Shown here one piece after another: positions 1-64,000 of a stretch of 64,000 bases of DNA (its first letter is position 1; the number at the start of each line of letters is the position of its first letter). The notes beneath the pieces were generated by a model. The model had not been told where the DNA came from, ran no database searches, and worked only from the letters and a program-made list of their open reading frames with translations. This DNA comes from Schmidtea polychroa (Eukaryota). The stretch spans positions 16,122,001-16,186,000 of the forward strand of contig CM097885.1 in NCBI GenBank assembly GCA_044892525.1, in the 5' to 3' direction. The translations under genes were made by a program, and so were the position numbers.

Positions 1-7629
<7,629 letters not shown>

Positions 7630-7848
7630 GAGGCTTTGTTTCCCGGGTGGTAGATGTCGTAATATTTCTGGAGGTATTGATCGCGCAGTTCTGCTGGTAC
7701 TATAATCCTTTTGTTGTCGTTTGAGGTGTAATACCATATGCCGCCTATTTCTTCCAATTGGAGTGAATTCAACCTATGAATTTCGATTATTGTTTCTTTT
7801 TGTTTAGTTTTTAAAATTTCTAACTCTATGATGGATATTATGTTAAGT
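7630..7848 (-). pseudogene. Gypsy pol fragment (RNase H-integrase linker, CsRn1-like family)
   Basis: Near-identical to 14316-14530 and 56087-56305; encodes IVPAELRDQYLQKYYDIYHPG. Confidence 0.85.
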
Positions 7849-8354
7849 AATCAAGAATATACTGTCTTGATACATTACCGCCACTGGCTTCAGTGCTCTC
7901 TTTCTTGTGAGCTTCGTCACTCTATCGAGGCGTATCCAGTTCTGTAGAAGTGTTTGGTTTGCTTCCAGTTTTATTCTACATAAGTACAAGTCATATCCTT
8001 GATGCTTAATACTTGTCAATGTCTCTGTTAATTTATCTGCTTGACATCTTACATTTATATCGAGAATATACTCTTTATCCTAGCTGAGTTTTATATTGAG
8101 CTGAGCATCTTGGAGATCTCACTCATGCTCCATGATTTCTCCTAATTTCCTTAGGATTTTATGTGTCGCTATGATACATTGGATCATCTTCAATCTGCAA
8201 TATCAGCTTCACTAATGTATCAATTTCATGAATTTTAATTTCTGTTTCTCCCAATTTTTCCAATTGTTGGGCCAACTTCTACTGGTACTCATATCTGTAA
8301 TCCACCAGTCTTAAACATTTTGTTAGAGTATCTGGCCGTTCTTTTACCTTTGCT

Positions 8355-8443
8355 TTCTGGAGATTGACCATGAATTTACTGGCTTGATTATCTGGATGAA
8401 TAAGCGGGCAACTATTGCTTGGTAAAATAGTATAAAAATTCAC
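8355..8443 (-). pseudogene. Truncated N-terminus of Maverick minor capsid (penton)-like protein
   Basis: FYTILPSNSCPLIHPDNQASKFMVNL resembles the FY.tLPSN...fP.N..s.F...L start of Polinton pentons; overlaps the integrase stop (GTGA); sequence becomes unrelated after NLQK. Confidence 0.65.
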
Positions 8444-9495
8444 TTTACTAGATCCTTTTCTGATATCCATGATGGGTTTTGATAACCATGCCATTTGACA
8501 TAGTATTGTTTATCCTTGCCTTTATTTTTAGTTTTCAAAATCTTCTGAATTCTAAATACTTTTGGGGGAGGAATAACTTGTAATTCCTGCTCATAAAATT
8601 TTCCTTGTACAATATTGTTATCATTGTCTTTGATGACATACATTACAGGATTCTGTTTAGTATTTATTTTTGAAATTACAAAGACTTCATCACTCCAATT
8701 TGTATCAAAATTTTTAATAAATGGTGATGCACTAATTTTACTAATTCTAACATGATCACCTACTTTATATTTCGGTTTTGTAATTTTTTCAGGTTTTTTA
8801 GAATAGATTGTTTTTGACGTGATATCAATCGGCCTTAATCCATTCAGTCCTTGATGTGATGAGTGATTATAACTGGTTATTATTTTTGGTAAAACCAATA
8901 CCCATTTTTTATTACCTTGATGCACGAATAATTTCTTTAATCTATCTCTCAAAGTTCGGTTAAATCTTTCAACATGAGCAGCTTTGTATTGAGAATGTAC
9001 TGAGTAATGGTTTATTTTCAATTTATTGAGGATTTGCTTGACTTTACTGTTGTAGAATTCTTTACCTAAAATAATAATAATAATAATAAAAATAATAATA
9101 TTAATACCTAAATCAGTTTGCAAGTTTTTAGGATGTCCATCTTTAAATAAATGATTAACAGCTTTGGACATTTCATCTGCAGATTTTGCCTTGACGGGTA
9201 TTGCTCGGGCAAACCGACTGAATACATCAATACATGTTAAAATATATTTATACCCATTGTTAATTTTCGAATAGGGTATCATCTCCATCAAATCCATTTG
9301 CCATAAATCATTTATTCCATATGTTTTATATGTTCTTGTTGGGAATCGTTTCCGCATTGGTTTGTTCAAACTGTACGCAAGCTGGTCTGATAACCACTTC
9401 TGTGTTTCCTTTTTCGAATTCGGAACTCTTTTCCTTAATTTTGCCACTCCACCAAAACCGGCTTCGTCTTCCGGGTTCGTCCAAATCTTCTCCAT
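8440..9495 (-). CDS. Maverick retroviral-like (c-)integrase with C-terminal chromodomain; 42-nt GT-AG intron at 9066-9107
   Basis: WQMDLM..., YILTCIDVFSRFA, spliced TDLGKEF, VERFNRTL (DDE triad), YYVKWHGY...SWI chromodomain; first ATG gives MEKIWTNP...GFGG. Confidence 0.93.
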   Translation of the reverse strand: MEKIWTNPEDEAGFGGVAKLRKRVPNSKKETQKWLSDQLAYSLNKPMRKRFPTRTYKTYGINDLWQMDLMEMIPYSKINNGYKYILTCIDVFSRFARAIPVKAKSADEMSKAVNHLFKDGHPKNLQTDLGINIIIFIIIIIILGKEFYNSKVKQILNKLKINHYSVHSQYKAAHVERFNRTLRDRLKKLFVHQGNKKWVLVLPKIITSYNHSSHQGLNGLRPIDITSKTIYSKKPEKITKPKYKVGDHVRISKISASPFIKNFDTNWSDEVFVISKINTKQNPVMYVIKDNDNNIVQGKFYEQELQVIPPPKVFRIQKILKTKNKGKDKQYYVKWHGYQNPSWISEKDLVK

Positions 9496-9556
9496 TACAA
9501 CAAGAAGATTTAATATTAAATTTAATGTCTGGTAATGAAGGATTAGCACCCATTGT

Positions 9557-10051
9557 TTATGATCGACTTCCTATTATTCCACCTAATAATGATATTGCTA
9601 AAGGTATCAATGCACCGATAAATCCCCCTTGTTGTTTATATATAATTTTTCTCATTTGTTGACGATTTTTATTATTTACTAATGATAGCAAAGGTTTCCT
9701 ATGTTTACTCAATAATTGCTTTTTAGATTTACTGATTTTAATCTTGCCTTTGACTACTTTAAGTATAATATCGAGTAAATCATCGACAACATAATTTGGA
9801 AATGATTGCAAAATACTGTTTCTTTTCATACTTGGTGCCTTTAACAATGTATTGAAAAACGGGAAACTCCGATGATTTTTAACAACTTTTACTTTCTTAG
9901 TGGTTTTACTTTTAGTTTTAGGTTTAGGATTTTTCGAAATGAGATTCATTGCAGGAAAATTTTCTGTAATAAGTTCTTTAGATGGAGTATAACTAGTTGT
10001 TGGTGGAACTTTTGGTTGTTTTTTACTCGATATCCTTGTTTTTGAAAACAT
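9557..10051 (-). CDS. Basic core-like virion protein ending in QQGG/F plus amphipathic helix
   Basis: Lys-rich 164 aa; C-terminal KQQGGFIGALIPLAISLLGGII resembles adenain-type cleavage site plus helix of Polinton/adenovirus small core proteins; lies between ATPase and integrase. Confidence 0.7.
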   Translation of the reverse strand: MFSKTRISSKKQPKVPPTTSYTPSKELITENFPAMNLISKNPKPKTKSKTTKKVKVVKNHRSFPFFNTLLKAPSMKRNSILQSFPNYVVDDLLDIILKVVKGKIKISKSKKQLLSKHRKPLLSLVNNKNRQQMRKIIYKQQGGFIGALIPLAISLLGGIIGSRS

Positions 10052-10064
10052 GATTTATGTGTTT

Positions 10065-10702
10065 TCAAATTTGTTTTAAACTTTGTTTATATACCATGGC
10101 GCCTTTTGGGTTGAAAATATCTGTTTTTACGCGTATATCATCAGGGCATTGTTGTGTGAAATCGAGAAATATATACCCATGAGGTATTTTCGTAGCATCT
10201 TGAAATGCACTGATAAGAAAATTACGGTTATTAGGGTATGCTTGTCGTCCAAGAAAATCGATGACAGTTGCATCTCTAGGATTCTTGAAAATAACTAAAT
10301 ATTGTACATTTAAATTACGTGTTCGATGTGCACCACCTTGATGAAATAGATTTTGTGTTATGAAAATAACTGTTACACCAACATGTCTGCTGATTTTTGT
10401 GAATAAATTATTAAAGTCCTTTTTTTATTGGCTTCTTGATACAAATCATCGATAATGATGACATCATCTTTCTTCAAACGACTTGACCAGTTTTTATCAA
10501 AACCCTTTACTATTTTCATGTTTTTCAACTGACAGAAACTTGATTGCGTCAATCCGTGTTCTTCGTCGGCGCCCCTATGCCAATAAATATTGTTGAATTT
10601 TGTTTTGAACAAATTTGATTTTAGTAATTTACAAACAAATAATGTTTTTCCACTACCACTTGGACCAACGATTTGGTATACTGCATCATTTCGTAATTCC
10701 AT
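10065..10702 (-). pseudogene. Packaging ATPase (A32/FtsK-HerA type), frameshifted in an A7 run at ~10420-10426
   Basis: Walker A IVGPSGSGKT and Walker B IIIDDL; the other frame continues LFTKISRHVGVTVIFITQNLF...KNPRD...PHGYIFLD to a TGA at 10065. Confidence 0.9.
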
Positions 10703-10807
10703 TTTTTAAAATTTAAACTATATAATTATTGTTTATATTGATAATTTAAATGAACTCTGTTTTTAAATACCTATATATATCAAAGTTTTTAAAATTATTT
10801 CATTAAA

Positions 10808-11272
10808 ATGCTTTCAAATATAAATTACAGGGCAAAAACTGATGTATCAAAAATGGTATTTCCAATGGGGAAACCACAACAACTTATCAATAGAAGTAAA
10901 AAATATCCAATAATATATTTCAAAACTGGTAAATGTAGAATTATGGGGTGTAAGGAAATAATCAAAGCTAGTGAATATAATGTTTATGATTTAGAAATAC
11001 AATCGATAACCGTAACTTCCGATATAGGTTTTTCTTGTAATTTAAATAATTTGGCTAAATTAATACCATGTGTTTACGAACCAGAATTATTTCCAGCTTT
11101 GAGATATATAAAATATAACCCTATGTGTGTAAATATATTCGCTAGCGGTAAGATAGTAATTCTTGGAATAAAAAATATTGATTACAAATGTATAGTTGAT
11201 AATATCATATCTGAAATTAAATCAATAATTGAAGGAAAAGAATTTTTAGATTTTTTATTATCACTTAATTAA
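10808..11272 (+). CDS. TATA-binding protein (TBP)-like, compact two-repeat core
   Basis: IIYFKTGKCRIMG (repeat 1); IQSITVTSD, YEPELFPALRY, VNIFASGKIVILG (repeat 2), matching TBP YEPELFPGLIY / LIFvSGKvVltG motifs. Confidence 0.88.
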   Translation: MLSNINYRAKTDVSKMVFPMGKPQQLINRSKKYPIIYFKTGKCRIMGCKEIIKASEYNVYDLEIQSITVTSDIGFSCNLNNLAKLIPCVYEPELFPALRYIKYNPMCVNIFASGKIVILGIKNIDYKCIVDNIISEIKSIIEGKEFLDFLLSLN

Positions 11273-11380
11273 TTATTTATCATTCAATTAAAACAAAAAC
11301 ATACTGCAATCTGATTGGATGATAAACAATAGTCATAGGTATAAAAACCCTGTACCATTTCATTTTAATCATAATTCACA

Positions 11381-11800
11381 ATGACCAAGAAAATTTCAAG
11401 CACTGAAAAACCAAAAGTAGTTCCAGAACTTGTACAACCTGTTCAAATGTTCCACAACTACAAAATGTATTTTTTAAAAGAAGAAATCAATATGAAATTG
11501 GTGTCACCGATCAAGCTAATTCCTACCCAATTTCAATTCTTAACCGGCACGCTTTCAATGTTAGATATTAAAACCATAGATGATGTTTTCAAAAGGTTGA
11601 ATACGAATCTATCATGCAATCAAAATGCATTTTTCAACAACCGATATGCAAAATTTTATGATTCCTTTGATGAAATCAGTTTCAAAGAAAACGAAAATTG
11701 GTATATAACAATTACAATCCAAGGATATAAAGTTGATAATAATGATGTGTATTCTCCAATTTGGAAAATTATGTCTGCTAGACTTTCACAGTTATTTTAA
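11381..11800 (+). CDS. Hypothetical Maverick protein, possibly OB-fold ssDNA-binding
   Basis: Clean 139-aa ATG ORF with upstream TATAAAAA (11340) and downstream AATAAA (11811); beta-rich C-terminus WYITITIQGY...YSPIWKI. Function tentative. Confidence 0.55.
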   Translation: MTKKISSTEKPKVVPELVQPVQMFHNYKMYFLKEEINMKLVSPIKLIPTQFQFLTGTLSMLDIKTIDDVFKRLNTNLSCNQNAFFNNRYAKFYDSFDEISFKENENWYITITIQGYKVDNNDVYSPIWKIMSARLSQLF

Positions 11801-11896
11801 TGTTGTATTTAATAAATGTATTTAGTCATATTTGTTTTCGCTTATATTCTATATTTTCTATAAACAAATATATACTATAGTTTTAAAATACTAATA

Positions 11897-12255
11897 ATGA
11901 CTACAGAAAAAGGTTAATATGATTAGTTAATTATCGAATTATTTAATATTTAGAATTTATAATAAACTTTTTATTGGAAAAATTAGCAGAAATATCTGGT
12001 GTGAAAATGGCGGATATATTATCTGTTACAAACGCATTAAATATAGACTGGGTAGCAGAGAGTGAAGATTCGGAATTTGATGAAACAGATGAAGAAAACA
12101 CTCAAGATGATGAGGAAAGCATTCAAGAAATTGATGAACCTATGGAGGAATTTACGGATACTGAACCGTGTGTATATAGGGATTGTATAGATCATGTTGT
12201 TGAAAATGTTATGAACTGTGGAGATGATGAATGTGAATGTGTTAATAAATTTTAG
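11897..12255 (+). CDS. Acidic protein with Cys-rich C-terminus; 41-nt intron at 11913-11953
   Basis: ATG 11897 exon MTTEK splices GT..AG in frame to EFIINFLLEKLAEISG...; D/E-rich middle; C-terminal CVYRDC...CGDDECEC. Confidence 0.6.
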
Positions 12256-12423
12256 TGTATATTTAAAGAATAATATTTAGAATTTAGAAAGTTTTGTCTT
12301 GAATATTTTTACCAGTAATTTTGTGAACAGTACCATTGCAACTTGTTGAATGTGAGTAGAATATTTGTGTGGAGTACCCATAGGGGGACAGAATATCTTG
12401 TCGGATAGATTAAGAGTATATAT

Positions 12424-12490
<67 letters not shown>

Positions 12491-12507
12491 TTAATAATAA
12501 TAATTAA

Positions 12508-12547
<40 letters not shown>

Positions 12548-12589
12548 CTTAGAAACTAAAAACTTAGAAAATAATAATTATTTTAATAA

Positions 12590-14109
12590 ATGACATTGAA
12601 AAATTAAATGACCTTGAAAAGTAAATGACCTTGAAAATTAAATGACCTTGAAAAAATAAATGACCTTGAAAAAATAAATGACCTTGAAAAAATAAATGAC
12701 CTTGAAAAAATAAATGACCTTGAAAATAATAAATGACCTTGAAAATAATAAATGACCTTGACCTTTTATTAAAAATTTGACCTTGACCTTGATGAGTCAT
12801 CGTTCTAAAAATATTAGACATCGTTGGGTGAGTCATTGGGTGAGTCATTCTCTTTGTTAATATTAATGATGATGATACCTTCTATGGCTCATTCGAAAGG
12901 TCTTGGACTGAGCTTTAAGATGAGGTATCGTCCAATAAATTCGGATAATGGGAACATTAATTTTTGGGATGAAAAAGAGTAGGGGCCCGCCAGACCACTT
13001 AATAATTATATGACCTTGAAAATGATTTTTGGTAAAATGTTAATAACTTTGTCAATAATAATGATGATGATACCTTCATTAGCTCATTCGAAAGGTCTTG
13101 CATTGGGCTTTAAAATGAGGTATCGTCCAATAAAATCCGTTGGTGGGAACATTAATTTTTGGGATGAGAAAAAGTATGTCCCCGCCCGGCCAATTAATAA
13201 TATTTTGAATAATAATAATAATTTAACGTTGAAAAAATGGTGGTCATCAATTGTTAATAACTTTGTCAATAATAATGATGATGATACCTTCTATAAATCA
13301 ATCGAAAGGTCTTGCATTGGGCTTTAAAATGAGCTATCGTTGAATAATTATCGTTGTCGGGAACTCTGTACATTTAAATTTTAAAATATGACCTTGAAAA
13401 AATAAATGACCTTGATGAGTCACGCGACCTTGAAAAAATAAATGACCTTGAAAAAATAAATGACCTTGAAAAAATAAATGACCTTGAAAAAATAAATGAC
13501 CTTGAAAAAAAATAAATGACCTTGAAAAAATAAATGACCTTGACCTTGACCTTGAAAATAATATTTTGAAAAATAAATGACCTTGAAAAATGGTCTCGGT
13601 AAAACTTTAATAACTTTGCCGATGTTAATGATGATGATACCTTCTATGGCTCAATTGAAAGGTCTTAGACTACGCTTCAAAATAAGCTATCTATTAATAA
13701 ATTCGGATAATGGGAACATTAATTTTTGGGATGAGAAAAAGTATGTCCCCGCCCGGCCAATTAATAATATTTTGAATAATAATAATAATTTAACGTTGAA
13801 AAAATGGTGGTCATCAATTGTTAATAACTTTGTCAATAATAATGATGATGATACCTTCTATGGATCAATCGAAAGGTCTTGGACTGAGCTTTAAGATGAG
13901 GTATCGTCCAATAAAATCCGTTGGTGGGAACATTAATTTTTGGGATGAAAAAAAGTAGGGGCCATCCCGGCCAATTAATTAAAACAAAAAATTAAATTAA
14001 AAAAAAATAAATGACCTTGACCTTTTATTTTAAAAAAAAAATTTTTTCCCGGGGGGGGGTATATGTGGTCTGGAGGGGACATGGTCTGGATGGCCCACAT
14101 CATACTACT
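12590..14109. repeat. Maverick right terminal repeat region: ~17-18-bp AAATAAATGACCTTGAAA arrays and larger ~190-bp units
   Basis: Tandem arrays at 12600-12790 and 13385-13585; repeated GATGATGATACCTTC...GAAAGGTCTT...GGGAACATTAATTTTTGGGATG units; ends in ACTACT. Confidence 0.85.
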
Positions 14110-16516
14110 ATAAAGTGACCTTGATATTATTTCTTTTTCTCCAACACGAAATTTATTCTGTTTATTACTTGAAGGAAATTAGTTATCTGTACATTGATAT
14201 TTATAATTTCATTACGCAATGTCACATTCTCGTGTCTCATTGCTTGCATCTCATATCTTTTTTTACGTCCATTCTCATATAAGGTCAAACAACTATGGTA
14301 TGCAGAAATTCGTATGAGGCTTTGTTTCCCGGGTGGTAGATGTTGTAATATTTCTGGAGGTATTGATCGCGCAGGTACTATAATCCTTTTGTTGTTGTCG
14401 TTTGTAGTGTCGTACCATATGCCGCCTATTTATTCCAATTGGAGTGAATTCAACCTATGAATTTCGATTATTGTTTCTTTTTGTTTAGTTTTTAAATTTT
14501 CTAACTCTATGATGGATGACATGTTAAATGCATTGATGTCGGTTTTTATTCTTGATAATGCGTCTGCACTTATGTTAGCTGAACCTGCTATATATTTTAT
14601 TTTACAATTAGTTTGTGAGATATAGTTTAGTTGTCTTATTTGTCTCGGTGAAGGGTTTTTCATATTCATTGCGTTTATTAAGGATTTATGATCGATATGC
14701 ACTTCAAATTTCTTTCCTTCCAATAGGTTTTGGAAATGTCTGATTGTATCAAGTAGCGCTAATAACTCCCTGTCAAAAGTGGAGTATCTCATTTGGTGAG
14801 TTTTAAGTTTCTTTGAGAAGAAAGCTATTGGTCTTTTTTTCGTTATTTTCTTCTTGGAATATCGCTGCGCCCATTGCTAATCCCGAACAATCTGTGTTGA
14901 CTATGTATGGTAATTCTTGGTTGGGATAGCTTAGGATGCTTGCGTTTTTCAGTGTTTTATTTTGCCTGTTCAAAAGCTGTTATTATTTTTTCATTCCAAT
15001 TTATTTTGATGTTTCTCTTTATTTTGTTCAGTTCGTTGAGAGAGGGCTAGCATTTCGCTACATTTTGGTATGTATTTGTGATAGAAGTTGATCATGCCAA
15101 GGAAACGTTTTAGCTCTTTTGTTGTTTTGGGTAACGGATAATTTTTGATCGCTTTGATTTTGTCGTCTAATGATTTTGTGCTGTTTTCGTTTAACAGGTG
15201 TCCCAAATATTTTATTTATGTGTTCAAAAATGCACATTTTTAATGTCAATTTTTAGTTCATGTTTGTTTAATATTTTGAACACGTTTTTAATGTTTTTTA
15301 TATATTCTTTTTTGTTTGCTGATGCTATCAAGATGTCGTCTAGGTATGCGACTGTGTTTTGTTGATTTCAAAATATTTGGTCATGATGCGTTGGAAAGTG
15401 GCTGCTGCGTTTTTTATTCCAAAAGGCATTTTGTTATATTCGAAAAGTCCTATGGGTGTGATGATTGCGGTTTTCTTTGACAAGAATTTGTTGACAGGCT
15501 TTTTCTAAGTCTATTTTGCTGAAAATTTTGGGTTTGTTAAATCTGTTAATGATGTCGTTTATTATTGGAATTGGGTATTTGTCGGCTGTTGTGATATTGT
15601 TTAGTGCTCTGTAGTCTCCACAGGCTCGCCATTCGCCGTTTTCCTTTTCTTTAAGCATGAGAGCTGATGACCAGTTTGAGTTTGAATGTTTGACGATTTG
15701 GTTTTCAAGTAGTTCGTCGAATATTTTCTTAGTTATTTCGAGTTTATTTTTGTCTAATTATCTGACTTTTGCATGGACTGGGTTTCTGTTGCTAATTATT
15801 ATGTGTTCGATTATGCACTTTGTGTTATTGTTTGCCTCTAGTTTATTAGTTATATTTGGTACATTTTGTATCAGTTTTGCGATTTCATTAGGTATATGCC
15901 AGTTTGTTTCTGTTTTAATTGTTTTTGTTTCACCGTGTTGGGCTGTTATTACTCCGATGTCACAATTGATTTGTTTCTTGGATTGTTTAATTTTGTTGTA
16001 TATGTTGTTAGAATTGTTTGGTAAGACCCTTCCATTCTTGCAGTAGACTAGTAGATCGACGTTTGAGAGAAAATCTGCTCCTAAAATGGCTTGTTTGACT
16101 TCAGCGATAGTGAATTGCCAATTGTATTGTGTTGTTGATGGTGATTTTAATGTTTTGTTTCCCGAACGTTTTGATTGGGCTGCCGTTTGCTGCACACAAA
16201 TTCGCGGTTACTGTTTTTGTATTTTTAGTTAAGTAATTCGGTATTAATGAAATTATTGAACCTGAATCAACAAGAAAATTAAGGCCATTGCTATGCACCG
16301 TAAATGTTTAGCTGTCACCAATTGTCGGTGCTATCACTGGTGACTTTATATATATATTTCCTGACTCTTCTTTGTCGAACGAACAAGGTTTTATTCCCAA
16401 ATTTATTGTGTTAGTAACAATAGTTTTGGTTTGTTCGTTTATTAGGGTTGTTCCATCTTTAATTTCTGTCAAAGCTGTTGCGGCTGCCTAATCTTGTATT
16501 TTGTTGTGGATAGTTT

Positions 16517-17379
16517 TGTTGGGTTTTTAATGCAAGTCGGTACTACGGTCTGACTCCTTTGTGTTCTTTTCCAAATAAATAAATAAACAGATAACCCAAC
16601 ACAAAATCTTTATTGACACTGATGCAGTTACACTTTTACACTTGTATTAGTTTACTCACACTTGATACAATCAGGTTTTGTCTGCACTTTTCAATTGCCA
16701 ACAAATCTCACGCAAGGGTAGATCTTCCAACGGGAGATATCCCTTTCTGGTACGTTCGATTTTTTTTAAATGGTTTACTTTCGACTATCTTTGATATTTC
16801 CTTTTTCACTCTCGTCAACTTCTGTTTTCTTTTCTTCGACCAACTGGCATTTTGTTTTCTTGTCAGTTGCTTTTATACTCGCTTGTTAATTGACTTTATT
16901 TTTGCCAATTATTTTTGGTTTTATTTCCCCCGGGCTTCCTCTTGGAGGTCTTATTTAATTGAAGGGAATTTGCTCATTTCCTTTGACGGCGCTTTTTATC
17001 CGGCTAAATTAATTGCCTTCCCGAAATTGGATTTCTCAATTCGCTCGGGTTTTCCATTGTATCGGGTTTCTCATTAGCTCGGGTTCTCCATTAGCTCGGG
17101 TTTCCCATTAGCTCGGGTTTTCCATTAGTTAATTAATTTTTAATTAATTTTTGTTTTTTGTAATTTATTCCTTTTAGGGACCCCCCATTGATTTTATTTT
17201 ATTATAGCTGAACTCGTCTCATTATTTAGCATCCGCCCATACCAGTTTCCCCCAGAAAATATTCATTTTTAAAATTTTGATTTTTTAATTAATATTTTGT
17301 ACTTTAAATTTTTATTTTGAATTTGGTGTTTTTATCAATTTTCACCTCATTTTTGTGCCTCTCTTGTTGAACCCCAACA
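16517..17379 (-). repeat. 3' LTR of 16.6-kb element
   Basis: Direct repeat of 32255-33117; adjacent polypurine tract AAAAGGGGGGAGATA on minus at ~17380-17394. Confidence 0.97.
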
Positions 17380-17608
17380 TATCTCCCCCCTTTTATTTAG
17401 ATTCGACCTCGAATCTGCATGTATATAATAAGTCTAATTTACCATTATAAATAATAATGTTACTAATAACAATAATAATGACGATAATAATACTACCGAT
17501 AATAATAACAATAATTCCTACCGATAACAATAATAACGATAATAACAATAATAGCAATAATTATTATATCTAATTATTATATCTAATTATTATATTATGA
17601 TTTTTTTT

Positions 17609-17671
<63 letters not shown>

Positions 17672-18384
17672 GCAATAATAAACATAATAAAATATAATTA
17701 TATAACAATGAGATTTCCACTAAAGAAAACTCTAAAGAAAACTTAAATCTTAAATTTGACATTCATTAATTAATTCTAATAATAATAATATCAATAATAA
17801 TAATAATATATAAGCAATATACAAGTAAAATAAATTGAAAATTTGAAAAATAAACATTTTAGATATTTCTATTTCTCAATAATTCGATTTATAAATTGAC
17901 AATCCAATTTAGGGATTCTCAATCTTATCAGAAATATTACTAATACTAGATGATTATTTGGTAGATATTTCTCAATAATTCGATTTATAAATTGACAATC
18001 CAATTTAGGGATTCTCAATCTTATCAGAAATATTACTAAGGGAATGGTAGATATTTCTCAATAATTCGATTGTCATGGAATGAAAGGCTAGTGGCATTCA
18101 TCTACAAATCCCATCAAATTAATTAGTCTTGGACTTTCAATTTGCCTGCTAGATTTGGAATTTAGCTGTTCAAGCCAATAATTTTGATTGGCTGTTTTTC
18201 TTCCATTAATAGGTAAGAAATTTTATTTCTCCTTCATAATTTTATTTTTTTAATTCAGGAAATATTTCACGGACAACAGTAACCATTTTCTATTAATTAT
18301 TGTGATGTGCAACAAAATGAGAAAAAGATTATTACTGGAAATCAATGTTCTGGGGGTACATTCAATTCTAATACGTTTAACAAA

Positions 18385-19035
18385 TTATGCTACTTGAGAA
18401 GCAACCAAAAATTACTTTGGAATCCATTAATCAACTAAGAAAACACGGCGAATTTTGTGACGTAGCCTTGATTGTTGGTCAAAAAAAATCTTAGTCCATA
18501 GAATTGTGTTATCTGCATGTAGTCCTTATTTTAAAGCTATGTTTACTGGCGAATTATCTGAATCACTACAAAATGAAGTAATTAAATATTTGGTTATCTT
18601 TATCAAACGATATTAGGTAACATTAAGGGATATCGATGAACGTGCTGTTGAAGCATTGGTAGAATTTTGTTATACATCTCAAATTGTTATTGAAGAATGG
18701 AATGTACAGTGTTTACTACCAGCTGCTTGTTTATTACAATTATCAGAAATTTAAGATGTTTGTTGTGAATTTTTAAAACAGCAGCTTGATCCATCTAATT
18801 GCTTAGGTATCCAAGCCTTTGCTGATACTCATGCTTGTAATGACTTATTAACCATTGCTGATAAATTTACACATCATAATTTTCAAGTACACTTTATTTA
18901 TTATTACCTCAAGATCGTCTTCTTATGCAGGTGGATAAAAAATTTTTTTTTTTTGTTAATATAAACTTATATTGATTATTTGATGAAGCAAAGAATTATT
19001 TATTATTACCTCAAGATCGTCCTCTTATGCAGGTG
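18385..19035 (+). pseudogene. KLHL20: Captured kelch-like (KLHL20/diablo) BTB-BACK fragment with retained 39-nt intron (18578-18616), frameshift and stop
   Basis: [85 protein letters not shown]. Confidence 0.88.
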
Positions 19036-19765
19036 GATAAATTTTTTGTTAATATAAACTTATATCGATTATTTATTATATTGTGTAAAATAACTTTCAG
19101 ATTCTTTGATGATTTAATACAATAAATTGAAACATATATTTAAAATTAATTATCGCAATTGTCACTGTATTAACTGGAAATCGAAAATCTATTTCCAACT
19201 TATGATGGTGCGCAGAAACATGAATATTGTTGATTTCGAAGCGAATATGAAACCATGAAGTATGTAGATATTAGTTAATATAATTTTGTTGATTTTTTTT
19301 TACACTATTTGAAATTCAATTGTCATGGGCCAATTTATAAAATTATATTTAGTTATCAAAGCAAAATAGTCTATACTCCAATTTTATGCCTAGATATAAA
19401 TAAATGGTTTTGGATAAATAAATATAGATATAGAGACACCGAGATACACAGAGAAACTTATAACCAAATATAGATTTAGATACAATATAGTTCCATTTAT
19501 TCATAAACGATTTCAATGGAAAAATCAATGACTACTGACAACCACACATTTCCAATTGTTGTCCAGGGTAGCCAAACTCCGACAATTGGAAACGTGTTTG
19601 TTGTTATACACAATAATAAGTTTATTTATTTATTTAATCATTTATTTACTCTCAATTATTTACTTATTTATTCTTATTTTGGGGTCTAACTGATGCGCTG
19701 TCAATAAATACATGAGACAAAATCGAGTTCACAATTATTTATTTTATAAATACAATATATAAAAA

Positions 19766-21235
19766 TTAATCCATCTTTATTTCTAATCGTTTCGTTTCAT
19801 GCCGATATCGTATTATTGTTTCTTCGCGTTCATATACTACACCATTGACAGTAACAGTGTCTCCGACATCAATGTTCGAAGTTGTTTTTCTCTTTTTGGA
19901 TTTTCTACATTCTGGCATTGGACCATATTCAAGTGTTGGATGTATCCTTATCATCGAAATGCTTTCCATTAATGCGACACCTTCTTCCGCAATTTCTAAG
20001 AATGATTCATTGGCCCACTTCAATTGAATCAATGGATTTTCACTATCCATCGTCACATTCTCCTCGAATGTTAAATCAATTTCTTCAGATTCCATTACAT
20101 CTTCAATTGGAATTTGCGTTAGTTTTTCTGGTATTGCAGTTGATGTTGATTCAATTTCCCGAAGCTTCTTATATTCGTCCCACGAATATCGCTTTGACGG
20201 TTGATTTTTGGGCATCGGTATGTCATCAATCCATTGACTTTCTACTTTCTGGTATACCTTGCGTATACTTTTCACGTCCTCGAGAGCCGAATGAATACTC
20301 ATCTGAGTCTGTTCTCCACATATTTCTTTCACCACTGTTTGTAGTTTGAACCATTCTCCCCTTATGGTTACTCCCATGTTCTGAAGTATTGGTGCTGCTG
20401 CTAGATCTCGAATGCCGTACAATTGTTCAATCCATATCCCCAAGTATTGTAATTCTGCATGTAAATCATGGCCGATCAATATCTTGCCCACTGTCAAGCG
20501 TTGAATTTCTTTTATTGCCACGTATTGATCACATTGGTTCCTGCTAGCCACTTCTGTAATTCCATGGATCCTTGAATTAAAATGTCGGATTTTTCCTCTT
20601 GGAGTGAGGTATACATCTTTTACTACTTTTCCATAATAATTCATAATTGCTATTGCTAAAGGGATCATTTTCCCTTGGTCTGATGTGCCATATTCAGCAT
20701 CAATGAATAATATTCTATTGCGGATTTCTTCTAGATCCATTTCTTTTCTGAGAAACGACATTTTCTTTTTCAACATTTCCTTTGAAATTTTCAATAACAT
20801 TGGGTCTTCTCCTTCAATTAGATGCATCTGTGGTACCTCATCCGCTTCATTCTCAGTTCTGATTTCCACCACCAACGTTGTCTCCTCATTCGCTGCTCGC
20901 AGTGTTCTCCACATGAAGTCCTTCTGCAGCTTCCATGATGTGAATTTTCGGAGTTGCCACCATATTGTATTATCGTTCTTCAGCACTTCCACTGTACCTC
21001 TGATCACGTGTATGTGATATTCTTCCTTCTGAGACAACTCAATTTCATCTGTCAATTTCAATTCTGAATTTCTCCTTATTGTAAACATTCGTATCTTCAT
21101 TCTTCTGTCATCTATCCGCAAATAATTTGGAATTTGTAAATTTTCATTGATTTCGTATAATTGTTGGCTGGCATGATTTTTCTGCATCTTGAAGTAACTG
21201 TCGTAGGTGGATCTTGCCCATTGTACTTGTTCCAT
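19766..21235 (-). CDS. ORF3: DEDDh 3'-5' exonuclease (REX4/ISG20-like) with uncharacterised N- and C-terminal extensions
   Basis: ExoI LFIDAEYG, RIHGIT, ExoII ILIGHDLHAEL, ExoIII HSALEDV; intact 489 aa. Confidence 0.88.
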   Translation of the reverse strand: MEQVQWARSTYDSYFKMQKNHASQQLYEINENLQIPNYLRIDDRRMKIRMFTIRRNSELKLTDEIELSQKEEYHIHVIRGTVEVLKNDNTIWWQLRKFTSWKLQKDFMWRTLRAANEETTLVVEIRTENEADEVPQMHLIEGEDPMLLKISKEMLKKKMSFLRKEMDLEEIRNRILFIDAEYGTSDQGKMIPLAIAIMNYYGKVVKDVYLTPRGKIRHFNSRIHGITEVASRNQCDQYVAIKEIQRLTVGKILIGHDLHAELQYLGIWIEQLYGIRDLAAAPILQNMGVTIRGEWFKLQTVVKEICGEQTQMSIHSALEDVKSIRKVYQKVESQWIDDIPMPKNQPSKRYSWDEYKKLREIESTSTAIPEKLTQIPIEDVMESEEIDLTFEENVTMDSENPLIQLKWANESFLEIAEEGVALMESISMIRIHPTLEYGPMPECRKSKKRKTTSNIDVGDTVTVNGVVYEREETIIRYRHETKRLEIKMD

Positions 21236-21665
21236 TTTTGCTAAAATGGTTATAATTTAACGTTTGAATTTAATTTACTTTTAAAACTAGGGCTGAGATG
21301 AAGTATCCGAAGGATACTGTCCCAGCTACTAGCTGTATAAATAATAATAATAATAATAATTACCGTTTAGTTAATTGTTGATATATTTTTTTTTTGAAAA
21401 TTAATGGAGTTTAATGGATTTTACCCTCTTTTAATACCCTTATGAAAATTCCCTTAACCCCGTTTTTCTCTCCCCCTTAACACAGCGCTAACCAATCAAA
21501 TTGATTCTTTCCGTTGACATTGAAAAGTGCAGATTCACAAGTAAAATAAAATGAATTATTGATCATATCCATAATGAAATAAAATATTAATAATATCCAT
21601 AAAATATTTGTACTATATTGCTACTACTACTTTATCAATTTTGCATGCAAAGTATTTATGTCTTA

Positions 21666-24600
21666 CTACACAAATGTTTCTTCATAAACGATCCAAGGTC
21701 TCGCAATCTCGGATCGATTCGTAGAAGGTTTGGGTATTGTTCGAAATTCAATTAGCACAATGATAATGAGAATAATGAGAGAGATTGTTATAATGAGAGT
21801 AGTTATTAATAATGTGACACACACAATTTCACTGTCAGTTTTTAATGACGATATGGTTTCGTTATTAGTCATTGACTCATTGATGCTAGAGAAGATGATT
21901 ACGTTGGCAGAGCTAGGGGTTCGGTTGGACTGATTTGATTTGTTTCGATTTCCATACTGCGAGTTAATAGATGGAATTTGCACAATTTTATTTTCCACTA
22001 ATGTTAATTGCCATAAATTTGAAAATAGAGAACGTCTATAGTATTTTATTTTAATGAACACAAATTTTGACGTTGATATTGGTGAACGTTGACGAAAAGT
22101 TAATATTTGAGATTTATTTTTTTCATTTAATATCGATTGAATTTTTCCATAATAATATAAAATAGCTTTTTGATTGGGCTCCGCTTGTCGGGTAACGTTC
22201 ACTAATTGATTGAAAATATGAAAAGTAACCCGATTTGTTTCATTAACTAATCGTATCATATGTTGACTAGAGTGTATTCTGATCCATTGACTATCAATTT
22301 CAGTTCCGTTTTCATATAAAGATTTTTCATAATAATGAATCAGAATATTATAGTTATGATGTAATTTTAAATTTGCATACTTTATAAAGGGTTTTCTGCT
22401 ATTCAATGTATCTATCGCATAATTTTGAAAAACTGCTTTTACTTGTTGGGATTCCTGGGGTTCCCAAAATATGTCAATTCCATTTACCAGTGGTTCAATT
22501 GATACTCGATTATGTAATCTCTTTGTCCAAATATTAATACGTATAAGATTTTGTATTTTTGTATTATTACTTTTCGAATCCAATTGCGTAATTAACCAAG
22601 GGTATTCATAATTCATTGTTAATTGTCTAGCCACATAAATATTTTTGGTGCTGTTCAATTTTATTGGGGGTTCGAAATAGTTTATTAGATTATCTATCTC
22701 TATTTCTTCTGCTCCTCCAGCATAATAAACCCAAACTATTTGAGTACATGTTGAATAAATATGAACTTTGTCTAATAATACAACTGTATTAGTTGCATAT
22801 AATGGGAATACTCTCACTGCATTTACTGACATTATATTGATAATCATTACTGTTGTAATCAATAAAACTTTATTGATGTAACTCAATGGAGCAGGGTTTT
22901 TTGTAAACTTTTGTTTAATTACTGGGTTCCCTGCATCTTTATTTGGTTTTGATCTCAATGGATAACGTGATTCATCTTCTATTATCTTCTTGCATCTGTT
23001 TACATGAACGATGATTGTCCCAGCCTTTTTATTGTTTTGTGGACGCAATTTTAAGTTAGTCTCTGTCGTATCACACACTAGATATGGTCCTTTAAACGGT
23101 CGTTGCAATTTCGTTGACAAGCCTTTTGTTGGTTCTGGTTTGTTTATATACACGAGATCTCCAATTTTAATGTCATGCGCCCGTGCGCGTTTATCATAGC
23201 ATTCTTTATACGCTTCTTGATGATGCCTTATGTTAAGTCCAGCTTGGATCCATACTGACTGTAGTCTTTCATGCATAGCTATTTTATAATCTGACACATC
23301 CATATATTGGGAAATAGGTGACTGAAATTCTAGATCGACTGGCATATTGTTTCGTCGTAGATACATGAGATAAAAGGGTGTTTCTCCAGTGCTTTCATTT
23401 ACTGCATTCCGGTATGCAAATAGGCATGGTTTAATGAATAAATCCCAATCCTTTTGTTTCCTATTTACATAGGATGATATCATATTAATTAGTGTCCCAT
23501 TAAATCTTTCAACTAGACCATCTGTTTGTGGATGATATGGTGAGGTACTAAGTTTTAATATACCAAATAAATCTGTAATTGATTTAAATAATTCACTCTG
23601 AAAATTTGTTCCTTGATCTGTAAGTAATTTCTTTGGTGCTCCGTATCGAAAAATAATATTCTCCACAAATATTTTCGCAACTGTTTCTGCTTTCTGATTT
23701 GGCATTGCATAAGCTTCTGGCCATTTAGTAAGATAATCGCAAAAAACGATAATGTATTTGTTGCCATTTGTTGTTTCCGGCAATGGACCAACGATGTCCA
23801 TTGCTGTCATTTCCATTGGCGCCTTTGGCACTGGCATAGGCTTAAGCGGAACTTTTATTTTCCGTCCCGTATTTCGTCTTGTTAGGCATATCTCACACGT
23901 ATGACACCATTGTCTGACATCTTGTTCCATCGTTTTCCAATAATATTTCTGTTTCAATCTTGATAATGTTTTTCGCGCTGATAAATGCCCTCCTAATGCT
24001 CCATCGTGATACAACAACAGCAATGCTTTTCGATGTTTTGTCGGAACAATAATTAACAAATTTTCATTTTGTACACATTTTAACAAACCATCATGAATAA
24101 TGTATTTATGGTTCTCTTCGGCAATATGTTTCCAGTCACTCTCCTTTTTGATTGAGACAGCATGTTGACGTAACTGATTTAATTCCTCGTCATTTTCCTG
24201 ATCATCTTGTAATTTTTCGATATTATTTACCGTTTTAATTGCCAAGAATATTGTATTTTCGCAATTTTTCTCATCTTGATCAACATTATTTTCTACGGGT
24301 ATTCTCGACATAGCATCCGCATTTGCATTTGATTTTCCTGTACGATACTTTATCTCGAAATCATATTCTTGTAACGCAATTGACCACCTAATTAATTTAC
24401 TGGCCGAATCTCTGTGCTTCATTAGCCATTGTAACGGATTGTGATCTGTAAAGACGACAAATTTTCTGCCCACTAGATATTGTCGAAAAGTAGTTATCCC
24501 ATATACCAATGCTAACGTTTTCTTTTCGATTGTTGAATAATTCTTTTCATGAGGTTTCAATGATCTGCTGGCATAAGCAATTACATGATCTTTTTCCCCT

Positions 24601-26486
24601 TCTACTTGCTGTCCTAATACCGCGCCTAATGCGAAATTACTGGCATCTGTCATTAATATAAACGGTTTTTTAAAGTTCGGACATCTTAATATCGGCTGTT
24701 TTATTAAGCTTTCTTTGAGTTTATCAAACGCTTCTTGCTGAGCTGTTGTCCATTTAAATTTTGCTTGCTTTTTCAATAACATGTTCAAAGGTTGTGCTAC
24801 GTGTGAGAAACTTTTAATAAACTTTCTGTAATAACTGGCTAATCCCAGAAATTGTCGAACCTGATCTACATCCTTGGGAATAGGATATTTCCCAATTTTT
24901 TCTACATTTTCTGGATTTGGTTGCAAACCTCGACGCGAAATGATATGACCCACATAAACGACTTCAGATTTCCCCCATTCACATTTGGAGGGTTTTATTT
25001 TTAAGTTTGCTTCTAACAATCGCTTGAATACTGTTTCCACATCCTGCAAATGTTCCTGAAAACTATTCGAAAATATTATAATATCGTCAATATACACTAA
25101 TGCATGTGGTATATCGCGCAAAACAAAATTCATACCTCTCTGAAATGTAGCAGGTGCTCCTGTTAATCCGAATGGTAACACGTTAAACTCATATAGACCC
25201 TTCCCATCTGAAAATGCAGTTTTCCTTCTATCTTCCTCTTTGACTTTAAATTGATTGTATCCTTTATTAAGATCTATTACCGTAAAATATTGCACCTCCC
25301 CCATCTGATCGAACATTTCCTGTGGAACAGGAATAGGATATGTATCTTTTCTCGTTACTTGGTTCAATTTTCGATAGTCGACACAAAATCTTAAATCACC
25401 GTCCTTCTTTTTAACTACTACTATTGATGATGAGAATGGTGAGGAACTATCTTTTATTATATTGAATTCTTTCATTGCTTTGATTTGCCGATCACTTTCT
25501 TCCTGATGTATGTATGGTATTCTGTACGGCCGTAATTTTATTGGGGTTTCGTTGAGTAATGGTATTTCATGCTCAATCACCTGAGTGAGTCCCAGATCAT
25601 ACTCATGTTTTGCGAATACATTTCTATATTTCTTTAATAATGCACCGAATTCTTGTTTTTGCAAATCCGTCAAATCTTTGCTTGTGATCTGAGGTTCTTT
25701 ATAAATTTTTATATTTCTCGGTAACTTCTGAGCTTCCTCTGATTTGATTTTTGTTAATTTTCCCAATTTGGTTTTGGGTTTTATCTCAACGGATCTTGCA
25801 CTATAATTCGCTATTCTAACTGGTACTGACTTATTTTGGACTTTCACTACTTCATCACACATAGGCACATCGTATTTTTCAACCAGCTTTTGATTTGGCT
25901 CAAATATGTACTCCTCATCTGAGACCCTCATAACATCTGCATAGTAGATTACTTCGCTTTTTGGTGGTACTTCCAATGTTTGGTTTAGAAATACCTCTCC
26001 TACTTCAGGCACTACTTCACCCATTTGTCCTTTTATTAGTTTTCCAGTTCTCAGATCAAGAGAGATTCCATGTAGTTGCTCCATGACATCCATGCCAATT
26101 AGACATTTTACAGGACTTTTTCTCATCACTGATACCCAATGAATTATTTCTTGCTCTCCAATTATCAGTTTAACTTCTAATTTTCCAACAATATTTAGTG
26201 CATTATGTGACATTGATTTAATAATGTGATTCGTTGGTTTTATTTTGGCTTTCTCCTGATACGTCAAGAAACTTTCCGCTACTATAGTATGACTTGAGCC
26301 TGAGTCTAATAAAGCTTCCACTTTTCTCTTGTTAAACTGTATGTTTATTCGAGGTTGTTTTCCTCCTACTACTGTTGTCATTAGTGCATAGCTGCATGGT
26401 AGACCAAGCATATTCTTTCTTTCAATTTCAGCACTCGTTGGTTCAATCTTCTCTAATTCGATTGTGATATTATCTACAGGTTTCAT
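21666..26486 (-). CDS. pol: ORF2: Pol (aspartic protease, RT, RNase H, integrase) with C-terminal signal-like segment, ectodomain and TM
   Basis: LLDSGSS; LRFCVDYRKLN, LPFGL, YIDD; TDAS, TDHNPL; HDGALGGH..CEIC, DIVGPL, DQGTNF, GLVERFN; GPY; then two hydrophobic segments. Confidence 0.97.
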   Translation of the reverse strand: MKPVDNITIELEKIEPTSAEIERKNMLGLPCSYALMTTVVGGKQPRINIQFNKRKVEALLDSGSSHTIVAESFLTYQEKAKIKPTNHIIKSMSHNALNIVGKLEVKLIIGEQEIIHWVSVMRKSPVKCLIGMDVMEQLHGISLDLRTGKLIKGQMGEVVPEVGEVFLNQTLEVPPKSEVIYYADVMRVSDEEYIFEPNQKLVEKYDVPMCDEVVKVQNKSVPVRIANYSARSVEIKPKTKLGKLTKIKSEEAQKLPRNIKIYKEPQITSKDLTDLQKQEFGALLKKYRNVFAKHEYDLGLTQVIEHEIPLLNETPIKLRPYRIPYIHQEESDRQIKAMKEFNIIKDSSSPFSSSIVVVKKKDGDLRFCVDYRKLNQVTRKDTYPIPVPQEMFDQMGEVQYFTVIDLNKGYNQFKVKEEDRRKTAFSDGKGLYEFNVLPFGLTGAPATFQRGMNFVLRDIPHALVYIDDIIIFSNSFQEHLQDVETVFKRLLEANLKIKPSKCEWGKSEVVYVGHIISRRGLQPNPENVEKIGKYPIPKDVDQVRQFLGLASYYRKFIKSFSHVAQPLNMLLKKQAKFKWTTAQQEAFDKLKESLIKQPILRCPNFKKPFILMTDASNFALGAVLGQQVEGEKDHVIAYASRSLKPHEKNYSTIEKKTLALVYGITTFRQYLVGRKFVVFTDHNPLQWLMKHRDSASKLIRWSIALQEYDFEIKYRTGKSNANADAMSRIPVENNVDQDEKNCENTIFLAIKTVNNIEKLQDDQENDEELNQLRQHAVSIKKESDWKHIAEENHKYIIHDGLLKCVQNENLLIIVPTKHRKALLLLYHDGALGGHLSARKTLSRLKQKYYWKTMEQDVRQWCHTCEICLTRRNTGRKIKVPLKPMPVPKAPMEMTAMDIVGPLPETTNGNKYIIVFCDYLTKWPEAYAMPNQKAETVAKIFVENIIFRYGAPKKLLTDQGTNFQSELFKSITDLFGILKLSTSPYHPQTDGLVERFNGTLINMISSYVNRKQKDWDLFIKPCLFAYRNAVNESTGETPFYLMYLRRNNMPVDLEFQSPISQYMDVSDYKIAMHERLQSVWIQAGLNIRHHQEAYKECYDKRARAHDIKIGDLVYINKPEPTKGLSTKLQRPFKGPYLVCDTTETNLKLRPQNNKKAGTIIVHVNRCKKIIEDESRYPLRSKPNKDAGNPVIKQKFTKNPAPLSYINKVLLITTVMIINIMSVNAVRVFPLYATNTVVLLDKVHIYSTCTQIVWVYYAGGAEEIEIDNLINYFEPPIKLNSTKNIYVARQLTMNYEYPWLITQLDSKSNNTKIQNLIRINIWTKRLHNRVSIEPLVNGIDIFWEPQESQQVKAVFQNYAIDTLNSRKPFIKYANLKLHHNYNILIHYYEKSLYENGTEIDSQWIRIHSSQHMIRLVNETNRVTFHIFNQLVNVTRQAEPNQKAILYYYGKIQSILNEKNKSQILTFRQRSPISTSKFVFIKIKYYRRSLFSNLWQLTLVENKIVQIPSINSQYGNRNKSNQSNRTPSSANVIIFSSINESMTNNETISSLKTDSEIVCVTLLITTLIITISLIILIIIVLIEFRTIPKPSTNRSEIARPWIVYEETFV

Positions 26487-26543
26487 TTCTTTTAATTGTT
26501 CATTTGGATATATTGGTGCTGTTGGTCTAAATGTCGGGGTATA

Positions 26544-29500
26544 TCATCTACTAAGAGTATCAATCCCGCTTAATTTTGGCATTGGTTCAAGCAAGAACCT
26601 GGACTCTGGCTCTACTTTACTCTTTATTACACTTTTTCGAAAGCATTTATACTCCGATTCCCCGTTGTTGTTATCATCATTATGATCGTCGTTTTTATCT
26701 TCCGACTGACACGTCGATTCCTCACTTTTTCGGCCATTTCTTAATTGTGCCCTTACTCTTGCCATTTCTTTAAATTGATGATCTGTAATAAAGAATCTAG
26801 CCAACAATGGAATACAACCAATAACTAATTTCCATGACCATCCCGATATTGCGTATATTCGATGTACTGACAACATTTGCGACACTACCACCTTTGCCGT
26901 TATCATAATCACGTAAATTCCAATTAAACCTGCACATGCTTGTCCCAAAAACATGAACTTGCCCCAAATCTTTTCCATCGTTTTATATGTAGCTCGTTTG
27001 AAATGATCAGGTGTTAGCAAATTTTCGTAATTTACTGTTCCTTCTCCATTCGGTAATACTGTGTCAATCATTTCTGAAATTATCCGTTCCTTTTTGGATG
27101 GAAACAACAAATTCCTTTGAGCTTCTTCAATATCTTCGCTTGCATACAAGCCCATTTGTGCCATTTTGTTTAGTGATGTGAAATTTATCAGGTATTCTAA
27201 ATTTGTTAATTCTAGTTTGTCTGGAGTCTTGACCCCACGATAATCTGGTAAGGCTATCCATGAGTCTGTAGCTAATCGGTATAAAGGGGCTAATAATCGA
27301 TTGCATTGCAAAAGTTTTGGTTTAGTTTGTTCATCAAGCAAGATTCTAGTTATCGGTTCCATAAATCGTACCTTTCCCCCAAAGCTTACTGGTAATTCAT
27401 TCGTACATTTTTCGTATTTGGCAATTTTCACTGTGACTTCTTTGCATTTGTAACTGTATAATGCTTCTCCAAATATTCTCGCAAACACTCCATTTTCTGA
27501 TATTAGCATAGGTGCTACTAAATTTGGATTCGTAATTGCCATCGCCATCCGATTTCGGAGAATCTCTTTATTCAACTTACAATCGTTCAGAATCATTTCT
27601 CTATATACATTTTCCATGATGTTTTGACTAAAATGAAACAAATAATCAATTTTATTATTAAAATAATGAGTAAGTTTAATGTCATCTCTGTGAATTTTAA
27701 TTTTTGCTTCTTCCACAACATTTCTAGACACGTAAACACCTTTATAATTTGTTACATATACCATTCGACCACATTTATTTGTGATTTCCTTTTTTATAAA
27801 TCGCATTCCATCTGCTGGTAACGTAGACATTATAACTGTTCCCATTTGCTTTGTCCATACTGGGGTTGATTTAATGGTATTATTTGGTCTATAATTCATA
27901 TTGAAATTATCTGGTTTATCTCTAAACTGTTCTCCTACTAGCTCTTTAAAGTTCATAGTTTTTAAGTGCGCTAAATTACACTTATTTGTTTCTACATTAT
28001 AAACAAGAATCGATTCCCCTGTTTGACAATGTGTTTGTTTCATATTACAGAATGGATGAGTTTGTAATTTTCCCGTATCATCATCGAAAGCTCCTTCGAA
28101 CTCTCTCAACTCCGTGAGATATTCTTCTAGCACCACTGTTTGCTGAATAATTTTACCGTTCATTTTATATGGTTCACCTTCACAGTCGCCATTTGCTTTC
28201 ATAGCTCCCTTTACAATTATTGTTTCCCGTATTCTATGGTTCAATTTTGCCTTTAAACGAATTTCTGGACTTATTTTTAATTCTCCTGTTTGAAATGCTG
28301 CTAGACAGTTTTCTGGAAGCACCTCGACTGGCCTAGGTATCGCATGCATTTTTATGAGTGACGTATGGCTCCATTTACCACAATAAAATACAAATGTTGT
28401 ATGTTTGACAATACACTCTCTCACTTGAGTTCTTCGCAGATCAGACTCTTGATACACATAATATTTTACGTCATTTTCTATTTTTAAACTGCTCGGATAC
28501 GCACCTGGGCATTCCGACATATCTACTACCGAATAGACTTTTCCCATTTCAGTTTGGGAACAATCGTACGCAACTAAAGATGATGTCTGTGTAATTATTG
28601 CACAAAACGTAATCACCATAAACATCGCCCATGGAAATATCATAGTTTTTCTTAGTTCTGGCTTAACTCTTTCATTTACTCGTCTTTGGGGTGGGCTCAT
28701 TTCTTGCTTCTCATTTTTCTTGTCTGTTAGAGATGAACACAGTGTTTTCCAACCACCTTTTTCGTTTACCCAGCTCATTAAATATTCGTTTACTAGCCGG
28801 GCAGCGATGTCTATCAAATTTTCTAACTTGTCTGACCTTGCGAACGTATGCGTTCCAATTTCTAAAACAACATAAGTTAAAGCTATTATTATAACTTCCT
28901 TATTAATTTCATTTTTTGCCAAATTTTCAATTACTGATCTCTCGCAGAATGTATTCTCTTCGCCAAATTTCTGCATCACTTCAGGGAGCCTATTCTTCAT
29001 CTCTTTAACTATTTCTTTCAGTTCATCCTCTACCTCTATTTCTATGTCGAACATTGGATATACTGCTTTAACGAGATGTTTCAACATTTTCTTAGTTTCG
29101 TCGACGTCCTGTTCTAACCTCACTAAATATTTCTTTATTTCATATAAAGTTCTAACTTTCTTATTTTTGATTTCACCATTTATTTCGCCTTCAGGTACAA
29201 GTGGCTCTCCTTGTACGTCTGGTTCTGTGGACTGATCTTTGTTATCAGGATCTTTTTGCTCATTATCACTAACGATTTGATCAATTTCTTTATTTCCCTT
29301 AACTTTTTCATCTTGTTCCTCTGTGTCAGGCTTGTTAGACTCAATATTTACTTCTAAACTCACCCCTTTTACTACGACTATATGGTTCACTAAATATTCC
29401 ACTCGTCCATCTCGGATCAAATATCCGTTTTCATCCAGCTCTTGGGGTACACACCCACAATCGTATAGGTATTCATCATCGTCAAGTTCTTCACCTTTGT

Positions 29501-31856
29501 ACATTACTATAATAATTCCATCTTTCCCCAGCGTTTCAGCCGCTCTCTTCCGCAATTTTCGGACCTTTGCACACCAATGCTCATCTACATATTCCGTTTT
29601 GCCATATCCCTCATAATCTAATGCTATCAAAAATGGCTTTAGCTCTACTCTTGCTTTTCTGAGCTCCTTGCCCAATCTTTGCAATAAACTTCTTAATAAC
29701 TTGGCATATCTGGTTTTCACATGTAAATATGGTCGTATTGCATTCACTATTTTTAGTTTATCGTTTTCCTCCATTTCTAATTTCTCAATAATCTGTAACT
29801 TCTCATTGATTTCATCTTCATCTCCAATATATAACGCATCATTTAATTCCTCTAATATCTCCCTTGAATTCCTTTTGTCTATTATTTTACTACTCATTAT
29901 TTCATCACTAGTAATTACATTTTCCATTTTTAATTCATTTATACTCCCTGGTATAAATCCACAATCTACCAAAAATTCGTCATTTTCTAACAATCTCTCA
30001 TTAAATCTCAACTCTATCATGCATCCTTCCTTTTTTTCTTTTAATTTATTCTTTAAATCATTTACACAATCATTTGCCTCACAACGACAACATAGTACAC
30101 TTTTATCAATCTCGTTTACTACTTCCACCAAGATGGAATCTAACCCTGTTTTCTCTCTCAAAGCTTTTCCAAATATTTTCATTAATTCTTTAATTTCTTC
30201 TTTATACCTTGGATTCATATTATAGTAGTTAACGCACAAGCTAATTACACTTTTTATCTTTCTCATACTCAAAGATATTTGACTTAATTCTCTCAACGAT
30301 TTGATCACTTTAGCCGACTCTATTTCATTATTTCCAATTAGTTTTTCGATTCTGGTCATTATCATTGTTGCTTTTTCACTTTCTAAATCATCTTTTATAA
30401 CTCTCCTTTTCGACTCTTTTTCATTCAATTCCTCTTGCGACTCATACATCATGTGATTATTGTAGTCCTCTTCTGATTCAAACTTTGACATCAATCGATC
30501 CAAACGTCGACCCATTTCTCTCACTTCGCTTTCAATTCTTTCATTAAAATTATCTGGCTGAATAAAAGCTACATTATCCATCTGCGGTTTGTCACTCTGA
30601 AACCTAATCGATTTCTTTAATATGGGCCTTTGGAATTTATCCACATTTCTTGGACATGATCTAGCCATGTGTCCATAACTTCTGCATGAATGACATTGAA
30701 TTTGTCCTTGTAGATTTACTTTATCTCTCTGCGGTGATGGTGAAGTTGATGTTGATCTTGACCTGGCAAAACAATTTCGTGACACATGCCCTTTTCTTCC
30801 GCAATTAAAGCATTGTAAGTTATCATTAGTTCTCGGCTCATTAATGTTCGCTTTAGTGAAACTTTTCGCACCATTTCCTTTTAACCAATCAGGCCACATT
30901 TGCCTTGGACTCCGTTGTACATTATTTTTGGACCAGCATTGATTGCTGTCATGTCCCATTCTTTGGCAATTATCACACTGAATCGGAATTGGGCTTCTCT
31001 GTACTCTATTTTTAAACCAGCATTGGTTAACATGGTGTCCAATCCTTTGGCAATGACTACATTGGATGGGACCTTCCTTTCCATCTGTTTGAATATCTGT
31101 TGACTTGTTCGACTCAAATTTGGATCTAAATTTTGGTGATGGACTACTTGTTTGTTGAAAACGATTGTTTCTAATTGGGGTTACTGATCTTTCGCTTGCG
31201 CCTGAGATGACTGCAAACGATTCTGATTTTGACTGTGTGCTTTTTAAATTTAGCTCAATTTTCATTGCCTTTTTGATCAATTCATCAAAGTCATTAAAAT
31301 CAACATAGCATAGAGCCTTTTTAATTTCTTTCTTTACTCCTGACAAGAATTGATCCTGCAATAATTCTTTTACCTGCTTTGCCATCTCGGCCTGTTCTGG
31401 TTTCACTTCGAACGCTTTCTCTGCAAGAGTTGATAAATGATAAGCAAACTCACTTACCGATTCCTCTGGCTTTTGTACGCGGTTATAGAATTTCTGTCGC
31501 ATTATCCGTTTGATATCCCCTCCGATTAATTTCGTAGCTAAAGCGTCTTTCAACTTGGTCCAGTCATTTGCTACTATTCTTTTATCAATTTGTTGCCACG
31601 CTTCTCTGGCTGCTCCTTTTAGGTATAGCGGTAATCTTTGCACCATTATCGATTGGCTCCATCCATAGGCCGTCGCATACATATAGTAATCTGCCATGAA
31701 ATCGACAAATTCCAGCGGATCTCCACCGTACTGATCCACAGGTAGTTTTTGGCAACTCGCATAATCATTGCCTTCCCTGGCATTCCCCACAGAAACTGTG
31801 GACACCGGTGTTTCATCATTATTATTTGTATTATTAACTTGTCTTTGGGTACTCAT
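26544..31856 (-). CDS. gag-env: ORF1: Gag (4 CCHC knuckles) - 2x ubiquitin-like - Bcl-2-like - envelope glycoprotein polyprotein
   Basis: First ATG 31856 (MSTQ); retrotrans-gag RVQKPEESVSEF; four CX2CX4HX4C; WVNEKGGW; signal segment + LVAYDC, CGKWSH, GEALYSYKC, CTNELPV; C-terminal hydrophobic helices. Confidence 0.92.
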   Translation of the reverse strand: MSTQRQVNNTNNNDETPVSTVSVGNAREGNDYASCQKLPVDQYGGDPLEFVDFMADYYMYATAYGWSQSIMVQRLPLYLKGAAREAWQQIDKRIVANDWTKLKDALATKLIGGDIKRIMRQKFYNRVQKPEESVSEFAYHLSTLAEKAFEVKPEQAEMAKQVKELLQDQFLSGVKKEIKKALCYVDFNDFDELIKKAMKIELNLKSTQSKSESFAVISGASERSVTPIRNNRFQQTSSPSPKFRSKFESNKSTDIQTDGKEGPIQCSHCQRIGHHVNQCWFKNRVQRSPIPIQCDNCQRMGHDSNQCWSKNNVQRSPRQMWPDWLKGNGAKSFTKANINEPRTNDNLQCFNCGRKGHVSRNCFARSRSTSTSPSPQRDKVNLQGQIQCHSCRSYGHMARSCPRNVDKFQRPILKKSIRFQSDKPQMDNVAFIQPDNFNERIESEVREMGRRLDRLMSKFESEEDYNNHMMYESQEELNEKESKRRVIKDDLESEKATMIMTRIEKLIGNNEIESAKVIKSLRELSQISLSMRKIKSVISLCVNYYNMNPRYKEEIKELMKIFGKALREKTGLDSILVEVVNEIDKSVLCCRCEANDCVNDLKNKLKEKKEGCMIELRFNERLLENDEFLVDCGFIPGSINELKMENVITSDEIMSSKIIDKRNSREILEELNDALYIGDEDEINEKLQIIEKLEMEENDKLKIVNAIRPYLHVKTRYAKLLRSLLQRLGKELRKARVELKPFLIALDYEGYGKTEYVDEHWCAKVRKLRKRAAETLGKDGIIIVMYKGEELDDDEYLYDCGCVPQELDENGYLIRDGRVEYLVNHIVVVKGVSLEVNIESNKPDTEEQDEKVKGNKEIDQIVSDNEQKDPDNKDQSTEPDVQGEPLVPEGEINGEIKNKKVRTLYEIKKYLVRLEQDVDETKKMLKHLVKAVYPMFDIEIEVEDELKEIVKEMKNRLPEVMQKFGEENTFCERSVIENLAKNEINKEVIIIALTYVVLEIGTHTFARSDKLENLIDIAARLVNEYLMSWVNEKGGWKTLCSSLTDKKNEKQEMSPPQRRVNERVKPELRKTMIFPWAMFMVITFCAIITQTSSLVAYDCSQTEMGKVYSVVDMSECPGAYPSSLKIENDVKYYVYQESDLRRTQVRECIVKHTTFVFYCGKWSHTSLIKMHAIPRPVEVLPENCLAAFQTGELKISPEIRLKAKLNHRIRETIIVKGAMKANGDCEGEPYKMNGKIIQQTVVLEEYLTELREFEGAFDDDTGKLQTHPFCNMKQTHCQTGESILVYNVETNKCNLAHLKTMNFKELVGEQFRDKPDNFNMNYRPNNTIKSTPVWTKQMGTVIMSTLPADGMRFIKKEITNKCGRMVYVTNYKGVYVSRNVVEEAKIKIHRDDIKLTHYFNNKIDYLFHFSQNIMENVYREMILNDCKLNKEILRNRMAMAITNPNLVAPMLISENGVFARIFGEALYSYKCKEVTVKIAKYEKCTNELPVSFGGKVRFMEPITRILLDEQTKPKLLQCNRLLAPLYRLATDSWIALPDYRGVKTPDKLELTNLEYLINFTSLNKMAQMGLYASEDIEEAQRNLLFPSKKERIISEMIDTVLPNGEGTVNYENLLTPDHFKRATYKTMEKIWGKFMFLGQACAGLIGIYVIMITAKVVVSQMLSVHRIYAISGWSWKLVIGCIPLLARFFITDHQFKEMARVRAQLRNGRKSEESTCQSEDKNDDHNDDNNNGESEYKCFRKSVIKSKVEPESRFLLEPMPKLSGIDTLSR

Positions 31857-32232
31857 TATATTCTCTACTAGTTTTTGGCTTCTCAATTTATAAAATGATC
31901 TGGTTAACACAGGTTTTACTCGTCTAAAATTTAAAGTATTACAATTACAAAATTTACCTTTCGTTTTAATTTTGACTTTTCAACAATCACTCGTTACAAA
32001 TTTTCCCACTTTGCTTCAATAATAAATTCACCACTTTAATAATTCTCGAATAATGTTCACCACTTTCAAATAAACGTTTCACTTCAATATTTATTTATTT
32101 AATTATTATTATCTTTTTCCAAATTTTTTTTTTTCGATACTTTACTAATCTCAACAAATTTTCACCGACCTTTTTATTCCTCGGTATCACTCAAATATTA
32201 TCACAATTTCAACAAATCTTCACCGACTTTTG

Positions 32233-32250
32233 ATCACGTCGGGCTCACCA
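32233..32250 (-). promoter_or_regulatory. Primer-binding site, tRNA-Trp type
   Basis: TGGTGAGCCCGACGTGAT, 4 nt from the LTR; one mismatch to the canonical Trp PBS TGGTGACCCCGACGTGAT. Confidence 0.85.
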
Positions 32251-32254
32251 AATA

Positions 32255-33117
32255 TGTTGGGTTTTTAATGCAAGTCGGTACTACGGTCTGACTCCTTTGT
32301 GTTCTTTTCCAAATAAATAAATAAACAAATAACCCAACACAAAATCTTTATTGACACTGATGCAGTTACACTTTTACACTTGTATTAGTTTACTCACACT
32401 TGATACAATCAGGTTTTGTCTGCACTTTTCAATTGCCAACAAATCTCACGCAAGGGTAGATCTTCCAACGGGAGATATCCCTTTCTGGTACGTTCGATTT
32501 TTTTTAAATGGTTTACTTTCGACTAACTTTGATATTTCCTTTTTCACTCTCGTCAACTTCTGTTTTCTTTTCTTCGACCAACTGGCATTTTGTTTTCTTG
32601 TCAGTTGCTTTTATACTCGCTTGTTAATTGACTTTATTTTTGCCAATTATTTTTGGTTTTATTTCCCCCGGGCTTCCTCTTGGAGGTCTTATTTAATTGA
32701 AGGGAATTTGCTCATTTCCTTTGACGGCGCTTTTTATCCGGCTAAATTAATTGCCTTCCCGAAATTGGATTTCTCAATTCGCTCGGGTTTTCCATTGTAT
32801 CGGGTTTCTCATTAGCTCGGGTTCTCCATTAGCTCGGGTTTCCCATTAGCTCGGGTTTTCCATTAGTTAATTAATTTTTAATTAATTTTTGTTTTTTGTA
32901 ATTTATTCCTTTTAGGGACCCCCCATTGATTTTATTTTATTATAGCTGAACTCGTCTCATTATTTAGCATCCGCCCATACCAGTTTCCCCCAGAAAATAT
33001 TCATTTTTAAAATTTTGATTTTTTAATTAATATTTTGTACTTTAAATTTTTATTTTGAATTTGGTGTTTTTATCAATTTTCACCTCATTTTTGTGCCTCT
33101 CTTGTTGAACCCCAACA
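32255..33117 (-). repeat. 5' LTR of 16.6-kb element
   Basis: Direct repeat of 16517-17379; only two substitutions noticed by eye. Confidence 0.97.
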
Positions 33118-35084
33118 GTTTTGTCTGTTTTCATAATTTTGCGTTCTCCTGGATTCACTTCTTTGTAATTCGGTAATGTCTTTTCTTAGACTTTTGTTTT
33201 CGATAATTATTTCGTCGAATTTTGTTACCAAAGTAGAGAGGAGTTTGTTCGTTTCTGTAGTTTCTGAGCTATTGTGTACCGAGATGTTTTGGTCGTTGTA
33301 TTTGAAATAATTTTTGTTTTGGTATGTTCTACATATTGTCTGTTACATTTCGTCATTGATTTGTCTGCTATGTTTGCCAGAGTTTCGAGGTCTGTACAGT
33401 TGCTGACAGCTAGAATCCGGCGTATTTCAGGTGGCATTGCGCGCATGAATAGGTCTTTCATAAACTCTTTTGAGCCAGTGTTATTTTAGGTTGTAAGTAT
33501 TCGAGTTTTGTTTTTAAGTTTCGCAGGAATTCAGACGGTTTGTCGTTACGCAATGGTATACCTTTCAAACAGGACTCGAGTAGTTCTCGTCTGTTTATTT
33601 TGTTCCTATTTATTACGGTATAAGTTTTCGAAAGGGTTGTAATCCTTTGATATTTCCTCTATTCTATCAGTATCTCGTTGAGGATGTTGCTTGGAAGGGT
33701 GACAATTATGTGAGAGCAAACAGTTTTTGATGATTTAATGCCTGATAGACCTAATGTTAATTTGGCGAATTCTAGCCACTTTTGTGGTGTCCCGTTTTCG
33801 TCTGTAAAGAAATTTGGAATGTTTGGCTTAGGGTTAAGTATTGTGTTTACCGCGGATGAATTGTCGGGGTTGTTGTAATAATTGCTGTTTTCTTGAGTTG
33901 TGTGTGTTTTCTGTATGGGCATTAGGGTTGTAATGATAGTTTATGTTTTCTGGTGTATGAGTGTTTTCATAAATGTTGGGTATCTGTGTAGTATTTATCG
34001 GGTTTGTTTGATTGGTTGCAATTGATTGTTTTGTTGTTGTATTAAAAAATTATAATTGTTTATCTGAAGAGTATGGCCTACTGTGTTCGGCAAAAGTGTC
34101 ACTAGTCTTTATAGTTCTATAATAACTATACTAAAAGGTTTCGTGATTGAAAGAACAAATGCCGAATTCGTGTGTGTTATTGTTGTTTTATCTTCTGACA
34201 CCAATTATGTTGTGATATTCCCGTTGGTATGTGTGTATTATTTAAGTATTTGTTTAATGTATGACTGTGTGTTGAAAGGAAATTGTAAGGGTCCATCCGA
34301 GTCACCAATAAATAAACTGTCTCGGGACAGCTGAGGTGAATTTATGTAAGTTACCGAAAATTATGATATACAAATGAGTAAAACGGATGTTAATATAAAA
34401 TTACAACGAAACGCTGTAACTACAAATTTTATTATATATATAAAATTAATTAATTAAGTGACCTTGATATTATTTCTTTTTCTCCGACACGAAATTTATT
34501 CTGTTTATTACTCTAGGGAAATTAATTATCCGTTGAAGATTAAAATTGGTTTTTCTACTGAAGGTTCTCAGATATTAAATGTATTACTCATAATGAATAA
34601 TTGCTGATTAAATATTTAAATTATTACTTGAGGGAAATTAGTTTTCACTTGAAGATTAGAATCGCTTTTTCTACTGAAGGTTCTCAGATATCATATGCAT
34701 TCCTCGTACTGTATAATGGCTGATTGAATATTTAAAATATTACTTGAGGAAAATTAGTTGAAGATTAGACTCGCTTTTTCTGCTTAAGGTTCTCATATAT
34801 AAAATGTATTACTCGTGATGAATAATTGTAGATTGAATATTTAAAATATTGGCATAACCACAGAATTGAAATTGTCAAAAATAGTATAGTTATTTAAAAA
34901 TTTTTAATTTCTGTTATTGAATTTTTTCTTCTTTTATCAATTTTCTATTGCGATAATTTACCTTGGTAAACTATCGCTATATAGTTTTTAAAAAAAAATA
35001 AAAATAAATTCTTTTCCACGTGCAACGTGCGAGATTTTAATTTACATATAACCAACGAATAAAATAAAGTAAAATTTTATAATA

Positions 35085-35995
35085 CAATACAGTTGTTATA
35101 GATGGCTCGGAAAAACTAATGTGTTTGTTGTGTTTGAAAGTCTTGGCTTCAGATAGTATGAGACTAGTAAAATTAAAACGGCACCATGAAACTTTACACC
35201 CTGAATATGTTAACAAGGCCATAGAATTTTTTCAAAGAAAATTGCGCGAGATAAATATTCAAAAAGAAACGTTCAAAAATATAGATTCAGTCACACCAAA
35301 CGCATTATTGGCTTCGTACCATATCTCATAATGAATTGCGAAATGTAAGAAACCACATACAATAGGAGAAACCCAAATTTTACCAGCAGCTGTTGATATG
35401 GTTCGAATAATGTTCGGCGAATCGTATGCAAAACAGTTGCAATAAAAATTCTGCCAGCTGATAATACAGTTGGGAGAAGAATCAATAATATTTCTGAAGA
35501 TATCAGCGATCAATTAGTTTCTCGGCTGCATAACTAAAGATACCCATTTGTTTGCATATGTTCGATATGTTGCGGGAAATGATATATTAGAAGATATATT
35601 ATTTTGCAAACCCATTCCTGGAAACACCACATCCATTGAAAATTTTAATATAATAGATGGTTTTTTTGAAGAAAATATCGTGGAATAATTGCATTGGACT
35701 ATGTACTGACGGAGCTCACTAGATGTTCGGACACATAGCAGGTCTTCAAGCATTGGTGAAAAAAGCACCATATGCTATCTGGACGCACTGTATGCTTCAT
35801 AGAGCAGCTCTAATGTCAAATAATATGAGCGAGTCTATTAAAACAAAAGTTTCAAAATGAAACGATAATTTAATTTTGGATGAATCTTAGTGGAGAGTAT
35901 GAATCTTTGTATTGCAAAGCAATGCAAGAGCTTCTACCATTTGTAACGTCGTATTTATGATAATTGGGCTTTTCGGCACTGACTACAATGAAAAC
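35085..35995 (+). pseudogene. hAT (Buster/ZBED5-like) transposase remnant
   Basis: CLLCLKVLASDSMRLVKLKRHHETLHP, LLASYHIS, IAKCKKPHTIGE, WTHCMLHR; stops and deletions. Confidence 0.85.
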
Positions 35996-36239
35996 ACAAA
36001 TGGGATGTGGGTAAGACAAATTTAATGATGCATGATATTTTAACATCAGGAAAACCTATTGTGATAAATCCAAGATTACAGTCAACCAATTTGATAAGAT
36101 TGTGAAAATATAAAAGAGATTAAAAAATTTGGAATAAATAAATAATTTAAATCCCATGGAACACTTCTTTAGTGTGTGTAAAGAAAAAAGATAAAAATGA
36201 TGTACGAATTTGTCTGGATTCTATAGCAATTATAGCAAT

Positions 36240-36745
36240 TATGACCAATATTAATATTTTTATTCCATAATTCACAACATTAGTATATAAACTACATACA
36301 TCAAACGAAACCATATACTCATTAACATTATTTTTATTAAACAATGTTAATGAGTATATGGTTTCGTTTGGTGTATGTAGTTTCTATGTAGTTACTAATG
36401 TCCTGTTGAAAAAACAATCGATTTATGTTGTGAATTATAGAATGAAAATATTAATGCGCATAATAAGTGTGATGGAAGGAAGCTTTTAGAGTTTGCAACT
36501 TCTGAAGTTAATTTTCTTTTTAATAATGAATGGTATGAACAAATTGATGGAGTGGCTTTGGGTTCGCCCTTAGCACCAACAATGACGTCAATATTTTTGG
36601 CATGTTTAGAAAAGAAAATTGCTTCTTTTCAATATGAAAAACTAATTGTGTATTAAAGGTAAGTTGATGATATTTTTTTGATATTTAAAAATAAGGAACA
36701 TGTGAAACCATTTTTGCATTACATGAATAGATTGCATAAGAAAAT
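36240..36745 (+). mobile_element. Penelope-like element RT fragment with inverted 5' copy
   Basis: MVSFDVCSLYTNV, YEQIDGVALGSPLAP, (Y)VDDIF; ~36240-36330 is an inverted copy of sequence from ~36343 onward. Confidence 0.8.
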
Positions 36746-37694
36746 TTTTATTATCTTTAATTTAAGCAAGCAGCACCTAAAATAAAATAATAAAAACATT
36801 AACCTTAAGTTAATAAAATTTTAAAATAGTTACATTGAAAGGTATTGTGTTTAAATATCTCATTTTTATGATTTAGTCTTGAAGTAAATTCGGATTTTTA
36901 ATTATTTTATAATTTATCAAAGTTTTATTTTAGTTTCCTAGATTTTTATTTTAGTTCTGAGAGATAAAACTACCATCTGTCAATTTTAGTTATAATTTAA
37001 AGAATTTTTGTATTTTTTAAACATGAAACATGTAAAAGTCACTGGCTATTCTGAAATAGTTATAAATTATTTCGGTCAAATAACTTTAACTGAATATGAT
37101 TTCAGGTTGGATGTATTTATATTTTCAATTTAATTGTTGGAACCGGTGCGCTAACATTACCGAAAGCCTTTCAAGATGCAGGTTGGGTGTTGAGTGGGAT
37201 CGTTTTATGTATCTTATGTTTAATAAGGTAACATTGACCAAACTATCTTTGATAAAGCATTATGTTCACGAATTTAAGTTATATTACCGCAACTTATGTA
37301 ATTGAAGCGATGAGCATTTCAAATGGACTGCAAAAACTGTCCAAATTAAAATACGTAATTTATTTAATTAATTAATTTATTATCTTTATTGAAAGAAAAT
37401 TTTTTATTTATAAATTATATGGAAAATTTTATACAATTTTAATTCTCAAATTGTTTCTTTTTATTATTATTAATTAATTGTTAATTAAATTAATTTATTT
37501 ATTAAAATCTGAAATTTTTTTATTTTATAATTTCATGTTTTGGATTTATAAATAATTATTTTTTGAATTTTATTGCATCCAGAATTTGCATTTCTTATTA
37601 ATTCATCCATTTGATTGGTCATGGGTGTATAAATCATTTTAAATAAATATATTTATTTTTAAAATTATAACTTTTTTCAATTTTCAATTGCCAT

Positions 37695-38530
37695 TATATT
37701 TATTAAAAAGCTTGACTATGAATCTGTAAATATATCGTTACTGCCGTTTTCAGTGATTTTGATCATTATTTGTTAATTTTGAAACTATAGGGAAAAAATT
37801 AATTTATTTTGTATTTATTTTAAATTTATTAATTAATTATAATTTAAATTTTAACAATTTTTTTTTAAATTTAAATAAAAAAATAATATAAATTAAATTT
37901 CAAGGACAATTATTAAAAAAAATTTAAATTTAAATTTCAAAATAAAATAAAAATGATATAATAAATGTAATTTAAAAATTTAAATTATAAAAATTTTTAG
38001 ATATTTCATAAATTATTTTTTTTTATTGTGTAATTTAAATTTGAACATTTTTTTTAATCAAAATTATAAAATAAATTAAAAAATAATGTAAGAAATATAT
38101 AAATAAATTTAATTTCAAAGAAATTTATTTCAAAAAACTTTTTAAAATTTAAATTACAAAATAAAATAAAAAATAATATAAGAAATATCTAAAATTTTAA
38201 TATCATTTAAAATGTAATTAAAAAATTAAAATTATAAAATTTTTTTTTAAATATTTCTCATTATTTTTTTATTTTATAATTGAAATTTTAACAATTTTTT
38301 TTAATTTAAATTACAAAATAATATAAGAAATATTAATTTAAATATGTAATTTAAAAATTAAAATTATAATTAATCAATAAATATAAAATACAAAATTAAT
38401 TAATTTTTTCCCTATAGTTCCAAAATTTATAGATAATGATCAAAAAAAGGCGGTGCTGAAAATTCGTGAATATCAAAAAAACATTGATATATTTACTGAT
38501 TCATAGTCAAGCCTTTCTAATAAATACAAT
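37695..38530. mobile_element. AT-rich foldback/MITE-like inverted repeat
   Basis: GCTTGACTATGAATC..GTAAAT (37710) versus ATTTAC..GATTCATAGTCAAGC (~38491-38512); ACTATAGGGAAAAAATTAATT versus AATTAATTTTTTCCCTATAGT. Confidence 0.7.
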
Positions 38531-38872
38531 ATTACTTTTGAAAACTTGTTTTATATAGAATTTATTTTAATTTATTTTTAAAATATTATTTGATATAAAA
38601 TAATTTTTTTTTGAATTTGCGGTGAAATATCGATTTGTCTGTAATCTACGAAATTGCAATCGATTGGCACTAATTTTGATCAAACAGAAAAACATATTAT
38701 ATGCCTATACATCACATATACACAATATATAGTCAAGAAATTGAAATTTACAAGGCTTATCGTATGGTCGAAAATGTTTTCATTTGTATTAAATATATTA
38801 TTCGCAGCAAAAGGCTTAAATTATCATTTATCATTAAATTATCACTTTATACTATATAGTCAAGATATGCAA

Positions 38873-40165
<1,293 letters not shown>

Positions 40166-40461
40166 AATTATCGGATTATAACCGCAGTTCAGGATAATGT
40201 AAGTGTTACCATCGAACTGCGGTTCAAACCACTCCAAAAAAATAGGTGAACATAATAATCACCAAAAAGAAAGGTGATTATAAAAAATGTCTTTTAAATG
40301 ATCAGCACAAAGATTTAATATATTGGTTAAGTGAAGATTGTTTTGAATGCTATTAGAACAAAGCTTTTTTTATATATTTTATAATTTTTTATTGCAAATT
40401 AATTGATAAAATTTAAGATCTCGAAAATTCATTTGAAAAATCAATGAGAAACCCTGTAAAT

Positions 40462-40770
40462 CAGGGATACACAGACTTTTCAGTATGGGTGCCACATTTT
40501 CTAATAATACATTTTATAAGGGCCACATTTTAAATTATAACCCGGTTTCTATATACAAAAAATGCATTTTAATTTAGTTGAAATAATTAATTTAATTTTT
40601 TTTGGATCAATATGACATTGTTTTTTATTAACAATTTTTAAAATATTTGTTGTCAAGTTTGTTTTTATATAAATATTTAATTAAATATATTAAATAAATG
40701 TACACGAGGGCCGCACAAATTATTCAAAAGGGCCGCATGTGGCCCGCGGGCCGCACTTTGTGCTTCCCTG
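40462..40770. mobile_element. 309-bp non-autonomous hAT MITE
   Basis: CAGGGA...TCCCTG termini, perfect 8-bp TSD CTGTAAAT (40454-40461 / 40771-40778), subterminal GGGCCGCA repeats. Confidence 0.9.
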
Positions 40771-41554
40771 CTGTAAATGCTTTGAAAATTTTAAAAAATT
40801 TATTATTATTTTTATATTAACAATAATATTATTAGTAAATCTGACTCGAGACCTTTAAGAGATCTAAATTTTATGAAAGATTAAATAAAGTAATTCGTTT
40901 AATTATTAAATGAATTCGTAACAGAATGTTATAGAGTTTAGAAAGCATTGATTGCCCTCATCGAATCGACAGCTCTAATTTTTGAAAGCAATTTTCGAAC
41001 ATTTGCTCTGTATTGTTGTTGCGGATTTTCGTTTAAATGCCTCACAAATAGCTGGCGAAATGTTAAGGCATTTATCAATTTGATATAACGCAGTGTTAGT
41101 ATTGCATTTAGGTGCATTTTACTGCCATTCAATACAGCAATAATTTCTCCAAAACTCATATAACATCACCGGCGGTTTTCTCGTCAGTTCCACTCGTCAT
41201 AGGAGCGTTTGATTTGTTGAGGCGATTTGTCAGCGCTTATATTCGGGTGAATTTTAATTTCATTTCTTTCAAATTAATTATTAATTTAATTATAATAATT
41301 ATTATAATTATAATTATTATATAATAATTAAATGTTTTTGATTTAATTAAATTGCTTTTATTTGATTATATAATTGATGTTGATATTGCAATTGGCAATT
41401 TGCTGTGAGCGCTCCAATTCATGATGATGATGAAGATATCGGAAGGAAGGGGAGAATGACAATAATTATCACAATATAGTAAATCAGTAATAATAAGGCA
41501 AACAATAAAACAAATCAAAAGCCAAAATAAATCAATTTTTATTGAATTGTTTTT

Positions 41555-42394
41555 TTAAATTTGTAAGAATTTTTCAATTCTGCACCTGAGCAGCAATTTA
41601 TCACTTTTGGCTGCTAATTGATAGATTGAGCTGGCATCATGATCAAGATAATAATAATAATAAATGCTAATTGGATTATTTCTATCATCTGAAGGTTTCC
41701 TCCATCCCGCTGCATCCGGCAAATCTGAATATTTTATTGACTTGCTCATATAAATGTTGCCATTTGCTGGATCGATCACATCGATTGTCACGGATTGATT
41801 GAACGGCCAATCCAATTGCTCATCATTTGCCCCACGCATCACACAGAAACCAACATTAACCCAATCACCCCCAATCACCACCCACAAGCACATTTTGTAA
41901 CCGATTGGCCCTGAATAAAATGGCTTGCTGTAAATATTTTCATTTCTGTTTTGTGAAAATTTATCGATTTGCCATTCAAAAAATCCGTAATTTATATATT
42001 TTTCATTTGCTACTTTTGTTTCAATCTGCCGAATTTCATTGGCGCATTTCGCCATTTCAAGCTGCAGCTGAATCTCAAATTCAAATATTTCAATAAATCA
42101 ATAAATCACCTTTTCATTCTCCTGTTGCTGCCGCTGCTGGCATTTCTCTTTCATCTCATCAATTTGCTGTTGACATTTTGTTTCATTCTGCCGAATTTCA
42201 TTGGCGCATTTCGCCATTTCAAGCTCCAACTGAATCTCAAATTCAAATATTTCAATAAATCAATAAATCACCTTTTCATTCCCCTGTTGCAGCTGCTGCT
42301 GGCATTTCTCTTTCATCTCATCAATTTGCTGTCTGACCTGCTTTGCATCAATAACAAATCAATATGCATGCATTTTTATACAGATCTAGTAATG

Positions 42395-42460
<66 letters not shown>

Positions 42461-43117
42461 CAATAATCAAACTTGATTGATAAATCCAATATATGTCTCC
42501 ATCTCCTTTCTCAATGAGCGATTCTCATTCTTCAATACCACCATTTCCTCATTCAATTCTTCTATTTCATCTCTGTTCTCCGCCTCTTTCCTTTCAATAT
42601 TGCCCAGTTTCACCTATATTCACAAATATCAATTAAATTAATTACAAATACACTAAAATTTTACATTGAAATTGTTCTCAATGAGATGGCCTTTCATTTT
42701 GTCGTCATCCACCTCATTCATTTCGCATCCAATTCTATTGAATGGACATTTGATTTGTTGCTTGTTGCATGTTCTCATGTGGCTCTCCATCACCTCTAAT
42801 TCATTTTTAAATTGACAATTTTGCATTGGGCATCTCACTATCACTTCTGAAATCCTTAAATTGGCTGCGTGATCTTCAGAAACATCCTTAATAAAATTTA
42901 TCATTTTCTTTTCACAATGTTTTGCTGCTCCGGGACAGAATTTATCTTTTCCATCCAAATAATGTTCAATGCAATCAGAACAAAAGCGACAACCGCAAGG
43001 AGCATGGCAAGCTTTTATCATTAAACACTTGCAAATCCTGCATATCAATTCACTGCTGATTTCATTATCAAATTCAAATTTATTCCTCTTCATCATTTCC
43101 CATACGCTTGCAAACAT
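41555..43117 (-). CDS. TRAF-family gene (RING, zinc finger, coiled coil, MATH), multi-exon
   Basis: CRICKCLM...PCGCRFCSDCI; CPMQNC...HMRTC...CPFNRIGC; YSKPFYSGPIGYKMCL, LDWPF; short GT-AG introns. Confidence 0.9.
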
Positions 43118-45581
43118 TTTATCTAAAATTAACAAAATTATCAAAATATTTCATCATTTTACAACAATCATAAATCATACTTATTATATTAATTATTTCC
43201 TCTGAAGTTTACAATTTCAATATTTATAATTTGTATTTTGATGTAGATAAACAAATATTTTATAAATATTGTTTTTTAGCTTTTAGCACAAATCAAAATA
43301 TTATTAATGCTAATTTTTTTCTCATTTATGTTAAATATTACAAAATTAATTAAATTACAATTTGATAACAAAATGTAAAATTTTAAAATTTTAACAGCAA
43401 ATGCAAATTAAAAATATATCAAAATATAAAAATAAATAATTTTCATAAAATATTAAAATATTGATCAAATGAACTCGTCATGGTTACAAATATTTGTCTG
43501 ACATTTTCTGATGTGTACAAGGTTCTTGTGAGCCCCATATTGACATTTTATTGTGACAAAGCTGCAATGATAAAATGTCAAATGCAGAAAGCAATACTGA
43601 TAAATTGGATTAGATTTAACACAATAAAAATTAAATTGTAACGAATTTTTGTATAATTTTATAAAATCTGTGATCGATGCAAAGCCTAATTGACACGTAA
43701 TTTTAATTGATTTTATCCAATCGTATTGCAGTTCACTGGCTGGTGGATGTGTATTGATGCATGAATACATGTACATAAATGTGGCACAGAATTCGGTCAC
43801 AGCAGATTCAGCAACAAATAAAACATTGGTTTTTTTATTTTTTTAAATTAATCCAATTAATGGACACCGTGGAGCAATTGCTAGGACCATTCTGATGTCA
43901 TTCCACAGTAGCCGCGGTCATCTTTCATTGTTCTTTGTTGTGTCATCGAACGCATTGATAAATTGTGACGTGACTTGTTAGGGGTTTCTATCAAGAGTTC
44001 TTCCTACAATAGCGAATGTGTAAAAGTTGATGTAATAGATCACAGGGTGTCAGTAGCATTCATCTATATCCATGCCCAGTGTGATAAATGCTTTGGAAAC
44101 ACTTATTTTATTTAGTCTTCCATATTTGTTTATTGAATGAAGGATTTTATGCCATTGCAGAATAAATTATTTGACACTAACTGACATGGTAAATGGAGGG
44201 AATGGGGGCCACAGGTTATATCAACAATGATACAAATATAATTGCATATCACTTATTCCGTAGCCTACAGACGTCAATATTAGGAAAGGAAGAATCATTC
44301 GCATAGAATATTTAGCTAAGTATTACCTATGGTGTTACCTTGTGTATGAATATGAATTAATGACGAGTTGAGGGAATTTGATTTTAACCTTTCTAGATCC
44401 TCAATTTGAAGGTATGGAAACTTGTAAACAGACAAGATCCTACACTGACATATCAGATGGCATGCATGAAAGGAGCTTTTACCCCTCTGGGGTCTTCGAG
44501 AGTCTCCGGTACCAGTCGGGTTCCGTGTAGCACACGGGTTCACCACTGTCGGTGTATAGGAACTAGAAATTTCCGCTTAGGAAATAGCTGTAGAAAACGA
44601 GATCGTATGATACCACAGACTAATGTAAATTTCCTTGGTTCGAGAGATATTAGAAACTAAACTATCAGACCTGATACGAATAAATCCAAATACTCTACGT
44701 TGGCACATAATATGATTCCAAAATAATTGATATGAAGTGGAATGTTTATTATTTCTAAGAGTAGTAACACGGGAAACTGTTAGGCGATAGTTTTCGAGGA
44801 TATGCATATATGGCAGATACCCCATTCTCCGAAACCATTGAAAAATGCGATATTTTTAACTGAAGCTTGATGGAGGTTGAATCATGTTTGGAAATTTCAA
44901 CTTATGACAGACCCAACATTTTCAAAGGCAAAGCTTGAAATTATCGACAAGGCAAGATAAAAAACAAGAATTATGATAAAATTGAATGAAAAAAGGCATA
45001 AATGTTGTTTTTTCTTTAATATGAAGTGAGGATAGACGGCAAAGAATGCTGAGGCATGGACAAATATCCCTAGGTAATTTGCGGACTGATAAATGACTGC
45101 TACTTTTATTGCTCGGTTTCTGTTACCAGCAATCAGAAAACGTGCTATTAAACCAAAAATTGTCCCAAAAGCAAACAATTTCATTACCAAAGAAGTGAAT
45201 TGAATGAATTTAGTCTTTGTAATTCCCAAAAACACAAAAGAACAAGAAATAGCAAAAAACTTGTCTAAAAAAATAAATTAAATGAGACATTAAAGTGAAA
45301 TAAAATTTGCCAAAAGAATCCGATATCCATTCATTCGAGTTATACCTGAATTTAGCCAGCAAAGGTCTGAATCTTGTAGAGCTCCAAGAATAAAAGTTTC
45401 AGTTGTGGAATTAATTTGTTTTTTATCCAATCGAAATGTACTAAATTATCGTAAAAACATTAAGATGAAAAGCATACGGATTATGAACAACAGAAAACCA
45501 TTTATTTACATAATATAATTGGTATGTATCACTAACGAGACATAATTTTTAAATAATAATTATATTAATAATAATAACAAC

Positions 45582-45642
<61 letters not shown>

Positions 45643-46010
45643 TTTTAAACAATTAAATAATAATTTAACTCTTTTACTGCAAATAATAAATTTAATACAA
45701 ATGAAAAAAAAACATTTTTGTATTTATTCTTGCCATTGAAATGTCGAAATCAAAAATTATTTTTAAAAATCTTTATTGGGTAGTTAAATGGTTATTATGT
45801 GAAATTTCATCACACTTATAATTAGGTTGATAAATAAGGAATGTCGGTTACTGGGTAGCTGAATTGTAACGTATAATATTTGTTTTAATACTTCATTATT
45901 TAATGCCATATTGTATATCATTTTAAACCTTGAATCCAGCTCAATAATTCGATGACAATGTTTATGTTTATATAAGTAATTTTTATATATTTTAAGGTAA
46001 TTCACCAATT

Positions 46011-46190
46011 ATGAAAAGGAACGAAATCAGAGCAATTTATCTTTATGAATATAAACGAGGTCTGAAAGCAATATGAGCAAGGCATTTGACCTGAATACAG
46101 CTAACGAACGTGATTTTTATATTTGTTAAAATAAACAAACTTGTTTCTAGATGTCAAAAGGAACTAGATATTAACGGATTTTATTCTAAT
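46011..46190 (+). pseudogene. Internally deleted mariner transposase remnant
   Basis: MKRNEIRAIYLYEYKRGLKA (N-terminal HTH-like) joined to NKLVSRCQKELDINGFY (C-terminal motif). Confidence 0.6.
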
Positions 46191-46602
46191 TTATTATATA
46201 TGATGAATTTATACGGGAAAAAATTTAGATTGGAATTTACTGAAAGAAATCAAAAATGTTGTATATGGTCAAGCGATGAAATAATCTTATATATAATTGT
46301 GAATTTATGCATCATGTTTGTTATAATTTCTAAATACATAAATTTTTAAATTGAAACCACAATAAGAATCCTTATAAATCGTTATTATTACAAAAAATCA
46401 CTTTGCCCCATTTAAATTCTTAGGTTAAGTATGTTCAATTCAGATCAGCACTAATGTGGGTGGCCATTAAAAAAATCAGGTAATGTAGTATTTTATTTTT
46501 TGTCTAATCGTTCACCAAATACCTTTATTTCATTACATTACCATTAAGCATCATACATTGCAACGTATAAAACTGTATATGTCCATCTGTTCACTATTAT
46601 AA

Positions 46603-46943
46603 TCTATAGATATAAAAAAATTAGTTCAGAATTAGACTTCAGAAAGCTCCAGTTTCCAGTTCGCCTAGCTTTTTAAATGTCCATCAATAAAGTACAAGGA
46701 CAGTCTCTGAAAGTTGTTCTTTATTATCATAGATACAAACCCTGAATCATTTTAAAATCATTATATCATAATAAATTTTAATTATTATTAATATTTTCGG
46801 TTTTTTTTAATTTTCACATCCTAATAACATGTAACATATGTTTACGATGTATAATTACTTTTGAAAATTGAAATGCATTTAATAAAATATAGCAATTTAC
46901 TATATGACTTATGTGCCCGAGCAGCGCCGGGTAGCCCAACTAG
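46603..46943 (+). mobile_element. Non-autonomous Helitron
   Basis: A|TC start, Pif1 helicase relic QFPVRLAF*MSINKVQGQSLKV, 3' hairpin CCCGAGCAGCGCCGGG then CTAG|T. Confidence 0.8.
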
Positions 46944-47082
46944 TCACACTATGAATAAGCAATTTATGATGACTGAATTAATGACATTGGTTTGTTTTGA
47001 CTTTTATCTCATATAAGCATCAATTTATTATAGAGTATTTCAGTAAAATATAATGGAATATGAAATTTCTGTATACAAGGAA

Positions 47083-50000
47083 AGTAGGTAGTTATGTAGG
47101 GTCCAGATCCGGTCCCCCACCATAATTTTTTTTTAATTTTTTAAAATACCCCCCCCCCATAATTTTTTTTTTATAAATTTAAATTTTTGTTTTGATCATC
47201 GATTACGTAATAATTTCTAATATTTGTTTCCCCATTGATTACATAATAACTTTGTTTTAATTATCGATTACATATTAATTTAATTTTGTTTTAATCATTG
47301 ATTACATCATTAATTTTAATGTTTTATAAGAATTTTTTATTTCAATATACTTGAAATTTAATTCTCTATTAAATGTAATCAAAATTCTGAAATTTCATTT
47401 TTAGTAAACCATTTTTGAATTTACACATCTTTTTAAAACAATTGAGATATTTACACTCAAACAATATATAGATAGAATTTTAATCTCTATAAAATGACAT
47501 CATTATTTACTTCAAATTCATAATCATCACACCTTAAACAATGCATTTTCCAGCCAACTTTTACATACACACATATTTTCAACTTTTAAAAAATACAAAT
47601 TATTCATCTATACTTAACTCATTATGATAGTAAATAATAAAAGACATATTAAAAGATGTATTAAAAACTAAACATTTATTAAAATCCCAGAGAAATTCGA
47701 GCAATATCTAATTTCCAAATCGGTGATATGACATCTTTCTCATCCATTTTATATCCCTGTATTGAAATATTTACAAACCAGCTTTCCCCATATCTTTACA
47801 TTCAATTTTATATAACAAAGACATATTACATAACAAAGACACATATAAATAATTACCCTATAATAAATAATACCCTATGGGTATTGCTCACATTCAACAT
47901 GTCGCAAGGGTACTGGTCGTAAGAGAATTTAATGCTTTTATTTGAATGATTATTTAGGCAAATTTGTTTAAGGCATTCATTGATAATTTTTAGAGTTGAT
48001 GGTTTTAGTAAATATTCAAGTAAATTTCTATCATTTTTATGAATTTTTATCATTTTTGTGAATTTCTTTGATTTTTGTAAATTTCTATTATTTTTGCAGA
48101 TTTCTATCATTTTTGTGAATTTTTATCGTTTTTTGTGGATTTCCATTATTTTCATGAATTTCCATAATTTTTTGTGAATATCAGTAATTTTTGTGGATAT
48201 CTATCATTTTCATGAATTTTTATCATTTTTGTGAATTTCTTTGATTTTTGTAAATTTCTATTATTTTTGTGGATTTCAAACATTTTTGCAAATTTCATGT
48301 TTATTGAATGAATATTTAATAATTTAAAGTTAGTTCTAAGATAAATTTAATTAATTTCTTGATAATTGGATGTATTTTTAATTTTAAATAAAAATTATTT
48401 TTTAATGAGGTTAATAATTAGAGTTTGTACAATAATCAAGTGGTAGGATAAATTTTTATGAGAATATTGAATAATTTTCTAAGAATTTCATGTTGACTGA
48501 TTAAAAGTTTTAATGGTGATAAATTTAATTGATAAATTTAATTAATTTCTTGATAATTAGTTGTATTTTATTGAATAGTTTTTAAATAAAAATTAATTTC
48601 ATTGACAATTAGGTTAATAATTAAGTGATAGAATAAATTTTTGATGATAACTTTTGATGATAATATATTTGACTAAATAATTTTTTCAATAATTTTCTAA
48701 GAATATTTACACATTGATGATCTTTAAAAAACATAAGCTAAGAAACCAGTTAACTTTATCAAGGACTTTAAATTTACTTGAAAATTAATATAAGATATAC
48801 TGAAATTTAGTTTGCTGTTATTGCTTGAAAATGATTGGCTGAATCGATGAAGAATTATAATCAATCAATATATATCATCTCTAGTTGGGTATTTGATGGG
48901 TTAAATATTTGTAGAAAATATTGATTTTTGATCTTTTAGTGAACTCTTACTACATAGCTACCAAATTATTTCAATGGAAGAATGTCTGGTGTCTGTAACA
49001 GTTTATGAAAATTCATATTTTTTGAAGAATTCTCTAAGGATTTTTAGATGATTGACTGAATTAAAGGGGATATAACCTCAAGGGATATAGTTGGTTAGAT
49101 ATTGAAGTTTAAAGTGGTAGAAATATTTACTGAGAGATCGGTTAAGATGGGAATATGTTTTTATGGGTGATATAGTCGGTTAAATTTAATGAGAGATGGG
49201 TTTAGATGGGAATATAGTTGGTTAAATATAATGAGAGATGGGTTAAGATGGGAATATATCATTGTAAGGGAGATGTTGGTAAAATATCAATGTTTTAAGG
49301 GAAATTGCAATTAGTCAGTTATGAATCAATAATAATGTGAAATTATATTGTTTTATTAGGTTGTGATTAATTCATTGTATATTAATTTAGATTTATGTTT
49401 TAGAACAATGTTCTACTAAGTAGGGATAATGATCGATTTACTTGGTTTTGACAATGAAATCTTTACAGATAATTGGGATTGACTTCAACTTTAAATTATT
49501 TTTTTTTCTTTATTTAAGCGGAGAATGACAAAAGTTGAGAAATATGGACTTAAAACATCGACAACAACTAAATAAAATTGATCTTTATTAGAAGAAATCT
49601 ATCGATTGATTTTAATTAGTAATTAAATCGGTTGAATATCGGTAAAAATGATCATTTGAAGAAATATATTTTATTGAATGGATAAATTTAATCTTTCAAT
49701 GGGACCTAGTCAGTTATATTTATTTTAAATTTCGAGTAGATTTACAAATATTTACAGTTATTAACAAAAATTTAATTATAACCAGTTTTATCATTAGATT
49801 TTATAAATTCTTTAGGGTTAATGACCAAATTATTTTACATGTTTTATAGGGAAATATTCGTGATAATAGGAATTAAAGTTAGAATTATAGTCATTTACAG
49901 GGATTTTAAGGAATCTTATTAGTCTGAGGGAAATATATATCCTTTTAAGTGTAATTATCGATAAAATACTAATCTTTAAAGTTGGCGTTATTTCAGGGAA

Positions 50001-52532
50001 ATTTGATGCTTTTTAGATGATTTTAGTGAATTATTTGTAATAATATGGATTAAGGGTAGAGATATAATCATTTAAGAGATTTTAAGGAATCTTGTTAGTT
50101 TGAGGTGAATATATGATCTTTAACAATTATTTATCATTAAAATACCAATTTTTAAATATTGATGTATTTAGGGGGAAAATGATTCTTTTTAGATGATTTT
50201 ATTGGAGAATTCACTTGGATATACCAATTATTGTCATTTAAATGAATTTACTGGTTTGTTAGATGTTATCATTAGTTATCTCTTTTGGAATTTAATGATA
50301 ATTATTTTTATTGTAGATTGATGACTTTGATAATTGTAATGAATTTATACTGATTTTTTAAAAATATATTGAGCAATCAGTCAATCAATTTGAGTACATG
50401 TATTACTTTTAAAAAAATATAATTAAAATTAATTTTATTTCAATTAATTTATTCAATCTAAATCAATTATCTACTAGATCTTATTTCAAAATTTTTATTA
50501 ATTTATTATCTTAATTGATTCAACTTGAATGATCAATATTTTTTTTATTTACTGGATGATTAATGACTAGAATTCTTTCTTGTCCATTAATTACATTTTT
50601 ATAATATTTATTTCGTATATTTTGAATAAATTTAAATTTTTACAATTATTTAATCAATTTTTACCTAGTTATTGATGCCTTGAGTTCAATTAATTTTTCA
50701 TCCAATTTTTCAAGTGATGAGTATTTTCTTTTAAAGATCAATTTGTTAGTACATAGTTGTTGGTTGTTAGTAGTTGGTACTTGGTAGTTGGTATCTGATT
50801 GACTTTTTAGATTTTGATAAGAAGATAGTGTATGTGATGAAGAATATTTTGTATTTGATTGCTATTATTTTTATGTGTTGTTAGTTGATTGTTGTTACTT
50901 GGTATCTAGTTGATAGTATTTTGCTGATAGTGCTTGGTAACTTGTTGTAAGTACTTGACTGATAGCGTTTGGTATCTTATTGTAAGTATCTAGTTATAGG
51001 TTGATATTTGTTAATTTCTTGATGGGTTTTGATGGTGTTTGTTAGTACTTAGTAGCTAGTTAATGGGTAGGTGGTGGTTGAGCAATCAGTCAATCAATTT
51101 GAGTACATGTATTACTTTTAAAAAAATATAATTAAAATTACCCTTACAACTAGTACCCTTACGACTAATACCCTTACAACCAGTACCCCTACGACTAATA
51201 CCCTTAGACGGTCAAAACATCCTGTCGGATAAACTCAGAGTATATATAATAAAACTGATCAATAATAAGTATTTATTGAATGCGATTTTTACTTTGCAAT
51301 AATAAGTCAGTAGTTATCATTTAAAAGAAGAATGTTTTGTAAATTAGAATTCTATAGTCTTTCATTGTAATTTAAATTATTTTGAATTCCACGTGGTGAT
51401 GAGTTGACAATTATTCATTTTTTGATGAAAATCATCATTTTTGTTAAATTTAGACATTTTGAAAAGGTTTTTCTACTGATTGTAATTAAACATATTTTTG
51501 AAGACAGATAAAAAATTAATTTAAAAAGCATTTCATAAAATACAATGATGAATATTTAGTTGATTGTAAGTAGTTAGTTGTAAGTACCTGGTTGTTTGAG
51601 AGTTAGTTAGTACGTGGTATCATGTTGTAAGTATTTGGTACTTATTTGTTAGCACCTAGTTAAAAATAATCAGTAACCGATTGTTGAGAACTGTTGAATT
51701 ATTATTATTATTATTTTGATTATTATTATTATTATTTTTATTATTATAAATATTATTATTATTATTCCATTAAAATTTTCATTTGACTTTGAAAAATATT
51801 TTATTGAAATTAACTTAAAAAATTATTCCATAAAAATTTCCATTAAAATTTTCATTAAAAATTAACTTAAAAAATTATTTCATTAAAATTATCTTAAAAG
51901 ATTTTACATTTAAAATTAACTTAAAAAAATTTTACATTTAAAATTAACTTAAAAAATATTTCTTAAAAATTTACTTTAAAAATTAACTTAAAAAGTTATT
52001 TCATAAAAATTTTCATTAAAAAATTTCAATGCTCAAACACCTTCTATTATTCCAACTTTTTGTTACTAAATTTTAAAATCTTACTTTAATTTACATATTA
52101 CATTACTTATTTAAAAATTATTACTTTACCATTACTTTACAAAATTATTACCATCGAGACCCCCTCACTATAGTCTGAAAATTCTATGCTTTTTTATTGA
52201 AGACCGCCTTTTTTTATTGAAAATATCCTGAGACCTTGCTTTTTTATTGATAGTCGGATTTTTGTATTGAAAATCCCTGGATCAATCGAGACCCCCTCAC
52301 TATAGTCTGAAAAATTCTTGGCTTTTTAAGTGAGACCGCCTTTTTGTATTGAAAAAATTTTTTTGTATTGAAAATCCCAGGACCATCGAGACCCCCTCAC
52401 TATAGTCAGAAAAAAAAATTTGGACTAAAAATCCCTGAAAGCAAAAAATGTGAGTTGCAGCAAAAAAATTTTGCAGCAGACCCCCCCCCCCACCGGGGGG
52501 TCATTGCTGCAGTACGCTCCTAACTACCTACT
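47083..52532. mobile_element. Second non-coding AGTAG-ended Maverick-like derivative
   Basis: Perfect 12-bp inverted termini AGTAGGTAGTTA; CATCGATTACGTAAT subterminal repeat as in the 1-7629 element; 48700-49700 is an inverted homologue of ~4070-4980. No TSD seen. Confidence 0.6.
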
Positions 52533-52966
52533 TATAGAATAGCTAGTTATTTCATTGAATAACTAGTTAAAGTGTCAAATCATTAACGTATTACACAATT
52601 TAACAGACACGATAAGTTATTTCATGGAATAACTAGGTATTCTATGAAATAACTGCATTATATACCTTAACGGTAACATATATACTTAATGAAAAGACCA
52701 AAAAGTCACAAACATACAATATGATCATATATTAAGTACAAAGGCAAAACCCCATTAAAAGGCTATATTATGACCTTCAATTTATTAAATCATTAGAATA
52801 TAAAAAGAAATTTAACTTAATATTTCATTTATAATTTATTCGTAAAATATATTTTTCTGAATAATAATTTGATAAATTTGATATTATGTAAATATGCGTT
52901 ACTGACAAATTATAAGTAAAATATTAAATAATCTTTCTATTTATAATTAATATTTTTTCAGTTTCA

Positions 52967-53424
52967 TCACATGATATAAAGATGAAAGTTTGTTTGTTTG
53001 TTTGTTACCCATAGAATTCCCCACCGTTGGACCTAAGATGCTGAAATTTTGCATATGACCCTCATTTGACTCGGCACAGGTCATAAGCTATGTTTCAAAA
53101 CCAGGTGACCACCCCTAGGGTACCCTAACCCTTCTCAGGGTCACCTTGATTTGCTACAGTAGATACGTATAAACATTTTTCAAATTTTTAAAGTGCTATT
53201 ATACTTAGTTTTAAATTCCATCTATACATTGCACTACTGAAAATTGCATCAGAAGTCGGCTTCCCATCGTAAAATTTGGTCCCCAAAAGCAACTTTCGAG
53301 ATTTTTTTAATTAAATTTTAATGTATTTTAAAATTTTTTTTTAAATAAATGAATTGAAATAAATTTCTTTAATTTGAATCTGTTAATTATTTTTAAATCG
53401 TGCAACACCGGGTACCCCAGCAAG
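52967..53424 (+). mobile_element. Non-autonomous Helitron-like element
   Basis: TC start followed by ATATAAAGATGAAAG(TTTG)n; 3' end CGTGCAACACCGGGTACCCCAGCAAG|T similar to the 46943 end. Confidence 0.6.
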
Positions 53425-55037
53425 TAATTAATATAATATGTTTGATGGGCCTGTATTGAATATATAAAGTTGCCAACAATGCGTATATTTTGAACGATGA
53501 TAATTTAAACAAAAAGAAAATCCCATAAATTTAAAGATATATTTATGACATGTTAAAAGCTTTAGTTAATTTAAATATAAAATTATTTCAATCAATTGTT
53601 ACAGTCGGAATTCGGTTCAATAATATCAAAAAGAATAAAGTGCAGACGGTGCAAACGCGTGTCACTATCTTATCATTTTACGCCTTTATTGACACTCCTG
53701 GCTAAGGAATTTATATTTGGGAAAAAGATGAAAGTATGAAACTATTTCAATTTTTGGGACAGAATTTAGGAACCAAGTTGGTTTTAATACAATAATTATC
53801 CAGCAAAGGTGAAATAAAAGAACCTAGCCAATTATAGGCAATGCGTGACGTTAAACAAACAACAAATTAAAAATATTTACCATTTCAAAGACATTGGTAA
53901 TTTCGAAATACAATTCATCATTTATACTATCCTTTTCTTCGGTAATGGAGATCTCTTCAAACTGACCATCTAGGTCCAGCAATTCTTGAGGGGGTGCAGT
54001 ATAATTCGGTACATCATCTATTATAATAGAAAACGATCCAATTAATAAAAATATATTTACCTATTTCTATAGCATATGTTAGGTTGATTGTTGTATTATT
54101 ATATTATTGTGGTGTGCTATGCTAGAAATTTGAAGGACCCGATAGAGTCACCGGTAAGAAAAATGTGTTGGGACTATCGGGGTGCGTGTTGTGTAACAAT
54201 AAAGCAAATAAAAATAATATAAACAATAGTATATTAATCTAAAACTTTTATTTAACCAAATTAAAAAACCTTGAGTGAGGATAGAAAAGTATATCAATTG
54301 TTTCTTGACCCGATTTTAATAGTTGGGTATTCGTTCCTTGTTTTCGAATTTATATTTCTATTTAGTTTTCTTTTTGATTGTTTAGGGAATATAAGAATAG
54401 GTAATGGATGTTGTTGTAGAATTTGAACTGAACAGGAATTTGGTAGGAAAGTATATCAGTTGTCACTTGTTACAAAATTATCGGTTGTGTATTTGTCTTT
54501 TTCTATTTTCTTGGGGTCTATATTTCTGTTTAGTTTTCTTTTCGATCGTTCAAAGAGTACGGGAAAGAAAATATCTTCCAATTCTTCAATTTAATATAGC
54601 GCTGATAATTCTAATTCTTCAGTTGTTCAATTTGATTTAATCTTCTGGAGTTTTTGTTTTTTTAAAATTTTCTTATTGATTTTATTAATTTATCATTTTT
54701 CTATAGTGATAATTTACTATGGTAAATTATCACTATATAGTTTATTTATTTTTTTAAATAAAATAAAAACCTTCTCCACGTACAGCGTGCAGAATTGTTT
54801 ATTACATTCATACAATGTGATTAACAAAACCAAAAAAAACAGAGAATCACAATACATTACAGAACTTCCCCCTTTAGAACCGGAGGTTAACATTTAAACA
54901 GCTTTACATATTTACAGAGATAAGATAAAGCATATGTTGTTGTGTTTTGTGATGATTTAGTTGTGTTTATGTTTTGTGTTTTACAACTAGCACATTATAA
55001 AAATTGTACAACTAAATTTTGTGGGTACATGTGTTGT

Positions 55038-58000
55038 TTATTTGAGGCAATCGCTATAACGCTTTTTGTATTCTGGTGAGATTGTTGTGTTCTTGTCAAA
55101 AATTTTTGTTAAGTCTTTTTCGCTGAATCTGATGTGTTTCTGGTTTGTCTGTATTTCTGTTCGTTCTTGAGTTTTGTACTTTGGGTGGTTGTTTTCGTGA
55201 TATGGTTTTAATCTGCGTATGTTTATTTTGATTTGTTTATTGTCTTTTAAAATTGTGCCAACGTTTTTATACATATTTAACAGTTTGTATGGGCCTTCGT
55301 ACTTTGTTTCAAATCCGCTAGTGAAGGGTTTCTTTACTAAAACCATGTCTATTATTAGTTCTGTTTGGTTTTGGGTTTTATTATTATTTTTGTTTTTTAG
55401 AATACTTTTTGGTATGGGTATTTGTGATTCTTTGGCGGTAGTTTTTATCTTGTTTTCGTTTTCGTCCTTTAAGTTTGGTAGGTTTGTATGGTGTCCAAAA
55501 ACTGATTGGCTAGGGCTTTTGTTGTTTAGGCTTGAAGGGTTGTTTCGTAATCCTATTAGTATTTCTGGTAATTTTTCTAACCAGTTGTTGTTATTATTTG
55601 TTTTTGTTCTGATTGCTTGTTTTAATGATCGGTGTAATCTCTCGACTTTTCCGTTTGATTGTGGATTGTATGCTGTTGTTCTGGTTTTGTTGATGTTATA
55701 TTTGTTGCAAAGTCCTTTGAAAATGTCGGATTCAAATTGCCTACCCTGATCGCTGATTATTGTCTTTGGGCAGCCATACCGGGCGAACCAGTTTAATTCT
55801 AATTTACTGCATATTTTTGCTGCTGATATTTCCTTTATGGGAATGGCTTCGAACCAATTTGTTTTTCGATCTATTATAGTTAATAAGTACTTGTGTTTAT
55901 TATTTGGAGGTAGAGGGCCGACTATGTCGATATGTATCGTTTCGAACGGTTCAGAACTTGGGAATTGTACAATTGTTGTTTTGTTGTTATTTTGTTCTTT
56001 TGACACTGTGGGCAATTTTTTACGAATGTTTTTACGTCCCTTCTCATATAAGGCCAAACAACTTTGGTATGCAGAAGTTCGTATGTGGCTTTGTTTCCCG
56101 GATGGTAGATGTTGTGATATTTTTGGAGGTATTGATCGCGCAGTTCTGCTGGTACTACAATCCTTTTGTTATTGTCATTTGAAGTGTCGTACCATATGCC
56201 GTCTATTTCTTCCAGATGGAGTGAAATTATCCTTGGAGTTTCGATTGTTGTTTCTTTTTGTTTAGTTTTTAACTTTTCTAACTCTATGATGGGTGTTATG
56301 TTAAGTGCATTTATGTCAGTTTCTATTCTTGATAATGCATCTGCACTTAAATAAGCAGAACCTGCTATGTATTTTATTTTGCAATTAAATTGTGAAATAT
56401 AGTTTAATTGTCTTATTTGTCTCGGTGAAGGATTTTTCATGTTCATTGCGTTTATTAAGGGTTTATGGTCGGTATACACTTCGAAATCTTTTCCTTCCAA
56501 AAAGTATTGGAAATGTCTGATTGTATCATGTAACGCTAATAACTCCCTGTCAAAAGTGGAGTATCTCATTTGGTGAGTTTTGAGTTTCTTTGAGAAGAAG
56601 GCTATTGGTCTTTTTTCGTTATTTTCTTCTTGGAATATCGTTCCGCCCATTGCTACTCCCGAACAATCTGTGTTGACTATGTATGGTAAATCTTGGTTGG
56701 GATAGTTTAGGATGCTTGCATTTTTCAGATTTTCTTTTGCCTGCTCGAACGCTGTTATTAGTTTTTCGTTCCAATCTATTTTGATGTTTCTCTTTATTTT
56801 GTTCAGTTCATTGAGAGGGGCTAGCATTTCACTACATCTTGGTATGTATTTGTGATAGAAATTGATCATTCCAAGGAAACGTCTTAGCTCTTTAGTAGTT
56901 TTGGGTAGGGGGTAATTTTTGATTGCTTTGATTTTGTCGTCTAAAGGTCTTGTTCCGTTTTCGTTTAACATGTGTCCCAGGAATTTTATTTCTGTTTTCA
57001 GAAATTCACATTTTTTATGTTAATTTTTAGCTCGTGTTTGCTTAATATTTCGAACACATTTTTAATATTTTGTATATGTTCTGTTTTGTTTGCAGATGCT
57101 ATCAGAATGTCGTCAAGGTATGCGACTGTGTTCTGTTGATTTCGTAATAATATTTGGTCCATGAAGCGTTGGAAAGTGGCTGCAGCATTTTTTAATCCGA
57201 AAGGCATTTTGTTATACTCGAACAGTCCTATGGGTGTGATGATTGCTGTTTTCTTTATGTCTTCAGTTCTGACGGGAATTTGATGATAGGCTTTTTGTAA
57301 ATCGATTTTGCTGAAAATTTTGGGTTTGTTAAATCTGTTGATGATATCGTTTATTATTGGGATTGGGTATTTGTCGGCTGTTGTGATATTGTTTAATGCT
57401 CTGTAGTCTCCGCAGGCTCGCCATTCGCCGTTTGCCTTTTCTTTAAGCATGAGGGCTGATGACCAGTTTGAGTTTGAGTGTTTGACGATTTGATTTTCTA
57501 GTAGTTCGTCGAATATTTTCTTAGTTATCTCGAGTTTATTTTTGTCTAACTGTCTGACTTTTGCATGGACTGGGTTTCCGTTGCTAATTATTATGTGTTC
57601 GGTTATGCATTTTGTGTTATTGTTTGCCTATAGTTTATTAGTTATATTTGCTACATTTTGTATCAGTTTTGTGATTTCGTTAGGTATGTGCCAGTTTGTT
57701 TCTGTTTTATTTGTTTTTTCTTCACCGTTTTGGGCTGTTATTACTCCGATGTCACAATTGATTTGTTTTTTTGATTGTTTATTTTTGTGGTGTATGTCAT
57801 TTGAATTGTTTGGTATGACTTTTCCATTCTTACAGTCGACTAGTAGATTATAGTATGAAAGGAAATCTGCTCCTAAAATAGCTTGTTTGACTTCAGCGAT
57901 AGTGAATTGCCAATTGTATTGTGTGTTGTTGATGGTGATGTTAATGTTTTGCTTTCCGAACGTTTTTATTGGGCTGCCGTTTGCTGCGCACAAATTTGCG

Positions 58001-58152
58001 GTTTCGGTTTTTGTGTTTTTGTATAGGTAATTCGGTAATAATGAAATTATTGAACCTGAATCAACAAGAAAATTGAGGCCATTGCTATGCACCGTGAAGG
58101 TTTGGCTGTCACCCGATGTCGGTGCTATCATTGGTGACTTTATATGTTTCCC
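55038..58152 (-). pseudogene. pol: pol (PR-RT-RH-IN), disrupted by a TAG at 57628 and frameshifts near 57000 and 56000
   Basis: LVDSGS, WRACGDYRALN, YLDD, TDHKPL, HIDIVGPL, DQGRQF, GKVERLH spread over four ORF pieces. Confidence 0.92.
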
Positions 58153-59234
58153 GACTCTTCTTTGTCGAAGGTGCAGGGTTTGTTGCATTTGTATGCTTTA
58201 TTTCCAAATTTATTGTGGTAGTAACAATAGTTTTGGTTTGTGCAATTATTGGGGTTGTTCCCTGTTTTGTTTCTGTCGAAGCTGTTGCGGCTGCCAGATC
58301 GTGTATTTTGTCTGGAATAATTTTGTCTGTTTTCGTAATATTGAGTTCTCCTGGATTCTCTTCTTTGTAATTCGGTTATATCTTTTCTTAGATTTTTCTT
58401 TTCAATAATTATTTCGTCGAATTTTGTTACCAGAGTTGAGAGGAGTTTGTTCGTTTCTGTAGTTTCTGAGCTATTGTGTACAGGTTTGTTTTCGTTGCTC
58501 TTAAAAAAATTTTTGTTTTGGTAAGTTCTACATATTGTTGGGTATATTTCGTCGTTGATTTTGTCTGCTATGTTTGCCAGAGTATCGAGGTCTGTACAGT
58601 TGCTGGCAGCTAGAATCCGTCTTATTTCAGGTGGCATTGCGCGCATGAAAAGGTCTTTGATGAACTCTTTTGACCCAGTGCTTGTTATTTTTGGTTGTAA
58701 GTATTCGAGTTTTGTCTTTAGGTTTCGCAGAAATTCAGACGGTTTGTCATTACCCAATTGGATATCTTTCAAACAGGATTCGAGTAGTTCTCGTCTGTTT
58801 ACTTTGTTTCGATTTATTAAAGTGTTGTATAAGTTTTCGAAAGGGTTGTCGTCCTTTGATATTTCCTCTATTCTATCGGCTATCTCGTTCAGGATGTTGC
58901 TGGGAAGGGCGGCAATTATGTGAGAACAGACTGTTCTTGATGATTTAATGCCTGATAGGTTTAATGTTAATTTGGCAAATTCTAGCCATTTTTGTGGGGT
59001 CCCGTTTTCGTCTGTGAAAAAATTTGGGATGTTTGCCTTGGGGTTTAGTATTGAGTTTACCGCGGATGAATTTTCAGGGTTGTAATAATAACTACTGCTT
59101 TCGTGTGTTGGGTGTGTGTTTGCGTTGTTGGTGCTTGGGTTGTATAGGTGGTTCATGTTTTCCGGTGAGTGAGCATTTTCATAGTTGTTGGGTATCTGTG
59201 TATTGTTTGTCGGGTTTTTCTGGTTTGAAGCCAT
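58140..59234 (-). CDS. gag: Gag with CsRn1-type CHCC knuckle
   Basis: LGNDKPSEFL; CYYHNKFGNKAYKCNKPC; ends in slippery G GGA AAC. Confidence 0.92.
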   Translation of the reverse strand: MASNQKNPTNNTQIPNNYENAHSPENMNHLYNPSTNNANTHPTHESSSYYYNPENSSAVNSILNPKANIPNFFTDENGTPQKWLEFAKLTLNLSGIKSSRTVCSHIIAALPSNILNEIADRIEEISKDDNPFENLYNTLINRNKVNRRELLESCLKDIQLGNDKPSEFLRNLKTKLEYLQPKITSTGSKEFIKDLFMRAMPPEIRRILAASNCTDLDTLANIADKINDEIYPTICRTYQNKNFFKSNENKPVHNSSETTETNKLLSTLVTKFDEIIIEKKNLRKDITELQRRESRRTQYYENRQNYSRQNTRSGSRNSFDRNKTGNNPNNCTNQNYCYYHNKFGNKAYKCNKPCTFDKEESGNI

Positions 59235-60334
59235 TTATTGTTTTGTTGCTGTTTTTTTTTATTGTTTGTTGTGCAAAAAAAAATAGTGGTTTGTTTGAAG
59301 GATATGGCCTACTGTGTTCGGCCAACAGTGTCACTAGCCTTTATAGTTCTATAATAACTATACTGAAAGGTTTCGTGATTGAAAGAAAACGTCGAATGCG
59401 TGTGTGTTGTATGTATTTTTTTCTTCTGACACCAATTGTTAGGTTGATTGTTGTATTATTATATTATTGTGGTGTGCTATGCTAGAAATTTGAAGGACCC
59501 GATAGAGTCACCGGTAAGAAAAATGTGTTGGGACTATCGGGGTGCGTGTTGTGTAACAATAAAGCAAATAAAAATAATATAAACAATAGTATATTAATCT
59601 AAAACTTTTATTTAACCAAATTAAAAAACCTTGAGTGAGGATAGAAAAGTATATCAATTGTCTCTTGACCCGATTTTAATAGTTGGGTATTCGTTCCTTG
59701 TTTTCGAATTTATATTTCTATTTAGTTTTCTTTTTGATTGTTTAGGGAATATAAGAATAGGTAATGGATGTTGTTGTAGAATTTGAACTGAACAGGAATT
59801 TGGTAGAAAAGTATATCAGTTGTCACTTGTTACAAAATTATCGGTTGTGTATTTGTCTTTTTCTATTTTCTTGGGGTCTATATTTCTGTTTAGTTTTCTT
59901 TTCGATCGTTCAAAGAGTACGGGAAAGAAAATATCTTCCAATTCTTCAATTTAATATAGCGATGATAATTCTAATTCTTCAGTTGTTCAATTTGATTTAA
60001 TCTTCTGGAGTTTTTGTTTTTTTAAAATTTTCTTATTGATTTTATTAATTTATCATTTTTCTATAGTGATAATTTACTATGGTAAATTATCACTATATAG
60101 TTTATTTATTTTTTTAAATAAAATAAAAACCTTCTCCACGTACAGCGTGCAGAATTGTTTATTACATTCATACAATGTGATTAACAAAACCAAAAAAAAC
60201 AGAAAATCACAATACATTACAGCATAGTTGTAGTGGACAATTTCTGGCATTGTGACAAATTCTATGTTGAAATTCAATTCTTTGAGTTCCAATTTTATAG
60301 GTTCTGGGGGATAAATAAAAAAACCAAAATATCG

Positions 60335-60388
<54 letters not shown>

Positions 60389-62219
60389 TTTTTTATTATC
60401 ATATTTTAAACAATTTAAATATAATTTGGAATATTTTATAAAATACAATAATATGAGTTATTTCATTTTATTCATATTTGTTTGTGTGCTAAATTTCATC
60501 TTTTTACAAAAATATTTTCTCAATAATAAACTATTGTTTAGAAAATATTTTCATGTAGTAATATGAAAGCGAAACAATTTTTTATTTCTCTTTCATTTGT
60601 AACAATAAAGTGAATTTCGACCAAATTATATTAATTATTAATTAAAATTACTTGTTTCAATTTATTTAATTTCTTCTTTGCATTTGCTATACTCATGGCC
60701 TCGATAATGTAAGTTGATGTGATAAAGCTGTATTTATCTTATTTAATTAGTATTCATTTAAACAAAATACCTGATGAGACATAAAATGAACAAAATCATT
60801 GTACTAAATACTAGTCCAGCTTGCTGGAATGCTTTAGGCAATGCCAAAGCTCTAGAGCCAACGATGAGATTGAATACAAAGATGAATCCGGTCTGTAACA
60901 GAAAGAAAACTCTTCATAAAACCAAAAATAAATGATGCGTAACAAACCCATCTGGAATAAGTGGCTGTCGGCATTTCAATTTATTTTTATTTCGAATATT
61001 AATCTAGTCTAAAAAATAAATTTTTGTAAAGTCTTCATTAATAAAATCCTGCTGATTTATATGAACTTTCTCCGTTAAATTTGATGATTTAAACAAAACG
61101 GGTAATAGAATGATTTAATAAAATTAATTATCTTTTAATAAATAAAATGCAATAATTTGATTAAATAAAATTAGTTCTCTATTTCTATATTTTATCAATA
61201 TATAATATTATTTATGAAATTACATAAGTGTTAATTTATTAAATTAAATGGAAGTAAAAAATATTTTCTGTTTTAAATTAATTTTAAAATATTAAAAAAA
61301 AAAGAAATCGAAAATTGTTAATTTGTTGTGGAGAAAATAAAATATTTTACGGATAAATAAAATAGAATAATTAATAAAATAAAATAAGAAAAAATAAATC
61401 CTTCATTATTTTCGATATTTTTATTTTTACGATATATTAATTAATAATAAAAATATTTTTTTTCAGTTTATAAAAATATATTTATTTTTGGTAGAACTTT
61501 TTCCAATTTCAGCACTGATTATTTTTCCGTTGAATTTATTAAAAAGAGAGCTTGAAGACTATAAATCAGTAATATATCGATGTTTTTTGAAATTCACGAA
61601 TTTTCGGCACGAATTTTCAACATGCACAAGAATGGCAGAGATTACAAGCCGAGGAAGAGAGAATAAAACCAGAAGGCAACCAACAACGACAAGAACATTT
61701 AACATATTGAAAAATAAATAATAAAATTCCACTGCTGGTCAATGTAGGCAAGGTGATTGCTCGCCATATATTCTCAGGAAATGACCATACTTTGCATTCC
61801 GATGGACATGAAGGACATTTTGTATCAGACTATTGCTGGAGGTAACATTTTATATGGATGACACGTTTCAGTTGCCTGAGAGCCGCAGGAATATCCTAGA
61901 AGGTGACGAAATTACTTTGATGGCCACTATTGATTATTCTGATGTCCATAGCATAGAAAGAAACTTATTTACTCCTTCACTCACCAATGAGAATGAATAA
62001 TAATTTAACATTATGCCATTGTCGCATCTAATGCTTTACTGATCCATCTCAGCCATGTAGAGGAGCCATTGAAAGCTTGGTCACACCGCGTGCCAATACT
62101 CATGCTCATTGCGGAAAACCCAGTCAAATCGCCTTCATTGCCCTCATAAACATTACACAAATGCACTCAGTCTGGGACACATTTCTCGCTATCCGTTCTG
62201 AGTAAGCATCCGTTTTGTA

Positions 62220-64000
62220 CAGCTCCTTTCATGCATGCCATCCGATATGTCAGTGTAGGATCTTGTCTGTGTACAGGTTTCCAACCCTTCAAATTGAGGA
62301 TCTAGAAAAGATAAAATCAAATTCCCTCAACTCGTCATTAATTCATATTCATACACAAGGTAACACCATAGGTAATACTTAGCTAAATATTCTATGCGTA
62401 TGATTCTTCCTTTCCTAATATTGGCGTTTGTAGGCTACGGAATAAGTGATATGCAATTATATTTGTGTCATTGTTGATATAACCTGTGGCCTCCCATTCT
62501 CTCCATTTATCATGTCAGTTAGTGTCAAATACTTTATTCTGCAATGGCATAAAATCCTTCATTCAATAAACAAATATTGAAGACTAAATAAAATAAGCGT
62601 TTCCAAAGCATTTATCACACGGGGCATGGATATAGATGAATGCAACTGACGCCCTGTGACTATTCCATCAACTTTTACACATTCGCTATTGTAGGAAGAA
62701 CTCTTGATAGAAACCCCTAATAAGTCACGCCACAATGTATCAATGCGTTCGATGACACAACAAAGAACAATGAAAGATGACCACGGCTACTGCGGAATGA
62801 CATCAGAATGGTCCAGACAATTTGGTGTCCATTAATTGGAATAATATTAAAAAATAAAAAACAAATGTTTGATTTGTTGCTGAATCTGCTGTGACAAAAT
62901 TCTGTGCCATATTTATGTACATGTATCAAAACATACACCCTCCAGCACATACACAATCGCATGCACCAGCACATGCACCAGCACATGCACCAGCACAGTG
63001 AACTACAATTTGATAGAATCAATTAAAATTAAGTGTCAATTAGGCATTGCATTGATCACAGATTTCATAAAATTATACAAAAATTGGTTACAATTTAATT
63101 TTTTTATTGTGTTAAATCTAATCCAATTTATCAGCATTGCTTTGTGCATTTGACATTTTATCATTGCACCCTTGTAACAAAAAAATGTGAAAATGTCAAT
63201 ATGGGGCTCACAGGAACCTTGTACACATCAGAAAATGTGAGACAAATATTTGTAACCATAACGAGATCATTAGATCAATATATTAACATTTTATGAAAAA
63301 TATTTATTTTTATATTTTGATATATTTTAATTTGTATTTGCCCTTAAAAATGTTAAAATTTTACATTTCGTTATCAAATTATAATTTAAATAATTTTGTA
63401 ATATTTAAAATAAATGAGAAAAAAATTAACATTAATAATATTTCGAATTACTCTAAAGGCTAAAATACAATAATTATAAAATGTTTGTTTATCTACATCA
63501 AAATACAAATTATAAATATTGAAATTGTCAACGTCAGCGGAATAATTAATATAATAAGTATGATTTATGAATGTTGTAAAATGTTGAAATATTTTGATAA
63601 TTTTGTTAATTTTAGATAAAATGTTTGCAAGCGTATGGGAACTAATGAAGAGGAATAAATTTGAATTTGATAATGAAATCAGCAGTGAATTGATATGCAG
63701 AATTTGCAACAGTTTAATGATAAAAGCTTGCCAAGCTCCTTGCGGTTGTGGCTTTTGTTCTGATTGCATTGAACATTATTTGGATGGAAGAAATAAATTC
63801 TGTCCAGGAGCAGCAAAACATTGTGAAAAGAAAATGATCAATTTCAAAAAAGATGTTTCTGAAGATCATGCAGCCAATTTAAGGATTTCAGAAGTGACAG
63901 TAAGATGCCCAGTGCAAAATTGTCAATTCAAAGATGAATTAGAGGTGATGGAGAGCCACATGAGAACATGCAACAAGCAAACAATAAAATGTCCATTCAA
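62220..64000 (+). repeat. Inverted segmental duplicate of ~42740-44480
   Basis: Colinear reverse-complement similarity throughout, with scattered substitutions and indels. Confidence 0.9.
63621..64000 (+). CDS. Second TRAF paralog (5' part; runs off the window)
   Basis: MFASVWELMKRNKFEFDNEISSELICRICNSLMIKACQAPCGCGFCSDCI..., open to the window end. Confidence 0.88.
   Translation, partial: MFASVWELMKRNKFEFDNEISSELICRICNSLMIKACQAPCGCGFCSDCIEHYLDGRNKFCPGAAKHCEKKMINFKKDVSEDHAANLRISEVTVRCPVQNCQFKDELEVMESHMRTCNKQTIKCPF

Follow-up and report, generated by a model that had tools for sequence, protein, structure and literature searches.

Why would a Maverick/Polinton element carry a gene resembling the one that encodes TATA-binding protein (TBP), and which promoters could the encoded protein serve? 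The question is raised by an open reading frame (ORF) in a 64,000-nucleotide stretch of Schmidtea polychroa DNA, referred to below as the window. An earlier note on this DNA described the ORF as intronless and divergent from a block of Maverick genes, and it runs indeed from ATG to stop at 10808-11272 of the plus strand, encodes 154 amino acids with no intron needed, and faces away from a minus-strand ATPase-core-integrase-minor capsid block, with 105 nt between the start codons. The features of the element that are present in the window, together with the hexamer ATAAAC discussed further below, are the following:

8355..8494 (-): minor capsid (penton) gene, 5' stub; the element is truncated at 8355
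8440..9495 (-): integrase of retroviral type with a chromodomain (Pfam rve, E 4.8e-8, and Chromo)
8508..8513 (-): ATAAAC word within the integrase 3' end, 5' of the minor capsid start
9326..9553 (-): small ORF with the start MG..S..CC, a start kept in metagenomic Maverick relatives
9555..9560 (-): ATAAAC word, 65 nt 5' of the integrase start
9557..10051 (-): 164-aa basic protein with a C-terminal GGF-hydrophobic tail, putative core protein
9634..9639 (-): (T)ATAAAC word within the core-protein 3' end
10065..10702 (-): A32-like packaging ATPase, frame broken in the window copy
10085..10090 (-): (T)ATAAAC word within the ATPase 3' end, 39 nt 5' of the core-protein start
10731..10736 (-): (T)ATAAAC word, 34 nt 5' of the ATPase start, candidate late promoter
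10772..10779 (+): ordinary TATATATA box, 36 nt 5' of the TBP-like start, candidate early promoter for host TBP
10808..11272 (+): TBP-like gene, 154 aa; repeat 1 without its two helices, repeat 2 complete
11381..11800 (+): 139-aa conserved Maverick gene, with TATAAAAA at 11340-11347 and ATTGG at 11314-11318 upstream
12007..12255 (+): 82-aa acidic ORF, present also in copies bounded by terminal inverted repeats (TIRs)
12590..14109: arrays of subterminal repeats and the end of the Maverick (14109; 5'-AGTAGT on the minus strand)

Two of these genes were not assigned to any family: the 164-aa basic protein gave no Pfam family above cut-off, and family searches returned nothing for the 139-aa gene, which is a frequent neighbour of the TBP-like gene (17/56 loci). 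The small ORF at 9326-9553, with its MG..S start and Cys-Cys pair, may resemble a lipid-modified virion peptide.

The window copy itself is a broken, dead remnant, and the function of its TBP-like gene belongs to the family. The minor capsid gene is cut at 8355 and everything beyond its start is absent; no major capsid, protease or polymerase was found in this copy, and the ATPase frame has a one-base gap about 280 nt in. It matches a natural TIR-bounded copy at 97.9%, over 8355-12545 only, and around its TBP-like gene two subfamilies are joined in a mosaic (window:11284). A natural TIR-bounded copy at G000:C1 (about 69362085-69378439) is 16.4 kb long and flanked by a clean 6-bp target duplication. 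The placement of the TBP-like gene inside the terminal repeat, proposed in the earlier note, does not hold for the window copy or for TIR-bounded copies: comparison of the window and 10 kb upstream with itself revealed no second inverted arm, between the end of the ORF and the AGTAGT terminus (14109) there are 2.8 kb, and in the G000:C1 copy the gene is separated by 1.05 kb from the inner edge of the TIR, which is about 1.3 kb long. It is correct only for some mirror-image derivatives with giant inverted arms, described below.

Other elements share the window. At 185-7629 there are inverted arms of 1.3 kb that contain two Maverick-type AGTAGA termini; no Maverick gene lies between them, and the same Gypsy fragment is found outside each arm in inverted orientation. 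An LTR retrotransposon of 16.6 kb (16517-33117; 863-bp LTRs at 99.8%), which resembles giant planarian retroelements, encodes a 1606-aa pol and, in an ORF of 1770 aa, zinc knuckles, stretches that weakly resemble ubiquitin and Bcl-2, and the domain of a viral fusion glycoprotein (Monjiviricetes_fusion, E 1e-87). This retrotransposon splits a Gypsy copy (14260-16519 and 33119-34206) that is 85-88% similar to a Gypsy element with 786-bp LTRs at 54077-60222. A TRAF-like host gene (RING, zf-TRAF, MATH) is present as a 1.8-kb inverted duplication at 41555-44477 and 62221-64000, and another TRAF-like piece lies upstream of the window.

Is the encoded protein a TBP? By sequence, it matches Pfam PF00352 with 55.4 bits (cut-off 22.9; E 5.6e-15) over residues 62-125, and all 35 of its sequence matches in the PDB are TBPs (best E 6.7e-17). 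The AlphaFold2 model built on an alignment of 79 homologues (pLDDT 96.1, pTM 0.85) has the two-repeat saddle; its Foldseek matches at E<=0.001 are all TBPs (44), and VIA-align superposes residues 1-145 on yeast TBP 66-240 (Z 12.6, rmsd 2.5, 143 residues), the next row that is not a TBP reaching Z 6.5. Thus the predicted fold is that of TBP, as the earlier note had expected, and its remark on a more degenerate first repeat was, if anything, too mild, since the second repeat alone scores by sequence and the only helices in the model are at 79-85 and 127-153. Where the helices of repeat 1 would lie, the homologues have 17-31 residues (median 19) vs 32 in plant TBP, so that the two helices per repeat of a canonical TBP are not present. 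Cellular and archaeal TBPs (PF00352; PDB 2z8u, 7o4i_O, 1mp9) share with the Maverick protein the order of the ten strands and the YEPELF stirrup, but are only 22-29% identical to it, retain the helices of repeat 1 and stand apart from its long-branched, separate clade. Viral TBPs gave weaker structural matches, at 9-23% identity.

The residues expected to meet DNA and protein partners were located by alignment to plant TBP, and their conservation was counted over the 79 homologues; yeast TBP numbers are fitted through the same alignment. Three of the four intercalating phenylalanines, F38, F95 and F111 (yeast F116, F190 and F207), are kept in 79/79, and the fourth (F99) is proline in 79/79. 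The first central asparagine (N69) is kept in 75/79, the second (N159) has become serine in 78/79. On the DNA face polar residues have replaced V71 (N6, Asn in 78/79) and V122 (R44, Arg in 79/79), T124 is methionine in 79/79, and three further changes, I194 to Arg (R99, 78/79), V203 to Cys (C107, 79/79) and L205 to Asn (N109, 79/79), coincide with the three positions that are altered in the yeast specificity mutant TBPm3, which reads TGTA (PMC1636458). The acidic C-terminal stirrup is untouched, E91 and E93 (yeast E186/E188) being present in 79/79; these two glutamates are the main TFIIB contacts of TBP (PMC10005294), and contact with TFIIB is accordingly predicted from their conservation. Taken together, the residue pattern shows a DNA face that was rewritten and then held invariant, a TFIIB surface that was kept, and convex helices of repeat 1 that were dropped. 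The changes of F99 to Pro and N159 to Ser could also weaken DNA bending.

The TBP-like gene is a stable part of the family. In the host genome (781 Mb, AT-rich, with animal-like gene content) a protein search gave 4136 first-look candidates, and the 150 of them that were scored are 97-100% identical and open in all but one case (149/150 without stop). In order to avoid selection on the TBP-like gene itself, 30 copies were chosen through their ATPase, as the top 30 of the 150 that were scored: all 30 carry the gene, which is open in 29 (154 aa in 28 of these, 151 aa in the other) and has an internal deletion in one, and so do the TIR-bounded copies. The latter are 15.8-16.4 kb long and are ordered TIR, acidic ORF, 139-aa ORF and TBP-like gene, followed on the opposite strand by ATPase, core, integrase, minor capsid, 120-aa ORF, major capsid, protease, pPolB and TIR. 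They are Mavericks by their possession of both pPolB and a retroviral-type integrase, and by TIRs with AGT-type ends and a 6-bp target duplication; the ATPase matches Pox_A32 (E 2e-7), the protease of a relative matches Peptidase_C5 (E 1e-7), and a protease frame is found in 6/6 own-genome copies. The two capsid genes, which gave no Pfam match, are presumably such from their position and from known motifs. The gene set (pPolB, integrase, A32-like ATPase, protease and both capsid genes) is that of animal Mavericks/Polintons (adintoviruses, proteoviruses), as are the AGTAGT termini, the 6-bp target duplication and the length of about 16 kb (PMC8097293). In one 1a copy (L046) the protease frame after the major capsid gene is open and has the catalytic motifs with no in-frame ATG at its start, for which splicing or a non-ATG start is possible.

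Two further Maverick families in this genome carry the TBP-like gene, at 53-60% identity. Between the three families dN is 0.29-0.38 and dS, near saturation, 1.1-2.6; a closer metagenomic pair gave dN/dS values of 0.073/0.222, and 16 changes among 28 near-identical copies give a variant ratio of 0.41. By these substitution patterns the gene is under purifying selection. Families 1 and 2 appear to have swapped modules (L119/L120 vs L046/L047), with dS of 0.66-0.76 in ATPase and capsid genes and 2.3-2.6 in the TBP-like gene. Another amplified Maverick family of the same host (L187-L192; L051/L033) has a PLA2-like domain fused to its integrase and no TBP-like gene; in one case the polymerase gene of this family harbours a nested TBP-bearing element (L051/L033). 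A locus that seemed to combine two capsid modules with a TBP-like gene facing the polymerase proved to be such a case of nesting, two Mavericks of which one lies within the other's polymerase gene. The mirror-image derivatives mentioned above were obtained from seven loci selected for two opposite-strand TBP-like matches: in 7/7 the TBP-bearing end is duplicated, with arms of 4.4-7.6 kb where listed, and none has a whole polymerase gene. Three of them have matching 6-bp target duplications that look fresh (G000:C1:4159947-4177112, C1:224755239-224771426 and C4:60546841-60558613), which suggests that fold-back genomes were integrated as units.

The gene is also found beside Maverick genes outside this genome. 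Among 121 candidates, 97 were homologues (32-97% identity), and the 79-sequence profile collected 717 representatives at E<=1e-10, ordinary TBPs among them. At 55 metagenome loci a core Maverick gene accompanies the TBP-like gene in 25 and some element gene in 42; for the 20 loci of at least 3 kb the figures are 15 and 19, and the association that the earlier note proposed to look for elsewhere is therefore there. Two loci (L058, L060) are near-complete Mavericks with both pPolB and the TBP-like gene, and a Maverick that was found by its capsid gene alone (L166) carries it too. The contigs L166 and L167 are filed in bacterial MAG records and are probably misbinned eukaryotic or viral DNA. Accessory genes of related Mavericks include those for a ubiquitin-conjugating enzyme and for a dual-specificity phosphatase (L058:222-719, L054:4008-4319). 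A more distant TBP type stands beside ATPase and integrase in L100 and beside a PLA2-like gene in L108; its predicted model retains helix 2 of repeat 1, so that helix loss would be a later step within the Maverick-borne clade. In IMG/VR the search found one ordinary NCLDV-type TBP only, and no relatives by ATPase or capsid.

In a quick, midpoint-rooted tree of 79 rows, i.e., 69 Maverick-type sequences (most without known context), nine cellular ones (six from this genome, three of these being single-exon pieces) and one NCLDV-type, the Maverick-type rows are split from all the rest by a branch of 1.24 with SH-aLRT 100. This comparison with host TBP, also suggested by the earlier note, argues against a recent capture from the host; the one NCLDV-type TBP groups with the cellular TBPs, apart from the Maverick-type clade. 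On the sequence evidence the TBP-like gene is a stable gene of this Maverick lineage. Among the genes of the host are several divergent TBP paralogues, whose two repeats share an open frame, and intronless TFIIB-like genes of 304 aa that form an array (L112, L113, L114, L175).

Which promoters, then, could such a protein serve? The 100 nt 5' of each start codon were collected from the 55 metagenome loci and four own-genome copies, near-duplicates were removed, and all 6-mers were counted with none preselected; some of the start codons were set automatically and may be wrong. The top 6-mer is ATAAAC, present in 66/77 regions upstream of structural genes vs 8/70 others, counts that are not independent because the sequences are related. 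It precedes the ATPase in 16/16, core in 8/12, integrase in 8/9, minor capsid in 7/9, the 120-aa gene in 6/7, major capsid in 9/9, protease in 4/5 and the 161-aa neighbour in 8/10 regions, and for each of these eight structural classes 0/200 shuffles reach the observed count. In the other classes it occurs before 4/43 TBP-like genes, 4/18 of the 139-aa genes and 0/9 pPolB genes. The word is oriented (2/77 structural regions have it on the reverse strand), is usually extended by T before (47/61) and A after (52/61), and lies 8-98 nt from the start codon, 33/66 at 28-41 nt. One-base variants occur in at most six regions each, except for changes at positions 2 and 6, and the final base is C in 66 vs A in 15, T in 15 and G in 5. 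In two held-out elements it stands before 10/13 structural starts, and in L166 it precedes neither the TBP-like gene nor pPolB. TBP-like genes themselves are preceded by the ordinary TATAWAW in 25/43 cases, vs a shuffled mean of 13.2 that no shuffle raised to this count (0/200).

Most of the words sit near the 3' end of the preceding gene, and there the codons seem to obey the word. In the last 45 codons of four genes 28/43 Ile-Asn pairs are written ATA-AAC, vs 16/161 elsewhere, with a Fisher p of 7e-13 that is overstated because the loci are related and overlap the discovery set; in another frame, where ATPase and integrase end, the word is read as (Y/D/H/N)KQ. This codon choice indicates that a word inside coding sequence is kept at the DNA level.

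The reading that we prefer, and hold to be rather probable, is that the TBP-like protein serves as a viral late transcription factor for Pol II, in the manner of the herpesvirus vTBPs, the link between protein and motif being their co-occurrence. In an early step host TBP would transcribe the TBP-like gene from its ordinary TATA box. The viral TBP would then bind TATAAAC, which may be a weak site for host TBP. The N-proximal repeat of TBP contacts the 3' half of the TATA box (PMC1636458), and the remodelled first repeat would thus face that half of the word in which the C lies. The stirrup that was kept would bring TFIIB, and with it Pol II, to the genes for packaging, integrase and capsid. 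TFIIA, TAF1, Brf1 and similar partners bind the convex face of TBP, and the missing helices would free the viral protein from them. Against this reading speak the changes of F99 and N159, the wide spread of distances between word and start codon, and the presence of the word before a few TBP-like and 139-aa genes. The earlier note had proposed that the element redirects host Pol II/III to its own promoters. The shared TATAAAC and the invariant TFIIB stirrup lend redirection as such real, if indirect, support; Pol II is favoured over Pol III, since the targets are protein-coding and the N-terminal helix, which Brf1 uses, is lost.

The best surviving alternative, improbable in our estimation but to be taken seriously, is that TATAAAC is a weak TATA box for host TBP, the viral protein being a general booster of TBP activity at all promoters of the element, with no specificity of its own. 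TATAAAC is one base off the consensus TATA box, TATAAACG has 27% activity in plant cells (PMC10005294), the title of PDB entry 1qn3 is that of a plant TBP on a C(-25) TATA variant, and three of the four phenylalanines are retained. If any TATA sufficed, however, neither the invariant polar swaps on the DNA face nor the strict C would be expected, and the TBP-like gene itself has ordinary TATA boxes. A control was provided by three TIR-bounded copies of the second amplified Maverick family of this host (2773 candidates): among their 494 frames no TBP-like frame was found at E<1, and there is no ATAAAC at promoter distance, with one at -9 in two copies only. Since this TBP-less control is one distant family, the word may also be a lineage trait that host TBP reads; close TBP-less Maverick relatives were looked for as a motif control, and none were found.

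Somewhat less credible still is a decoy, a protein that, away from DNA, binds to TFIIB or to regulators of host TBP and so damps or remodels host transcription, the word being read by something else. The stirrup is invariant while the equivalents of F99 and N159 are lost, as such a role would permit, and cellular TBP-like factors that lack the phenylalanines do not bind TATA. Nevertheless, the new residues of the DNA face are invariant and not drifting (79 sequences, 32-59% identity), and motif and gene co-occur. We give little credence to a role confined to DNA ends or origins, where the protein would bend DNA for protein-primed replication, integration or packaging and have no part in transcription: TBP folds are established benders of AT-rich DNA, and the gene lies in the terminal arm that is duplicated in the mirror-image derivatives, but an invariant TFIIB stirrup would be useless there, and the derivatives are uninformative on function because they were picked for having two copies. 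Least likely of all, and hardly credible, is that the word is a host forkhead site (consensus RYAAAYA, which ATAAACA fits) or a polyadenylation-type signal, unrelated to the viral TBP. The position of most words, close to where the upstream gene ends, would agree with this; but GTAAACA, the commonest form of the forkhead site, and the reverse form are each found 0 times in the 77 regions, and the word is present in 16/16 ATPase regions, even where no same-strand gene ends upstream.

The preferred reading, a late factor for Pol II, has its closest counterpart in the herpesvirus vTBPs (KSHV ORF24, EBV BcRF1, HCMV UL87), with which the Maverick protein would share a polar DNA face, a private TATA variant and virion genes as targets. 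The herpesvirus proteins also have a polar DNA face and read TATTWAA; ORF24 is a large multidomain protein that needs other viral factors, with which it forms a complex of six; it has lost the acidic residues for TFIIB and makes direct contact with Pol II (PMC12529657). In contrast to these vTBPs, with their Pol II-binding N-terminal domain and C-terminal DNA domain, the Maverick protein, at 154 aa, is a stand-alone TBP core that keeps the TFIIB stirrup, and its structural similarity to BcRF1 is weak (E 0.02). It is not homologous to the vTBPs beyond the TBP fold and does not belong among them. The TBP-like proteins of NCLDV and mirusviruses are likewise virus-encoded TBP folds (PMC10132985), and differ in their low identity to the Maverick protein, given above. 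NCLDV and mirusviruses mostly bring their own RNA polymerase.

As for Mavericks, the core genes of vertebrate elements are given with no TBP, and neither TBP nor TATA is mentioned in the portions of the two papers covered here (PMC8097293, PMC10748475); the portion of PMC12220804 that was covered has nothing relevant on TBP. A 'TBP' label is defined in the legend of Fig. 5 for MELD viruses, mostly from non-animal datasets (PMC8502044 and its preprint), and is absent from the one supplement file of that paper that was searched. A TBP gene in a Polinton-like element has thus been labelled before, and an analysis of it was not found in those parts of the source. No description of the gene family or of the word was met with in the literature covered, which was mostly open-access text.

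How far does the mechanism extend? It is about an even bet that in a wide lineage of animal Mavericks a true early/late transcription cascade is run by a single minimal TBP of 150 aa, shorn of regulatory helices and with its specificity shifted to TATAAAC, protein and word forming an orthogonal pair on host TFIIB and Pol II. Mavericks have no RNA polymerase, and how they time their capsid genes and whether they make virions are the questions that this finding addresses; a dedicated TBP and a sharply defined late-promoter word are what marks the life cycle of an autonomous nuclear virus. The TATAAAC word also offers a new handle for the annotation of Maverick genes. If the late-factor reading is true, this would be the smallest natural TBP with changed specificity, which would show what surfaces of TBP are dispensable and could provide an orthogonal promoter tool, and the question with which we began would be reducible to one small protein and one 7-base word.

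Follow-up and report, generated by a model that had tools for sequence, protein, structure and literature searches.

A single in-frame TGA within the Env tail of a young Burro-like GAG-ENV-POL element, a candidate leaky stop ahead of Pol

The planarian Burro elements carry one ORF of 4,873 or 5,140 aa, in which Gag is followed by a BCL2-like domain, Env and then the protease, and a review presents this as the first case of an env set in frame between gag and pol (PMC6431247). GAG-ENV-POL elements with a gB-type Env are reported from Nematoda, Bryozoa and Platyhelminthes (PMC13524379), and the single-frame gag-env-pol layout is already described in these two sources (PMC6431247; PMC13524379). 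With the GAG-ENV-POL errantiviruses the element analysed here shares gene order, a Ty3/gypsy Pol, a probably chuvirus-related fusogen and a recent insertion, a comparison made by description, in which one of the listed planarian families might be our element itself (PMC13524379). In the main text of that source the terms readthrough, late domain, splic-, frameshift and polyprotein are absent and the route of Pol expression is not treated (PMC13524379), and none of the flatworm element names has a row in the eLife Env supplement. The likeness to Burro and GYPSM1, as these are described, extends to the CCHC Gag, the Bcl-2-like domain, the mononegavirus-like in-frame Env, the order PR-RT-RH-IN and an accessory ORF (PMC6431247). 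However, Burro is given as >30 kb and one frame, whereas our element has 16.6 kb and 3396 codons with one TGA, which leaves it without an uninterrupted ORF from Gag to integrase (PMC6431247). A Bcl-2-like domain does stand directly before the in-frame Env, with scores that are weak but consistent. Unlike Burro, with its >30 kb and its additional modules, the element gave no match to MATH, BIR, ankyrin or dUTPase in a Pfam scan; its ORF3 is ISG20-like, and its Pol ends in a predicted membrane-protein tail. Because of its size and its interrupted ORF it was not filed as Burro.

Murine leukaemia virus is a gag-stop-pol readthrough element. A UGA separates gag and pol in Tca2 of Candida albicans, where the flanks of the stop alone are reported to have given no readthrough (PMC2194720), and alphaviruses are described as having a UGA readthrough stop (PMC8310308). 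Our element resembles this group in having a single in-frame stop ahead of the polymerase, a UGA as in Tca2 and the alphaviruses, and differs from it in that the stop comes after Env and not after Gag, lies in the cytosolic tail of a membrane protein and is followed by no predicted 3' structure. It also resembles viruses with late domains, since PTAP and YPXnL motifs are adjacent on the predicted cytosolic side; such motifs are described from HIV-1 p6 and from Ebola virus structural proteins (PMC7995964), whereas here, as in many related fusogens, they close the Env tail. Literature searches listed no report on a stop within the Env tail in elements of this kind, or on late-domain motifs in their Envs, questions on which Sacco et al. 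(2022), Grohme et al. (2018) and the supplements may bear.

The element lies in a window of 64 kb from the genome of an AT-rich animal, the window being the whole stretch of DNA that was analysed, and is a young Burro-like GAG-ENV-POL Ty3/gypsy element (Table 1). Two LTRs with TG...CA ends, a short target duplication, a primer-binding site, a polypurine tract and the order of the Pol domains are those of Ty3/gypsy (Metaviridae), and the gene order gag, env, pol is that of the GAG-ENV-POL errantiviruses. The two LTRs (863 bp each) differ at 2 positions. We take the primer-binding site to resemble tRNA-Trp; no tRNA genes were found within the 64-kb window. ORF1 encodes in succession a Gag with 4 CCHC knuckles, the Bcl-2-like domain, a signal-like segment, the Env ectodomain, a TM helix and a cytoplasmic tail, and its identity in the earlier note is corrected here to Gag, Bcl-2-like domain and Env. 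Pfam Bcl-2 was matched by 5/6 aligned members, and a profile of this domain retrieved Bcl-2 family chains from the PDB (best E 1.6e-4). The Env ectodomain is a Monjiviricetes_fusion domain (Pfam, E 1e-87) with a hydropathy compatible with signal and TM flanks, while a comparison with PDB sequences at E<=1 yielded 6 matches, no fusogen among them. The Pol order PR-RT-RH-IN follows from Pfam, and the top PDB match is the Ty3 RT (E 1.5e-90). The C-terminal extension of Pol, for which the Atlas contained no match, is predicted to be a second membrane glycoprotein, one guess being that it serves as a partner of the fusogen. Hydrophobic segments after the integrase were also seen in five relatives (L002, L005, P0010, P0012 and P0020), with no BLAST similarity among them. 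For ORF3, acceptor-like sites at 21333 and 21241 and the LTR donor-like site at 32397 point to expression from a spliced message. The ~2.4 kb that separate ORF3 from the 3' LTR (19766-17380, minus strand) lack a long ORF, contain short duplications and TAA runs, and may include captured host sequence. An exact look-up of three element proteins gave no match.

Table 1. Features of the element and of the ORF1-Pol junction, in window coordinates
Feature	Position	Strand	Remarks
LTR retroelement, whole	16517..33117	-	16.6 kb; TG...CA ends; 4-bp target duplication AAAC
5' LTR	32255..33117	-	863 bp; donor-like GTGAGT at 32397
Primer-binding site	32233..32250	-	starts TGG, 4 nt past LTR
ORF1	26547..31856	-	1770 aa from first ATG (31856)
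Bcl-2-like domain	28749..29021	-	Pfam Bcl-2 E 2.7e-4, under curated cut-off
Env	26883..28646	-	signal-like segment 28646-28590, ectodomain, TM helix 26939-26883
In-frame TGA, sole	26544..26546	-	within Env cytoplasmic tail, 11 codons ahead of IYP
PTAP	26514..26525	-	
IYPNEQL	26493..26513	-	hydrophobic-YP / YPx3L; YPNEQL = 26510-26493
First ATG past stop	26484..26486	-	matches start Met of P0007
ORF2 (Pol)	21666..26543	-	1625 codons; ends TAG TAA
ORF2 domains		-	protease 26360-26070, RT 25415-24939, RNase H 24677-24363, integrase from 24047
RNase H lesion	24519..24521	-	ORF2 residue 675; column invariant in aligned relatives, differs in window copy
Pol C-terminal extension	21669..22871	-	signal-like segment, 11 N-glycosylation sequons, TM helix, short tail
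ORF3	19766..21235	-	exonuclease domain of ISG20-like type (7yw5, E 9.6e-11); TTTTAG, acceptor-like, 5 nt upstream of ATG
3' LTR	16517..17379	-	polypurine tract ahead

The earlier note had held that a single TGA joins ORF1 and Pol in one frame of ~3400 aa, and this was borne out: the open frames 31979-26544 and 26543-21666 adjoin in the same frame, and from the ATG at 31856 there are 1770 + 1 + 1625 = 3396 codons with one stop. A frameshift between ORF1 and Pol is ruled out, as the frames abut. The minus strand reads ...ACT CTT AGT AGA TGA TAT ACC CCG ACA..., that is TLSR*YTPTFRPTAPIYPNEQLKEM, and the 19 codons from the TGA to the ATG at 26486 read YTPTFRPTAPIYPNEQLKE. What had been seen as a 19-codon linker with PTAP and YPxxxL has this length and contains both motifs, but it is the last part of the Env tail and not a separate linker; by hydropathy, the TM helix of Env is located ~110 residues ahead of the TGA. 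P[TS]AP occurs once in ORF1 and ORF2 together, and with the element's own composition the chance of a match in a given 19-mer is ~1.4e-4 for P[TS]AP and ~4e-3 for YPx(1 or 3)L. The classic leaky context is CUA after UGA. Here a T follows the TGA, in agreement with the remark that UGA-U is not this context. Folding of the downstream RNA, which the earlier note had proposed, gave a z of -1.45, none of the folded stretches starting at or after the stop had z < -1.7, and this folding of local, pseudoknot-free pairings revealed no stable RNA structure 3' of the TGA. The junction offers a single stop ahead of an intact downstream frame, as in readthrough elements, and neither the classic 3' context nor, by this folding, a stimulatory RNA structure.

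The tail motif itself is a firmer result than any reading of the stop. A search with Env returned 1498 matches, the best 150 of which were analysed; 124/150 align across the TM, and these comprise 14 that run into a protease motif in frame, 4 that end within 75 residues and 106 that end without a protease. Among these best 150 of 1498, a hydrophobic-YP motif occurs in the tail of 11/14 fused proteins (0.9 expected from shuffles) and 58/106 free-standing ones (4.5 expected), mostly <=35 residues from the C-terminus; YPxL or YPx3L occurs in 6/14 (0.5 expected) and 38/106 (2.4 expected), and P[TS]AP in 1/14 (0.04 expected) and 19/106 (0.9 expected). In five of these proteins P[TS]AP stands just ahead of YP, and one (P0148) has PTAPIYP like our element. 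The distance from the motif to the protease active site is 31-61 residues in the 9 fused rows listed and 67 in our element. Closer Env fragments (57-74% identity) stop short of the tail. Judged from these alignments, hydrophobic-YP marks the Env tail end family-wide, which places the TGA 11 codons before an inherited tail motif. Hydropathy indicates a signal-like segment ahead of Env and a TM upstream of the stop, which predicts a cytosolic location for the tail, its motifs and Pol. Motifs of the P[TS]AP or YPXnL type, the YP type conserved, are thus found on the predicted cytosolic side, as would be expected of late domains, and their agreement with the published consensus suggests that they may recruit ESCRT (PMC7995964). 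The late-domain idea of the earlier note accordingly gains support as far as the enrichment of YP and P[TS]AP in Env tails and their predicted cytosolic position are concerned, but PTAP is poorly kept in the closest relatives (1/14). Its further proposal that readthrough adds ESCRT-recruiting motifs fails for this family, because relatives without the stop carry the motifs on every Env; the motifs belong to the ancestral tail end, and the idea of a linker that newly adds them was rejected. Whatever the nature of the stop, the excess of YP- and P[TS]AP-type motifs at the tail end throughout this fusogen family suggests that its envelopes, and not capsids alone, may recruit budding machinery.

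As to the TGA, we lean, with little more than even confidence, towards a leaky stop by which the output of replication enzymes is limited, a chance mutation in this copy being almost as likely. Most ribosomes would end at the TGA inside the Env cytoplasmic tail, while a minority would read on and produce Env with its full tail (PTAP and IYPNEQL) together with Pol. According to the predicted topology Gag and the Bcl-2-like part would be cytosolic and Env luminal, whereas tail and Pol would be cytosolic and tethered to the membrane until the protease cuts. Readthrough would lower the Pol:Gag ratio from an ancestral 1:1, and the tail motifs would recruit ESCRT. In support of a leaky stop, the sole stop among 3396 codons is a TGA and falls between Env TM and protease, a region with 4.4% of the nonsense target; a rough calculation with guessed terms favours a programmed over a random stop by ~12:1 on position, corresponding to 0.39-0.57 at priors of 5-10%. 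Moreover, the 19 post-stop codons have stayed open and retained the family motif, so they are translated now or were until recently.

The same stop may instead be a nonsense mutation confined to this copy or to a small, dependent subfamily. In that case the active family, like its relatives, would make one 3.4-kaa Gag-Bcl2-Env-Pol polyprotein, which signal peptidase and the element's protease would cleave, and every Env tail would end in the motifs; we consider this a serious possibility, although one with less than even chances. The position of the stop argues against it, as a random stop would fall between TM and protease in only ~4% of cases and be a TGA in ~1/3 of those. In its favour, and against a leaky stop, the frame from Env to protease is open in 14/14 fused proteins (best 150 of 1498 Env matches), a class that is biased because a stop would hide a protein from it by construction. 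That Burro elements are described with a single ORF (PMC6431247) also tells against a leaky stop. Among five related loci taken from metagenomes (L001-L005), one (L004) is decayed and the 3/3 intact ones L001, L002 and L005 are open at the DNA level from Env through integrase, with 2763, 3495 and 2693 codons and no stop. As no traceable relative has a stop at this position, the stop is a derived state. In a quick tree of 30 Env rows (our element, 4 loci and 25 of the 150 proteins, some rows being close pairs) our Env falls within a 19-row clade with support 100, of which 14 rows are fused, with no resolved place inside the clade; membership of a mostly fused clade likewise speaks for a private mutation. 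Two proteins with 32-34% identity (P0025 and P0130) end ~100 residues past the TM and lack the motif; a similar stop could be hidden in them, or they could be decayed or truncated. The stop precedes and does not follow the conserved tail motif, so that termination would deprive most Env molecules of a motif that more than half of the family retains. This again disfavours a leaky stop, as does a junction at which neither a stable RNA structure was predicted nor the classic context is present. The remaining locus (L003) can be read both ways. Its single stop in 1402 codons is also a TGA at a domain border (L003:3058-3060), the one that separates the Bcl-2-like part from the Env signal and is the classic place for a gag stop, and this second border TGA supports a leaky stop; it lies, however, at a different border, and the sister of this locus (P0008) is open at that position. 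Several relatives (P0004, P0008, P0009, P0010, L001 and L002) have two to four protease-like domains after Env, and our element has one.

Sister copies and the age of the insertion bear on the same choice. The element stretch or part of it is contained in 20/24 listed sequencing runs, none of these 20 being an RNA run, with variants at many identity levels. Sister copies were compared in the contigs of 4 of the 24 listed runs, where 1516 differences were counted and the 40 of them that are shown do not include the TGA site. The site is bridged gap-free by 2 of 32 listed records, one of them ~85% identical, and the reading frame is therefore kept. Of the shown differences 31 were classified and 1, located before the ORF3 ATG, was dropped; since 23/30 of the remaining coding differences to other samples are synonymous, the lineage, Pol included, has been under selection. 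A further protein (P0007) is 64% identical over the Pol start and begins at a Met matching position 26486, although its model is chimeric and looks decayed. Together the difference table, the bridging records and the start of this protein are weak hints that the TGA is shared among sister copies, in favour of a leaky stop and against a private mutation. Still, the table proves little, because a lesion in RNase H is missing from it as well, and the absence of the site from it was rejected as proof of a shared TGA. This lesion lies in a column that we take to be the RNase H catalytic site. Our copy departs from the aligned relatives at 20/196 invariant Pol columns, one of them in the RNase H active site, and is therefore probably not competent by itself; the RNase H change is likely to be disabling in this copy. 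Such a second lesion favours a nonsense mutation over a leaky stop, as does the LTR age, at which ~0.5 nonsense changes are expected (0.06-1.8; 0.7 without transition weighting) and the probability of exactly one is ~0.3. The earlier note had named readthrough and nonsense as the alternatives, and this proved to be the right pair, with readthrough slightly favoured. If the TGA is private to this copy, what remains is a defective copy of an element type already known. If it is shared, the element works like a gag-stop-pol readthrough element with the stop after Env, gating the tail motifs, and such a stop would be a new solution for the ratio of capsid, envelope and enzyme in GAG-ENV-POL elements, a ratio whose control from one long frame the consulted papers leave aside. 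A wider proposal, which we regard as doubtful, is that giant flatworm gypsy polyproteins repeatedly evolve leaky UGAs at domain borders and that the UGA here limits the ESCRT motifs to Pol-carrying Env, coupling budding to the packaging of reverse transcriptase.

The start Met in common with P0007 also fits a third explanation, to which we give very little weight, namely that the TGA terminates translation throughout the family and that Pol has its own start, the ATG at 26486, reached through a spliced message, an internal promoter or reinitiation. In a spliced Pol message, the donor of the LTR could be paired with an acceptor near 26527 or 26551. For ORF3 the element seems able to splice, with acceptor-like sites that rank 5 and 18 of 1121 by a crude score and a donor-like site in the LTR, and a promoter at the gag-UGA-pol junction is described for Tca2 (PMC2194720). 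However, the acceptors at the junction rank only 67 and 79 of 1121 by the same crude score, an out-of-frame ATG lies upstream of the Pol ATG, and an untranslated spacer would not keep PTAPIYPxxQL. In addition, the LTR-to-junction joint is represented by 0 of the 15 shown of 213 joints (contigs only). A search of the shorter proteins with the junction, an X replacing the stop, gave 1 match (P0007) and none across the site, a search with the Pol N-terminus gave 1 distant match, and the metagenome scans contained no loci like P0007. Env relatives were likewise absent from the viral contigs (2 scans) and prokaryote genomes scanned.

The surroundings of the element in the window contain further repeats. 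Its insertion target is a copy of another gypsy family (14260-16519 and 33119-34206), which is also represented by a frameshifted copy at 54077-60222 with 786-bp LTRs that are 99.5% identical. Pieces of a TRAF-like gene (RING, zf-TRAF and MATH) were found at 41555-43150 (minus strand) and 62221-64000, part of the TRAF-like region being duplicated and inverted near the window end. Finally, long inverted repeats at 109-1383 and 6431-7705, 89% identical and ~7.6 kb across, are possibly the ends of a DNA transposon.

Follow-up and report, generated by a model that had tools for sequence, protein, structure and literature searches.

The first open reading frame (ORF1) of a Ty3/gypsy errantivirus inserted in the Schmidtea polychroa genome codes, at aa 495-831, for two diverged copies of a unit of about 155 residues, in which a helical lobe is followed by a ubiquitin-like (UBL) domain. 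The window, that is the whole stretch of 64,000 nucleotides analysed here, contains this 16.6-kb element with the order Gag-Env-Pol and a gB-type Env. ORF1 (1770 aa, 26544-31856) is on the minus strand, as are all the features of the element given below, and it includes both peptides quoted in a preliminary description that had been made from the DNA letters alone. Unit 1 (aa ~495-647) comprises a helical lobe of four predicted helices (aa 495-570, 30147-30374; AlphaFold2 with a 15-row alignment, pLDDT 86-97 in this part) and a UBL beta-grasp domain (aa 574-647, 29916-30137). Unit 2 (aa ~663-831) comprises a helical lobe (aa 663-736, 29649-29870), located by a relatives-only profile and with helices in a low-confidence single-sequence model, and a UBL domain (aa 740-831, 29364-29639), located by the family profile. 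The unit boundaries first proposed by eye agree with these within a few codons, and so does the placement, the units being found between the zinc knuckles and the Bcl-2-like region, though the Bcl-2 match is weak.

The two units were aligned to each other and compared with shuffled sequences. The local score of unit 1 against unit 2 is 85, a value reached in none of 2000 shuffles (mean 36, maximum 71). The UBL halves gave a score of 66, reached in 0/2000 shuffles, and the helical halves a score of 47, reached in 11/2000. The identity between the units is 15-16%, and no repeat was detected between them at the DNA level (best blastn E 0.37). A profile built from the relatives found through Env recognized two units and no others in the window protein, with 58.6 and 57.2 bits, and a profile of the 13 non-window rows gave 73.0 bits for unit 1 and 106.7 bits for unit 2 (aa 665-806). 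The internal repeat is thus significant, and the tandem of two helical plus ubiquitin-like units is confirmed by the shuffles and by the relatives-only profiles. A word-indexed search with aa 490-1050 among proteins of 973-3098 aa found no match, and phmmer with the single sequence of this region returned just two weak unrelated matches among PDB sequences.

The alignment-based AlphaFold2 model of unit 1 (15 rows) has a pLDDT of 92 and a pTM of 0.85, and exhibits four helices and a beta-grasp with the succession beta-beta-alpha-beta-beta-(3-10)-beta, matching ubiquitin. In fold searches, this beta-grasp superposed on ubiquitin-family domains at 1.1-1.7 Å. When the 15-row profile was searched against the PDB, the best 60 of 406 matches were all from the ubiquitin family; ubiquilin-2 was matched with an E of 1e-5 and ISG15 with an E of 2e-6. 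Taken alone, the window UBL copies score below the Pfam cut-off, and they are only about 15-23% identical to ubiquitin. The ESM Atlas search with unit 1 gave solely ubiquitin-family clusters (0.81-0.84), which serves as a lead only. The beta-grasp fold, which had been proposed for both copies, is borne out for unit 1 by the confident model and the fold searches, whereas unit 2 is assigned to it by family membership, with the last strand outside the covered part. There, the profile alignment stops at aa 806 and the pLDDT of the single-sequence model is under 50 beyond; the last strand, the position of which was read by eye, is probably displaced by an insertion of ~17 residues. A single-sequence AlphaFold2 model of both units reached a pLDDT of 48, and Foldseek with this low-confidence model returned nothing at E <= 0.001.

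No C-terminal Gly-Gly follows the last strand in either of the two window copies, and the earlier view that they are probably not conjugated is upheld. Among 13 listed tails of related proteins, one carries Gly-Gly (a spurious match was dropped): unit 2 of P0002 (aa 904-922) ends with TVHIQARILGG in the ubiquitin register, and its close relative P0007 has ARILKK at this place. The tails of P0004, P0014 and P0016, outside these 13, showed no Gly-Gly in the unit comparison. Conjugation or cleavage by deubiquitinases is therefore not the common role of the units, and the suggestion of a processing module is unsupported for the window element. The column equivalent to Ile44 of ubiquitin, with a register set by eye, is occupied by Arg in the first window unit and by Met in the second, and reads R,M,T,T,W,H,L,E,V,M,I,I,V,M over 14 rows, with an aliphatic residue in 8 of them. 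Because this column varies, one common ubiquitin-receptor partner is doubtful, and the idea of a canonical proteasome or ubiquitin-receptor decoy is weakened.

The helical lobe had been loosely likened to the N-terminal domain of TFIIS (TND). This domain, a right-handed bundle described with five helices (PMC9987994), and its LW and LEDGF IBD counterparts appear to differ from the lobe of unit 1, for which four helices are predicted and no sequence-level match to them was obtained: TFIIS-N/Med26 was neither among the best 25 of 32 families matched nor among the 31 PDB matches of a 2-row profile. The TFIIS-N fold scores were undiscriminating, being not above those of unrelated helical proteins. 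Fold searches with the unit 1 model were dominated by UBL matches, so that the helical lobe was barely sampled, and the lobe gave no usable match in the ESM Atlas. A helical lobe preceding the UBL domain is absent from every structural match listed. In the family itself, helical lobe and UBL domain co-occur in every unit that is not truncated by the protein end. Conservation peaks in six columns, G563 and R567 where helix 4 ends, and E627, L629, C632 and G633 around the 3-10 helix of the UBL domain; together with the two-lobe pTM of 0.85, they fit an internal interface. We infer that these two regions contact each other and that the two lobes would form one rigid unit.

Sixteen related proteins were collected, 5 by a search with Env only, 10 by an exhaustive search and 1 by a profile search. 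Of the five proteins retrieved with Env alone, four have the unit at the equivalent place, P0002 with two copies. Altogether the unit is present, whole or partial, in 14 of the 16 proteins, 13 of these 14 being rows of the profile used; P0012 has a weak partial match only and P0006 none. Two units are found in P0002, P0007 and P0008, and P0009 has the end of an earlier unit. The units are pairwise only 15-30% identical. A recent tandem duplication within the window element was considered and rejected, the two window units not forming a clade in a 16-unit tree with long branches (p-AU 0.002), and the duplication is therefore older than the window element. In the same tree, a single ancient origin of all first units had a p-AU of 0.115. 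Among the 40 variants listed, out of 467 differences, 3 of the 4 located inside the units and 8 of the 13 located in the two ORFs are synonymous. An AT-hook/NLS-like GRP motif, a pattern chosen after inspection, is located behind the last unit in 8 of 10 relatives (P0002, P0003, P0004, P0005, P0007, P0010, P0016 and P0017) and is absent from the window protein. Two further features of the relatives are a weak extra UBL-like match at the Pol end of P0003 (aa 2934-3019, iE 6e-6) and several aspartic-protease-like domains in tandem in P0002-P0004.

Downstream of the units, a divergent Bcl-2-like domain is located at 28728-29144. The Pfam Bcl-2 match (aa 946-1036, E 0.0064) reaches 17.5 bits, below the curated cut-off of 31.4. 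The domain keeps a BH2-type W..E.GGW motif and the BH1 NWGR is absent. Its matches among PDB sequences are mostly from the Bcl-2 family, yet with E >= 0.25. It is homologous to segments in P0002, P0005 and P0010 (z 10.8-12.6), where it is also found beside the unit. P0003 and P0004 keep the unit without this domain, and the module is thus independent of it.

The remainder of ORF1 corresponds to Gag and Env. Gag (30642-31856) contains four CCHC zinc knuckles, at aa 266, 294, 349 and 388 (Pfam zf-CCHC, E 1e-8), and a capsid region, which we place by its position and by the Ty3_capsid and Retrotrans_gag matches of the relatives. A hydropathy scan revealed a hydrophobic segment at aa 1071-1089 (28590-28646), found before [AG]YDC at the equivalent place in four relatives; it is likely the signal anchor of Env and, at the same time, the tail anchor of the cytosolic part before it. 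In frame with Gag follows a gB-type (Monjiviricetes) fusion glycoprotein (26667-28577, Pfam PF24664, E 1e-87). ORF1 is closed by a single in-frame TGA, followed by 19 open codons up to the ATG of Pol (26487-26546), ORF1 and Pol being in one frame. These 19 codons contain PTAP and YPxxxL, and relatives with continuous frames exhibit PPxY, YPxxxL or YPDL in the equivalent Env tail. The PTAP, YPxL/YPxxxL and PPxY motifs of the element tails, which we take to be late-domain-like, are present behind the Env membrane segments of 4/4 elements, with a chance of 0.1-7% each. The TGA may be either a site of programmed readthrough or a lesion of the window copy. No stable hairpin was found after the ORF1 stop (z +1.7), and there is thus no sign of a structure-stimulated readthrough signal.

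The element carries the hallmarks of errantiviruses, with protease, RT, RNase H and integrase in this order, LTRs, a primer-binding site, a polypurine tract and a target duplication. The 5' LTR (32255-33117) and the 3' LTR (16517-17379) are both of 863 bp with TGT...ACA ends; the former is followed by the primer-binding site, and the latter is accompanied by the polypurine tract and a GTTT target-site duplication. The LTRs differ at two positions and, with these ends and the GTTT duplication, this indicates a recent insertion. The insertion lies within the gag gene of a different gypsy family, with flanks at 14260-16516 and 33118-34206, and the surrounding element is 85-88% identical to a copy at about 54500-60500 of the window. 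All 30 bins of the element are covered by contigs in 4/4 public runs. Pol (21666-26486) was delimited by Pfam and is prolonged by a C-terminal extension with two hydrophobic segments according to hydropathy. Beyond integrase (21666-22870, minus strand), the first segment at aa 1206 is followed by ~330 residues without Pfam hit and by the second at aa 1561; the extension is possibly a second membrane protein. A third ORF (19766-21235) codes for an ISG20/ISG20L2-like exonuclease (phmmer against PDB sequences, E 9e-11), with a weak DUF7881_N match in its N-terminal part. Elsewhere in the window, pieces of a TRAF-type host gene (RING, zf-TRAF and MATH by Pfam) lie at 41555-43776 on the minus strand, ~8 kb outside the element, and a remnant of a chromodomain-bearing gypsy integrase lies at 8440-10051, also on the minus strand.

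Planarian Burro elements are already known to carry ubiquitin-like and Bcl-2 cargo between gag and env. The ORF1 of Burro is described with Gag, knuckles, MATH, a Ubi2/SUMO-like motif, BCL-2 and an in-frame mononegavirus-like Env (Arkhipova & Yushenova 2019, PMC6431247). In Burro/GYPSM1, as in the window element, a CCHC Gag is followed by a ubiquitin/SUMO-like part, by BCL-2 and by the in-frame Env, before pol (PMC6431247). Burro elements exceed 30 kb, with an ORF1 of ~4,900-5,100 aa in which a single Ubi2/SUMO-like motif is named besides MATH, BIR, ankyrin and other domains (PMC6431247), whereas the window element measures 16.6 kb and is set apart by its two units, both with a helical lobe, by the stop that separates Env from Pol and by the ISG20-like ORF; no Pfam hits to MATH, BIR or ankyrin were obtained in its three ORFs. 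By size and domain set it is not a Burro, yet the order UBL, Bcl-2 and Env is common to both, the two UBL domains being compared by description only. Gag-Env-Pol elements of gB type have been catalogued in flatworms, nematodes and bryozoans (Chary & Hayashi 2026, PMC13524379). One of these, Smed_errantivirus_1 from Schmidtea mediterranea, has in common with the window element the Ty3/gypsy Pol, the gB-type Env and the order of the genes (PMC13524379). Counted by eye against its supplementary sequence, 54 of 251 positions of Env domains I-II differ (~78% identity; PMC13524379), and the window element is a different family member. Ubiquitin, Bcl-2, TFIIS and exonuclease are not mentioned in the main text of that catalogue (PMC13524379), where this cargo is thus not described. 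The integral (type II) UBLs, namely Rad23, ubiquilin, OASL and the ISG15 lobes, have in common with the window units the beta-grasp and the lack of a terminal Gly-Gly; the window units differ by the variable Ile44 face, the family-specific DDEY/FLxxCG motif and the helical lobe in front. The fixed pairing of helical lobe and UBL, its tandem form and its association with an AT-hook were not found in the literature by a weak search, which also missed the Burro review.

We propose, with a probability of roughly 40%, that the module is a non-conjugated adaptor which, once freed by the protease of the element, modulates host ubiquitin-dependent or cell-death signalling. The ORF1 stretch preceding the Env signal anchor would lie in the cytosol, tethered to the membrane, and the protease of the element would cut the module free of the Gag-Env polyprotein. 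The freed module could then bind host proteins, presumably of ubiquitin-dependent or cell-death signalling, and act beside the Bcl-2-like domain, the host cell likely being helped to survive during replication of the element. This adaptor role is favoured by the conservation of the unit in the relatives, by the lack of Gly-Gly, by the adjoining Bcl-2-like domain in the window, P0002, P0005 and P0010, by the comparable cargo of Burro elements in the corresponding region and by the synonymous majority among the listed variants. Against it stand the variable Ile44 column, the Bcl-2 assignment below the cut-off, the occurrence of the unit without Bcl-2 in P0003 and P0004, and the fact that no cleavage site for the protease was identified. 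The AT-hook-like motif of the relatives also suggests a nuclear role rather than signalling in the cytosol.

This motif is what a nuclear tether would draw on. The helical lobe would then be a degenerate TFIIS-N/LEDGF-IBD-like bundle, and the freed piece of helix, UBL and AT-hook would bring the integration complex to chromatin or recruit elongation factors to the provirus. We consider this unlikely; if it held, it would represent a new route to integration targeting. Less likely still is its more specific form, in which flatworm errantiviruses encode in Gag their own LEDGF-like chromatin adaptor, a TFIIS-N-like bundle locked to a UBL and followed by an AT-hook in most relatives. The piece released by the protease would in that case steer integration or proviral transcription without the host tether used by lentiviruses.

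Ubiquitin fused to Gag can substitute for late domains, and the units might be spacers with a fold of their own, or ubiquitin marks built into the polyprotein, connecting the nucleocapsid with the membrane-anchored Env and aiding the recruitment of the budding machinery. Their constant place between zinc knuckles and Env signal anchor in the window, P0002, P0004 and P0005, their copy number of one or two, as expected of a spacer, and the aliphatic residue at the Ile44 position of unit 2 and of seven other rows would fit such an assembly role. It is nevertheless improbable, about as much as the nuclear tether: late-domain-like motifs already exist in the Env tail region of 4/4 elements, so a surrogate seems needless, the Ile44 position of unit 1 is occupied by Arg, and a pure spacer does not need a conserved helix-UBL pair.

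Pestivirus polyproteins contain ubiquitin inserts, BVDV entries were among the fold-search matches of the unit 1 model, and the ubiquitin-like end of P0002 unit 2 would suit a processing module cleaved by host deubiquitinases. Such a role is very improbable, given that Gly-Gly is missing in both window copies and in 12 of the 13 relative tails, with ARILKK in P0007, and that the identity to ubiquitin is so low. Slightly less probable again is a captured piece of host gene decaying as a passenger within the open frame, which the low identity between units would allow; the motifs are retained across very diverged elements, the ungrouped window units have both persisted since before the split from relatives, and the fold is predicted to be intact.

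With the adaptor as the preferred reading, the units define a small, lineage-wide accessory module, predicted to be well folded, in enveloped Gag-Env-Pol retroelements. The element that carries it is compact and recently inserted, and easier to study than a 30-kb Burro. Burro cargo also includes BIR, and its authors proposed an interference with apoptosis and ubiquitination (PMC6431247); the IAP domain of Burro1 is reported, second-hand, to protect stem cells from apoptosis (PMC13465017). As planarian retroelements are reported to have this effect, the question of host-protective cargo is raised for the window element too, and the binding partners of the module and of its Bcl-2-like neighbour would test whether such cargo is general in the group.
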